Source: Nemertoderma westbladi
Taxonomy: Eukaryota > Animalia > Xenacoelomorpha
Assembly (NCBI GenBank): GCA_032718475.1
Contig: JAUCBJ010008490.1
Location: 1 to 64,000 of the forward strand
Direction: 5' to 3'
Length of the DNA: 64,000 nucleotides
This document shows, in pieces, positions 1 through 64,000 of the stretch (position 1 is the stretch's first letter; the number at the start of each line of letters is the position of its first letter). Under the pieces are notes generated by a model that worked only from the letters and a program-made list of their open reading frames with translations, was not told the DNA's origin and did not search any database. A program made the position numbers and the translations under genes.

Positions 1-1171
1 TTCTTGTCTCTATCAGTTCTTTCTTTACTTGTTCTTCTCGGACTCTAGTGAGGCGGAGTTTTTCATCACATTCAGCTTGGTTTGCAGCTAACATTTCGGC
101 ATCGATTGAGTCCAATATAAGCTTGGTTCCTTCACTATTAGGGGAAAGTCCATACAGCCGTCTCCTCAACTCTTCGTCTCCTAGGAATCGCTGATAGTCG
201 GACAAATAAATGTCGATAGCGTCTCTAGTTCGCGGTTTCTCGGCGGCCTCTTCGCTTTCCGCTTGAGAAAGGGTGACATCAGTTTGTTCTTCACAAGTTG
301 ATCTCTCAGCCAGCTGGGATTTCCACGTGGCCGTTTCCTGTACTTTGAGATCTACCCGATGTAACCAAGTTTTGACAGCAACCTGCAGCGACGTGTCCTG
401 TCTTCTTTTGGAAGTTTCCTCAAAGGCTGAGAGGATTAGTCGAATGCGTAGGGTTCTTTCACGTACTTGGTATAGCAGCTCTTCCTGCTCTTGAGGTCCT
501 TGAAGTTGTCGAAACAGTTGTTCTTCCAAGCGCTCCAAGGAGCCGAAGAATCCCTGCACATATCCTGCTGCCGACCTCTTCCAAACAGCTGGATCCATTG
601 TATCTTTTGCCACTCCCATCCTGTGTATTTCTTCCCAAGTAGCCTCGGACAGGTCCAACGGGAGTCCGAGTCCGGGAAAGTTCCATTGTGATTCAACAAT
701 AGATATCAATTCTTCCCTGGCGTATCCCGCGTAATTATCTTGGGTCGCTCGCTTATTCTTCGCCCAGTCGGCTTGATGTTCCTCCACCGCAATGAATATA
801 GTAGTTAGCACTGCAGCAGGAAGAGTAAGAAGGGGGTCCGAGTAGACTGTATCAGCCGTCTGCACTTCATGTTCGGGAGTCAGCTCTACAGTATCCGAAC
901 TGCTGGAGCTATCGGGTCGCTGGGAAGTAGGTTCTTGACCAAGATGTTGCTGCGATAGGACAACTGCCTCTTGGTCCCGTTTTACCTGTGCCCGAGTGCC
1001 TATGATGGACCTATGGAGGACTAGTCTAGGGTCTGATACTACTGGAGGGATGACCTTTTTTACAGTAGGAGGTGAGCCGAACTCCTTTCTTATTCGCTCC
1101 ACACTCCTATCTGAATCACAGATAGTTGTATCGATCAGACTGTCTGACAGGTTTTGCTGAGTGTCAGACAT
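1..1171 (-). CDS. Partial ORF (N-terminal ~390 aa, MSDTQQNLSDSLIDTTIC...), open to the window edge; probably a retroelement gag/ORF1-like protein
   Basis: Manual translation from ATG at 1171 finds no stop to position 1 (absent from the ORF track, presumably because it has no stop). Acidic, helical-looking, intronless; no diagnostic motif seen, so the product is inference from context. Confidence 0.55.
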   Translation of the reverse strand, partial: MSDTQQNLSDSLIDTTICDSDRSVERIRKEFGSPPTVKKVIPPVVSDPRLVLHRSIIGTRAQVKRDQEAVVLSQQHLGQEPTSQRPDSSSSSDTVELTPEHEVQTADTVYSDPLLTLPAAVLTTIFIAVEEHQADWAKNKRATQDNYAGYAREELISIVESQWNFPGLGLPLDLSEATWEEIHRMGVAKDTMDPAVWKRSAAGYVQGFFGSLERLEEQLFRQLQGPQEQEELLYQVRERTLRIRLILSAFEETSKRRQDTSLQVAVKTWLHRVDLKVQETATWKSQLAERSTCEEQTDVTLSQAESEEAAEKPRTRDAIDIYLSDYQRFLGDEELRRRLYGLSPNSEGTKLILDSIDAEMLAANQAECDEKLRLTRVREEQVKKELIETR

Positions 1172-2507
1172 GTTTAGCTATACAGTGGAAGGCTTACTGC
1201 TATAGTTACAGTTAAAGCAAGTCTGGTAATTTAGTATGACCACTGGCCGAGTACCGGTAATTTATTGCAGTATATTAGGATACCGGTATGCACTTATAAT
1301 ATATATAAGTATTGTAAACTAGGTTTGTCGCAGAGTACCGGTATATAAATTTAACACAGATATATATAAATATATAATAGGCCTATCGTGAATACCGGTA
1401 TACAGCTTACACTTATAGCATAGAAGTATAATTATGAACTAGAATTAATTGCAGAGTACCGGTATGATTTCAGCTCAAATTTATAGAAATAAATATAATA
1501 AGCCTATGGTAAGTACCGGTATGTCAATTATTTTTATAATAATTGAGTTCCTGAATATTTTGGGGTTACTTAGTTACTTTAACTTACTTTATTACCGTTA
1601 TTTAAGCAGTAGTCCAACTGACAGTGAGACCTAGTTGTTGTATGGCAGGCCTACTATTTATAAATCGTTTGAGTTGATTTATAATAGATATATACCCGTT
1701 TAAAAGGGGTTTTGACAATATTTGAAATAAATGTTATTATTTCTGGGGGTCACTACACAGAAGCTGAACGCTCTCAGTGAAGTGCTATTTATTTGACACT
1801 AAAACTGATAATTCTAATTTACCTAAGTTACTTAATACTACGAATTACTTACGATACGGGTGAGATTAATTCTCTAATTAAACACAACAAAATATTACGT
1901 ACAAAATTTTTTAGGGTAATTTTACAGGAAGTCTACAAACCAGTCCAACAAAGGGTTAGATTCCTGGTTTATTACAAAGGACAGGGTACTACGGTATTTA
2001 AATAATAAGTAGTAGTAAATATATTGTACTGTCCAGATAGGAAAATACCACCGCCTGACGACCTATAACCGTATCGCTATAGGTACTACGTTATGTATCA
2101 CGGATTGTTCCTACCCAGAAGCTAATAGAGCTAACGAATGTGCCTATCAACCACTTTACAACACAAATATACTGCCTACACTAATTACTTTGGAAAGCAC
2201 TGTACACTAAACCCTAAATTAGGTACAAGTACCGGTATAACAAATAATCAGTAGTTAAATATACTTGAACAGTTAAAAGAACCACGGCATCTGCTGGAGT
2301 GACCGAAGCACAAAGTCGTCAGTCTTTACCTACGCCAAGCAGCCCTGATGTAGTACCGGGGTTAGTTTAACTATAACGGTATGTGTAACAAACACAATTA
2401 CTGTAGGAATAAACTTGGGGACATGAATGTTGCGAATAATCGCATAAACTCTGAATAATAAATATTACGCTACCCGTACAGAATACTCAAACAAATACAA
2501 ACCAAAC

Positions 2508-2970
2508 GCTGGCAGACTACTATTAAGCCTAAACAAACTACTGTATGTGCAGATTCTGAAACTGTTAGTTAGTATGCGTTCTAACACGGTAGTACGACTT
2601 ACTCTTTAAGAGGGGATTGACCTTACCGCTTATGGCTGCCCCAACTTACTAACGGCACTTGATCAGACCAACTCTACACACGCAGCAATCCCTTCAGACC
2701 CAAAATAGCTAGACAACAATCCAGCTTACAAATATTTGAGTAATAACTATTACGGTACCTGAACAGACCACACAAACAAACACAGGCTAAAACACTGGCA
2801 GACTACGATCAAGCCTAAATAAACTACAGTATATGCAGACTCTGAAACTGTTAGTTAGTATGCGTTCTAACACGGTAGTACGACTTATTCTTTAAGAGGG
2901 GATTGACCTTACCGCTTATGGCTGCCCCAACTTACTAACGGCACTTTATCAGACAAACTCTACACACGCC
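2508..2970. repeat. Direct duplication of ~180 bp (about 2508-2690 and 2796-2970) upstream of the edge ORF
   Basis: Near-identical blocks ctggcagactac...ctgaaactgttagttagtatgcgttctaacacggtagtacgactt...actctacacacgc; a shorter duplication lies at ~3281-3325 / 3405-3450. Confidence 0.85.
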
Positions 2971-4945
2971 GTAATCTCTCCAAACCCAACCACAGTCAGA
3001 CAGCAGCTCAGCCTACAATTATCTGAACAATCTGAGCAGGGTCACACGCCTTCTGCTCAATATTAGCCTACTAGGAAATAAAACCGACAGAAATAAGTAA
3101 GCTCCAAAAGAAACAAGGGGTGTACAGTCCCTAATCTCTTAAACAGCCTACCGGTATACAATAATCAAAATCGAATAATACTAAATGTACTTGTACAGCA
3201 GTACCGGTACCGGTGATGACAGTTAGGCCTACTGACCTACAGAAGTACCGGTTCAGTTTTATCAGTCACTACGGTATTTAGCAACCTTATTGCCTACTGC
3301 AATAAGATTGTAAACTGTTACTGTTCGACAGAACAGTTAGTAATCGATAAAACTGTTACTGTTCTTACCAGAACAATATTAAACTGTATTTAATGCCTAC
3401 ACTTGCAACCTTATTGCCTACTGCAATAAGATTATAAACTGTTACTGTTCGCGCTTTTGAAGACCTTTAGCAGTTTAACCTGCCAAAATTTATATGTCTT
3501 CTAGTTAATTAAAACCACTTTAGCATACGACAATATTTTATGCTAATACGCAAAACATTAGCCGAAGTCAGCCCATGCGCGATCATTCACCCGATGGATC
3601 TACACCCGGGAGACTGAATTCGGATGCTTGAATTGTATTATTACAGTGTAAGGTTGCAGTGTATACCTACTATATTATTCGATAGATCGTTAATAATTAA
3701 TCTCTGACAGATATTATTGGCTTTCGGGAAATATTAACAGTTCCTTTAGGACGTGGCGCTTTATCTATTTAAACAGAACTAAGACTTATACTAAACGCAA
3801 CGATACTGCTTATGATTAAAGTATAAAGCGTATTCTTTAGGAAATACTTTGTTACCAATCACAATCATACACACTATTCTGCCGACCGTCAGTATATTTG
3901 ATCACACATAAAGAGAGCAGCAATTGACTCACGTAGGGTCTGCTAAATAACATTGGATTCAATACACACCACATTAATATAAATCGCAATTGTTATGTAT
4001 AGCCGGTCTCTCTAACCTGTAGTGTATCAAGAAAATTGGGAATTTGGGTGATTTATCCGTATTATCCAAATAGCAATATTTCCATCAACAAATAGGTACA
4101 ATTAATAACTGACGGTAAAATAACAGTACAAACAATATGATTAATGCAATTAAATTAAGTGAGTTAATGGTTTCATTAGTTAGTTAAGGTAACAGTTTAT
4201 ACTTTCGATAATTCAAGCAGTTTACTATAGTTCTTACCAAAAGGCCGGTGTTTCTGGCTTAGACAGCAATAACAACAAAGTATCAAGTAAAAACAGTAAG
4301 ACTGAACACTCTCCTTATGATCGACTAAAAGCTACACGTCGACAGGAAAAATCGCTCTGATTGGCTCAAGCCAAACAAAGAACCATGCATCTAATGGCTG
4401 TTTCCATGTCAGCAACCAGCTGTTAGATGTCGTAATATGAATCATCACGGCTAAGCTGTGAAAGGTAGTTGGTGCACTACAGGTTTTTTGCCTTACCATG
4501 TCCGCCAAAACACGTATATAGCAGAATGATTTTTATGTCCGTTAAAACACCTGTAAAGGTACCTTGCGGGCGAGGGGAATATATATACAGTTAGAGAACC
4601 TTTTTAGAGTATTCCAGCGCCTGGGGGGAACTGGCCAGCAAAGGCAAACGTATCAGTTATCCCACAAAAGCTTTTACACGTTCCGCCCTAACTGAAAATT
4701 CATCTTTAATTGCCCTTCGCTGAATCAATGGTGCTTATATATCTAATTATTACTCGAATATGTAGTTTATATTTATATTAGATTAAATTTCATTACTTTA
4801 TATTATATTATTTTTGGTTACATTTATTCAGCATTATCAGCATTCCGGGAATATCCTCGTAACGCTGCAACCAAACTAACCATCAATTTCTCTAGCGTGG
4901 ATGACAGCCATTGGTTGAATAAATGGTTATCAGTTTCATCAATAT

Positions 4946-5281
4946 GGGGCGAGCCACGAAGTGAGTGAGCCTTAGCGTAGTGGTACCATTAATCAACCTG
5001 TGGGGCGAGCCACGAAGTGAGTGAGCCTTAGCGTAGTGGTACCATTAATCAACCTGTGGGGCGAGCCACGAAGTGAGTGAGCCTTAGCGTAGTGGTACCA
5101 TTAATCAACCTGTGGGGCGAGCCACGAAGTGAGTGAGCCTTAGCGTAGTGGTACCATTAATCAACCTGTGGGGCGAGCCACGATGTGAGTGAGCCTTAGC
5201 GTAGTGGTACCATTAATCAACCTGTGGGGCGAGCCACGAAGTGAGTGAGCCTTAGCGTAGTGGTACCATTAATCAACCTGT
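4946..5281 (+). repeat. Tandem repeat, 6 x 56 bp
   Basis: Unit ggggcgagccacgaagtgagtgagccttagcgtagtggtaccattaatcaacctgt at 4946, 5002, 5058, 5114, 5170, 5226. Confidence 0.97.
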
Positions 5282-5603
5282 CGTTCTGTCGTGTTTAATT
5301 TTAAACGTTAATAACTCGGCCAATCTTCGATGAAATCTATCCAAACTTGGTACACATGTTGTTTGGCAAAAGTTTTAGAAATTTTCCAAGTAGAATTTCC
5401 GTGTGGCCTTCGAGAAGCTAAGATAATAGCAGTTAATTAGTTAATTAAGTTGATTACGGTATTTTTTTGCGGTGTTCAATTTTGAACGTTAATAACTCGA
5501 TCAATCCTCGATGAAATGTAACCAAACTTGGTACACAAATAGTCTGTCAAAAGTTTAGAAATTTTCCAAGTTGAATTTGCTTGGGGCCTTCGTGCAGCAC
5601 CAG
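4946..5603 (+). mobile_element. Non-autonomous element of the GGGGCGAGCC family (Helentron/HINE-like) with a six-fold tandem 5' end
   Basis: Starts GGGGCGAGCCACGAAGT like copies at 24006-25879 and 50832-51016; ends GGGGCCTTCGTGCAGCACCAG then TGT; internal ~180-bp unit shared with 32643-32830 and 50430-50590. Confidence 0.6.
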
Positions 5604-6749
5604 TGTAACTGTCTTACAGTTATAATAAATGTATTTATCCAAAATTATAACGCTTGACATCAGCAGGTTGCTAGGAGACTAAATCAGCTGGGTTTCTAGC
5701 AAATTACGAAATTACAGTACTGCAGTAATACCATTGTGGCCTGTCTGCCTGTACCGGTACAATACTCAATGTCAATCCCTGAATTAGGAATCCTGCAATC
5801 AGACAATACTGCAATACCATACAGCCATACTGTATTCGGTGTTTTACGGTACTGTGTGACGTCAACTACAAGTCAGCCACCCCATACGGTTACATTAAAT
5901 TGTAACTTTATAATCCAGTTAAGAATGTTTTCTACAGCATTTACCCATCGGCACTATTCAAAGTTTTGGCATGTCAATAAAATATTTTCTACAGTAAATT
6001 AAGACCCCCCGTGATATGAAAACGTTTCCTATAAAAACATCCAGCTGTCAATTAAATTATATTATATTTTCGTTCATCCATTGAAAAATACTGATGTCTG
6101 GTTTTAAAGACTTGACAGAATTAACTTCAGATAAAAACAATCCTACACTTTCGGAATAGCATCCGCCAATCACAACAGATGTTATATTTCCAAATATTAT
6201 AAAATAGAACGTTGTTAAACAGAGGGGATTTTTTTTGTTATGATGATTGTTTAGGTTTTGTGTTGTTGGTCTTACTGTACTTGGGTTTGGGTGGGGGTAG
6301 TGTTTGATTATAATACACAGCATGATCAATTCTCAAGTTTATATATTATTATACATCCATATTATATGGCAGTGATTTTTTATGTCAATTTATTTGACTT
6401 TTTTTGTCACTTTTTTTTTACGAATTATGCATAATGACTTTTGTTGTCCATTTAATGACTTTTATTGTCACTTTTTATGTATGTATTTCTTCAAACTGTC
6501 AGACTGCTGATTTCTGGACTGTCAGACAGTTGATTTCACTATGCCTGTGCCAAAACATTCCATGATTCCATGATTTATAGACTATGAGATAGATTTCCAT
6601 ATGCGCCTGTGGTAAAAAGACTCTATATTTAATAGTTTGTGGTTGTTGTCGATAATCGATTACCACATGACGTAGCAAAACACTCATTTTATAGCCAAAA
6701 ACAATTACCAATTGATGGAAAGGAGCAGGTTAAGGCCGAGTTTTTTTTG

Positions 6750-8471
6750 CTTACTGGGCGGAAAAGCCAACCAACCACCAAGGTTAAGGCTGAATCACCA
6801 GCCGATCGCCTCAATGGTTGGAAAGCCCACTTTGAAAAGCTCCTCAATAATGACAGGGTATTGCCTGATAACTTTATAGAAGTAAAGGTGTCTGAGTCTG
6901 TACTCCCAGATATTCCCATTGGCGATATCTCCTTTGCAGAAGTGAAGGCTGCTGCAAAGAGCATTAAGACCAATCGTGCCAGTGGAGTAGATGGTGTTCC
7001 CCCTGAGGTCTTTAAAATACCTGAGTGTTTAAAGCTCATCTATCCCATCATAGTAGACATGTACCGTACAACAAGAGTCCCCCAAGAAATGAAAACAAAT
7101 AAGTTGGTGCCAGTTCCCAAGAAGGGCAACCTAACACTCTATGGTTCTTTTCGGGGAATCTCATTGATCTCGATTGCTGCAAAGCTATACAATAGGATTC
7201 TATTAAATCGCATCAGGGATCCCATTGAGAGACTGCTCCGTGGAAATCAGAATGGGTTCCGTAAAGGTCGTGGGACCATGGAGCCCATTTTGGCACTTAG
7301 AAGGATAATTGAAGAATTTTCAAAAAAGAAAGACAGGCATCTGGCTGTTATCTTTGTTGACTTCTTCAAGGCCTTTGATTCAGTCTCTCGCTCACGTATG
7401 TTCAGCATACTTTCATTATATGGGATTCCTGATGAAATTATTGCAGCAATCAGATCAGTATACGATGGTTCGACAACATTTGTGTCTACTGTTGACGGTG
7501 ACACAGAACCATTTGAAGTGTTATGGGGCGTCCTCCAAGGAGACACACTTGCACCATTCTTATTCATTATTGTGGTTGACTATGTTCTACGCATGTCCTT
7601 AGATCATCATAATGATGATGGGGTGATGATAACTCCACCTACTGGCTCCAGAAGTCGAGGAAATCCTGCCAAGTACCTAACTGATCTAGACTTTGCTGAT
7701 GACTTAGGAGTACTCTCAGAATCATTAGAGGGAGCCCAACGGCTCCTCAGCTCATTAGAACATGCTGCTTCTAGTGTTGGTCTTTTTATTAACTCCAGAA
7801 AGACCAAAATTCTGACGGTTAACTTTGAAAGTCCTCAGCAAGTCTGTGATCGGATGAGCATAAGCTCAAAGGATGGTATGCTTGAGCATGTCGACGACTT
7901 CTGTTACCTGGGATCATGGATCCGGAAGTCAGGTGAGGACCTTCGAATACGTAAGGGAAAGGCATGGTCAGCCTTGAATAGGCTTTCCAGGATTTGGAAG
8001 TCACCGAGAATTAATCGGAAACTTAAGGTCCGATTATTTAGAGCAGCAGTAGTTCCAGTACTCCTCTACGGGAGTCCATGCTGGGCTCTAACTGCTGAGG
8101 ACACCAAATCTCTGGATGGCACATTCACAAGAATGCTACGCCGGGTTCATTGTGTCAAGTACAATGCACACATCTCCAACCAGACACTATATAACATTGG
8201 AGGTGTCTCATTGGTTCCCCCAAGCTTGACACTAGAACAAAATCGCCTCCGCTTTGCAGGACATTGCTTTCGCCGTGAGGACCAGCCAGTGCATAATCTT
8301 GTACTTTGGCAGCCTCATGGAGTGAATAAGCATGGTGGACAGCCCATGACTTTCTTGAGACGCATCTTAAAGGACACTGGCCTTAAAGATGCGGATGATC
8401 TAGCAAATGTCATGGGTGATAGGGAGTTGTGGCGGTGCAATTTTGTTGACAAGCCGGCACAGCATTCTTAA
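6750..8471 (+). CDS. LINE reverse transcriptase, truncated (the first ~37 aa of track ORF 6639..8471 are flanking DNA)
   Basis: Motifs QNGFRKGR, FVDFFKAFDSV, GVLQGDTLAP, LDFADD, YLGS, RLRFAGH. Confidence 0.9.
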   Translation, partial: LTGRKSQPTTKVKAESPADRLNGWKAHFEKLLNNDRVLPDNFIEVKVSESVLPDIPIGDISFAEVKAAAKSIKTNRASGVDGVPPEVFKIPECLKLIYPIIVDMYRTTRVPQEMKTNKLVPVPKKGNLTLYGSFRGISLISIAAKLYNRILLNRIRDPIERLLRGNQNGFRKGRGTMEPILALRRIIEEFSKKKDRHLAVIFVDFFKAFDSVSRSRMFSILSLYGIPDEIIAAIRSVYDGSTTFVSTVDGDTEPFEVLWGVLQGDTLAPFLFIIVVDYVLRMSLDHHNDDGVMITPPTGSRSRGNPAKYLTDLDFADDLGVLSESLEGAQRLLSSLEHAASSVGLFINSRKTKILTVNFESPQQVCDRMSISSKDGMLEHVDDFCYLGSWIRKSGEDLRIRKGKAWSALNRLSRIWKSPRINRKLKVRLFRAAVVPVLLYGSPCWALTAEDTKSLDGTFTRMLRRVHCVKYNAHISNQTLYNIGGVSLVPPSLTLEQNRLRFAGHCFRREDQPVHNLVLWQPHGVNKHGGQPMTFLRRILKDTGLKDADDLANVMGDRELWRCNFVDKPAQHS

Positions 8472-8514
8472 AAATGCAGCTGCAATGCAGCATGCCGATC
8501 CTAGTAGTAGTAGT
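6750..8514 (+). mobile_element. 5'-truncated non-LTR retrotransposon (RTE-like clade) with (TAG)n tail
   Basis: RT ORF followed by a short 3' UTR and cctagtagtagtagt; both junctions fall in the 66-bp minisatellite; no endonuclease domain left. Confidence 0.88.
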
Positions 8515-9128
8515 TTCTAACCAAAACAATAAACAGTCACTTTACCAAATCAGGGAAAGGAGCAGGTTACAGAGACGGGATTTTCTAACCAAAACAATAA
8601 ACGATCATTTAACTAATTGAGGGAAAGGAGCAGGTTACAGAGACGGGATTTTCTAACCAAAACAATAAACGATAACATTACCAATTGAGAGAAAGGAGCA
8701 GGTTACAGAGGCGGGATTTTCTAACCAAAACAATAAACGATAACATTACCAATTGAGGGAAAGGAGCAGGTTACAGAGGCGGGATTTTCTAACCAAAACA
8801 ATAAACGATAACATTACCAATTGAGGGAAAGGAGCAGGTTACAGAGGCGGGATTTCCTAACCAAAACAATAAACGATCACTTAAACTAATTGAGGGAAAG
8901 GAGCAGGTTACAGAGGCGGGATTTTCTAACCAAAACAATAAACAGTCACTTTACCAAATCAGGGAAAGGAGCAGGTTACATAGAGACGGGATTTTCTAAC
9001 CAAAACAATAAACGATCATTTAACTAATTGAGGGAAAGGAGCAGGTTACAGAGACGGGATTTTCTAACCAAAACAATAAACGATCATTTAACTAATTGAG
9101 GGAAAGGGGCAGGTTACAGAGGCGGGCC
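8515..9128. repeat. Minisatellite, ~9 copies of a 66-68 bp unit
   Basis: Unit ttctaaccaaaacaataaacga...aattgagggaaaggagcaggttacagaggcgggatt; a partial unit precedes the LINE at ~6695-6745. Confidence 0.95.
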
Positions 9129-9841
9129 TTCTGTGCTGTTGGAAGTAGTGGAGCCGCTATCCGTAACACTACTCAGACAGTAGTCATGATCCATTATTGA
9201 TTATAAAACTAATACAGTAAGGCCTAAATTATGTGAAAGGTATATCCACATTTTCCACAATCCTGCAATCCAGTTTCGCCTATCAATTATTTAAAATTTA
9301 TTAGCATAACCGGTAGGCCTACCATTACCGTATTTAAATGGTAGGCTACACAGTAGGCCTATAGCAGTACCGGTGCCGGTACCGGTACTAAAATACAGAA
9401 ATACCTGCTTTATACCTACATCTGTACATACAATACAGCAAAATAGTGCTATATATATCAGTATATATACTAACCGGTACTGATAGCCTGAGAGAACAGC
9501 AGTAGAGAAACCGGTAGCATGGAACCTAACATTAGACTTTTGGATGACATAAAAAATCAAAAAAAATTGACAAAAAAAGGATAAAAATGGACAATAAAAA
9601 TTATTCCGATATTATATTATACTTTATCAACACATTGACTGAGACGATATTATTTTAACCTACTCTCCTCCTGATCTCCGCAGCATATAGAATTCCCTGG
9701 CAAAACTCTTCTTCGCAACCTCCTCAATTTATTGGCACATACATACTCTATCTTTTATTATCGCTCTTCGATTGTCTCCCATGGGCGAACTACTGTACGC
9801 GCGTGACGGCGTTTATTGAGTGGGTTTTTTTGGTTGGTTGA

Positions 9842-12529
9842 ATGGATGAAGACGAAACTCTCCCGTTCTTGGCAGACTCTACTCCGTCCTTGACCCGCTC
9901 GCGTCACATGGAGGTTCTACCGAGATCTCCATCGGAGAGATCGAACGGCAATGGCAATGACGAAATTCGTTTAGTACCTGGAGGTGGTCCAGCAAGAAGA
10001 TATGCTACTACGACAACCACACCACGAGAAGAATTCTGCTTAGTAGACCAAGACCATGGAGAACCAACAAAAACTGTTACCTTTCGAGGAGGAGGACACC
10101 GCGATTTAGACCCCCATAGTGAAAGTGTACATGTACAGGTTGGTGCTAGCAGCCAATACAGTAGGCCCAACAGTAGGCATGCTGTGCAAAATAATAGTGA
10201 TCGTACACCTAACATATCAAGGAGTGAATTCTTTAATTTTTGGGAAGATCGGTTGGTTATGGAGGACAGTGACAGGAGACCAAGATCACGACACAGGTCT
10301 GACTACCCAGACCGTGACAGGTTTAACCCTACAGAGAGAAATAATGGAAATTATTATTATCTACCAGACGAGGCTAATTACGTGGTAGGGACTGGACCGA
10401 CGGTAGTTAGGCCCTCTCCTTTTACTGGGGAAGACCCCAGAGAGGTAATAGACGAATGGATTGGTAGATTTGATAGGGCAGCCAATGCCAACGCATGGTC
10501 ATTTTCTAAAAGAGGCATGATCCTTCCTGCGTATTTGGAAGGGAGAGCAGGTCGATGGTACCAAGCAAATAAGACCTCTCTAGATCGTCTCAACTATTCA
10601 CAGTTATGTAATGAATTGTTAGATAGGTTTGTCAGCAGTGCAATTCGTTTTTCATATTATGACGAATTCATAAAATTACACCAAACTGCAACAGAAACAG
10701 TTGAAGATTTTGCTGATAAATTAAAAAGAGTTGCGCGCCGTGCATTATCTTCCCCAGACACAGTGGAGGCACAAAGCAGGATACGAGACCAATTTTTGTA
10801 TGGTCTCCATATAACGATTCGCTGCAAGGTTTTAGAACATGTAGCACATGAGTCCCCTTTAGAAAACGTCATTGCAGAGGCTAAAATGCTAGAAGCTAGT
10901 GTACGTGTAGATAACCCTATGTTAAAAGCACCACTTACGGAAGATGATATTGAACGTATCATTCAGAAGTCTAGAGAAAAAATTCATTACAGATCACCGT
11001 CAAATCATAAAACCGAATTTAATTTGGAAAGTACCTCTCGGTTTGAGGAAAGCGTTAATAAATTATCTAAACAGGTAAGTGAACTTACAAGTAAGTTTAA
11101 CGAATTATCTGGTGGAAATAAATCCAAGTGTTATGAATGTGGTAGCTTGTCACATTTAAGGAATTTATGTCCCCAGCTCACAAGACAAAAGGTAAGATTT
11201 GACTCGGCTGATAGAAGTAATAGAAGCAGAGAACAGTCACAAGAACGAGGTAACATGGATAACAAACACGATAATAAACGGGAAAACCGCAGCAAATCCT
11301 TCCAAAACAATTCAGTTCGGTCAAGTTTACTTCGAGTAAATTCGACGCAGGAGTTAATTACGGAAGTACTTGTTGAAAGTAACCCAGTTGAAGCAAATGT
11401 AGATACAGGGTCACAAGTTACTATTATTACCCAAGAATTCCTTAATAAAAATATTGGAAACACACTTTACATGTATCATGGACAAACATTAACAACATTA
11501 GGAGGTGATAAAGTAGATAGTCTAGGTAGAACGAAATTAAATATTCATTGGGGAAATAATTCATGGACGGGTCTTGTGCACGTAGTCCCTACTTTGAATT
11601 GTAGTACAAATTTGCTGTTGGGTATAGATAGCATTATTACACTAAATATTCTAGAAACGGGATTGAAAATTATTAAGGGCGATGAAACCCAGACAAACAA
11701 TGCTGATTCCAACAATCCACAGGATTTCAATAACCAATCTCAAACGAATAAAACTGAAAATACGACAGAAACTAAAACATACAATGATGAGAAAGCGTTA
11801 AATAATGATAAGGTTAATATAGAATTAGCGAAGTCAGTAAGTGTTAATAATGCCTATAAAGTTTTGCGAATAAGTTCGAAAGGTAATGTGATAATACATC
11901 CAAGATCAGAGGCTTTAATAAAAGGCAACGTAATAGGTAATAAGCTGAGTTTACGGAATAAGGCTAAGGTAGGAATTTTTATTCCTGAACAGGAAAAATT
12001 AGCCAGATCAGGATTGCTCGGAGCAAAGTCAATACATACACTAAATAATAAGGGTCATCTATACTGTAGACTTTTAAATTCAACTGATTCTAAACTAACA
12101 GTAAGATGTGGTGAACATTTGGGGTCTCTCGAAACATACACTGAAATTATAGATAATAATAGTTCTGATAACCAGTTTGTAAGTTCAACACACGTAAATG
12201 AATGCGACTGGCCTAACTTAGGGACTGAAGCGCAAACAGAAAGTTTACATTTTATTCTTAGAAAACATTCATCAGTAATATCAACTGGCCAATACGATGT
12301 GGGTTATTGCGACATTGAAACCCATAATATTGATGTAACAGGAGGTCCGATTAAACAACGTCCATATCGAACCCCATATAAACATCGCAATTATATGAAA
12401 TCGGCAATTGACGACATGTTAGAAGCTGATGTGATAGAAGAAAGCCACAGCCCGTGGGCTAGTCCAGTAGTCCTAGTAAAGAAACCCGATATGAGGCACT
12501 CGTTTTTGTGTAGACTATCGAAAAATTAA
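9842..12529 (+). CDS. gag-pol: Gypsy Gag - zinc knuckle - aspartic protease - start of RT (frameshift near 12490)
   Basis: Capsid-like region (PSPFTGED...LEGRAGRWY), CYECGSLSHLRNLC knuckle, protease VDTGS, RT start SPWASPVVLVKKPD; RFCVDYRKINA continues in another frame. Confidence 0.92.
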   Translation: MDEDETLPFLADSTPSLTRSRHMEVLPRSPSERSNGNGNDEIRLVPGGGPARRYATTTTTPREEFCLVDQDHGEPTKTVTFRGGGHRDLDPHSESVHVQVGASSQYSRPNSRHAVQNNSDRTPNISRSEFFNFWEDRLVMEDSDRRPRSRHRSDYPDRDRFNPTERNNGNYYYLPDEANYVVGTGPTVVRPSPFTGEDPREVIDEWIGRFDRAANANAWSFSKRGMILPAYLEGRAGRWYQANKTSLDRLNYSQLCNELLDRFVSSAIRFSYYDEFIKLHQTATETVEDFADKLKRVARRALSSPDTVEAQSRIRDQFLYGLHITIRCKVLEHVAHESPLENVIAEAKMLEASVRVDNPMLKAPLTEDDIERIIQKSREKIHYRSPSNHKTEFNLESTSRFEESVNKLSKQVSELTSKFNELSGGNKSKCYECGSLSHLRNLCPQLTRQKVRFDSADRSNRSREQSQERGNMDNKHDNKRENRSKSFQNNSVRSSLLRVNSTQELITEVLVESNPVEANVDTGSQVTIITQEFLNKNIGNTLYMYHGQTLTTLGGDKVDSLGRTKLNIHWGNNSWTGLVHVVPTLNCSTNLLLGIDSIITLNILETGLKIIKGDETQTNNADSNNPQDFNNQSQTNKTENTTETKTYNDEKALNNDKVNIELAKSVSVNNAYKVLRISSKGNVIIHPRSEALIKGNVIGNKLSLRNKAKVGIFIPEQEKLARSGLLGAKSIHTLNNKGHLYCRLLNSTDSKLTVRCGEHLGSLETYTEIIDNNSSDNQFVSSTHVNECDWPNLGTEAQTESLHFILRKHSSVISTGQYDVGYCDIETHNIDVTGGPIKQRPYRTPYKHRNYMKSAIDDMLEADVIEESHSPWASPVVLVKKPDMRHSFLCRLSKN
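9909..9926 (+). promoter_or_regulatory. Primer-binding site, tRNA-Gln type
   Basis: TGGAGGTTCTACCGAGAT immediately after the LTR CA end; close to the known tRNA-Gln PBS TGGAGGTTCCACCGAGAT. Confidence 0.85.
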
Positions 12530-15038
12530 TGCTATCACCAATGTGTCCGTACGTCCACTACCAAGGATTGATGAGGTACTAGATCACTTCGGAGGTAATT
12601 GCTTATTTTCAACCCTAGATTTGACCAATGGCTACTGGAATGTAGGTGTGAAGGAATCAGACAAAACAAAGACTAGCTTTGTTACAGAAAATGGACAATG
12701 GCAGTTTAAAAGGATGCCATATGGGTTGTCTGGCGCACCCGCAACGTTTCAAAGTTTAATGAGCAGAATATTGTATCGGTTAGAGGGGCATATTTGTCTT
12801 GTATACCTAGACGATGTAATAATATATTCAGCTAGCTTTGAACAACACATGAAGGATCTAGACGCAGTACTTACATTAATCGCCGATGCAGGACTGAAAC
12901 TGAAACTTAGAAAATGTAAATTTGCGTTGAAAGAAGTAGAATATTTAGGTCATAACGTGTCAGGTAAGGGAATACAGCCAACCAATAAGAATAAAGAGGC
13001 AGTATCACGTTTTCCTACACCAAACTCAATCACAACAGTTCGTCAGTTCTTAGGTCTAGCCTCATTTTATCGTAAGTTTATTAAAAACTTTGCAGATATA
13101 GCAAAGCCACTTACAGAATTGCTTCGTAAGGATAAGTCATTTAAATGGAACCATAATTGTGAAGAAGCCTTCAATAATCTAAAACAACGCCTTATCACAT
13201 CTCCTATATTGTCATATCCTGATTTGAGTTCCACCGCGGGTAAGTATAAACTATATACTGATGCATCTATAACAGGTTTGGGAGTAACTCTTGAACAATC
13301 ACAGGACGATAAAATGGTTGTGATTGGATACGCCAGTAGGACACTCTTACCTGCCGAATCCAGATATTCTGTCCACGAGTTGGAGGCTCTGGCTGTTGTC
13401 TGGGGAGTGAAGAAGTTCAGACACTACTTATTAGGAAATCAGTTTGAAGTAGTTACAGACCACCAAGCTCTAAAGTGGTTGTTGACGACTAAAGAACCAA
13501 CGGGACGTATAGCAAGATGGAGCATTATTCTTCAAGAATACAATTATACTGTACTACATCGACCAGGGCGGTTTCATTCCCATGTTGACGCTTTGAGCCG
13601 TAACCCCATTAATCATGATAGCCCACAAGAAGATTCTGACATACCTGGACCTTTACTACATATACCATTGCAAACAAACACAAAAGATAATTCAGGTAAG
13701 GGAAGAACACACTAAGAAGAAGAAGTTGTAACCGTTGGAATTACTCAGGTTAGTCCCGCACAAGGATCAATTATCATTAAAGAGTTGAGTCCAGAGACTC
13801 ATGGAGAGCTGAACTTTATAACGATCCACGGCTAGAAGAATTAATACGTTTAAAGGAAGGTAAGGAAGGACCAGCTATAGGAGAAACACCTAGAGCACAA
13901 CAATTAAGATTAGTAAATAATATTACTATTGATAAAAAGACAGGGTTCATCTATTACTTAGGACCATCAAAGCAGGAGCGTTTGTTGCTTGTACCTAAAT
14001 CTTTGGTAAATAAAATACTGTATGAACTACATGATGGTACTTCTGGTGGCCATCTAGGTATATCAAAGACCTGCGTGAAAATTCGCCAGCGTTACTGGTG
14101 GCCAACTTTGAGGGCAGACGTACAAGCCTATTGTAAATCATGTATTCATTGCCAACGCGCAAAAAGACCAAACACTAATATAGTTACACCGCTACATCCT
14201 CTTCCAGTGACCCCAAATCCATTTGATCGTGTAGAATTTGATTTGATTGGTCCGTTTCATAAGTCTAAGAATGGAAATCGTTATATTGCACTTTTTGTAG
14301 ATAGTCTAACAAAGTGGCCAGAAGCAACAGCAATTCCAGACAAATCCGCAAAGAGCGTAGCGCGCGAGTTTGTAAATGAAGTCGTATGTCGCCATGGCGC
14401 CCCCAGAAAATTACTCACAGACCAAGATTCAAACTTTCGATCAGAACTTCTTAATGAGGTAAATACAATAGCGTATAGAACGAGTTGTCAAGACACGGTG
14501 AAAACAACTGTTATCAGCTAAGGATAATATTAACTTATCAAATTATACACAAATAATGTCAGAAACATTACTGTCGGCTCGAGATACAGCAAAATTATTA
14601 CAGGAACACAGTAGGGGGAAATCGTCAAACCACTATAACAAATATCATAATACAAAGACACCTACATTTAAACCCAATGATCTTGTTTTAGTTGAAGCTA
14701 AGACGTGTCCCAAAGGTAAGAGTAAGAAATTGCGTCCGAAATATACAGGTCCATTTACAGTTATAGAATGGGTTGGAGAAAATCTCAAGTTACAGGGAGC
14801 AAGAGGTAAACCTATTATTGTTCATCCAAATATGGTTAAACTGGCCGCAGTACGTGAAATTGATGATGTCAGATTGAAATACCCTGCGATTATCGCTGAT
14901 ACTGACACCGAAACCAGTGACCTTGAAAGTGGAGAAATACCTCCTTGGTTGCTTAACCGTCATAACTATAACTCTACTGAGATTGATTATATTGACTCCA
15001 ACTCACCTGCTATTGTGACAACCTACGACAAAATGTGA
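12490..15038 (+). pseudogene. pol: Gypsy pol remainder: RT, RNase H and integrase, with frameshifts/stops and an internal integrase deletion
   Basis: YLDD, YTDAS, ELEALAVVW, TDHQAL; integrase H...GGH...CIHC, FDLIGP, TDQDSNF; the YHPQ..G.VE segment carrying the catalytic E is missing near 14470; C-terminal PKYTGPF motif in 14556..15038. Confidence 0.92.
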
Positions 15039-15514
15039 TACAGTATCACATTTATTATGGTGGTATTAAACCAAAACTCAGAAAATAGCAGGTTAGGTTC
15101 AATTGAACCGAATATAAGATATTCAGTACTAACAGTACAATGTGAAAAATTGTTATCACAAATTACTTAACGTAGTGTTAATTTTGGTAGTTATACTAAC
15201 ATAAAATAGTAAAAAGTAGAAAGGCTGCATAGCACTCAACTTTTTTTTTTTCATTTATACTGTAGCTACTATAGAATATTTGATATGTTATTTCTTTCTT
15301 ACCATACTAATGGACACGAGTCATGCATGTGTGTTATTCTAAACTACAGAAGGCTGTAGTGATGTTGTTTTATATTACAGTTTATTCAACATTATTTTAC
15401 ACATCGCAATTTAGGTTTGATCCACCGATCCACGTTGTTACTGTATTTGCAAAGTTCAATTTCATCTTATTATAAAAAAAAAATCGAGGACGATTTTTGT
15501 CTGAAGTGTGGGGG

Positions 15515-16324
15515 TGTGACGTCAACTACAAGTCAGCCACCCCATACGGTTACATTAAATTGTAACTTTATAATCCAGTTAAGAATGTTTTCTACAGCAT
15601 TTACCCATCGGCACTATTTAAAGTTTTGGCATGTCAATAAAATATTTTCTACAGTAAATTAAGACCCCCCCGTGATATGAAAACGTTTCCTATAAAAACA
15701 TCCAGCTGTCAATTAAATTATATTATATTTCCGTTCATCCATTGAAAAATACTGATGTCTGGTTTTAAAGACTTGACAGAATTAACTTCAGATAAAAACA
15801 ATCCTACACTTTCGGAATAGCATCCGCCAATCACAACAGATGTTATATTTCCAAATATTATAAAATAGAACGTTGTTAAACAGAGGGGATTTTTTTTGTT
15901 ATGATGATTGTTTAGGTTTTGTGTTGTTGGTCTTACTGTACTTGGGTTTGGGTGGGGGTAGTGTTTGATTATAATACACAGCATGATCAATTCTCAAGTT
16001 TATATATTATTATACGTCCATATTATATTATACTTTATCAACACATTGACTGAGACGATATTATTTTAACCTACTCTCCTCCTGATCTCCGCAGCATATA
16101 GAATTCCCTGGCAAAACTCTTCTTCGCAACCTCCTCAATTTATTGGCACATACATACTCTATCTTTTATTATCGCTCTTCGATTGTCTCCCATGCCATGG
16201 GCGAACTACTGTACGCGCGTGACGGCGTTTATTGAGTGGGTTTTTTTGGTTGGTTGAATGGATGAAGACGAAACTCTCCCGTTCTTGGCAGACTCTAATC
16301 CGTCCTTGACCCACTCGCGTCACA
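15515..16324 (+). repeat. Gypsy 3' LTR (810 bp)
   Basis: TG...CA ends, preceded by a purine tract and followed by TSD ACTG. Confidence 0.96.
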
Positions 16325-16717
16325 ACTGGCTGACTGGTACCGCGGTACCGGTGCAGTGATTATAGATCACATATACCTGTATGCTATTTTAAATATAATT
16401 TTTGTAGTTCTAACATAACTTATTTACATATATCAACGTACTTAGATTTATTTTGTATTATTGTTCGATTGTTGATTTTACTTGTACAGGTTCAATAAGC
16501 TTAGGCTTTCTAATACCTTAAACATTAAACATACTGGTAGCCTACAGGACAGGCCTAATTCTGTAGACCCTAATTAGCCATGCTGCCATGCTATGCACTG
16601 CAGTGCGGAATCCGGAGTGCTGGACTGCGGTCCTGAATTAGGTGGGTATATCTTTTGCGTAGAGGTATAGCCTACATAGAGGCTTCATGAGGTATGTGTA
16701 GCCTACATGTAGATGCA

Positions 16718-17428
16718 GGATATATCTTTTTACAGAACACAGCAGAACACAGTAGAACACAGCAGAACACAATAGAATACAGGCGGAACATAGGCGAACA
16801 CAGCTGTAATTAAAATCTACACCAAAAAATAACACACTTGGGAAAGTACCGGATTTAATCATACAACTGTAAGATGTCAATTACATATTTAAATTAAATG
16901 GCGGTTTTCATATCCTCCAAAATAAATTACTTCTCATTATCCTGTAACCATGGAGAGTTGGTTAGTTCTACAGCAGTACAGTACCGGTAGCTGAGTAGGC
17001 CTACATCAGTACATTGGTAATATACTCTACACTGTGCCCGGTAATTGCCGGTAAATGCCTACATCTGTCTGTCTGTACAATGTACAGTCTGTCAGTATGT
17101 ACATGTCTCTACAGCACTAGGCCTACTGCAGTACTGGAACAGGCTGACAGGCAGACTGCTGGACTAGTAACAGGTACAGGCCTAACCGAACAGCTGATCG
17201 GGCAACTCTGATCAGGTAATTTATTTTGGAGGATATGGAAACCGCCATTTAATTTAAATATGTAATTGACATCTTACAGTTGTATGATTAAGTCCGGTAC
17301 TTTCCCAAGTGTGTTATTTTTTGGTGTAGATTTTAATTACAGCTATGTTCGCCTATGTTCCGCCTGTATTCTATTGTGTTCTGCTGTGTTCTACTGTGTT
17401 CTGCTGTGTTCTGTAAAAAGAACTATCC
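16718..17428. mobile_element. MULE-type MITE, 711 bp, ~210-bp TIRs
   Basis: TSD GTAGATGCA at 16709-16717 and 17429-17437; 16718-16930 is the near-perfect reverse complement of 17216-17428. Confidence 0.93.
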
Positions 17429-18892
17429 GTAGATGCACGTGTAGGGTGAATGTAGGTAGGTGTAGTCCCATAGATATTAATGTAATTTATGTGTCAACTT
17501 GCAGTAATGTGATACACGGTCGTCAATCAGGATGTATGGCAATAATCTCTGATCTCCACGGTACAATACGGTACATCAACCTGCAGACCTGTCTGCTGTC
17601 AGACAACAGGTTTTACTGCATACTGCAGTACTGTATAAATATCAAACATCGCGTTCTGATTATACTAAAGTCCCTTACTCCATCCATACTCGTCATAAAT
17701 ATTATGCCCTAATAAATTTGAGTATGCTAACGCCACGAAAGGCATCGTTCCATTAGATTAACTCGTTCTGATTTATATGTTTATTGAGTAATAAGAGTAA
17801 CCTAAACAAGAACAGCCATCATCGCGGGGACTATAGTCTACAGTACCAGAAACCCTGACCCCCCTATGCCCCTCTTTATCTTTTTATCAACCATACATCC
17901 ATGGGACTTGAACAGTACTTCAGCATTGAAATGTTTTGGACGTTTTGTTTTGAAAGTAAAAATATAGAAGTCTGGAAGTTTTGTTTGTTTTAATTTTTCA
18001 GGCAGTCACATTCCACCAACCAGCAACAGTCCCATCCCTTCCCACTATCCCGCGGACCACCACACTGTTTCATTATAACCCTAGTAGCACAATAACGTCT
18101 ATTTCACGTTGAAATTCGTTAAAACCACGTTCTGAACGTGGTTCAGTTAAAGTCCAGTACACGTTTATGAATGGCGTGTTTTTCCACGTATTTTGCAACA
18201 CCAAAATACCCATCAAACGAACGTTAATATTGGAATTGCCTTGAACGTCGCAAAATCGTTAGTAAACGTATAATTGTTTTGCTCTGAACTAAATTTAAAC
18301 GCAAAAGGTGGATATTTGTGCGTTCAATTATGTAGCTATCACCCATTGTTGAACGACTTATTTGAACTATTTTTAAACATTATATAATTCGGTTCAGAAA
18401 TTGTTATAGTACGACTAAATAGACGTCATAGTTGCGTTCATTTGTATCGGAGCTCCACTGTCAATGAACTCAATTTGTAAAATGAATTTGTATTTTATTC
18501 ATATTCTGCTTGAAGTCTTAAACTAGATAACCAGTTAGCTTAGTTATCCATGTGCTGCTTGAAGTCTCAGACTAGATACCCATAGCTTAGTTTATCATGT
18601 GTCTCAAAATCTTAAACTGTATTACTGTCCCACTTTATAGAGTTTGATAATAGATAAGCAAATTAATATATTCCCAATAACATCAATAACCAACAAATAT
18701 TCAAAATTAACTTAACATTAAACTTTAAAGGTAATTTACTCACAACAGTGTATTTGACAACTAATGCAATATGTTTTTTAGCTCTGGGATGTTGGCAAAT
18801 TATATTCAATATCTAACTCAAAAACCTTAGAACCAACATTCAAACTTAACTTAACACTAAACTTTAAAGGCAATTTGTAAAGTTATTCTTAT

Positions 18893-21800
18893 TCAGTTAT
18901 CTTTATTCTGACCCTGTCCACTCTTCCTTTCTCCTTCCATTTTCCTGGATGTCGAGTGCTTTAGCCAATCCTTCATTTTTTCCTCAATGTGGTGAAGTAC
19001 TGCACCGCCACCTGACTGCATAACTGCCTTTGTAATTGCTTTGCAAATCTAAACACATAAGAAAAAATAATAAGTAATAATTTTTTCTACTCTGGTTATT
19101 GCCCTGTAAAAAAACTTTGCGTGTAACCTAACACCTTTTAAGATTAATGTGCGAGGTTTTTCAAAATGTTCTATAATACATATTTTTTGTTCTAAAAATC
19201 TTTTCGTGACAATTTTAATTTATTTATATCGTACGCAAATTTTATTGTTGAAATATAAACCGTATGTTTAAAAAAAATAATAAATAAAATAATAAAAAAA
19301 AATAATAATAAAATGGTGTAATAAAATGTTCTATAACAAAAATTATTGTTCTAGAACATCATTTGTTTTAAAATGAATAGATAATATTTTCTAAAACATT
19401 AAAAAAAATAATTAAAATTTATTAAATTTTAATTAAATTTTAATTAAATTTATTACATTTTATTAAATTTAAAAAATTAAATATAAAATTCAAACAATTA
19501 TGGAATGGAGTGGAGTAGTATAAAATTTGAATTTGTATTAAGAAGAAAATACATGGAGAAAATAAATGGAGAAAATACATGACACAATAGACTCTTTTCA
19601 ACATACAGTATAATACATTCATTTTTAATAAATTTGATACTCGCGCAACACTCAGTACAATGTAGTTTTGCTATGAAGACATTTTGGACGGCAATTCTGC
19701 TAGTATATACACATAAATAGTATAGTGTGTGTCACAATTTCTGGAAAATTAATAGTCGTGATATATTAATTAATATAGTATAGTACAGTACTACAGTAAT
19801 AATAATACAATTTCATATTTTAAAATGAATAGATAATATTTTCTAAAACATTAAAAAAAATAATTAAAATTTATTAAATTTTAATTAAATTTTAATTAAA
19901 TTTATTACATTTTATTAAATTTAAAAAATTAAATATAAAATTCAAACAATTATGGAATGGAGTGGAGTAGTATAAAATTTGATGACAAATTGCTTGATAA
20001 TACTATATATTAATTACCTTCGTATCTCTAAATGCCTTCTTTCCATTTGATCCTATCCAATTAAAATGCGCCCCAAGATCATTGGTAATGCAATGGCGCA
20101 TTGCGGCACAGACTGTGGCCATGGAGTCGGGGCCACCAACGCACTGGATTTCGTGAACCATTCGGTTGAAGAAGGAGAGATCGCATAGCTTGGCTTCTAG
20201 AGCATGAAATTGATCTAATGATGATAAAGGTAGATACGTGCATGGGGAAGCATCCTGCAGTTCCTCATCGTTAATAGGAATAGCCGTCTTCAATTGGCAT
20301 AAAACTGCCTTCATCAGCCGGGTTAAGGCTCTAAGATTCTCTTTAATATACTCCTGATTTGATAATATTTGCGCCACTGCGCTTGGCTTTTCTACTTTTG
20401 ATGTGGTTCCGCCACACTTTGTTGTGAGTCCGGACACGGATACTTCATCGATCAATGCCTGGGATGACGTTGAAGCAGGATTAGGTGTCTGGATGTCGGC
20501 ATTGTCTACCGCGGTAGACATAATTAAATTCCATGCATCTTGTCCAATAGTAGCTAGCACTACGTTTCTATTCTGCTCGTCCTCATTAGGTGTCTCTGGG
20601 ATCGTGGCTCCCGCTGCACTTACATCACCAGACCCAGTACCTTCTCCAATCGTGGCTCCCGCTGCACTTACATCACCAGACCCAGTACCTTCTCCAATCG
20701 TGGCACCTGCTGCACTTACATCACCAGAACCAGTACCTTCTCCAATCGTGACACCTGCTGCACTTATATCACCAGACCCAGATGGCACTTGGTCTGGTGA
20801 TGGAAACAGAGGAATTTCTCCAAATAGAATTCTACAATCGAAATCTTTCCTTAATTTGCTATCTATTCCTCTGCTACACGTATTATACTGAGATGCATCG
20901 TCCTAAAATGCACAAAATTAGCATTTAATGAACTAACATGTGTGGAAAAACGAGACATGGGGGGGGGGGGGGATTGGATGCAAAACCCGCCTTGGCGAAT
21001 TAATTTCCCTCCTCAATGTTAAATTCTCAATTTAGGGAAATGAGCAGGTTACAGTGGCACGTTATTTTAACCAAAACAATAAACTAAACGCAATAGAACA
21101 GATTTAAGATAACTTTTTTGTTTTATTAGACCAATATCGGGAGAAAAAGTTGCACTTTTTTCGCCTAGGGATAAAAAGTGACCCATAGGATTGCATTGAT
21201 TTTACTTTTTTTCCCGGCGAAAAAAGTAAAACAAAATATTTTTGGTGGAATTTCGTAAATTTTATTAAATGTGTTCAATGAGCATTGACGTAGAAAAGGT
21301 TAGCAAGTAATTTGAGCAATATCCACACTCAAAAGTTATTGGAACTTTAGTGTCTGCGCGGCGAACTACAAAACGGAACTCTATATCCAATATTGGTTTA
21401 TGTTGTTAAGCGGCTCTCTAGTTACGTAATAAATATTCTAGAACACTATATTATTTAACATTGAGTAAAGCAGTATCAGGAGTTGAAGGGTACAGTAAAT
21501 TAAATTGCAGTAACTATGGAAGCAATATAGTAAAAAACTACAGTTCAATACATTTTGTAACACTATTGTACTGTAGTATATCGCTTTACGTTTTATTAAA
21601 CAATTAAGCAACAAAAAAGTACCAATTTAAGAATAAAATTACGTATTACATGGGAAAAAACACGTAGACCACTTTCTTTCAAAATGCTCTCGACCCTTTA
21701 TTAACCTCGTTGACGCTCGCTAAATAAAATGCCTCGAGAATAATGAAAAAAAAATTTTTACTTTTTTTCCCATGTAATAAATAATTATTATGTCCGCAAT

Positions 21801-22806
21801 TGCGGATAAAAAAGTGAATTTTTAAAAGAAAGTTGAATTATTTGGGGGAATTATTAATTATTGTAACTATGCATATTATTTAAACTTTCTAGAACATTCC
21901 TGTTGCAAACATTAAGTTGTTAAGTTGTTTCTAAACTAAACACTTACCTGATCTGATGATGATTCATCACCGTCATTAATGTACCCATCACTGTTTAGGA
22001 TGTTATAATTAATCTTGGGTCGTTTCCTGAGAGGTTCGCAAACAATCTGCGATTCTTCATCTTCGCCGCATGTGGATTGTTCGGTTATTAATCCATCATT
22101 CTCAGCCTTGGCGGCTAAGATCACAGCCCGTTCATTGGAATCTGGAAGATAATAATACAAATAATGTACATGAGTCAAAAACAACATGACATGATCGTGA
22201 TCGTCATGCACTATGATGTAATATAATTTGAGAAAATACGTTTATTATAGGAAGGGATGTAGGGGTATTAAGAAGAAAATACATGGAGAAAATAAATGGA
22301 GAAAATACATGACACAATAGACTCTTTTCAACATACAGTATAATACATTCATTTTTAATAAATTTGATACTCGCGCAACACTCAGTACAATGTAGTTTTG
22401 CTATGAAGACATTTTGGACGGCAATTCTGCTAGTATATACACATAAATAGTATAGTGTGTGTCACAATTTCTGGAAAATTAATAGTCGTGATATATTAAT
22501 TAATATAGTATAGTACAGTACTACAGTAATAATAATACAATTTCATATTTTGTAATGCAATGACGAACGAAACTAACTGGTATATTGGAGGATCCTTATT
22601 TTATATTTTGGCCACTTTGTAACGTCGCCTTCACCTCGTCTTCTTCTTATTCCACCGGCGTTCTTTGGGGGCCAGAATATATAACTAAGTGACGATTTGG
22701 GTGGCTCCACACTTGTTCCCAAGCCCAACCACGTTGATGGTGCCCAATCCACACTATCGTTTTCGAGGAAATGTACTATAACAAAGTTCTTCATCATACA
22801 CAGCAT
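18893..22806 (-). CDS. Spliced accessory gene of the EnSpm element (DUF4806-like), exons 22806-22578, 22141-21948, 20902-20018, 19048-18893; 487 aa
   Basis: All three introns are GT-AG with compatible phases (1,0,0). N-terminus FVIVHFLENDSVDWAPSTWL...FWPP and C-terminus LPLSSLDQFHALEAKL...GG...FNWIG..GKKAF...MKDWLKHS fit this TE-associated family. Contains four 15-aa GTGSGDVSAAGATIGE-type repeats. Confidence 0.8.
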
Positions 22807-22820
22807 ATAAATATCACAGT

Positions 22821-25800
22821 TTAATGGTCGTGCAATAGTGGGAAAAAGGCAAGATCAGGAGTAGACCTACTGGTTTCTGGGAGTTCCAGGCAGCAAACTT
22901 TGGTTAACCGGTTTGGGTGTAGAATAACATGATGTTCAGATGTTTTATTTTCAGTTTTATAAATTCCAAGATTTACAGAACTGGTTGGAAATTCGAAGAG
23001 TGGGAACAAAGCCCCAAATCCGACCATTACACATTGGATTGCTAATGTGAGCTTATGTTGTAAAATAAAAATAACTTTATAGAATGATTTTGTTTCACTA
23101 CAGAACACAATATTGTCTGGAAACTTTGTTGTAATAATAAATTTGTATGATTCAACAGCAGAATAACCATTGAAATCCAGTTCGTATTCAACTGGCAACC
23201 TTACAGTAGTCTTACTGCACACAAAGTTTGTATCGACATCGAGAGCAACTGGGCGTCCACCAACAGTCATATTATAATACGAAAGTTCTTGAATTCTGCG
23301 ACAGAGCTGAGGTAATGGTTTAGCATAGGATCGTACAGTTCGCTTTATTTGATATAAAAAAGATTCGAACCGAAACGCTGATATATTGGACAATGTGCCA
23401 TGTAATTTTACATCACCTGCAAGATGAATCAGCGAGTGCATATTGTATGAAAGAAATACTGGTGAATAAATTTGTGGAACTAATGTAACAAATTTACGCA
23501 GAAGTTTGTCAGCATAATCTACAACATCAATATCAAAGCATGTGCTTAACAAGCGAATTGCAACATGCAGACAAAGGAAATGTTTATATTGTTCTTCTGG
23601 AAGTATCCCTTTAACCACAACGGGCCCAGTATACAGTAAGAATTGTCGAAATTCAGTCGCTTTCCATCTATCAATAAATACCAAGGAGCGAGGTTTTCTG
23701 GCAAATTCTCGTGGCATAACTATCGATTGTAAATGGTGTGACATTTGAACGATTTCATCAGAGTGACATTTAATGAATGACTTCCCTCTAACCCAACCCC
23801 TCAATAACTTTCGCATAACTCCTAAATATACCTGATGCATAACATCAATGGGAAACTGTTCAACCATTTTGATAGGCAGCTTTTCCAAAATTGAATATCC
23901 AACATGATGCTGCCCATCAGCTTTTACTCTAAAAGATTGGTCCGTTCGTTGGTCTGCATTAACTTTAACAAATTTAACACTACCCCCTACATATGTACCT
24001 TTACACGAAGTGGGGCCTTCGCGCAGCACGTGAAATGAGTTAATGCTAAGTATCAACTCGAAAGGATTATAAAAACATAGGAGAAGATTTTCCCGGAAAA
24101 CGTTAACCCTCTAGCGGGAGACTGGGTAACTGAAGAAGGAAGGATTAGTTTCCCTACAAAGCCACAGCCTATGGTCTATTACATATCTACCAAGTTTCCG
24201 ATTGACGGATCATAAATAACGAAATGTTGGAAGGTTTTCACTTTCATACATTTAGCCCTCTAGCGGCATATTAAAGAACTACGGATCGATCACCTTCCTC
24301 ACAAAGACGAGGCATGTGGTCTAGTACATACCGGTACTGTATATTCCAAAATTCAGCTTAAATAGATTAAGATCAAGGAATTCGTGAAGGTTATCACTTT
24401 CCTACATTTCGCCCTCTAGCGGCAGACTCGAAAACTCCGGACCGATTACTGTCCACACAAAGACTTAGGATGTCTTCTAGTACATATATGACAAGTTTCA
24501 GCTTGATCAGATCATAAATAACTAAATGGGAGATTAATTTCACTTTCGGGACATTTTGCCCTCTAGCGGCAGACTGGAGAACTGCAGACAGATTAGCCTC
24601 CTTTGAAATTTACAGCTAATGGTCTAGTACATACTTCCCAAGTTTCAGCTTAAACGGATTAAAAGCAAAGAAATGGGTGGCCATTTAATGTTTAGACATG
24701 TGGCCCTCTACCGGCAGACTGGAAAACTTCGGACCGATTACAATCCACACAAAGACTCAGGATGTCATCTAGTACATATATGACAAGTTTCAGCGTAATC
24801 AGATCATAAACAACTAAATGGAAGAATAATTTCACATTCGGGACATTTCGCCCTCTAGCGGCAGACTGGAGAGCTGCAGACAGATTAGCCTCCTTTGAAA
24901 TTTACAGCTAATGGTCTAGTACATACTTCCCAAGTTTCAGCTTAAACGGATTAAAAGCAAAGAAATGGGTGGCCATTTAATGTTTAGACATGTGGCCCTC
25001 TACCGGCAGACTGGAAAACTTCGGACCGATTAAAATCCACACAAAGACTCAGGATGTCATCTAGTACATATATGACAAGTTTCAGCGTAATCAGATCATA
25101 AACAACTAAATGGAAGAATAATTTCACATTCGGGACATTTCGCCCTCTAGCGGCAGACTGGAGAACTGCAGACAGATTAGCCTCCTTTGAAATTTACAGC
25201 TAATGGTCTAGTACATACTTCCCAAGTTTCAGCTTAAACGGATTAAAAGCAAAGAAATGGGTGGCCATTTAATGTTTAGACATGTGGCCCTCTAGCGGGA
25301 GACCATTGCACTGATGGTGTCTGAAAGTCTCTCAAAAATCTCAACTTTTGCTCATATTGATACCTACAAATTTTCAACTTGGCAGCTTTAAATCCGACAA
25401 AGTTATTAGCATGTCAAAATCGTAACGACGACAACGATTTCACTTTCAGACCTTTGGCCCTCTAGCGGCAGACTGGAGAACTGCAGATGGATTCGCCTCC
25501 TTTGAAAGTCACAGCTAATGGTCTAATACATATCTGCCAAGTTTCAGCTTAAACGGATTAAAAGCAAAGAAATGGGAGGGCATTTAATGTTTAGACATGT
25601 GGCCCTCTAGCGGGAGACCATTGCACTGATGGTGTCTGAAAGTCTCTCAAAAATCTCAACTTTTGCTCATATTGATACCTACAAATTTTCAACTTGGCAG
25701 CTTTAAATCCGACAAAGTTATTAGCATGTCAAAATCGTAACGACGACGACAACGACGACGACGACAACGACGACGACGACAACGACGACGACGACGACGA

Positions 25801-26971
25801 CGACAACTATTTGCATAAATTGACCCACCCCCTAACAGTGTCAATTCGCTAAGGCTCCGCCAACTTCGTGGCTCGCCCCACAACAACATTTGTCACAACC
25901 ATAGTACCCAGAATGTGACTTTATTCGCAGAATATAGGTTTTGGCCGGATAATCGCAAACAAAATTCTGAAGTTTAAGTGAGATTGAAAATTTCCCAACT
26001 ACAATTTGCTGAGTTAGTAACAGCTGCAGCTCATTTACAAGGTCTTCGAGAAACATATTCACATCATTAGGCTTGCATGGACCACAGTACAAACCAAACA
26101 CTGCTGGGTAAGACTGAACACCATTAGGTGTTGCTTTGTAGTGGAAGTCACCTAAAATAGGCCAAAATTCTGTACTTGAACTGGTGAAGAGAGGCAACCC
26201 ATCTATATTGATACAAAGCCAAATAACAACTTTATTTTGATTATCAGATTGTGCAGATCCACCTAACCTACGAAATACATGTTCTTGATTACAAAAGTTG
26301 ACAAGATGGGCCTCAACCCCAAAATACGTGTACCAACCAGTGCCTATATTTTTAAGTGACGGTTTATTGCGCGGCGTTTTTAGTAATGTCCTAGCATCAG
26401 TTGGTCCTAGCTTAGTTCTCAGCGATAAGCGTTCATCATCAGACTCTGCTTCCATAGAAAGTTGTAAATTGTGAGAATGGTCCGGTGTGGGACTACTACT
26501 GTTGTAACTGCTCACACTAGAATCTGAACACTGCAAGGACTCATCAGAACTGCTTTCAATGACACTGCAAGAGTCTGGCACAAACAAATTACCTGGAATA
26601 TTTGCATCACCTTGAAAGGCATCTCTCTGAACATTGGGCAAATTTTGACATTGAGCTATATCAGTAGAACTTGTAATAATTGTATTTGTTGACACTGGAA
26701 TACTGATGGTATTACAAGGAGAGTATACAGAAATAGTTGGGATGATGGGAGAAGTAACAGCACTGGCAGTAGCGGTTGTAAAGGATTGTAGAGTCGTAGT
26801 GGTTGTTTCACTACCAAGAACAGTAATATTGTTCTCATTACTTGTTTCTAAAAATAATTCAGAATCATCCAAATTCGACAAATTAGCAATGATTGATCGC
26901 GATGATCGCCATGCTCTATTTCTCACCGTACTGTTACATACATATTTGGTATGCTTCGAAGAAGAGGACAT
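22821..26971 (-). pseudogene. EnSpm/CACTA-type transposase split by an insertion (26971-25883 plus 24005-22821 = 757 aa)
   Basis: Motifs DARTLLKTP, INIDGLPL...FWPILG, VCDYPAK, HSGYYGCDKC, PIDVMHQVYLGV, WKATEFRQFLLY, YNMHSLIHL, SAFRFES; removing 24006-25882 restores one frame (GCDKCCCKGTY). Confidence 0.92.
24006..25879 (-). mobile_element. Non-autonomous GGGGCGAGCC-family element (Helentron/HINE-like) with an internal ~146/292-bp tandem array and a (CGA/CAA)n microsatellite
   Basis: Boundaries fixed by the interrupted transposase frame; ACA on both flanks; dimer units at 24558, 24850, 25142; microsatellite 25741-25806. Confidence 0.85.
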
Positions 26972-29900
26972 TGTTTTACAAATATACTAATATAGGCCCA
27001 TGTAATGTAAGAATACCAGACTTTCTGCCGTTATATTTCACTTTGCAGTTACCCCCATGTGAAGAATACCAGACTTTCTGCCGTTATATTTCACTTTGCA
27101 GTTACCCTCATATGAAGAATATACCAGATTTTCACCAAAAAAACAGGTTACAGAAGGGCAGTATCTAACCAAAACAATAAACGAATTAGTATATTATGTA
27201 CTGGAATTAAGACAGAAATAAACATTAAGCTATAAAACACTTAATAAAGATAAATAATAAAAAAAAAATCTTCATATATAAAATACCAATAAAAAGTCGA
27301 CCGAAAAGTGAAATCCTGGTATTCTTCACATGGGTGCAAATATAATACGTAGGTATACACTATTATGTTAAGTTTCGAAATTAAGTAACATGTTTGAGGA
27401 AAGTTATTGTTCAAAATATTAATTATGTATTTAGGCCTATATGACGCTGAATTAAGTATCACTTTATAGGATAAAGATCGCTTTGTTTATATACGCCGTG
27501 TCGTGCGAAGCAAGGAAAACATCGAATAGAAATAAATGAATTAATGAAAGTAGGCCCTACAGGTTGAATACCGGTACAATAAAGTCTTGGTTTACGTACA
27601 GAATGTACTAAAAGCCAAAGTGTGATGTTGCTACACTGTACTGTACTTTATTTAAATCGAATAGTTGTTATCTTATTCTTCTCGTCGTACTTTAAGTTTT
27701 AATATTTTTAACCTAGAAAAGAACGTGAAATGAAATTTCCCATCTAAATCCCGGAAATCAAAAAGTAAAAAAAATGTTTTAAAAGAGTTTATTTTAGCAC
27801 CGCACAAGGTAAGTATGTGGGTTAAATTTAACGAAAAAATAATTATAAACTGAATACTGAATATACTGTCATACTGCAGATAATAGGCGTAAAATATTTT
27901 AGAAATATAAATTGCTTGCAGAATAAGATACAAGATTTACAACAAGATTCACATTCTGAATGCTATCCTTGATAAAATTGAACTAAGAAAGTATGGAAAG
28001 TGCCAGACTAACTTGCCAGACTAATCTAAACAGTAATAACTAAAATGCAGCATGCCAATCCCAGTAGTAGAGGGTGCGCTCAGACCCTTTTCTGAAAGTG
28101 AAAGTTCGTCAAAAGAGAAAGAGAAAGCATGTCCCTAAACCGCTCTTTAGACATTCTATATCATCCATTTTCGATTTTCCGCAAACATGTCAAAATTTCA
28201 AAGCTTAATGAACTGAATAACCAGCTACTCGCATCTACTGTATCAGCACAGTTTTGGTACATTGGTACTGGTACACACATTACCGGTAGGGCCTACATAC
28301 AGTTGGCCTACAGTATAACCTGACTGCCTTAGTAGGCAGTTTGCTGTTACTATGTATGTATATTATATAGGCCTACAATAGTTTACTACCACACTCTATA
28401 AGGCTGTAAGTAAAATACATTGGGCAAGAACTATTCCGCCTGTCTTATATGGCGTGAGAAACTTGTTCACATAATTCTGACAATTTTTGAACCTTAAATG
28501 CATTGCAAATGAACCGTTTCTATGGATATATATTATTTGAACGGTATTTAAACTGTTTGAGATTAGTTCATTAATAGTGTACTTTTTAATAATTAAGTGT
28601 ATCCATTTATGGTCAGCTTTTGAACAAATTATGAATGGTTCATGTATAGATACGATTTTTAAACGTTAGTTGTTCTAAACGGCATATAAACCGTCATCAT
28701 ACATACACCATACTTCAACGTTAGGTTTTTTCCTAAATCGACATACCTGACACGTTCAATGATGATAACGAATTATGTACGTTGCAAATCAGTACATTGT
28801 TCTGGACGTTCATACTACTGTCCTTATTTTCAACGTTATTTATCGTTCATGAACGATTTGTGCTACTAGGGAAAGTATTCCCATCTCGATGATGGGAATT
28901 AATCAGTCTGTCAGTAATCCGATGGGATTCACAGATTCAAATCCCATCTCGAAGTAACAGCAAAACAATAAACACGAAAGTCAATAGCTTTACAGTTATA
29001 TTTGATTGCATTGAAAGTTAATAGAAAGAAGAAGTTAAATTGCATATCCATTAAAATATCATGAAATTGATACGGCAGTTTAGTAGATTAAAACCGCCAC
29101 AGCAAGATTTATAAAATGAAAAATAAGTAAAATCAGCACACAATATTATAAATTTAGACATTGAAGACAATTTAATAAACAAATACTATAAAAAAATATC
29201 TACTAACAATCAATACATGATATATATAATATATATAATATATATACATCATCGACTACCATCGCCACTCTGGTTCAATCAGTCAGTCCAGTATCATTGT
29301 TAGCGTTTTGTTGAATTACCCACTCATCCTCAGACCCTCATGGACACCGACGACGAGCTCTAACCCTAACCGTTAGTCGATTCCTCCTTGACTGGACAGG
29401 TTTGGGCCGTTCGGCCCATACAAAGTCATTAGCCTCCATGCCTGAACCCGCAGGATCGTAAGATCTACAGTATGTATCGGTATATCGTTCAGTCGTTTTT
29501 TCCTTTGTCAGTACTGTAGTATTGATAGGGTCCGTCTCGTGGGTATTCAGGGGACCCCCATTCGACGTATTCGCATCTCCTCCTGGTTGTTTCGGGTACC
29601 ACCGCCCGCCATATGCGCATCTCTTCGTGGTTATTCCGGGTACCACCCCCGTTCGCCGCATTCGCATCTCATCGAGGAAGTTCGGGTCCGGGTACCCCGT
29701 GTAGGCCTATTCATTCATCATTGTTGTTTTTAAAGACCTACCTACACCTACCTACATTCACCCTACACGTGCACCTACATGTAGGCTACACATACCTACA
29801 TGTAGCCTCTATGTAGGCTATACCTCTACGCAAAAGTTATACCAGAATTAGGTTAGAGGGTCCGTTGGCGCCGTACCGCCCTACTACTGTCAGTGTCAGA

Positions 29901-30849
29901 CTGTAGAACCGGACTGGTAGCAACTGCCAACTACAGAACTACCGGTACGGTACCGGCAACCGGTACTGAACTACGGCAGAAAATGAATTTCTTCGTTTGC
30001 GGTTTCTACTCTTGTTAACGGTTAAATATATTAATTAAAGACTATGTATTGGTAATTGGTACGACCGACGGCACCGGCAACTGGTATAATCAGATGTAGA
30101 TGTACATACCAATCTGCCAATACAACAATAGCAATAGGCCTACCCCTACCAACCATCCATCGACTCGGCAACTGCAACAATGGAAGTTATGCGGACTAAC
30201 CAGCTGACCGGCATTCTAAGATCAGGTACCCACTACCAGAGTCTACCCAGCTGCCCAGAAAAGTGTTGGAATTGAAATCAAACAACTCACCACCAAGGCC
30301 GCCTCTGTGTGTTGTGTTGACCTCGACTTTCGGTATCGCTGCCGCTACGGGCAAACTGGACTAACCGAAACCAAGGATGAAATAATCCGGTTTTTTAATC
30401 TCACTCTGCCATCACCCAGTGCCTGGCGGTGTTGAAATTGACACGCATTGTACAAGCAGTAGGCCTATTGCTCCGAGTTTCCGGCTGGTCGGGTGCAACT
30501 ACTGCATCTACAGATCTACATTGCCACACTATAACTCGGGCTCATGAGGACGAGTACTGCGTAGACTATATTCCTATAAACCAAAACCATACCTGGCTTC
30601 GCCTATTGAACGCATTATAAAGATCGTCAGTCTTCGTTTAGGAAAGATATTTAAATACAAAACAGGACGAGCACAACAAGACTTATAATGAAGACGAGTA
30701 CTGCGTTGACTATTATTATTATATAAACCACCTGGCTTCACATATTGAACGCATCCCTTGTTATTATTATTATAAATATCGTCAGCCTGCGTTTAAGAAA
30801 TATATTTAAATACAAAACAGGACGAACTCAATGAGGCTTATAATGAAGA

Positions 30850-32337
30850 TTTACACAATACAAGATATTACAAAAATTAGGCGAGTTTGGATTCCACAAC
30901 ACTGCTATCTCTATGCTGCGCACTTTTTTAGTAAACAGATATCAAAGAGTGAAACTCAACGGAACCACTTCTGAGTGGAAACTAATCAATCACGGAATTC
31001 CACAGGGAACACTCCTTGGCCCGATTATATTTTTAATGTATGTAAATTCCATAGCTAGCAAAAGTAAACTCCAACTAATCCAATATGCAGACGACACCTT
31101 AGTATACTGTCATGATAAAAATCCAAACAGAGCTGCAATATCATTGAGTAAACACATAAATGAACTAAAGGACATTTTTAGCTATTTGCACCTCAAACTA
31201 AATAACGATAAGACTGAATTCATGTTAATATCCCCAAATTCTAGAACAGACGAGATAAATAGCATACAACTGGATCTCAGTGAGGATACAAATAAACAGA
31301 CTAACATTCCACAATCTACACACATCAATTACCTTGGTCTAACCATTGACAACAAACTTGAATGGCGCGAACAAATTAAGATCACCTCAAATAAAATGAT
31401 CCAGGCCGTCTCTGGACTTCGGCAGATAAAGGGTCAGCTACCAGTAGGCACAAAACTAAATATTTATAAGGCTACAGTATTACCATACCACAATTACTGC
31501 TGTGAAGTACTAGTATCATTGCATAATGTCCACGGCTTTAAACTATCTTATATAGCTTAGAGAAAATACAAAACTATGGACTTCGCATTGTCCATAGCAA
31601 AAAGATTTCTGATATTTCTGGCACCGAATTACGTCGTCTATCAAAACTACCAACACTAAGAGCCCTTAGGGAATATTTTGCTTTACGATTTTTTTATCAA
31701 TATATATTCAAAATTACCAAACCATTCCAAAACTTAGAACTACCATTTATTAGCAACAGTCAGAAACAACTATTAAACCCGAGAACGAATAAAGTAAAAA
31801 TTCCAATAACGAAAAACACAATATCATACAACAGCGCTATGTTAAGTTTTGCACGCCTATGGAACTGCACAAATAAAACACTAACACTCCTAAGGCAATA
31901 CAAGGAATTCATGCGCGCGTTAAAAAAACACTTTCATACAAAATACGACAGAAATGCAATTACATAACTTCAACTATTCACATTTAGGTTACAATTATTC
32001 AACCGCTTTTTAACGAACAGTATTATTAACTGCCACTAGCCCTACATTGCAACCTGCTATACTTATTGGTGATTATTATTTATTGTGCTGTTATATTAGT
32101 GTCAATTACGATTGTGTGTGTATGAGTATGTATAAATATATTTGAGTGAGTGTTTAATACTAGTAGTATGTATTGTAGCATAGATTTAGATTTAGAACAA
32201 ATAACGTGCGGCTGCTGACGCTTATTCATCACCAATCATCAGCCATGTCTGGGCCATCCAGACGGGCTGCCTCCATATGTTTTTTAAACATCGGAGTTTT
32301 GATGAATAAAAGATTTTAACTAACTAACTAACTAACT
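30850..32337 (+). mobile_element. 5'-truncated CR1/L2-like LINE (RT pseudogene 30850 to ~31966) with (AACT)n tail
   Basis: GIPQGTLLGP, QYADD, KTEFM, YLGLTIDNKLEW; LEKIQNYGLRIV follows a frameshift near 31555; aataaa then (aact)5; flanks rejoin as the tandem-repeat unit. Confidence 0.88.
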
Positions 32338-32399
32338 AAGACGAGTACTACGTTTATTATATTCCTATAAACCACATGGCTTCGCATATTGAATGTGCG

Positions 32400-33070
32400 A
32401 TTGGAAATAAGTTTGTGCTACCCTTCCGTGGGTGGTAGATGTCGCGGTTATGTATTGGTTGGTGGGAAGGGGGGGGGGGGGGGGGGCAGATTAAAAGGGG
32501 TGAACACGTACTGTCCCCCTTTCTTTGATTGATTGGCGGTGTGGTTAAATTTCTCAAATACTGATTTTGTGATACAGTCGCTCAATTTTAATTTGTATCT
32601 CATAACTGGGCCTCGTGCTGCGCGAAGGCCCCACGAACGTGTCGTTCTGTCGCTTTTTTTGCAGTGTTCAATTTTAAACGTTAATAACTCGGCCAATCTT
32701 CGATGAAATCTATCCAAACTTGGTACACATGTTGTTTGGCAAAAGTTTAGAAATTTTCCAAGTTGAATTTTCGTGTGGCCTTCGAGAAGCTAAGATAATA
32801 GCAGTTAATTAGTTAATTAAATTGATTACGGTAAAAACAGCACTTTCAACCTGCCTGTTAAAGGAAATTAATTGTTTTACAGTATAAGACTTCAATAATT
32901 ATAATTAAAAATTATACAGATGTAATCCACATACGCCATTCTATTATAGTTTTTAATTAGTTCAAGTGATTTGCTTTAATAATTGTGTCTTTAATTGATC
33001 TTAAGTAATTAAAACGGCATAAAAAATTGATTCTCTTTAAATACTGCTCATTTATTGGCCAACATGCTGG
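32400..33070. mobile_element. Fragments of GGGGCGAGCC-family elements: a 3' end at 32639 (GTGCTGCGCGAAGGCCCCACGAACG|TGT) joined to the body of a 4946-type copy
   Basis: 32643-32830 matches 5282-5460; 32660-33070 matches 50427-50830. Confidence 0.65.
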
Positions 33071-34467
33071 TACATAGCTGGAAGGATGTGTGTGTAAGGC
33101 AGCAGCCAGTTGCTGGGAATGATTATTGGTCAAGTCTCTGCTGGTGTGGAGCTAGCTGGCTTGGAGTTGTGGCTGTAGACTAACCAGAGAGGAATAGTAA
33201 TAGGCAACCAGTATTGCTATTCCAGCCCAGACAGCATTCTTTAAATCCAACATCCCAACATCCTTCCTTTATTCCAATTCCTATTGACTCTACTATAAAT
33301 GTTGTATTGCTATCTCAGGTAAATGACAGATATAATAACATAAATACAATCCATGGCATGGCTGTTGTGTAGGCTTCTGAAATAGTTTATTCCACAATGT
33401 ATTTGTCTGGTTATTTTTTAATTGAATTTTTGGAAAGTAGTGAAATTAATGTTCTTAAAAATAATATTATTATTTTATATGTAACCAAGGAGATTAGCTA
33501 CATTTTTTCGCTGCAGCTTTAAGAGTGTACATTGATTTAATATTATTTCAATACCCATATTACTACATCGGCATAAGATGCGTTGGCGTTGTATCACACA
33601 TCTCCATATATCACACATATCCACATAGATGTATCAACAGTTACTCGCACAGTTTCGAAGCTTCGCATAGTTATAACTGTATAAAGATCGTCAGTCTGCG
33701 TTTAGGAAAAATATTTTATGACAAAACAGGACAAGCGACGAGCGCAACGAGGCATATAATGAAGACGAGTACTGCGTAGACTAAATTATTATATAAACCA
33801 CCTGGCTTCACACATTGATCGCATCCCTAGTTATTATTATTATAAAGATCGTCCTAGCCTGCGTTTAAGAAATATATTTAAATACAAAACAGGACGAACG
33901 CAACGAGGCATATAATGAAGACGAGTACTGCGTAGACTATATTCCTATAAACCATACCTGGCTGCGCCTATTGAACGCATCGATAGTTATAAAGATCGTC
34001 ATTCTGCGTTTAGGAAATATATTTAAATACAAAACAGGACGAGCACAACGAGGCTTATAAAGAAGACGAGTACTGCGTAGACTATATTCCTATAAACCAT
34101 ACCTGGCTGCGCCTATTGAACGCATCGATAGTTATAAAGATCGTCATTCTGCGTTTAGGAAATATATTTAAATACAAAACAGGACGAGCACAACGAGGCT
34201 TATAAAGAAAACGAGTACTGCGTAGACTAAATTATTATATAAACCACCTGGCTTCACACATTGATCGCATCCCTAGTTATTATTATTATAAAGATCGTCC
34301 TAGCCTGCGTTTAAGAAATATATTAAATTAGATATAAAGCGGTAGGCTATTGCCAGTGGTTCCATTTAAATAATAATAAATATAAATTACCATAAGCAAA
34401 GTATAGCATATAGGTAAGTATTAGGGGTCTACACTGGCTGAATATTGCAATGAAAACGCTGAATTTG

Positions 34468-34502
34468 GTGAACGTTTTCGCCCTACCGGGCTACGTCAGA
34501 CC
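34468..34502 (-). ncRNA. Degenerate Penelope-type minimal hammerhead ribozyme motif
   Basis: Minus strand ggtCTGACGTA-GCCC-ggta-GGGC-GAAAacgttcac; the core deviates from CUGANGA at one position. Confidence 0.35.
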
Positions 34503-35839
34503 TATTATATTAATAAATCATAATGGAGTAATTAAATTCAGTTCGAAATTCCCGCCACCTAAATAAAGCAAAAAGTCTCCAGAATAAAATATATATTTAT
34601 CCAAACTTACATAAAGTAAAAAGCTAATCGTGTCTCTAAGTAGCTCTCTTACTATTATTATAAAAACAAAAACCCCAAAACGCTCAGTTTCTACTCAGTA
34701 TAACAAGTAAGGTAATATACGGCCAAACACACATTAGCAACCCCTATATGTGTACTATCCATTCCCAAAAATATTCAATATGCGCGCTGCTCGTTAAGTA
34801 AGTTAGATTAAGGTTAGGTTAATGAATAGGTCTAACTGTAGATTATGCAATGTATAAGTTTAAGTGCAAACATAAGTAATATTGAAAATAATGCATAAAA
34901 CAACAGATTAAGACAAACCAAAAACATTCAGTATGCGCGCTGCTCGTTAAGTAAGTTAGATTAAGGTTAGGTTAATGAATAGGTCTAACTGTAGATTATG
35001 CAATGTATAAGTTTAAGTGGAAAAATAAGTAATATTGAAAATAATCATAAAAACAACAGATTAAGACAAACCAAAAACATTCAGTATGCGCGCTGCTCGT
35101 TAAGTAAGTTAGATTAAGGTTAGGTTAATGAATAGGTCTAACTGTAGATTATGCAATGTATAAGTTTAAGTTCAAAAAAAAATAAGTAATATTGCAAATA
35201 ATGCATAAAAACAACAGATTAAGTCAAACCAAAAATATTCAATATGCGCGCTTCTCGTTAAGTAAGTTAGATTAAGGTTAGGTTAATGAATAGGTCTAAC
35301 TGTAGATTATGCAATGTATAAGTTTAAGTGAAAAAATAAGTAATATTGAAAATAATGCATAAAACAACAGATTAAGACAAACCAAAAACATTCAATATGC
35401 GCGCTGCACGTTAAGTAAGTTAGATTAAGGTTAGGTTAATGAATAGGTCTAACTGTAGATTATGCAATGTATAAGTTTAAGTGGAAAAATAAGTAATATT
35501 GAAAATAATGCATAAAAACAACAGATTAAGACAAACCAAAAACATTCAGTATGCGCGCTGCTCGTTAAGTAAGTTAGATTAAGGTTAGGTTAATGAATAG
35601 GTCTAACTGTAGATTATGCAATGTATAAGTTTAAGTGAAAAAATAAGTAATATTGAAAATAATGCATAAAACAACAGATTAAGACAAACCAAAAACATTC
35701 AATATGCGCGCTGCTCGTTAAGTAAGTTAGATTAAGGTTAGGTTAATGAATAGGTCTAACTGTAGATTATGCAATGTATAAGTTTAAGTGGAAAAATAAG
35801 TAATATTGAAAATAATGCATAAAAACAACAGATTAAGAC

Positions 35840-36377
35840 TGTGACGGGATCCAGGAGGGATCCCGATTTATCCGATGTGGTATTTAGTCCACGCGTCCCC
35901 GCCGTGTATAAGAGTGAAATAAAGATAACTGAGTTCTGAAGTTCGGTGTATAATAATAGGTTATAGGATATAGATATATTGTGAATTATACGGTAGGCGG
36001 GATACGGTAACTAAAGTCCCGTGATCCCCTAACTAAACTAATTGACTGTACCCTACGCTAGCACTGCTGCACTGAGATAACTGAATCACTGATTAATAGG
36101 TTATTGGTTATATTGCACGGTGGCCTTACTGCTACTCAATCGATGCCATTCCCCCCTCTGATTGGTTAGTACCCTTGTTGGCGCCCCGTGGAGTATTCCC
36201 GTTCACTCCACCTGTTCTCCTTGGGTTAGGGGTTTGGCCCCTGACCCTCTATTGTGTGCTTCCTTCCCACTCTCATTGGGATGGCACGAGTTGGTTAATT
36301 GCCCAATCTCGTGGCTCCCAATATTGCTTATCGGCTAATAACTTTATGGGGTGTTGGCGGGATTGAATAAGCTAACA
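35840..36377 (-). repeat. BEL/Pao 3' LTR
   Basis: Direct repeat of 46523-47060, adjacent to the purine tract. Confidence 0.97.
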
Positions 36378-37089
36378 CTCCCCCCCCATGCTATCTTCCC
36401 GGTAAGAAGATAGCATCAACCAAAAAAGTGCGCTACAATCCCGCTGGATCCCGATCTCGTATCGGGTGTGGGGTGGAATTCTTTTCTCTTGGAGCCGGCT
36501 TTCCAGGCCGCCCCCTATGGGTATGATAACGCTACCCTGTGTGCCTGGCGTCTCATGTCGGGCCGATCGCGCTCACCTCTTCACGCGATTTTTGTTTCCC
36601 CAACACTTTCGCCCTACCTCCCCTCTACTCTCACCCTAACTCTCTCATACCCCCGGACCTCCTCGTCCCTCACTCAGCCTCTTATTCTCCCCCCCCCCAC
36701 ACTAGAATTGCGTTCGCACTCTCTCCGCACTTCACTCTATCACTTCGATCCTCAACCTCACTTCGACTGTTTTATCTTTCCTGACGAACCTCCCCCCCCC
36801 CTCTCGTGCCGTCGCACTCGAGAAGTGTGAAATTGTCAGTTGTCTCGTCCATAGTGCCATAGTCAATTGTCCCCCAGTCCCAGTAGCTAATTGAGAAAGG
36901 TTGTATGACTATAGTACTTACTCCAAACGTATGTATTTTACTGCTAATCACTACGTACGTACATACGAATTGCACTTATATGGTTATTTGCATTAATTAA
37001 ATTTATACTTAATAGTTCGTACGTTACATGCGGCGCCTTCCAGGCGCACCACTTCCCAGTCTCAGTCTCATTCCCTCGTCTCCGGGAAC

Positions 37090-39624
37090 TTATCTGTTCC
37101 TCCTCACGTCCTCTTCCCTGGCCCGTTTCTTGGTTATCACCGCTCCTCTGGCATCATCCGCTTTCTGCTTCCGGACCTTCGCTGCCACTTCCTTGCTGAT
37201 CCCGGTCGTCGGCTCCTTGGGCGCTGGTGTTATTAAAGCCCGATACCGCTTCGCCGGTGGCCCCTCAGAATGGCCTGGTTGTCTCCCTCGTGTGGCGTCC
37301 CATAGGATCATTTTCATTGCCTTTGGTACGTGTTCCGCCAAGAAATCCCTAAACTCCCTCCGGTTCTCTGGTGTCCACCTGTCCAGGTACCGTTGCGTGT
37401 TCATAACTCCGGCGAACGATGCCGCCGTAGCTACCTCTTGATAGGTAAACGGTAACCTTCGCTTTATGATTTCCATGTGGGTCTCCTGGTTTATGAGGAA
37501 GAAACCCCACTTGAACTCTTGGGCCTTCATGCGCTGGCGCGTCATGGCCCCGACGTCGGCCCACTCCTCGAACCTCGTGAACTTCTCCTCGTCGCTCATC
37601 CAGTCGCACTCGCGTCCGTAGTGTCCCCGAAAGTGGCACTTTGGACATCGGTTATGCAACCGTGGACACGCCCCCATCCTGTGACTTGGTTCTCTACAAT
37701 AGAGACAAAAGGTTCCCCGTTGGAACCGGTATAGGCAGCTGCTTTCCCGATGGGTCTGTCTCCCACAGTAGTCGCAGCCGAGTACCAATGTCTCCCGTCC
37801 CACCTCGTCTTTCGTCCCAAGCGATCTCCGCGGTCTATGGAGTCGCTGGTAGGTGAACTTCTCTACGTTGCTCTCCCTGTTTACGTCTATCTCTCCGCCC
37901 CTTTCGGGCATCGTCTCCCCGAATACTATCCGTGGTGCCGTTCCCGGTTGCTCGCCCAACCTGATGGTGCTCCCCGCGAAATCCATCGCCGGCCCCTCGT
38001 GCACCCAGGTCCGCTTGCCGGATCTGTTCCAGAAGGCCCTTGCCCCACTGGCTGTCACCACCCTTCCGCCAACCCAGTCCGTGTCCGAGTGGCCTATCCT
38101 CTCGATGGGCGGTATCTCTCCGAACTCGTCGTCGCCGTCTTCCTCTTCTGGTAGTGTTTCCAACCCCGGTATCCCGATGGATCCACTATGTCCCTTCCCG
38201 CCTTGGCTCTCGCCCGTAGCTCTCCATCCCTCTAGCTCCCTTAGCTTCCTTGGCGGTTGGTCGCCCTCGGCGCCCGCTGGCATGGGCATCGTTTGCAACC
38301 CCGACGTCGACTGTTTCGGCGATCCCACCGTCCATCCCAATTCTCGCCCTAGAGACTCCCCCGAACTCCCTGACGAAGTCCAATGAAGTTCGTCTAGGCC
38401 CGCCTGCTCCTCGAAGCCGTAACTCTGTGCCCTGGCCTCCTCTTCCCTCTCCTCTGCTTCTATCCTCTCCCGTCTAGCGACTTCTTCCAGTCGCTTTGCT
38501 TCTCGTCTGTCCGCCTCTAGCTGCTCCCATCTCTGATACGGTGTATCTGTCTCCCCGTCTACCAGATGTCGGCTGTTGTAGTACACCGACTCGCCCTTCA
38601 GCCCCGGGTGGTCTACCAGACCGTCAAAGGCCACTTTAAAGGCTCTCCTGTAGCTTAGGGGTGATCCCGATAACAGAAATGCCCCTGGTTCCCTTTCGAT
38701 AACTACGGTCATGAATAAGTTAAGCAAACTTATCATCATCCAGTCCTCCTGCAGGATATATCGCTTCTGATATACCTTTATCGCTCCTCTGCGAAACTGA
38801 TATACCTCCTGCTTTCCCGGTCTCGCTCCCCACTTCAGCGAGTTCGCTAGTTCTGCTCCGTATTCTTCCCTAAACTTCCCCCAATCCATTGGTTTGTGGC
38901 ATACGAGCCCCAATAATTGGCCCATCGCCACCGCCCCGCATTGGCCTGTGTTTTCGACCACCCCCAATCCATCCGGTGCCGTCATAGCCATAAAGACTTT
39001 CTGCATATCCAGGAGGTTGGTGGCGTCCGGACCGATGATCCTCTCCGCGTCCTCGCGAATCGCCGATCCCACTTTCGTCGTCGACTTCTCTCTTACTAAG
39101 ACTTGTACCGCTTTCGGCAATCGGTCTAATTTCGGCCCGTCCTTCTTCCCATACGTCCCTAGGTCGAATAAGAAGATGTCCCCATTTGGCGCTGCCAAAT
39201 GCAAGAGTATGGTCCTGGCCGACCCTGCCGTTCCTCGTCTCGAACCCGCTTCGTCTTCCACGGTTCCCTCGTCATCTAGGATCATATATCCTCCTCTGTT
39301 GACGGACTCTATGAATCTTTTCCAGTCCTTCCTCGGCGATTCCCTCGGATACTTCGGAATCCCGAACTTCGCCTCGTCTCCTTTCACCACGTAGTGGAAG
39401 TGTTGGAAGATCGCGTTGTCCAGCGACGGCGTCCCGTAGGTCCCGACCAACCGCTGTTCGTGCGCCTCCCGGAAGTGATCCTGCAGCGCTCGTGCCGCGT
39501 GACCCCTTTCCAACCTCTCGTAGTATCCTCTCGTCTTCTCCTCCGGGTGTCTTTCGGTGAAATCCACCAATATTTCTTTTCCTCCTGACTCCGCCTTTCT
39601 CTTCCTGATCAGCTTACTCGCCAT
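37090..39624 (-). CDS. Extra ORF (~844 aa from ATG 39624): DEDDy-like 3'-5' exonuclease domain, coiled coil, disordered linker, three CCHC zinc knuckles
   Basis: ILDDEG; LLHLAAPNGDIFLFDL; LPKAVQVLVREKSTTKVGSAIREDAERI; LLDMQ; YQKRYILQED, following the WRN/EXD2/Mut-7 exonuclease pattern. Knuckles CDYCGRQTHRESSC, CLYCREPSHRMGAC, CPKCHFRGHYGREC. Confidence 0.8.
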   Translation of the reverse strand: MASKLIRKRKAESGGKEILVDFTERHPEEKTRGYYERLERGHAARALQDHFREAHEQRLVGTYGTPSLDNAIFQHFHYVVKGDEAKFGIPKYPRESPRKDWKRFIESVNRGGYMILDDEGTVEDEAGSRRGTAGSARTILLHLAAPNGDIFLFDLGTYGKKDGPKLDRLPKAVQVLVREKSTTKVGSAIREDAERIIGPDATNLLDMQKVFMAMTAPDGLGVVENTGQCGAVAMGQLLGLVCHKPMDWGKFREEYGAELANSLKWGARPGKQEVYQFRRGAIKVYQKRYILQEDWMMISLLNLFMTVVIEREPGAFLLSGSPLSYRRAFKVAFDGLVDHPGLKGESVYYNSRHLVDGETDTPYQRWEQLEADRREAKRLEEVARRERIEAEEREEEARAQSYGFEEQAGLDELHWTSSGSSGESLGRELGWTVGSPKQSTSGLQTMPMPAGAEGDQPPRKLRELEGWRATGESQGGKGHSGSIGIPGLETLPEEEDGDDEFGEIPPIERIGHSDTDWVGGRVVTASGARAFWNRSGKRTWVHEGPAMDFAGSTIRLGEQPGTAPRIVFGETMPERGGEIDVNRESNVEKFTYQRLHRPRRSLGTKDEVGRETLVLGCDYCGRQTHRESSCLYRFQRGTFCLYCREPSHRMGACPRLHNRCPKCHFRGHYGRECDWMSDEEKFTRFEEWADVGAMTRQRMKAQEFKWGFFLINQETHMEIIKRRLPFTYQEVATAASFAGVMNTQRYLDRWTPENRREFRDFLAEHVPKAMKMILWDATRGRQPGHSEGPPAKRYRALITPAPKEPTTGISKEVAAKVRKQKADDARGAVITKKRAREEDVRRNR

Positions 39625-40133
39625 TCCGAACACTACACTCGCTCACCTGTAGGGTGGTGCCTTACCAAGGCGCAATACAGATGAGTGATGTATTAAGATG
39701 TTTCGTACAGTTCGATAATGGCCTACTTTTCTACTTAACTGCGCCTTTCAAGCTTAATTTAATCTAATTAATTTCGGAGCTAGTAAATCAGCCTAATTTA
39801 CAATTTCCGTCCGTTACTTTTATTATGTTCTAGAACGACTTTCCTTGTGTTACCACTATTTTTCGATTTTTAGCCCTATTCTATTTATTTATTTATTTTG
39901 CTTTGATTCTACTGTCCTACTACTTACTACTGCCTATGGATTTATTCTATTCTCTGATCCATATTCTGGCCTACTCTGTGGGCCTATGCAGTACAGCAGT
40001 ATGCGTCGTGTGGCCACACGATTTATCCAGCTGCACTCATATGCCCCCCTCTCGCTACTAACTCTACTTACTGCTAACTAATATCTATATCCTATTTACC
40101 CCTTTTACCTCTTACTCTCTCTCTCTAACTAAT

Positions 40134-41180
40134 GGTACTACGTACCCTCTAACTCTAACTCTAACTAGGTACTACGTACCTACTAACTCTCTAACTATCG
40201 GTACTACGTACCCTCTAACTCTAACTCTAACTAGGTACTACGTACCTACTAACTCTCTAACTATCGGTACTACGTACCCTCTAACTCTAACTCTAACTAG
40301 GTACCACGTACCTACTAACTCTAACTATCGGTACTACGTACCCTCTAACTCTCCAACTATCGGTACTACGTACCCTCTAACTCTAACTCTAACTAGGTAC
40401 TACGTACCTACTAACTCTCTAACTATCGGTACTACCTACCCTCTAACTCTAACTAGGTATTACGTACCTACTAACTCTAACTATCGGTACTACGTACCCT
40501 CTAACTCTCCAACTATCGGTACTACGTACCCTCTAACTAACTAACTAACTCTAGGTACTACGTACCTACTAACTAACTAACTATCGGTACTACGTACCCT
40601 CTAACTCTAACTAACTATTGGTACTACGTACCCTCTAACTCTCTAACTATCGGTACTACGTACCCTCTAACTCTAACTAACTATTGGTACTACGTACCCT
40701 CTAACTCTCTAGCTCTAGGTACTACGTACCTACTAACTAACTAACTTTAGGTACTACGTACCTACTAACTAACTAACTAACTCTAGGTACTACGTACCTA
40801 CTAACTAACTAACTATCGGTACTACGTACCCTCTAACTCTAACTAACTATTGGTACTACGTACCTTCTAACTCTCTAGCTCTAGGTACTACGTACCCTCT
40901 AACTCTCCAACTATCGGTACTACGTACCCTCTAACTAACTAACTAACTCTAGGTACTACGTACCTACTAACTAACTAACTATCGGTACTACGTACCCTCT
41001 AACTCTAACTAACTATTGGTACTACGTACCCTCTAACTCTCTAACTATTGGTACTACGTACCCTCTAACTCTCTAGCTCTAGGTACTACGTACCTACTAA
41101 CTAACTAACTTTAGGTACTACGTACCTACTAACTAACTAACTAACTCTAGGTACTACGTACCTACTAACTAACTAACTAT
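40134..41180. repeat. Array of ~32 GGTACTACGTACC hairpin motifs separated by variable CTAA/CTCT spacers
   Basis: Counted directly; lies between pol and the extra ORF inside the BEL element. Confidence 0.95.
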
Positions 41181-41287
41181 TATTTTTATTTTATTTTATT
41201 TTTATTTGTGTGGGAAGGGCGTCTCGCCCTCAATCCCACCCCCCTCAGTCCAAAACTTGGACGACTAAACTCCACTCTAACTCCGCT

Positions 41288-44240
41288 CTAAGGTGCTCCT
41301 TCTAAGAGACAGCATTTACCTACTGCTCTCCTGTAGGTTTTTCTGTCCTTCGCACCTATCTTTCCACCTATCCGCACTTCTACCGATCGGACTCTTCCGT
41401 CCTCGTCGGAGTAGGTGCCTACAACTCTCGCCAACCGCCATTGGTTGTTGATGATAGTATCATCCGTGACGATTACGAGATCTCCCTCTCTCAACTCCCT
41501 GTTTGGCTTCCTCCACTTGCTTCGCTTATGGAGCGTGGGTAGGTATTCTTCTACCCACCTCCTCCAATACTCTGCGCTTATTGCTTTAGCGACTTTCCAA
41601 CTTTGGCGGGAGTGTATGTCATCTGGGTCTACACCCCGCATATCGATGGTCGCTGGCCTTTCCATCAGAAAATGGCTAGGCGTCAACACGTCTAATGACT
41701 CAGGGTCATCATTCTCCGGATATAGCGGTCTGCTATTAATTATCCCCTCGCACTTCGCAAGTACTGTCCGTAAGACGTCCTCAGTGACCATGTGGGTGTT
41801 CATTAACTTCGTCATTAGACGCTTTGAACTGCCCACCAGTCTCTCGACGCATCCTAGTGTATGTGGTGCATACGGCGTCCTTCTCTCCCACTTTACTTGT
41901 CGTCTTCTCATGGCCGCCCTGACTTCTTCTCCTTCTAAGATGTCCAAGGCTTCTGCCATCTCGCTCTCTGCGCCCACAAAGTTGGTGCCGTTGTCGCTGT
42001 ATATCACTGCGATCGTCCCACCTTTGCGGTCCCTAAACCTTTCTAAGGCGTTAATGAATGCTGATGCGGTTGCATCTTGGGCGAGTTCTATCCCTACCGC
42101 CCGCGTATTGTTGCATACGAAGATAATACCGTAGCGTTTCTCCGTGTGTCGCATCACCTTGATCTTTATCGGCCCGAACATGTCCACACCGCAATGCGTA
42201 AATGGCGGGTCGTGCTGTCTTACCCTACTCGCCGGTAGTGGCGCCATCTCCTGTACGGCTCGTTCCTTCTTCGCTCGTCGGCAGGTCTGGCACTGCCCCA
42301 CTACCGCTTTAACCTTCTTCCTTAGTTGTTTGACCCAATAGGTCCTCCTTATCTCTGTGAGGGTTCGGTTGGTGCCCCCATGCAGTATCGATTTGTGGGA
42401 GTCCCATATGATCTGGTGGACTATAGGCGATCCTGTGGGAATGATGATGGGTTTCGGTGGCACGACTATACTGTTGTTATATCCCACCCTAGAATTCATT
42501 ACTAGAATCCCATCCTTGTTGAGTTGTGGCGACAGCGTGATCAACTCGCTGTCCCGTCGGAGGTGCTGTTGGTTGCCGACACGTTCCACCTCGTCGCCGT
42601 AGTTCTTCCGTTGTTCATAGCGGATTATTGCCTTGGATGCTCCTTCCAGATCTATGATTGTCCTGATCTTCTTGTCCTTGCCGACTCCCGCAAGGAAATT
42701 CCCAAAGGCTCTCCAGTACGCCACTAGTTTCTTGGTCTTATACCAACTAGAACTGTAGCTGAGGAGTTTATCCGTCGGGTTATTGCACAGTTCCCTTCCT
42801 GGTTGCACGTCCCTAATCTCCCTCACCATCTGGGAGTGTATCTCTTCTCCCTCCGAATCTCCCTCTTCTCCTTCTGATACTACTTCCGAGCCCGGGTCCA
42901 CCTTCCTCATCGGCGGCCAGGCCTCCCTATCACTTAGAAATCGTGGCCCATGTTGCCACAATGCTTCCTTCTTTAAGAAAGTGTGGCGTTCCACGCCCCT
43001 CGACAGCAAGTCCGCTGGGTTCTCGTCTGTTGGGCAGTAGTGCCACCTTTCCAGTTCTGTGCTCGCCCTTATTTCGTCCACTCTATTTGCGACGAATATC
43101 GGGTACCTCGTCTTTTCGTTGTGTAGCCAACCAAGCACTACCATGGAGTCCGTCCAGTAGTGTGTCTCCACTATGTTGGGAATTGTATCCACTAGGTAGG
43201 CTGTGGCCCTAACTCCTAGTCTCGCAGCTGTCAATTCTAACTTGGGAACAGATGCTGAATCTGGCGGCGTTGACTTAGCTTTGCTAAAGGCTAGTCTGGG
43301 CTCGTGAGCCCCCTCTCGTTGTACTAAATAGAGTGCCGCTCCGTATGCCTCTAACGACGCGTCGGAGAACATATGTAGGTCCAGATTCGTCATGTTCCCG
43401 TCCGGGAAATATACTCGCGGCATGTTATATGTTCCCATCCTCTCCAAGTCTCCTGTCCATTTGCTCCACTGTTTCTTGATGTCTTCTGGTACCTCTACGT
43501 CCCACTCATCCTTCAACTTATATACTCTCTTGAGTATCTGTTTCCCCGTGACTAGTAATGGGGATGCTAGGCCTAGGGGATCGTATATCCTTGCTATATA
43601 CGATACATAACCCCTCTTCGTATGGGTGTCTGCGCCCTCTTGGCTCAGCTGATACTTCAGTTCGTCTGTTCCTCTATCCCACACGATTCCCAATGCCTTT
43701 TGCTGCGATTGTGTTCTCTTATTCGCCATGTCCTGTCCTTTGGCTGTTGTAGGGTTGTCCATGGTCGATTCCGGTTTCTTGTCCTCTATTGCCCTGATAA
43801 ATTCTTCTGAACTGGATTGGAATTTGGTCAGGTTGAAGCCGGATCCTTTCAGGATGTCGCGAACCTCGCGCCCTGTTTCCAGTATCTCCTCAACCGTATT
43901 TCCAGACTCCATGCCGTCGTCTACGTAGAAGCCGCGTCGGATCATATCGACGGCCCTACAGCTGTATCTATCTTCCTTGCCCTTTACCGTGTCTCTCACT
44001 GCCATAGTCGTCGTAAATGAGGACGACTTGGCCCCCATATTTTGTACTACCATCTTATACGCTGGTATTACCGGCGGTTCTTCTTCGCCGTTATACCATA
44101 AGAAGCGTTGACTGTCACTATCTTCTTCCATTACACGTACCTGGTTGAACATGCCTTCTATGTCACACGTGAAGGCGTGTTTCCCGTTTCGAAACCTAAG
44201 TAACACCTCTATGCCTATTACCTATTTTGGCCCTCGCATT
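41288..44240 (-). CDS. pol: BEL/Pao pol: RT (N-terminally deleted), RNase H, integrase
   Basis: VLLRFR, CDIEGMF, FYVDD, YDPLG, FSDAS, PKLEL, FVANRV, NPADLLSRG, integrase H-H-C-C, GVDMFGP, SDNGTNF, VERLV, W..EYL, WRLARV. Confidence 0.95.
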
Positions 44241-46444
44241 ATCCGCTGACGGCTGTGGGACACTCCTTGCCCCCCCCCCCCCCTCTCGCCGCTAACTTTC
44301 TGTTGTGGGGTGCTCGTAGCCCCCCCCCCCACTCGCTACATCTAACTTCGCTACCTCTCCCCCCGCTATTATATACCTCTCTAGTCGACACATCGACCCT
44401 ACTGCGGTCGGGTCCATTCACCCCCGCCTCTCCCTCTGCTATTGCGTGGCCTACCAGGCCCTCTACTCCCTGCCTACCAACTACGTGGCCTACCAGGCCC
44501 TCAGCTCCCTGTCTACTAACTACGTGGCCTACCAGGCCCTCTGCTCCTTGTCTACTAACTACGTGGCCTACCAGGCCCTCTGCTCCCTGGTTATGTAGGC
44601 CCGACGTGTTTACATTAATAACACCCATGTTGGAAACGGAATTATTTTGTTCGTTTGGGACAAGGTTATTTATATTATTCTGCACGATATCTGAATTATT
44701 TTGTAAATTCGGGCATAGGTCATTATTTAAATTATTCGAATTATTTTGCGTAATTGCGTTATTTAGATTATTTTGTAGATTCGAATCTGGGTTATTATTT
44801 TGATTATTTGAATTATTTTGCGTAGCTACATTAATATTAGAATTATTTCCTACATTAATATTGGGATTATCCTGATTTAAATTTAAATTACTACCACTAG
44901 GCAAAGCATTTCCTGTAATAAAGGTTTGATTAGTGTTGTCCCATACGGTATTGTCAATATTAACAACGTCTACTGTACCATCATTATTATTACCCCCCCC
45001 CGCCCGTACGGTCGCACCAGTCTTGAGTCTGTCGTGCGGTCCCTGTCACTGGGGTATTAATAAACGCATCTACTGTCCCCGGCCCCTCGAGAATATTCGA
45101 GCCAGCCTCGCTCTCAGACGCCCCCATCTGCGCCAGTTCCAGTTCGCGCATGTGTCTAGCTTTGTACTCTACAAACCCACTTTGTTGTTTCTCTAATTTC
45201 CTTCGCTCATGCTCCCTTCTGGCCATTCTCACCTCACACTCCCGCGCGTCCTGTTTGGCCAACTCTACCACTCTCCTAGCTTCCTCCCTTCGCCTTGCCT
45301 CACGCTCCTTGCGTTCCTTCTCCCCCTTTGCCTCACGCTCCTTACGTTCCTCTTCTTCTATTTTCTCATACTCCCTAAGGCTCCTTGCGGCCCTTTCGGC
45401 CCTCTCTCTTATCTCTCTAATCAACACCATTTCCCCCTCTAGCAGCACTCTCTCCTCCTCTAATCGTCTATCTACTTCTTGTTGACCTTGCACTGCTAGA
45501 TTGAGATGGTACCTAGCGTCTATCTCTCTCACCCGTCTTTCTTTCGCGGAGGATGTAGCAGACTTATCGGTTGTGACGGATTTCCTCCGCCTCCCCGATC
45601 TACTAACTTTCCCCCTCCTCCCGGAACTCCCTCCGACCGACGAGACCGAATCCGCGGGGTCAACCTCGGATTCGCCCTCCTCAGGTCTGTTCCAACCCAC
45701 TGGTTTTACTCCCCGGGCATCGATTAAGTATGGCCCTATGTACACTGACGCTACGCTGGGTCCCATACTCCCACACTCCCATAGTTCAAACAGTTCGCCT
45801 GCAATTCCTTTTGCTCTCTCCCCGGCTAGTTCTCTCTGCCCAAAACGTATTAGGTAATTTAAGTGTCTATCCGACTCACCTAGTCGCTTTCTCAGTCTCA
45901 CCTCGTCTACCTTCGCCCCTTCCTTCTTGGCGTCGTTTATCAGCTTCCGGGTCGCGTTGTAGGCCCGTCGAAGTCGCTCAGAAACCCCGACGTCCTCGTC
46001 GCCGACCTCTCCTCCGTCCCTCCGGGTTCGACGTCGTACCGGCGGCTCCACCGTCGCCGTTCCGGTGGGCCGTCCGTCGCCCTCGGCCTGTAGCTGGCCG
46101 GCGACATCGGTACCGATCTCTCCTCCGTCTCTTCGTGTCCGGCGTCGCACCGTCGGCCCCACCGTCGCCGTTTCGGTGGGCCGCTCGTCGCCCTCGGCCG
46201 GTAGCTGGCCGGCGACATCGGCGCGCCGTTCTCCGTCCCGTGTCGACTCATCTCCCTCTCCCTCCGTCTCGCTCTCTCTCTCTCTTGGCTCGACTTCGGG
46301 TTCCAGGCCCCCCTCATCCTCAATTTCCGGTTCGCCCGTTATCGATGGCTCCGGCGTCGTGGGCCTGTATCGCTTGGTCGCGGCCTCGCGGATCGTTTGA
46401 TCTTCGCCCGGGGTCCGCGTCGGTGTCTCGCCCGATTCACTCAT
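44241..46444 (-). pseudogene. gag: N-terminal gag region of the BEL element (low complexity, coiled coil, Asn-rich); gag core and protease deleted
   Basis: ORFs 44990..46444 and 44239..44904 join across a homopolymer near 44995; PADSVS motif seen in Pao gag N-termini; no knuckle or DSG protease before RT; TAG stop at 44222-44224. Confidence 0.75.
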
Positions 46445-46522
46445 CTCGTTTGTGGCTGATGATTCGGCTAGCTAGGTTGCAGTTCTTAGAGTTTAACTAG
46501 GGCGGCAGCTCGATTTAGTTAC

Positions 46523-47060
46523 TGTGACGGGATCCAGGAGGGATCCCGATTTATCCGATGTGGTATTTAGTCCACGCGTCCCCGCCGTGTATAAGAGTGA
46601 AATAAAGATAACTGAGTTCTGAAGTTCGGTGTATAATAATAGGTTATAGGATATAGATATATTGTGAATTATACGGTAGGCGGGATACGGTAACTAAAGT
46701 CCCGTGATCCCCTAACTAAACTAATTGGCTGTACCCTACGCTAGCACTGCTGCACTGAGATAACTGAATCACTGATTAATAGGTTATTGGTTATATTGCA
46801 CGGTGGCCTTACTGCTACTCAATCGATGCCATTCCCCCCTCTGATTGGTTAATACCCTTGTTGGCGCCCCGTGGAGTATTCCCGTTCACTCCACCTGTTC
46901 TCCTTGGGTTAGGGGTTTGGCCCCTGACCCTCTATTGTGTGCTTCCTTCCCACTCTCATTGGGATGGCACGAGTTGGTTAATTGCCCAATCTCGTGGCTC
47001 CCAATATTGCTTATCGGCTAATAACTTTATGGGGTGTTGGCGGGATTGAATAAGCTAACA
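46523..47060 (-). repeat. BEL/Pao 5' LTR
   Basis: Direct repeat of 35840-36377, upstream of gag. Confidence 0.97.
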
Positions 47061-49716
47061 AAGACAAACCAAAAACATTCAGTATGCGCGCTGCTCGTTA
47101 AGTAAGTTAGATTAAGGTTAGGTTAATGAATAGGTCTAACTGTAGATTATGCAATGTATAAGTTTAAGTTCAAAAAAAAATAAGTAATATTGCAAATAAT
47201 GCATAAAAACAACAGATTAAGACAAACCAAAAACATTCAATATGCGCGCTGCACGTTAAGTAAGTTAGATTAAGGTTAGGTTAATGAATAGGTCTAACTG
47301 TAGATTATGCAATGTATAAGTTTAAGTGGAAAAATAAGTAATATTGAAAATAATGCATAAAAACAACAGATTAAGACAAACCAAAAACATTCAGTATGCG
47401 CGCTGCTCGTTAAGTAAGTTAGATTAAGGTTAGGTTAATGAATAGGTCTAACTGTAGATTATGCAATGTATAAGTTTAAGTGAAAAAATAAGTAATATTG
47501 AAAATAATGCATAAAACAACAGATTAAGACAAACCAAAAACATTCAATATGCGCGCTGCACGTTAAGTAAGTTAGATTAAGGTTAGGTTAATGAATAGGT
47601 CTAACTGTAGATTATGCAATGTATAAGTTTAAGTGGAAAAATAAGTAATATTGAAAATAATGCATAAAAACAACAGATTAAGACAAACCAAAAACATTCA
47701 GTATGCGCGCTGCTCGTTAAGTAAGTTAGATTAAGGTTAGGTTAATGAATAGGTCTAACTGTAGATTATGCAATGTATAAGTTTAAGTTCAAAAAAAAAT
47801 AAGTAATATTGCAAATAATGCATAAAAACAACAGATTAAGTCAAACCAAAAAGATTCAATATGCGCGCTGCTCGTTAAGTAAGTTAGATTAAGGTTAGGT
47901 TAATGAATAGGTCTAACTGTAGATTATGCAATGTATAAGTTTAAGTGAAAAAATAAGTAATATTGAAAATAATGCATAAAACAACAGATTAAGACAAACC
48001 AAAAACATTCAATATGCGCGCTGCTCGTTAAGTAAGTTAGATTAAGGTTAGGTTAATGAATAGGTCTAACTGTAGATTATGCAATGTATAAGTTTAAGTG
48101 GAAAAATAAGTAATATTGAAAATAATGCATAAAAACAACAGATTAAGACAAACCAAAAACATTCAGTATGCGCGCTGCTCGTTAAGTAAGTTAGATTAAG
48201 GTTAGGTTAATGAATAGGTCTAACTGTAGATTATGCAATGTATAAGTTTAAGTGGAAAAATAAGTAATATTGAAAATAATGCATAAAACCAACAGATTAA
48301 GACAAACCAAAAACATTCAGTATGCGCGCTGCTCGTTAAGTAAGTTAGATTAAGGTTAGGTTAATGAATAGGTCTAACTGTAGATTATGCAATGTATAAG
48401 TTTAAGTTCAAAAAAAAATAAGTAATATTGCAAATAATGCATAAAAACAACAGATTAAGTCAAACCAAAAAGATTCAACATGCGCGCTGCTCGTTAAGTA
48501 AGTTAGATTAAGGTTAGGTTAATGAATAGGTCTAACTGTAGATTATGCAATGTATAAGTTTAAGTTCAAAAAAAAATAAGTAATATTGCAAATAATGCAT
48601 AAAAACAACAGATTAAGTCAAACCAAAAACATTCAGTATGCGCGCTGCTCGTTAAGTAAGCTAGATTAAGGTTAGGTTAATGAATAGGTCTAACTGTAGA
48701 TTATGCAATGTATAAGTTTAAGTGGAAAAATAAGTAATATTGAAAATAATGCATAAAAACAACAGATTAAGACAAACCAAAAACATTCAGTATGCGCGCT
48801 GCACGTTAAGTAAGTTAGATTAAGGTTAGGTTAATGAATAGGTCTAACTGTAGATTATGCAATGTATAAGTTTAAGTGGAAAAATAAGTAATATTGAAAA
48901 TAATGCATAAAAACAACAGATTAAGACAAACCAAAAACATTCAGTATGCGCGCTGCTCGTTAAGTAAGTTAGATTAAGGTTAGGTTAATGAATAGGTCTA
49001 ACTGTAGATTATGCAATGTATAAGTTTAAGTGGAAAAATAAGTAATATTGAAAATAATGCATAAAAACAACAGATTAAGACAAACCAAAAACATTCAGTA
49101 TGCGCGCTGCACGTTAAGTAAGTTAGATTAAGGTTAGGTTAATGAATAGGTCTAACTGTAGATTATGCAATGTATAAGTTTAAGTTCAAAAAAAAATAAG
49201 TAATATTGCAAATAATGCATAAAAACAACAGATTAAGACAAACCAAAAACATTCAATATGCGCGCTGCTCATTAAGTAAGTTAGATTAAGGTTAGGTTAA
49301 TGAATAGGTCTAACTGTAGATTATGCAATGTATAAGTTTAAGTTCAAAAAGTAAGTAATATTGAAAATAATGCATAAAAACAACAGATTAAGACAAACCA
49401 AAAACATTCAGAATGCGCGCTGCTCGTTAAGTAAGTTAGATTAAGGTTAGGTTAATGAATAGGTCTAACTGTAGATTATGCAATGTATAAGTTTAAGTTC
49501 AAAAAGTAAGTAATATTGAAAATAATGCATAAAAACAACAGATTAAGACAAACCAAAAACATTCAATATGCGCGCTGCTCATTAAGTAAGTTAGATTAAG
49601 GTTAGGTTAATGAATAGGTCTAACTGTAGATTATGCAATGTATAAGTTTAAGTTCAAAAAGTAAGTAATATTGAAAATAATGCATAAAAACAACAGATTA
49701 AGACAAACCAAAAACA

Positions 49717-50325
49717 CGTTCGTGGGGACTTCGCGCAGCACGTAGTCGGCAAGCCTTGGCATACGGTTCATATAGAGCAAATGGGGCATGTCTAGTTTGG
49801 ACCCCATATCTCATGCTATAAATGTATTCATTCGATATACAATCATATGTTAATCCGCTAGGTGGTGTCAAATTGTTATTCTGCAATTTCGTACTTACCA
49901 GTGCAGCACTGTACAGCAGTACCGTACCGGTAGGCCTATGTCATTACTTCTGAGTCTCTAGCGGATCCCCAATTAAATGTCTTAACTTTTCAATTTCGTA
50001 AAAAATAGACTTCATGATTTTCTACAGGCCACCAAAATTTCAGCTCAGGAAAATGAGGCCTTCCCGAGAAATTTAACATTTTCTAAAAACCACATAATCT
50101 GTCTTAGCTGACGTCAGACTGCATGATTTTTCACCAAACTTTACAAACTTTCTAAACTTTCTCTCTACTACTTACCTACTAAGTTTGGTTCAATTCCGAA
50201 CCAGCGATGCCGAGATATTCGCGTTCAAACATTTACCAGACAGACAGACAGACAGACAGACGGACATGCCCCATTTGCCCTATATGAACCGTATGCCAAG
50301 GCTCGCCGACTACGTGTCTCGCCCC
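49717..50325 (-). mobile_element. DINE-1/HINE-like non-autonomous element (609 bp) of the GGGGCGAG family inserted in the satellite
   Basis: ACA on both flanks; ~55-bp subterminal inverted repeat (49739-49792 vs 50263-50316); (CAGA)n/GTCT microsatellite at 50237-50265. Confidence 0.85.
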
Positions 50326-50831
50326 ACATTCAGTATGCGCGCTGCTCGTTAAGTAAGTTAGATTAAGGTTAGGTTAATGAATAGGTCTAACTGTAGATTA
50401 TGCAATGTATAAGTTTAAGTTTAATGTTGTTCAATTTTAAACGAATAACTCGGCCAATCTTCGATGAAATCTTTCCAAACTTGGTACACATGTTGTTTGG
50501 CAAAAGTTTAGACATTTTCCAAGTTGAATTTCGTGTGGCCTTCGAGAAGCTAAGATAATAGCAGTTAATTAGTTAATTAAATTGATTACGGTAAAAACGC
50601 ATTTTCAACCTCTCTGTTAACGGAAATTAATTGTTTTACAGTATAAGACTTCAATAATTATACTTAAAAATTATACAGATGTACACATACATCTATAGTT
50701 TTTAATTAGTTCAAGTGATTTGCTTTAATAATTGTGTCTTTAATTGATCTAAAGTAATTAAAACGGCATAACAAATTGATTCTCCATAAATACTGCTCAT
50801 TTATTGGCCAACATGCATGTTTGCTGGTACA

Positions 50832-51016
50832 CGTTCGTGGGGCCTTCGCGCAGCACATTAAATACAGCTCATTTATTGGTCAACGTGCAAGTGGGTGGTG
50901 GGTAGATGGGATGTGTGGAGCAGCTAGTTGGAGTGCAGTGCAGAGTCAGCAGTAAGTAAACTAAACAATTGTCTAAACTGTAAGGCGTGAGGCTAGCTGA
51001 CTTTGTGGCTCGTCCC
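50832..51016 (-). mobile_element. Minimal 185-bp member of the same family
   Basis: ACA|cgttcgtggggccttcgcgcagcac ... ctttgtggctcgtccc|ACA. Confidence 0.75.
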
Positions 51017-52205
51017 ACATAATAAAAAATGAAACTTTGCTACCACTAACAAAAATATAATATGAAGCGAATAATGTTATTATCAAGCACGTTTACAAGA
51101 TATAAGATTACCGAATATTTATGAAAAAATGCCCATGATGCACAACCAGGACACCGAGCGAGTGATGACCCTGAACCCACCCTATATTATAAATGCAGAC
51201 TCCATTTCCATACGAATATTACAACACCGGCTGCTAAGGCAATCAACCAATGATGAGTTATAGAACAAAACTAACAATAGAAAGGGGTAGCTATAGTTAC
51301 TAAAACTAAAACACAAATAAAGCGCAAATATCCTAGCTGTTCCACATTAGTGTCAGTAGTTCTAGTAAGATAATAATAGTGATAACAGTTTCATTCAATT
51401 TTTTGAATAAATACAAATTATTTAATATGTTATAGAGCAAATGTATAAACAAAAACTCAACTACTGTAATATTATGAAAATTGAAGGTCTAAACAATATG
51501 AAACAAAATAATACATTATCAAAGACAAATTAAATTTTAGCATCACAACAACTATATCCAAGAAATTTAACAAAACAGCAAATCTGTCAAAGTGAAAAGG
51601 GGGGACAGTTCCCCCCCCCCCCCCCCCCCCCTTCAACCCCCCTTTCAATCAGCACCCCGTCCCAAAAGCAAAGCCGCTGCCGCACAACCAATGTAGTAAT
51701 GGTATTAAAATATAATTCAATTAATTTACACTATTAATGCTTCAGCTAAAAAATGATGCTAATCCTATGTAATAATAAAAATAAGAATATCATTTTTAAA
51801 AACTTTCTACATATATCCTATACAAAATAATCAGCCCAATGATTCGTGGAATAATAATATAATCCTACTGCAGTTGTATATTTTATTATGTTTATTGACA
51901 ACTCAACTATTTTCTGCCTGAGAGCTGATAAAGAAGTGTAGACTCAGCCAGCAGCGCTGCTGCTCCTACAAGGCAAAGATCGGTGTAGTCAAGAAATTCT
52001 GCCTGGAGCAATAGGCTGCCACTGGAGAGCCCGAGGCTCGACAGAGTCTTATTAGGTATAGGTAGGTATAAATAACGCAGCCTTTTTAATAGAACTTAGC
52101 AAACTAAAATAAACACCAAAGTAAAACCTAAGTAGGAGCCCGCTCGACAGCGGGATACTTACTGTAAAATCTGCAGGATACTTACTGTAAAAATCTCAGG
52201 ATATA

Positions 52206-53330
52206 CAGGGTGTCCCATAAAATTTGTTGCTACTTTGAATTTATAAACTCCCACTTATGTTGGATATAATCGAAGTATTTTATATCAATTTAAAGCCAAT
52301 ATTCTAAATTAGATTTTGGTCTGTGTTGGAGTCACCATGTTGTCATGGAAACAAGATACAACCAATTGAATTCAAAAGCCAGATTATATACATTCGTAGG
52401 TGAGTGTTCTAGGCTTTTGTGTGTAATTATTGTATGAGAAAGTTAGTGTTGCTATGGAAATAAGGCTAACTACCATTTTGGTTTACTTTTGTATTTTAAG
52501 TTGGAACCATGTTCTCTGGTGAATAGAAAGTTTTTATTATAAAAACTTATTTTGAAACTAAGTCGTCCAAATTGACAGCTAGTACATTTGGACACAATTT
52601 TCCAAATCGGCTTCTTTCTTAAAAACGATTAAATTGTAAGATTCGTGAAAAACTTTTATCCGAATTCGGTTTCACCGGCTGGAAGACGCATTCGTGTTTC
52701 AAGATATATCATTGAGGCCCATTTTACCCAGAATCCCAAGACATCACTGAGGCGGGCATCATTATCATTAGCTGCACTCGTAGCAGTATTCAAAGAGTTG
52801 TTAAGAAACTCAAATTTAAACCTTATAAAATTCAGATCGTACATGCAATTCATAAAACGACTAACCAGACGTGTCAATAATGCGGCCCAGATATCGAACT
52901 TTCTAGAAACTAAACGATTCATTGGTCCATACATTTTTGATACACCAACTGTTACAAATGCTATTTATTTAGATTTGATATCTTTATTTTTTGTTCAGGA
53001 ATCCATCATATCGATATTGTATTCCATCAAGATGGTGCACCGCCACACTTGGAACTTCCCTTTAGGAATTATTTGGGCTGTCATTTTAACGGGCATTGGA
53101 TCGGCAGAGATGGACCAGTGTTGTGGCCACCACGCTCCCCGGATCTGACACCTTGCGATTTCTATTTATGGTGCCAAATTAAGAACTTGGTTTATAGCGA
53201 ACCGATTGAATCCTTGGCCCAACTTCGTCCTGGTGTTACTGAAGCCTTCAACGAAATAGCGAAAGCTTTACAAATAGATACAGATACAACAGCATTAAAC
53301 TTCAAGTCTAACTCTTAGACTACAAGTACA
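52206..53330 (+). pseudogene. Decayed Tc1/mariner-superfamily transposon (maT/rosa-like), right end lost
   Basis: TA|CAGGGTGTCCC left end; fragments MFSGE*KVFIIKTYFETKS, F.QNPKTSLRRAS, IGPYIF, HQDGAPPH, WIGRDGPVLWPPRSPDLTPCDFYLW in shifting frames. Confidence 0.88.
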
Positions 53331-53332
53331 TT

Positions 53333-56300
53333 TACGGATAATCCGAACGGATATACGGATACTACGGATAAAATCCGAACGGATATACGGATACTACGGA
53401 TAAAATCCGAACGGATATACGGATACTACGGATAAAATCCGAACGGATATATGGATACTACGGATAAAATCCTAACGGATATACGGATACTACGGATAAT
53501 CCGAACAGATATACGGATACTACGGATAATCCGAATGGATATACGGATACTACGGATAATCCGAACGGATATACGGATACTACGGATAAAATCCGAACGG
53601 ATATACGGATACTACGGATAAAATCCTAACGGATATACGGATACTACGGATAATCCGAACAGATATACGGACACTACGGATAATCCGAATGGATATACGG
53701 ATACTACGGATAATCCGAACGGATATACGGATACTACGGATAATCAGAACGAATATACGGATACTACGGATAAAATCCGAACGGATATACCTATACTACG
53801 GATAAAATCCGAACGGATATACGGATACTACGAATAAAATCCGAACGGATATACAGATACAACGGATAAAATCCGAACGGATATACGGATACTACGGATA
53901 AAATCCGAACGGATATACGGATACTACGGATAAAATCCGAACGGATATACGGATACTACGGATAAAATCCGAACGGATATACGGATACTACGGATAAAAT
54001 CCGAACGGATACTACGGATAAAATCCGAACGGATACTAGGATAAAATCCGAACGGATATACGGATACTACGGATAAAATCCGAATGGATATACGGATACT
54101 ACGGATAAAATCCGAATGGATATACGGATACTACGGATAAAATCCGAACGGATATACGGATACTACGGATAATCCGAATGGATATACGGATATTACGGAT
54201 AATCCAAACGGATATACGGATACTACGGATAAAATCCGAACGGATATACGGATACTACGGATAAAATCCGAACGGATATACGGATACTACGGATAAAATC
54301 CGAATGGATATACGGATACTACAGATAAAATCCGAACGGATATACGGATACTATGGATAAAATCAGAACGGATATACGGATACTACGGATAAAATCCGAA
54401 CGGATATACGGATACTACGGATAAAATCCGAACGGATATACGGATACTACGGATAAAATCCGAACGGATATACGGATACTACGGATAATCCGAACGGATA
54501 TACGGATACTACGGATAAAATCAGAACGGATATACAGATACTACGGATAAAATCCGAACGGATATACGGATACTACGGATAAAATCAGAACGGATATACG
54601 GATACTACGGATAATCCGAACGGATATACGGATACTACAGATAATCCGAACGGATATACGGATACTACGGATAAAATCCGAACGGATATACAGATACTAT
54701 GGATAATCCAAACGGATATACGGATACTACGGATAAAATCAGAAAGGATATATGGATAAAATCAGAACAGATATACGGATACTATGGATAAAATCAGAAA
54801 GGATATACGGATACTACGGATAAAATCAGAACGGATATACGGATACTACGGATAAAATCCGAACGGATATACGGATACTACGGATAATCCGAACGGATAT
54901 ACGGATACTACGGATAAAATCAGAACGGATATACGGATACTACGGATAATCCGAACGGATATACGGATACTACGGATAATCCGAACGGATATACGGATAC
55001 TATGGATAAAATCAGAACGGATATACGGATACTACGGATAAAATCCGAACGGATATACGGATACTACGGATAAAATCCGAACGGATATACGGATACTACG
55101 GATAAAATCCGAACGGATATACGGATACTACGGATAATCCGAACGGATATACGGATACTACGGATAAAATCAGAACGGATATACGGATACTACGGATAAA
55201 ATCCGAACGGATATACGGATACTACGGATAAAATCAGAACGGATATACGGATACTACGGATAATCCGAACGGATATACGGATACTACAGATAATCCGAAC
55301 GGATATACGGATACTACGGATAAAATCCGAACGGATATACAGATACTATGGATAATCCAAACGGATATACGGATACTACGGATAAAATCAGAAAGGATAT
55401 ATGGATAAAATCAGAACAGATATACGGATACTATGGATAAAATCAGAAAGGATATACGGATACTACGGATAAAATCAGAACGGATATACGGATACTACGG
55501 ATAAAATCCGAATGGATATACGGATACTACGGATAAAATCCGAACGGATATACGGATACTACGGATAAAATCCGAACGGATATACGGATACTATGGATAA
55601 AATCAGAACGGATATACGGATACTACGGATAAAATCCGAACGGATATACGGATACTACGGATAAAATCCGAACGGATATACGGATACTACGGATAAAATC
55701 CGAACGGATATACGGATACTACAGATAATCCGAACGGATATACGGATACTACGGATAAAATCAGAACGGATATACGGATACTACGGATAAAATCCGAACG
55801 GATATACGGATACTACGGATAAAATCAGAACGGATATACGGATACTACGGATAATCCTAACGGATATACGGATACTACAGATAATCCGAACGGATATACG
55901 GATACTACGGATAAAATCCGAACGGATATACAGATACTATGGATAATCCAAACGGATATACGGATACTACGGATAAAATCAGAAAGGATATATGGATAAA
56001 ATCAGAACAGATATACGGATACTATGGATAAAATCAGAAAGGATATACGGATACTACGGATAAAATCAGAACGGATATACGGATACTACGGATAAAATCC
56101 GAATGGATATACGGATACTACGGATAAAATCCGAACGGATATACGGATACTACGGATAAAATCCGAACGGATATACGGATACTACGGATAAAATCCGAAC
56201 GGATATACGGATACTACAGATAATCAGAACGGATATACGGATACTACGGATAAAATCCGAACGGATATACGAATACTATGGATAAAATCAGAACGGATAT

Positions 56301-59300
56301 ACGGATACTACGGATAAAATCAGAATGGATATACGGATACTACGGATAAAATCAGAACAGATATACGGATACTACGGATAAAATCAGAAAGGATATATGG
56401 ATAAAATCCGAACGGATATACGGATAATCCGAACGGATATACAGATACTACGGATAATCCGAATGGATATACGGATACAACGGATAAAATCCGAACGGAT
56501 ATACGGATACTACGGATAAAATCAGAACGGATATACGGATACTACGGATAAAATCCGAACGGATATACGGATACTACGGATAAAATAAGAACGGATATAC
56601 GGATACTACGGATAAAATCCGAACGGATATACGGATACTACGGATAAAATCCGAACGGATATACGGATACTACGGATAAAATCAGAACGGATATACGGAT
56701 ACTACGGATAAAATCCGAACGGATGTACGGATACTACGGATAAAATCCGAACGGATATACGGATACTACAGATAATCAGAACGGATATACGGATACTACG
56801 GATAAAATCCGAACAGATATACGGATACTACGGATAAAATCAGAACGGATATACGGATACTACGGATAATCCGAACGGATATACGGATACTACGGATAAT
56901 CCGAACGGATATACGGATACTACGGATAAAATCCGAACGGATATACAGATACTATGGATAATCCGAACGGATATACGGATACTACGGATAAAATCCGAAC
57001 GGATATACGGATACTACGGATAAAATCCGAACGGATATACGGATACTACGGATAAAATCCGAACGGATATACGGATACTACGGATAAAATCCGAACGGAT
57101 ATACGGATACTACGGATAAAATCAGAACGGATATACGGATACTACGGATAATCCGAACGGATATACGGATACTATGGATAATCCGAACGGATATACGGAT
57201 ACTATGGATAAAATCAGAACGGATATACAGATACTACAGATAAAATCAGAACGGATATACGGATACTACGGATAAAATCAGAACAGATATACGGATACTA
57301 CGGATAAAATTAGAAAGGATATATGGATAAAATCAGAACGGATATACGGATAATCCGAACGGATATACGGATACCACGGATAATCCGAATGGATATACGG
57401 ATACAACGGATAAAATCCGAACGGATATACGGATACTACGGATAAAATCAGAACGGATATACGGATACTACGGATAAAATCCGAACGGATATACGGATAC
57501 TACGGATAAAATCAGAACGGATATACGGATACTACGGATAAAATCCGAACGGATATACGGATACTACGGATAAAATCAGAACGGATATACGGATAATCCG
57601 AACGGATATACAGATACTACAGATAATCCGAACGGATATACGGATACTACGGATAAAATCCGAACGGATATACAGATACTATGGATAATCCGAATGGATA
57701 TACGGATACTACGGATAAAATCCGAACGGATATACGGATACTACGGATAATCCGAACGGATATACGGATACTACAGATAATCCGAACGGATATACGGATA
57801 CTACGGATAAAATCCGAACGGATATACAGATACTATGGATAATCCGAACGGATATACGGATACTACGGATAAAATCCGAACGGATATACGGATACTACGG
57901 ATAAAATCCGAACGGATATACGGATACTACGGATAAAATCAGAACGGATATACGGATACTACGGATAATCCGAACAGATATACGGATACTACAGATAATC
58001 CGAACGGATATACGGATACTACGGATAAAATCCGAACGGATATACAGATACTATGGATAATCCGAACAGATATACGGATACTACGGATAAAACCCGAACG
58101 GATATACAGATACTACGGATAAAATCCGAACGGATATACGGATACTACGGATAAAATCCGAACGGATATACGGATACTACGGATAAAATCCGAACGAATA
58201 TACGGATACTACGGATAAAATCAGAACGGATATACGGATACTACGGATAAAATCCGAACGGATATATGGATACTACGGATAAAATCCGAACGGATATACG
58301 GATACTACGGATAAAATCCGAACGGATATACGGATACTACGGATAAAATCCGAATGGATATACGGATACTACGGATAAAATCAGAACGGATATACGGATA
58401 CTACGGATAATCCGAACGGATATACGGATACTACGGATAATCCGAACGGATATACGGATACTATGGATAAAATCAGAACGGATATACGGATACTACGGAT
58501 AAAATCAGAACGGATATACGGATACTACGGATAAAATCAGAACAGATATACGGATACTACGGATAAAATCAGAAAGGATATATGGATAAAATCAGAACGG
58601 ATATACGGATAATCCGAACGGATATACGGATACTACGGATAATCCGAATGGATATACGGATACAACGGATAAAATCCGAACGGATATACGGATACTACGG
58701 ATAAAATGAGAACGGATATACGGATACTACGGATAAAATCCGAACGGATATACGGATACTACGGATAAAATCAGAACGGATATACGGATACTACGGATAA
58801 AATCCGAATGGATATACGGATACTACGGATAAAATCAGAACGGATATACGGATACTACGGATAAAATCAGAACGGATATACGGATACTACGGATAATCCG
58901 AACGGATATACGGATACTATAGATAATCCGAACGGATATACGGATACTACGGATAAAATCCGAACGGATATACAGATACTATGGATAATCCGAACGGATA
59001 TACGGATACTACGGATAAAATCCGAACGGATATACGGATACTACGGATAAAATCCGAACGGATATACGGATACTACGGATAAAATCCGAACGGATATACG
59101 GATACTACGGATAAAATCCGAACGGATATACGGATACTACGGATAAAATCAGAACGGATATACGGATACTACGGATAATCCGAACGGATATACGGATACT
59201 ACGGATAATCCGAACGGATATACGGATACTATGGATAAAATCAGAACGGATATACGGATACTACGGACAAAATCAGAACGGATATACGGATACTACGGAT

Positions 59301-62300
59301 AAAATCAGAACAGATATACGGATACTACGGATAAAATCAGAAAGGATATATGGATAAAATCAGAACGGATATACGGATAATCCGAACGGATATACGGATA
59401 CTACGGATAATCCGAATGGATATACGGATACAACGGATAAAATCCGAACGGATATACGGATACTACGGATAAAATCAGAACGGATATACGGATACTACGA
59501 ATAAAATCCGAACGGATATACGGATACTACGGATAAAATCCGAACGGATATACGGATACTACGGATAAAATCCGAACGGATATACGGATACTACGGATAA
59601 AATCAGAACGGATATACGGATACTACGGATAATCCGAACGGATATACGGATACTACAGATAATCCGAACGGATATACGGATACTACGGATAAAATCCGAA
59701 CGGATATACGGATACTACGGATAAAATCAGAACGGATATACGGATACTACGGATAAAATCAGAACGGATATACGGATACTACGGATAATCTGAACGGATA
59801 TACGGATACTACGGATAAAATCAGAACGGATATACGGATACTACAGATAAAATCCGAACGGATATACAGATACTATGGATAATCCGAACGGATATATGGA
59901 TACTACGGATAAAATCCGAACGGATATACGGATACTACGGATAATCCGAACGGATATACGGATACTACAGATAATCCGAACGGATATATGGATACTACGG
60001 ATAAAATCCGAATGGATATACAGATACTATGGATAATCCGAACGGATATACGGATACTACGGATAAAATCCAAACGGATATACGGATACTACGGATAAAA
60101 TCCGAACGGAAATACGGATACTACGGATAAAATCAGAACGGATATACAGATACTATGGATAATCCGAACGGATATACGGATACTACGGATAAAATCCAAA
60201 CGGATATACGGATACTACGGATAAAATCCGAACGGATATACAGATACTACGGATAAAATCCGAACGGATATACGGATACTACGGATAAAATCCGAACAGA
60301 TATACGGATACTACGGATAAAATCAGAACGGATATACGGATACTACGGATAAAATCAGAACAGATATACGGATACTACGGATAAAATCAGAAAGGATATA
60401 TGGATAAAATCAGAACGGATATACGGATAATCCGAACGGATATACGGATACTACGGATAATCCGAATGGATATACGGATACAACAGATAAAATCCGAACG
60501 GATATACGGATACTACGGATAAAATCAGAACGGATATACGGATACTACGGATAAAATCCGAACGGATATACGGATACTACGGATAAAATCAGAACGGATA
60601 TACGGATACTACGGATAAAATCCGAACGGATATACGGATACTACGGATAAAATCAGAAAGGATATATGGATAAAATCAGAACGGATATTCGGATACTACG
60701 GATAATCCGAACGGATATACGGATACTATGGATAAAATCCGAACGGATATACGGATACTACGGATAAAATCAGAACGGATATACGGATACTACGGATAAA
60801 ATCAGAATGGATATACGGATACTACGGATAATCCGAACGGATATACGGATACTACGGATAATCCGAATGGATATACGGATACTATGGATAAAATCAGAAC
60901 GGATATACGGATACTACGGATAAAATCAGAACGGATATACGGATACTACGGATAAAATCAGAACAGATATATGGATACTACGGATAAAATCAGAAAGGAT
61001 ATATGGATAAAATCAGAACGGATATACGGATAATCCGAACGGATATACGGATACTACGGATAATCCGAATGGATATACGGATACAATGGATAAAATCCGA
61101 ACGGATATACGGATACTACGGATAAAATCAGAACGGATATACGGATACTACGGATAAAATCAGAACGGATATACGGATACTACGGATAATCCGAACGGAT
61201 ATACGGATACTACGGATAATCCGAACGGATATACGGATACTATGGATAAAATCAGAACGGATATACGGATACTACGGATAAAATCAGAACGGATATACGG
61301 ATACTACGGATAAAATCAGAACAGATATATGGATACTACGGATAAAATCAGAAAGGATATATGGACAAAATCAGAACGGATATACGGATAATCCGAACGG
61401 ATATACGGATACTACGGATAATCCGAATGGATATACGGATACAACGGATAAAATCCGAACGGATATACGGATACTACAGATAAAATCAGAACGGATATAC
61501 GGATACTACGGATAAAATCCGAACGGATATACGGATACTATGGATAAAATCAGAACGGATATACGGATACTACGGATAAAATCCGAACGGATATACGGAT
61601 ACTACAGATAAAATCAGAACGGATATACGGATACTACGGATAAAATCAGAACGGATATACGGATACTACGGATAATCCTAATGGATATACGGATACAACG
61701 GATAAAATCCGAACGGATATACGGATACTACGGATAAAATCAGAACGGATATACGGATACTACAGATAAAATCCGAACGGATATACGGATACTACGGATA
61801 AAATCAGAACGGATATACGGATACTACAGATAAAATTCGAATGGATATACGGATACTACGGATAAAATCAGAACGGATATACGGATACTACGGATAAAAT
61901 CCGAACGGATATACGGATACTACGGATAAAATCCGAACGGATATACGGATACTACGGATAAAATCCGAACGGATATACGGATACTACGGATAAAATGCGA
62001 ACGGATATATGGATACTACGGATAAAATCCAAACGGATATACGGATACTACGGATAAAATCAGAACGGATATACGGATACTACGGATAATCCGAACGGAT
62101 ATACGGATACTACGGATAATCCGAACGGATATACGGATACTATGGATAAAATCAGAACGGATATATGGATACTACGGATAAAATCAGAACGGATATACAG
62201 ATACTACGGATAAAATCAGAACAGATATATGGATACTACGGATAAAATCAGAAAGGATATATGGATAAAATCAGAACAGATATACGGATAATCCGAACGG

Positions 62301-64000
62301 ATATACGGATACTACGGATAATCCGAATGGATATACGGATACAACGGATAAAATCCGAACGGATATACGGATACTACGGATAAAATCAGAACGGATATAC
62401 GGATACTACGGATAAAATCCGAACGGATATACGGATACTACGGATAAAATCAGAACGGATATACGGATACTACGGATAAAATCCGAACGGATATACGGAT
62501 ACTACGGATAAAATCAGAACGGATATACGGATACTACGGATAAAATCAGAACGGATATACGGATACTACGGATAATCCGAACGGATATACGGATACTACA
62601 GATAATCCGAACGGATATACAGATACTACGGATAAAATCCGAACGGATATACAGATACCATGGATAATCCGAACAGATATACGGATACTATGGATAAAAT
62701 CCGAACAGATATACGGATACTATGGATAAAATCCGAATGGATATACGGATACTACGGATAAAATCCGAACGGATATACGGATACTACGGATAAAATCCGA
62801 ATGGATATACGGATACTACGGATAAAATCAGAACGGATATACGGATACTACGGATAATCCGAACGGATATACGGATACTACGGATAATCCGAACGGATAT
62901 ACGGATACTATGGATAAAATCAGAACGGATATACGGATACTACAGATAAAATCAGAACGGATATACGGATACTACGGATAAAATCAGAACAGATATACGG
63001 ATACTACGGATAAAATCAGAAAGGATATATGGATAAAATCAGAACGGATATACGGATAATCCGAACGGATATACGGATACTACGGATAATCCGAATGGAT
63101 ATACGGATACAACGGATAAAATCCGAATGGATATACGGATACTACGGATAAAATCAGAACGGATATACGGATACTACGGATAAAATCCGAACGGATATAC
63201 GGATACTACGGATAAAATCAGAACGGATATACGGACACTACGGATAAAATCCGAACGGATATACGGATACTACGGATAAAATCAGAACAGATATACGGAT
63301 ACTATGGATAATCCGAACGGATATACGGATACTACAGATAATCCGAACGGATATACGGATACTACGGATAAAATCCGAACGGATATACAGATACTATGGA
63401 TAATCCGAACGGATATACGGATACTACGGATAAAATCCGAACGGATATACGGATACTACGGATAATCCGAACGGATATACGGATACTACAGATAATCCGA
63501 ACGGATATACGGATACTACGGATAAAATCCGAATGGATATACAGATACTATGGATAATCCGAACGGATATACGGATACTACGGATAAAATCCGAACGGAT
63601 ATACGGATACTACGGATAAAATCCGAACGGATATACGGATACTACGGATAAAATCAGAACGGATATACGGATACTACGGATAATCCGAACGGATATACGG
63701 ATACTACAGATAATCCGAACGGATATACGGATACTACGGATAAAATCCGAACGGATATACAGATACTATGGATAATCCGAACGGATATACGGATACTACG
63801 GATAAAATCCGAACGGATATACGGATACTACGGATAAAATCCGAACGGATATACGGATACTACGGATAAAATCCGAACGGATATACGGATACTACGGATG
63901 AAATCCGAACGGATATACGGATACTACGGATAAAATCAGAACGGATATACGGATACTACAGATAAAATCAGAACAGATATACGGATACTACGGATAAAAT
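53333..64000. repeat. 30/32-bp satellite, >10.6 kb, continuing past the window edge
   Basis: Unit cggatata-cggatacta-cggat(aa)aatc-cgaa, built from CGGATA subrepeats. Confidence 0.99.

What the first reader, a model, noticed from the sequence alone, without database searches (positions are those of the whole stretch)
24003..25882. Family of non-autonomous elements with conserved asymmetric ends and a recurrent TGT/ACA flank
Seen: three complete insertions with unrelated interiors (24006-25879, 49717-50325, 50832-51016) and one isolated end (32639) share 5' GGG(G/A)CGAG(C/A)CAC and 3' GTGCTGCGCGAAG(G/T)CCCCAC-N2/3-CG. All are bounded by TGT, and two empty sites reconstructable here (transposase frame, satellite phase) hold a single TGT. 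Known: subterminal inverted repeats, GTCY microsatellites and internal tandem arrays typify DINE-1/HINE Helentrons, but those insert at TT without duplication; short terminal direct repeats are instead typical of Replitrons and Cryptons. Inference: a TGT-specific rolling-circle or recombinase-mobilised family whose autonomous partner is not in this window.
Basis: partly seen in the sequence, partly recalled or inferred. Interest (0 to 1): 0.7.

Follow-up and report, generated by a model that had tools for sequence, protein, structure and literature searches.

The report
TGT-targeting Helitron-like miniature transposon family
These are short, gene-less jumping elements in an animal genome that sit at the three-letter sequence TGT and are built like known rolling-circle (Helitron2-type) transposons, so they likely move by a rolling-circle enzyme with a different target, although that enzyme was not found.

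Summary
The family is real. Three elements (24006-25879, 49717-50325, 50832-51016, minus strand) and one right end (32615-32639) share two conserved asymmetric ends and abut TGT. Two empty sites hold one TGT: homologous transposases fix the spacing and public contigs skip the element. The array and the lone right end abut the same internal TGT of a fourth family member, which points to self-insertion. Interiors are not unrelated: three share a microsatellite-then-core layout. Joining right end, one TGT and left end gives a hairpin (1-6 of 200 shuffles as stable). Best reading (0.55): a non-autonomous HLE2/HINE-like rolling-circle family with a TGT nick site instead of TT. Rivals: Crypton-like tyrosine recombinase (0.25), DDE with 3-bp duplication (0.1). 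Against: short inverted repeats (5-7 bp), no conserved end hairpin, no mobilising enzyme in 35 of 35 long ORFs, no genome to search. Repbase and Dfam could not be checked. Verdict: new variant of a known kind, moderate interest.

The parts
24006..25879 (-). E1, complete 1874-bp element: left end, (GTC)n microsatellite (25740-25804), core, internal 147/292-bp tandem repeats, right end; interrupts an EnSpm/CACTA-like transposase gene
24003..24005 (-). TGT outside the right end of E1
25880..25882 (-). TGT outside the left end of E1
49717..50325 (-). E2, complete 609-bp element in a 153-bp satellite: left end, subterminal inverted repeat (52 of 58 identical), (GTCT)n microsatellite (50237-50266), core, right end; TGT at 50326-50328 and 49714-49716
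50832..51016 (-). E3, 185-bp element; TGT at 51017-51019 and 50829-50831; interior resembles the repeat it adjoins, so possibly the inner part of a composite rather than a simple insertion
32615..32639 (+). E4, lone right end followed by TGT (32640-32642) and the body of family member F; no left end found upstream by profile search
4946..5281 (+). E0, six head-to-tail 56-bp copies of the left end, each ending in TGT; outer flank TAT (4943-4945); followed by the body of F
5282..5461 (+). Body of family member F (degenerate microsatellite plus core); further copies at 32643-33067 and 50428-50816
5581..5600 (-). Right-end-like motif (2 mismatches) inside F, opposite strand, without TGT; weaker copies near 5401-5421, 32773-32793, 50533-50553
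22821..26986 (-). Host EnSpm/CACTA-like transposase frame (Transposase_21 E 0.0022, DUF4218 E 3e-05, both under the curated cut-off) split by E1

Best explanation
These are gene-less mobile elements with two fixed asymmetric ends that sit at TGT in one orientation, and they likely move by rolling-circle (HUH) transposition using a Helitron2/Helentron-type enzyme encoded elsewhere in the genome. Shown: an empty TGT becomes TGT-element-TGT; the left end is followed by a microsatellite and a shared core; left ends are stacked at an internal TGT of a family member. Inferred: the enzyme would nick the same strand at TGT at the left end, at the right end and in the target, so one TGT belongs to the element and there is no true duplication; the displaced strand would close into a circle whose junction forms the hairpin GCCCCAC-loop-GTGGGGC; insertion into the TGT about 55 bases inside a relative would give stacked left ends (E0) and right ends followed by a relative's body (E4, E3). 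Where in TGT the cut falls cannot be read from these copies.
For: One TGT in two empty sites. Same strand polarity of TGT in all of E1-E4. Layout left end-microsatellite-core shared by E1, E2 and F: local alignment E2 vs F 0 of 500 shuffles as good, E2 vs E1 repeat unit 0 of 500, E1 vs E2 9 of 500; GTCY microsatellite, core and central tandem repeats are listed features of DINE-1 (PMC2374699). Six 56-bp left ends in tandem match the 31-85-nt multiple 5' termini of FoHeli Helitron2 elements, explained there by self-insertion (PMC5148889). E0 array and E4 use the same internal TGT of F, the first of six TGTs in that 245-nt stretch. In-silico end junctions fold as a hairpin in 3 of 3 elements, z -2.3 to -3.3. 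The right-end tip differs by one base between E1 and the other three, which a single-strand loop would tolerate (inference). Contigs from other loci break at 50328 and 50828-50829, the outer edge of the TGT, in 3 of 4 runs.
Against: Target is not TT. The inverted repeat is 7, 6 and 5 bp in E1, E2, E3 and lies 4-5 nt from the right end, against 8-15 bp and 20-30 bp in Helitron2 (PMC3627910). No conserved end hairpin: 15 of 16 end folds were no better than shuffles and a 3' hairpin was significant in 1 of 4 right ends. E1 core vs F core was not significant (99 of 500) and E3 has no core. No RepHel or HUH domain in 35 of 35 ORFs of 120 aa or more. The junction hairpin was noticed after the fact and is equally an inverted-repeat site for a recombinase. 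Fixed orientation rests on four insertions (chance 1 in 8). The array could also be a plain tandem duplication. One outer flank is TAT.
Confidence: 0.55

Rival explanations
1. Non-autonomous Crypton-like elements: a tyrosine recombinase excises a double-stranded circle and recombines its TGT core with a genomic TGT.
For: Core at both ends and one core in the empty site is the Crypton model, seen for CryptonF-1_cRei at CAYCG (PMC9977147); DIRS elements use a 3-bp core (PMC3266345). The joined ends give inverted arms around a short spacer. No stable single-end hairpins.
Against: Arms are 5-7 bp with a 5- or 6-nt spacer that varies between copies, against 11-13 bp arms and 6-8 bp spacer (PMC3212892); TGT straddles the arm-spacer border. 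Crypton repeats are 4-6 bp and none were found in animal Cryptons. The DINE-like interior and stacked left ends have their published parallels in Helitron2. No recombinase in 35 of 35 ORFs.
Confidence: 0.25
2. Non-autonomous DDE transposons with a strict TGT target and a true 3-bp target duplication.
For: TGT-element-TGT from a single TGT is formally a 3-bp duplication. E2 has a long subterminal inverted repeat (52 of 58). The left end starts with GG, the terminus recalled for Zator (from memory, no call).
Against: The two termini are not inverted repeats of each other (GGGGC versus CG). All four insertions have the non-palindromic target on the same strand. The only cut-and-paste transposase in the window is the one E1 disrupts.
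Confidence: 0.1
3. Partners of a rolling-circle enzyme outside the Helitron superfamily (Replitron-like or undescribed), whose origin is rebuilt at the end-to-end junction.
For: Short direct repeat at both termini and orientation-specific insertion are Replitron traits (PMC10288648); junction hairpin with the core at the loop edge.
Against: Replitrons were described from plants, algae and protists, with a 6-bp repeat in the type element; the interior is HINE-like; no Rep in the window.
Confidence: 0.1

Closest known systems
HINE / DINE-1, non-autonomous Helentrons (HLE2); PMC4067079, PMC2374699, PMC11417382 (passages read)
   Same: Non-coding; conserved asymmetric ends; GTCY-type microsatellite and core near one end; central tandem repeats; high copy; one copy of the flank motif may belong to the element.
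   Different: Target TGT, not TT or T-rich; inverted repeat 5-7 bp (or an imperfect 11-mer) instead of 12-15 bp; no conserved 3' stem-loop; partner Helentron not shown.
FoHeli Helitron2 elements of Fusarium oxysporum; PMC5148889 (sections 6 and 10 and passages read)
   Same: Asymmetric inverted repeats; stacked 5' termini of 31-85 nt explained by self-insertion; non-TT targets; FoHeli3-5 end in CTCCTGT and lack a 3' hairpin.
   Different: Fungal, autonomous, inverted repeats 12-16 bp placed 20-50 bp from the 3' end; no TGT target established.
Crypton DNA transposons (CryptonF-1_cRei; CryptonA/I); PMC3212892 (sections 5, 8 and passages), PMC9977147, PMC13465315 (passages)
   Same: Short core at both ends, one core in the empty site, no terminal inverted repeats.
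   Different: Cores are 4-6 bp; none found in animal Cryptons; arms and spacer here are shorter and variable; no recombinase found.
Replitrons; PMC10288648 (passages read)
   Same: Short direct terminal repeats, orientation-specific insertion.
   Different: Described from plants, algae and protists; type element has a 6-bp repeat, RG target, fuzzy ends and variable duplications.

Membership tests
HLE2 (Helitron2/Helentron, HINE/DINE-1) | Autonomous partner encoding RepHel with the same ends | not testable with these tools
   No genome held; none in 35 of 35 window ORFs of 120 aa or more.
HLE2 (Helitron2/Helentron, HINE/DINE-1) | Insertion between T and T (or T-rich target) | tested here: not met
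   Empty sites read TGT with varied neighbours. FoHeli shows the rule has exceptions.
HLE2 (Helitron2/Helentron, HINE/DINE-1) | Asymmetric or subterminal inverted repeats of 8-15 bp, one 20-60 bp from the 3' end | tested here: inconclusive
   GTGGGGC/GCCCCAC is 7, 6, 5 bp and 4-5 nt from the right end; an imperfect 11-mer (9 of 11 in E1 and E0, 7 of 11 in E2, absent in E3) lies 21-22 nt from the left end and 7-8 nt from the right.
HLE2 (Helitron2/Helentron, HINE/DINE-1) | Conserved terminal stem-loop | tested here: inconclusive
   15 of 16 end folds no better than shuffles; right-end hairpin significant in E4 only, present but not significant in E2, absent in E1 and E3.
HLE2 (Helitron2/Helentron, HINE/DINE-1) | GTCY microsatellite, conserved core, variable central tandem repeats, no ORF | tested here: met
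   E2 (GTCT)n, E1 (GTC)n and 147/292-bp repeats; shared core. Not in E3. Sequence homology to DINE-1 itself was not tested.
HLE2 (Helitron2/Helentron, HINE/DINE-1) | No target-site duplication | tested here: inconclusive
   Three bases appear twice; they may be an element-borne copy or a duplication.
Crypton | Tyrosine recombinase in an autonomous copy | not testable with these tools
   No genome; none in window ORFs.
Crypton | 4-6-bp direct repeat at both termini, single copy in the empty site | tested here: inconclusive
   Pattern met, but the repeat is 3 bp.
Crypton | Recombination site of 11-13-bp inverted arms around a 6-8-bp spacer | tested here: not met
   Arms 5-7 bp, spacer 5 or 6 nt.
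Replitron | Y1 Rep transposase without helicase | not testable with these tools
   None in window ORFs.
Replitron | Short direct terminal repeats | tested here: inconclusive
   Only the 3-bp TGT; Replitron-1 has 6 bp.
DDE transposons with 3-bp duplication | Terminal inverted repeats that reach both ends | tested here: not met
   Outside-in ends differ from the first base.
DIRS-like tyrosine-recombinase retroelements | Internal complementary region matching both termini | tested here: not met
   Profile search found no internal copy of either end in E1-E3; the right-like motif inside F has no left-end complement beside it.

The most novel reading that the evidence does not exclude
The elements are the satellites of an undescribed animal transposase (a non-Helitron HUH enzyme or a new recombinase) that recognises a hairpin origin formed only when the two ends are joined, cuts at TGT, and homes to the TGT inside its own relatives.
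Probability: 0.15. Interest if true: 0.8.

Novelty: new variant of a known kind. Interest (0 to 1): 0.42.

Why it matters
If the partner is an HLE2 RepHel, the family widens the target range of Helitron-like elements from AT/TT to a strict trinucleotide, and annotation rules that rely on T|T or A|T borders would miss or misplace it. A high-copy family with 28 nearly invariant right-end bases gives a direct handle for finding the enzyme and for testing how an HUH transposase chooses its target. If the partner is a recombinase or an unknown enzyme, it would define termini for a poorly described group of animal transposons.

Tried and rejected
Whole-genome search: no genome held. End motifs in viral contigs: 0 hits in two scans. 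Right motif in metagenome contigs: 8 of 8 loci are GC-rich (61-70%) chance matches without the CAC-N-CGTGT tip or an exact left end. Motif strings in papers: 1 paper listed, a Drosophila neuroscience paper, taken as unrelated from its listing. Seven other paper searches gave no family described with a TGT target in the passages read; Repbase, Dfam and subscription papers were not searchable, so absence from print is not shown. Coral CMITEs rejected (TTAA, piggyBac; PMC2872659 passages). ToxB-HLE starts with TGTC but inserts at T/T (preprint passages). DIRS-like structure rejected (no internal complementary region). Earlier-findings look-ups by sequence and place gave nothing. Single-end hairpins not supported. 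A genome-wide flank logo was not obtained; only the break points bear on it, and that table showed 15 of 52 joints and 24 of 988 loose ends. One piece there (X3 record 22) stops at 50325 and may be a contig end or a copy without TGT.

Full report
Setting. The window is repeat-dense eukaryotic DNA: a LINE reverse transcriptase, a Gypsy-type and a BEL/Pao-type LTR element, an EnSpm/CACTA-like transposase and several satellites. An animal host is inferred from the BEL/Pao element and from the named homologues of the transposase, mostly arthropods plus a fish. No genome is held.

Observation. The three elements and the lone right end are at the stated coordinates. Read on the element strand, the left end (L) is TGT|GGG(G/A)CGAG(C/A)CAC and the right end (R) is GTGCTGCGCGAAG(G/T)CCCCAC-TTCG or -GAACG|TGT. 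Neither motif occurred in 20 shuffles of bases 1-53000. TGT lies outside 3 of 3 L ends and 4 of 4 R ends, against a background of 0.016 per position.

Empty sites. E1 splits a transposase frame at the CxxC motif. Because three bases keep the frame, the frame alone cannot count TGTs, so I used homologues: 109 of 112 motif matches in 120 proteins have three residues between CxxC and the next glycine, which the window gives only with one TGT codon. For E2, contigs of 3 of 4 runs join 49713 to 50326, skipping 612 letters with three ambiguous ones, and 19 of 22 satellite units in the window have a single ACA at that phase. E3 has no clean empty site: the paralogue at 33060-33080 matches the R-side flank to the ACA and then diverges, E3's interior resembles that same repeat (0 of 500 shuffles), and its L-side flank has high summed depth, so it is itself repeated.

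Other loci. Summed contig depth across E2 in run X1 is about 56,000-186,000 outside the microsatellite bin, against 16-87 for the eight single contigs listed. The tool warns that this is no copy number; I take it only as a sign of a high-copy family. Several contigs in X1, X2 and X3 join 50328 to 50828 or 50829, one with 23 unrelated letters between, and X4 has a loose end at 50328; these copies match through the TGT and diverge outside it. Only 15 of 52 joints and 24 of 988 loose ends were shown, one piece stops at 50325 (ambiguous), and X1 and X3 are one sample. A genome-wide flank logo is therefore still missing.

At 4946-5281 there are six head-to-tail 56-bp copies of L, each ending in TGT, the outer flank being TAT. 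The array is followed by CGTTCTGTCG and a core sequence (family member F). The lone R end at 32639 is followed by TGT and the same F sequence. So one internal TGT of F, 54-56 bases from its start and the first of six TGTs in 245 nt, carries an extra L junction in one copy and an R junction in another. No L was found between 5281 and 32615 on the plus strand by profile search; whether E0 and E4 are two halves of one nest cannot be told. F also holds a decayed R-like motif on the opposite strand. The interiors are related: E1, E2 and F run L, microsatellite, core, in the same orientation; E2 vs F and E2 vs the E1 repeat unit beat 500 of 500 shuffles, E1 vs E2 491 of 500, but E1 vs F was not significant (99 of 500).

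End anatomy. L and R share GTGGGGC/GCCCCAC (7 bp in E1, 6 in E2, 5 in E3), flush with the TGT at L and 4-5 nt inside at R, and an imperfect 11-mer deeper in. Single ends do not fold better than shuffles in 15 of 16 tests; a hairpin upstream of the R tip is significant in 1 of 4. Joining R, one TGT and L in silico gives a hairpin in 3 of 3 elements (1, 6 and 5 of 200 shuffles as stable), with TGT at the loop-stem border. This test was chosen after seeing the repeat.

Enzyme. All 35 ORFs of 120 aa or more were scanned with Pfam; none has a RepHel, HUH or tyrosine recombinase domain. Shorter or spliced remnants were not scanned. End motifs were absent from viral contigs and gave only chance hits in 8 of 8 metagenome loci.

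Mechanism. Shown: fixed asymmetric ends, one TGT before and two after insertion, same polarity in four insertions, stacked left ends, shared interior. Inferred: a sequence-specific single-strand nick at TGT at both ends and in the target, a circular intermediate with the junction hairpin, and self-insertion. HUH transposons insert in one orientation at short targets (PMC10288648, passages). The interior matches the listed DINE-1 features (PMC2374699, passages; PMC4067079, passages). Stacked 5' termini of 31-85 nt from self-insertion, non-TT targets and loss of the 3' hairpin are all described for FoHeli Helitron2 elements (PMC5148889, sections 6 and 10 and passages). I give this 0.55. The Crypton model predicts the same flanks (PMC9977147, passages; PMC13465315, passages) and DIRS elements use 3-bp cores (PMC3266345, passages), but the arms and spacer here are shorter than the 11-13 and 6-8 bp quoted and vary by a base, and animal Cryptons showed no terminal repeats (PMC3212892, sections 5 and 8 and passages): 0.25. 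A DDE family with a true duplication lacks terminal inverted repeats: 0.1. A non-Helitron HUH partner: 0.1.

Membership and novelty. It works like a HINE, but the TT target was tested and not met, the inverted repeat and hairpin tests were inconclusive (criteria from PMC3627910 and PMC11417382, passages), and the partner could not be tested, so I do not file it as a Helentron. Eight paper searches showed no family with these ends or a TGT target in what I read; the two Repbase reviews list superfamilies without termini in the passages seen (PMC4455052, PMC5753468). No supplements were opened; those of the Crypton and Helentron papers list termini and may bear on this. The family may already sit in Repbase or Dfam, which were not available. 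Earlier scan notes on self-nesting Helentron-like elements in other genomes agree with the self-insertion reading but are unchecked leads. Verdict: a real, probably high-copy family; new variant of a known kind; interest 0.42.

Noticed in passing
window 35840-47060 (-): BEL/Pao LTR element inserted in the 153-bp satellite, LTRs 99.6% identical, 5-bp duplication AAGAC. It carries an extra 850-aa ORF (37090-39642) with no Pfam hit; residues 90-360 resemble a 3'-5' exonuclease cluster in the protein atlas (score 0.94, PF01612 on 34% of members) and the C-terminal part has three CCHC-like knuckles by eye.
   Followed up: partly
window 5855-16324 (+): Gypsy-type LTR element with frameshifted pol, apparent 4-bp duplication ACTG; its 5' LTR is split by an insertion (6368-9608) holding a LINE reverse transcriptase and a 68-bp tandem array.
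   Followed up: partly
window 20003-20902 (-): DUF4806 ORF with a 48-bp coding repeat, downstream of the EnSpm-like transposase and probably part of the same element.
   Followed up: no
window 53333-64000: 10.7-kb satellite of 32-bp units built on an 8-bp subrepeat, with strong A-over-T skew.
   Followed up: no
window 24003-24012 versus 49714-49724: The R tip of E1 (CAC-TTC-GTG) looks like the inverted loop of the other copies (CAC-GAAC-GTG) minus one base; in E2 the G-to-T change in R pairs with a matching change upstream, as G does in E4. Two cases only.
   Followed up: partly
window 30544-30849, 32338-32393, 33680-34330: A dispersed 145-bp tandem repeat family, one copy adjoining a LINE fragment at 30847-31967.
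   Followed up: no
window 16733-16804 and 17364-17413: Inverted arrays of a 10-bp unit about 560 bp apart, MITE-like.
   Followed up: no

Follow-up and report, generated by a model that had tools for sequence, protein, structure and literature searches.

A third gene combining a predicted exonuclease fold with a zinc domain in a BEL/Pao retrotransposon lineage

Non-env accessory genes of animal LTR retrotransposons are rare and mostly uncharacterised. Rodriguez, Kenefick and Arkhipova (2017, PMC5408684) have described DEDDy ORF3s in the LTR retrotransposons Juno and Vesta and in the Terminons of bdelloid rotifers. These genes are non-env, lie behind pol, encode RNase D-like DEDDy proteins and have no membrane segments. 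Their host elements are Gypsy-like or Penelope-like, and their acquisitions are recent and patchy, with intact sites. They remained a puzzle there: no sign of selection was measured, and the functions proposed, which are the same as those considered here, were left unproven (PMC5408684).

Other known systems share single features with such genes. According to the available part of PMC3706591, Dada DNA transposons also encode a DEDDy domain, placed inside the DDE transposase and with all four acids kept. The available part of PMC7797062 describes Trypanosoma brucei RNase D (PDB 7c42-7c4c) as a cellular guide-RNA trimmer in which a DEDDy domain is followed, after a 28-aa linker, by four CCHC knuckles that drive RNA binding and raise cleavage. 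Env-bearing BEL/Pao elements have a third gene between pol and the polypurine tract (PPT), and an exonuclease is mentioned neither in the Belpaoviridae profile (PMC8742986) nor in the available portions of PMC3118150.

Here, we analysed a window of 64,000 nucleotides from Nemertoderma westbladi (contig JAUCBJ010008490.1, positions 1 to 64,000), in which a BEL/Pao copy on the minus strand carries an ORF3 of this general kind. The family to which it belongs differs from the rotifer genes in its BEL pol, its deep co-inheritance, a conserved zinc domain with several knuckles, catalysis that was lost repeatedly and, in one subclade, a readthrough signal. The original prediction knew of no earlier description of this cargo in BEL/Pao. 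Our search of the literature (Repbase and Dfam being outside it) found no report of a DEDDy ORF3 for BEL/Pao, but such ORF3s are already known in Gypsy-like rotifer elements (PMC5408684). Unannotated members of the lineage may be present in the supplementary element sequences of PMC3118150 or in Repbase. Because the lineage offers strong selection, matched intact-site and dead-site pairs, elements lacking the domain and a defined expression signal, the role of a retroelement-encoded DEDDy protein becomes directly testable. ORF3 may turn out to be a silencing suppressor carried by an animal transposon, or an RNA escort of the Egalitarian type; a zinc domain outside Pfam and a readthrough stem-loop outside Rfam are also on offer.

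The host element and its insertion site

ORF3 (37090..39624, minus strand) encodes 844 aa, arranged as an exonuclease-fold domain, a long helix, a disordered linker, a zinc domain and a basic tail. It has no internal stop, starts 1.66 kb past the pol stop (41288) and ends 0.7 kb before the PPT (36378..36387, minus), which confirms the coordinates and frame of the uninterrupted ORF predicted between pol and the 3' LTR. A PPT-like tract is also found 3' of ORF3 in many relatives. The spacer between pol and ORF3 (39625..41287, minus) is non-coding and contains a tandem array with a 32-bp period at 40121-41180.

The copy is young and internally deleted. Comparison of its two 538-bp LTRs (3' LTR, 35840..36377; 5' LTR, 46523..47060; both minus) gave 2 mismatches, and the element is flanked by a 5-bp target-site duplication (left 35835..35839, right 47061-47065). 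The TG...CA termini, the short target duplication and the PPT are those of a BEL/Pao element. The pol remnant (41288..44221, minus) has the Pao-type order of partial RT, RNase H (Peptidase_A17), integrase and DUF5641 (Pfam, E 2.5e-40 and 4.9e-24), and Peptidase_A17 and DUF5641 were found in 7/7 of the relatives' pol tested. Together with the BEL scores of linked pol given below, this agrees with the predicted BEL/Pao host.

A first ORF of 484 aa occupies the gag position (44990..46444, minus); it had no Pfam match and no similarity to the Gag of relatives. An Asn-rich, repeat-rich open frame (44239..45045, minus) adjoins the internal deletion. In all 11 complete relatives, the alignment to the window copy is confined to the part below about position 44,250. 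The copy therefore lacks the Gag core, Gag knuckles, protease and RT start; the first three are present in the complete relatives. The window element is a deleted BEL/Pao derivative and not a complete member.

At the primer-site position (46514..46522, minus), 9 nt are complementary to LTR position 363-371. This 9-mer occurred in 38 of 20,000 shuffled LTRs, and a TGG start was looked for after the 5' LTR and not found. Many relatives have a TGG-type primer-binding site. The element interrupts a 153-154-bp satellite array (34765..35839), which resumes at 47061-49716.

Exonuclease fold, catalytic site and zinc domain

Single-sequence searches with ORF3 were blank in Pfam, and its N-domain was blank against PDB sequences. 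Word-indexed protein searches returned nothing even when an alignment was used; since that query was likewise empty, these blanks reflect sensitivity. An AlphaFold model was built on an alignment of 31 sequences (pTM 0.46), the pLDDT being 37 when ORF3 was folded without alignment. In this model, aa ~66-325 (38650..39429, minus) are predicted to form an RNase D/WRN/Nibbler-type fold. The best structural matches were two Nibbler domains (Z 13.9, rmsd 3.9, 204 aligned; Z 13.7); WRN (Z 13.0), Egalitarian (Z 12.6) and EXD1 (Z 11.5) also matched, and a profile match to EXD2 was found (E 3e-11). Thus the RNase H-like DnaQ/DEDDy-type fold that the original prediction proposed for this domain is supported as a prediction. 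Nibbler/Mut-7, EXD2, WRN, EXD1 and Egalitarian share the fold but are host genes, and the identity of the ORF3 domain to host-gene exonucleases is 11-21%.

The top Foldseek match was T. brucei RNase D (E 5e-6), whose domain order, in the available description (PMC7797062), is that of ORF3. However, the ORF3 linker reaches about 300 aa, and ORF3 has extra conserved His, Tyr and Arg residues and a post-knuckle module. The Z of the trypanosomatid protein is level with other family members, and the shared architecture is probably convergent.

An env was also considered and rejected. ORF3 follows the same plan as the third gene of env-bearing BEL/Pao elements (PMC8742986; available parts of PMC3118150), but its product is predicted to be soluble and basic, with a nuclease fold and a zinc domain. 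Its highest 19-residue hydropathy is 1.3, so no membrane anchor is present; no fusion-protein fold was found, and the fold searches return nucleases, as the prediction of a non-env product had anticipated. Its basic ends were located as claimed, at aa 6 and aa 832. Basic clusters occur in 35/38 long homologues, of which one reaches a hydropathy of 2.0. A degenerate env or a neutral capture of a host gene could have accounted for the env position and for the blank Pfam and PDB searches; with the predicted nuclease fold, the lack of a membrane segment and the conserved linkage, congruent trees and purifying selection described below, we consider this explanation refuted.

The ExoI-, ExoII- and ExoIII-like motifs (39282-39265, 39075-39049 and 38769-38743, minus) lie where they were predicted. 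Family alignment places D117 (39276-39274) and E119 of the ExoI D-x-E and D192 (39051-39049) of ExoII in conserved columns. The predicted ExoIII Asp did not hold: the column of the canonical Y-x3-D contains E293 (38748-38746), four residues after Y289, and D294 is one position off. This Y-x3-E form is shared with 5 other family members, and the D-E-D-Y-E site of the window copy may have weak activity or none.

We found a full DEDD site in 35/92 family domains, 31 of them with Tyr, and loss of at least two catalytic acids in 34/92. Supported branches indicate at least three independent losses, judged on a quick EXO tree with long branches; the fold was conserved through these losses. Acid swaps gave DEED and DEDE forms, DEED being known also from rotifer ORF3s (PMC5408684), and two long ORF3s with the zinc domain (L047, L059) had no EXO match. 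Retention of the complete site across very deep divergence suggests that catalysis matters in the lineages concerned. It appears dispensable for the family, because 34/92 domains lost at least two acids and L047 and L059 lack the domain match. A nuclease as core function is therefore weakened, as large clades are selected without catalytic residues and the window has Glu at ExoIII.

This bears on the suggestion that ORF3 serves reverse transcription as a nuclease for proofreading or for processing the primer. The 35 full sites and the unusual primer-site region of the window copy would fit such a nuclease. However, clades with a dead site are intact, look young and show selection, and the same ordinary TGG-type primer site is used by intact-site and dead-site elements, so we regard this role, and the primer processing originally predicted, as very improbable.

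Three perfect CX2CX4HX4C knuckles lie at 37606..37776 (minus; aa 617-673), exactly as claimed, with additional conserved residues Y642, L656, H657, R666 and G667. In 20,000 shuffles of the ORF3 protein, a single knuckle appeared in one and more in none. Behind them is a conserved module (aa 678-735; 37420..37593, minus; pLDDT ~90 up to aa 700) with conserved F685, E686, A689, G692, T695, R698, W706, G707 and Y728. This Cys/His domain is the near-invariant part of ORF3 across the family, and its conservation indicates that the knuckles belong to a larger zinc domain. It matched no Pfam family, and in the zinc-domain atlas search all scores were <=0.85; the structural fold searches covered the exonuclease part. 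Upstream, aa 362-401 (38422..38541, minus) are predicted to form a long charged helix (pLDDT ~90), which may be a coiled coil. Because complete relatives retain their own Gag knuckles, ORF3 is not a nucleocapsid replacement.

Linkage to BEL pol, co-inheritance and selection

We explored linkage in the ORF3 family, with counts that exclude P0043 (a 14-fold repeat protein); two further candidates (L014, L071) were rejected as chance motif matches. BEL pol lies directly upstream of ORF3 in 35/39 metagenome loci with at least 3.5 kb of upstream flank, and on the same strand upstream in 41/78 loci overall, so the predicted linkage recurs in many other elements. Its BEL score exceeded its Gypsy score in 41/41 cases. 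Four long loci had no BEL pol upstream of ORF3, and L008, L032 and L072 had none within 1.7-1.9 kb upstream.

The linked integrases are divergent (minimum identity 23%, median 38%). For 30 elements, ORF3 and integrase distances were highly correlated (Mantel rho 0.85-0.86, 0/999 permutations), and 8 of the 9 supported EXO splits were common to the integrase tree, with none conflicting. The trees cover ORF3-bearing elements; the viral contigs yielded neither an ORF3-motif match nor a pol relative that could serve as an ORF3-less BEL outgroup.

Purifying selection was evident in the comparisons. Among the in-genome ORF3 variants listed, 23/33 were synonymous (P ~1e-6) and 9 of the 10 replacements fell in the linker. 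pN was below pS in 19/19 ORF3 pairs, which does not support a single-copy neutral capture. Two dead-site pairs gave omega values of 0.036 and 0.10, indicating that dead-site domains remain under purifying selection. As far as sequences can tell, a BEL/Pao lineage acquired ORF3 long ago as an accessory gene and has passed it on vertically.

The readthrough junction and the possible role of ORF3

In one subclade, pol is joined to ORF3 in frame via UGA-C and a covarying stem-loop directly behind the integrase. The junction consists of UGA-C(GG), an 8-9 nt spacer, a stem with compensatory changes and an open frame. We interpret it as a putative type II readthrough signal, since Firth et al. (2011, PMC3159437) describe sites with such a UGA-C(GG), spacer and stem in kelch and in viruses of plants and the alphavirus group; their text nowhere uses the term 'retrotransposon'. 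In the readthrough loci the own Met of ORF3 lies 13-187 codons downstream; the linker showed no peptide conservation, and the stem-loop had no Rfam match in 3 loci. The arrangement is missing from the window copy and from 26/41 pol-linked loci.

Our leading reading, with a probability of about 0.45, is that the ORF3 product acts on the RNA or the particle of its own element, as a cofactor that binds RNA. The protein is likely to bind and escort element RNA and not to be mainly a nuclease, with 3'-end trimming likely optional. By analogy with the CCHC domain of trypanosome RNase D, the zinc domain would bind element RNA, and the exonuclease fold would grip its 3' end or a stem-loop. A hairpin on the PPT side is not a general candidate for this target (z < -2 in 3/34 sequences). 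Full-site lineages may trim the gripped RNA; dead-site lineages may only hold it, as the folds of EXD1 and Egalitarian would, the exonuclease domain of Egalitarian being non-catalytic. That of EXD1 is also inactive (PMC5408684). As a result, genomic RNA would be protected, transported or packaged. In the readthrough subclade, part of ORF3 could be made as a Gag-Pol-ORF3 product and loaded into particles; such loading need not apply to the whole family, because the window copy and the 26 loci lack the arrangement. In the window lineage, ORF3 would have to be made from a spliced or an internal message.

The main rival is that ORF3 suppresses small-RNA silencing in trans: it would trim or sequester piRNAs or siRNAs or, in its dead forms, act as a decoy for the partners of Nibbler- or EXD1-type host proteins. 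Nibbler is a small-RNA trimmer, and its place at the top of the structural matches, where EXD1 is also listed, fits this rival as well as the cofactor reading. Thousands of host-species contigs are related to the ORF3 family and suggest a successful family, although contig depth is not copy number. Accessory suppressors are known in other transposons, namely VANC and the TRAS helicase (available parts of PMC6719617 and PMC6338049). However, Nibbler, WRN, NrnC and RNase D lie within about 1 Z unit of each other, so a role in the piRNA pathway cannot be read from the fold. According to the available part of PMC6719617, suppression on a broad front should be harmful to the host, and the known cases are narrow. 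A fusion to integrase by readthrough better suits action in cis. We consider suppression in trans unlikely, if still worth attention. 

More tentatively, the family could be a widespread BEL/Pao lineage of ancient origin whose defining trait is a protein of its own for RNA escort or for counter-defence against small RNAs, with a Nibbler-like fold and an undescribed zinc domain, in which nuclease turned repeatedly into pseudonuclease and one branch came to be delivered in particles by readthrough behind the integrase.

ORF3 might also act with the integrase at the DNA stage, in nuclear entry of the pre-integration complex, in steering integration (e.g., to satellites) or in polishing cDNA ends. 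WRN-type folds are able to act on DNA (PMC5408684), and the subclade has its in-frame UGA-C junction right behind the integrase. However, most lineages encode ORF3 separately, and retroviral-type knuckles usually bind single-stranded RNA, which is against a DNA-stage role; we judge this role rather improbable. The basic clusters of 35/38 homologues would suit it, as would the insertion of the window copy within the satellite array, which is a single insertion site.

The ORF3 gene and its BEL/Pao element

On the minus strand of the window, at 35840-47060, an LTR element of 11.2 kb is inserted in a 153-154-bp satellite. It has a purine tract (PPT), a 5-bp target duplication and two LTRs of 538 bp each, identical except for 2 mismatches. 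Our Pfam search showed that its pol remnant is of the BEL/Pao type, in agreement with the original prediction (Peptidase_A17, E = 2.5 × 10−40; DUF5641; integrase). All 11 complete relatives aligned to it from about 44,250 onward only, and a profile from the relatives' Gag core to the RT start found no further match anywhere in the window. The element is an internally deleted copy; thus, it was probably mobilized in trans, and recently. The pol-to-ORF3 spacer is 1.66 kb long and includes a tandem array (40121-41180, 32-bp period, palindromic cores). Directly behind the 5′ LTR, a 9-nt stretch (46514-46522) is the complement of a site inside the LTR (46690-46698), a match that 38 of 20,000 shuffles also gave; this single case is a hint of self-priming. 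A perfect 11-bp hairpin (36388-36416) adjoins the PPT and was not general when checked among the relatives.

ORF3, the open frame between pol and the PPT (39624-37090, minus strand, 844 aa), was present as predicted, with all of its named motifs. Its three perfect CCHC knuckles far exceed chance expectation: none of 20,000 shuffles contained two or more. Single-sequence searches with ORF3 returned nothing (Pfam, PDB sequences, protein searches). An exhaustive HMMER search gave 73 matches at E ≤ 0.001, mostly to the zinc region, and one repeat protein was removed; the N-terminal domain was also present in 32 of the 38 matches of 450 aa or more. The 20 homologues looked up were all unnamed or 'hypothetical'.

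The predicted RNase D-type fold of the N-terminal domain is well supported by profile and structure comparisons. A 31-member profile matched EXD2 (E = 3 × 10−11), and also trypanosome RNase D, Egalitarian and WRN; DNA_pol_A_exo1 was matched at E ≤ 1 by 5 of the 31 members (best 6 × 10−5). In the atlas, aa 60-350 lie near a 3′-5′ exonuclease cluster (score 0.94), 34% of whose members carry the family. An AlphaFold model run with the family alignment had a block pLDDT of about 90 for the zinc domain; values for the nuclease core were mostly 80-93, with lower ones in loops. Every Foldseek match listed at E ≤ 0.001 was an RNase D-type domain. In VIA structure comparison, Nibbler scored Z = 13.9 (rmsd 3.9 over 204 aligned positions); NrnC, WRN and RNase D came within about 1 Z unit of it, so that these donor candidates are not separated.

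Linkage to BEL pol and selection

Relatives were sought with a degenerate zinc-motif pattern, which covers 58 of 74 family proteins and matched once in the window and in 0 of 100 shuffles. At least 120 metagenome loci matched, 80 of them with flanks, and 78 of these 80 matched the family profile. BEL pol lay upstream on the same strand in 35 of the 39 loci with at least 3.5 kb upstream (41 of 78 family loci overall), which bears out the predicted linkage; because every locus was found through its zinc motif, these counts give no share of BEL/Pao elements with ORF3. Complete relatives encode a 2,000-2,400-aa Gag-Pol with BEL domains and Gag knuckles of its own.

For 30 elements with integrase, exonuclease-fold (EXO) and zinc domains all present, the three trees were concordant (ρ = 0.85-0.86; 0 of 999 permutations) and no supported splits were in conflict. 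Integrase identity had a minimum of 23% and a median of 38%, with 26 groups at 80%. This shows long vertical co-inheritance of ORF3 and pol; functional co-evolution is not thereby proven.

Thousands of diverged host-species contigs fell on ORF3 (7,877 in the contig set X1). Of the best 40 of 549 variants by support, 33 were inside ORF3 (23 synonymous, 10 replacements, 9 of the latter in the linker; P about 1 × 10−6), and among 12 of 34 indels the single one in ORF3 was 3 nt. In related elements, pN was lower than pS in 19 of 19 pairs. Across 16 unsaturated EXO pairs, ω was 0.036-0.53, values that are rough because synonymous sites are near saturation; two pairs with dead sites (two or more catalytic acids lost) gave 0.036 and 0.10. 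ORF3 is real, under selection and lineage-wide, and the concordant trees and pN values speak against a lone neutral capture.

DEDDy ORF3s occur in Gypsy-like rotifer elements and in Terminons (PMC5408684), and PMC5718144 and PMC6338049 name the rotifer genes as the known case. For BEL/Pao, env is the sole third gene in PMC8742986 and in the excerpted text of PMC3118150. We found no report of an exonuclease-zinc gene in BEL/Pao in the full-text literature, largely open-access, repeat catalogues aside; the papers covered also included PMC3706591, PMC7998251, PMC2996953, PMC12451622 and PMC6719617.

In four loci (L005, L015, L043, L051), the ORF3 frame spans 1,300-1,600 aa and begins with a very long N-terminal extension of low complexity. 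Records L008, L032 and L072 are one locus (over 99% identical). Its ORF3 relative has a dead site and seems to have been interrupted by a small insertion with inverted repeats; no BEL pol lies in the 1.7-1.9 kb upstream.

Active site, zinc domain and possible role

The predicted exonuclease site held at D117, E119, D192 and Y289, but the canonical ExoIII Asp column contains Glu (E293), as in five other members. Among 92 EXO domains, near-duplicates included, 35 had full DEDD, 9 had Asp/Glu swaps, 3 lacked one acid, 34 lacked two or more and 11 were partial. The losses fall in clades, with 6 changes on a quick tree and at least 3 events counted by supported branches. Two long ORF3s (L047, L059) have the zinc domain and no exonuclease-domain match.

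The zinc region varies much less than the EXO site: C640, C643, H648, C653, C660, C663, G667 and H668 are conserved in 70-73 of 73 rows, Y642, H657 and R666 are also conserved, and an F-E-x2-A-x2-G-x2-T-x2-R...WG module follows the knuckles. Basic clusters were found in 35 of 38 members, and there was no membrane segment, consistent with the earlier view that ORF3 is not env.

The near-invariant zinc domain, the nuclease fold with or without catalysis, the basic clusters, the lack of a membrane segment and the likely Gag-Pol fusion in one branch best suit a cofactor that would bind RNA and act on the RNA or particle of the element itself. We tentatively favor this role (probability about 0.45). 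PMC7797062 attributes the RNA binding of trypanosome RNase D to its CCHC domain. The same domains might instead serve anti-silencing in trans, which we regard as less likely, or a step at the DNA stage, which seems unlikelier still. Proofreading or primer processing, as originally proposed, is weakened because the same type of primer site occurs in intact-site (full DEDD) and dead-site clades alike, and it is now very improbable.

The pol-ORF3 junction of some relatives gives a hint of how ORF3 may be expressed. Among the 41 pol-linked loci, 10 have an ORF3 frame that reads on past the pol stop without meeting another; the pol stop is TGA in all 10, followed by C in 9. Among 15 loci (14 TGA-C, one TGA-G), 12 were in frame (P = 3 × 10−4, the loci not being independent). 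A bulged stem beginning 9 nt past the stop is common to six of these, picked since they were gap-free in the alignment; 96% of cells were paired, and both partners vary in 10 of 14 pairs. None of 500 shuffles reached this level, and slid controls dropped to 36-48%. This UGA-C and stem-loop (L007:1234-1290, L065:6736-6792, L068:5645-5701, L037:6645-6701 and relatives) is a candidate signal that fits type II readthrough as outlined in PMC3159437, and ORF3 is likely fused to Gag-Pol in one branch. The arrangement is absent from the window copy. Against readthrough, ORF3 of these loci possesses its own Met, and the pol-ORF3 linker was not supported as a conserved peptide. The bulge contains an invariant short motif; an Rfam search of the stem-loop at three loci gave no match.

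Other features of the window

A 392-codon open frame without a Pfam match (2-1177, minus strand) is truncated at the window edge. Two LINE-type reverse-transcriptase fragments (6636-8468, 30847-31557), a Gypsy-type element with a Gag-protease ORF followed by RT-like and integrase-like frames (9842-14518), 213-nt inverted repeats (16718-17428) and CACTA-like remnants with weak Transposase_21 and DUF4218 matches (22824-26971) were also found. A long satellite array of 30-32-bp units occupies 53212-64000.
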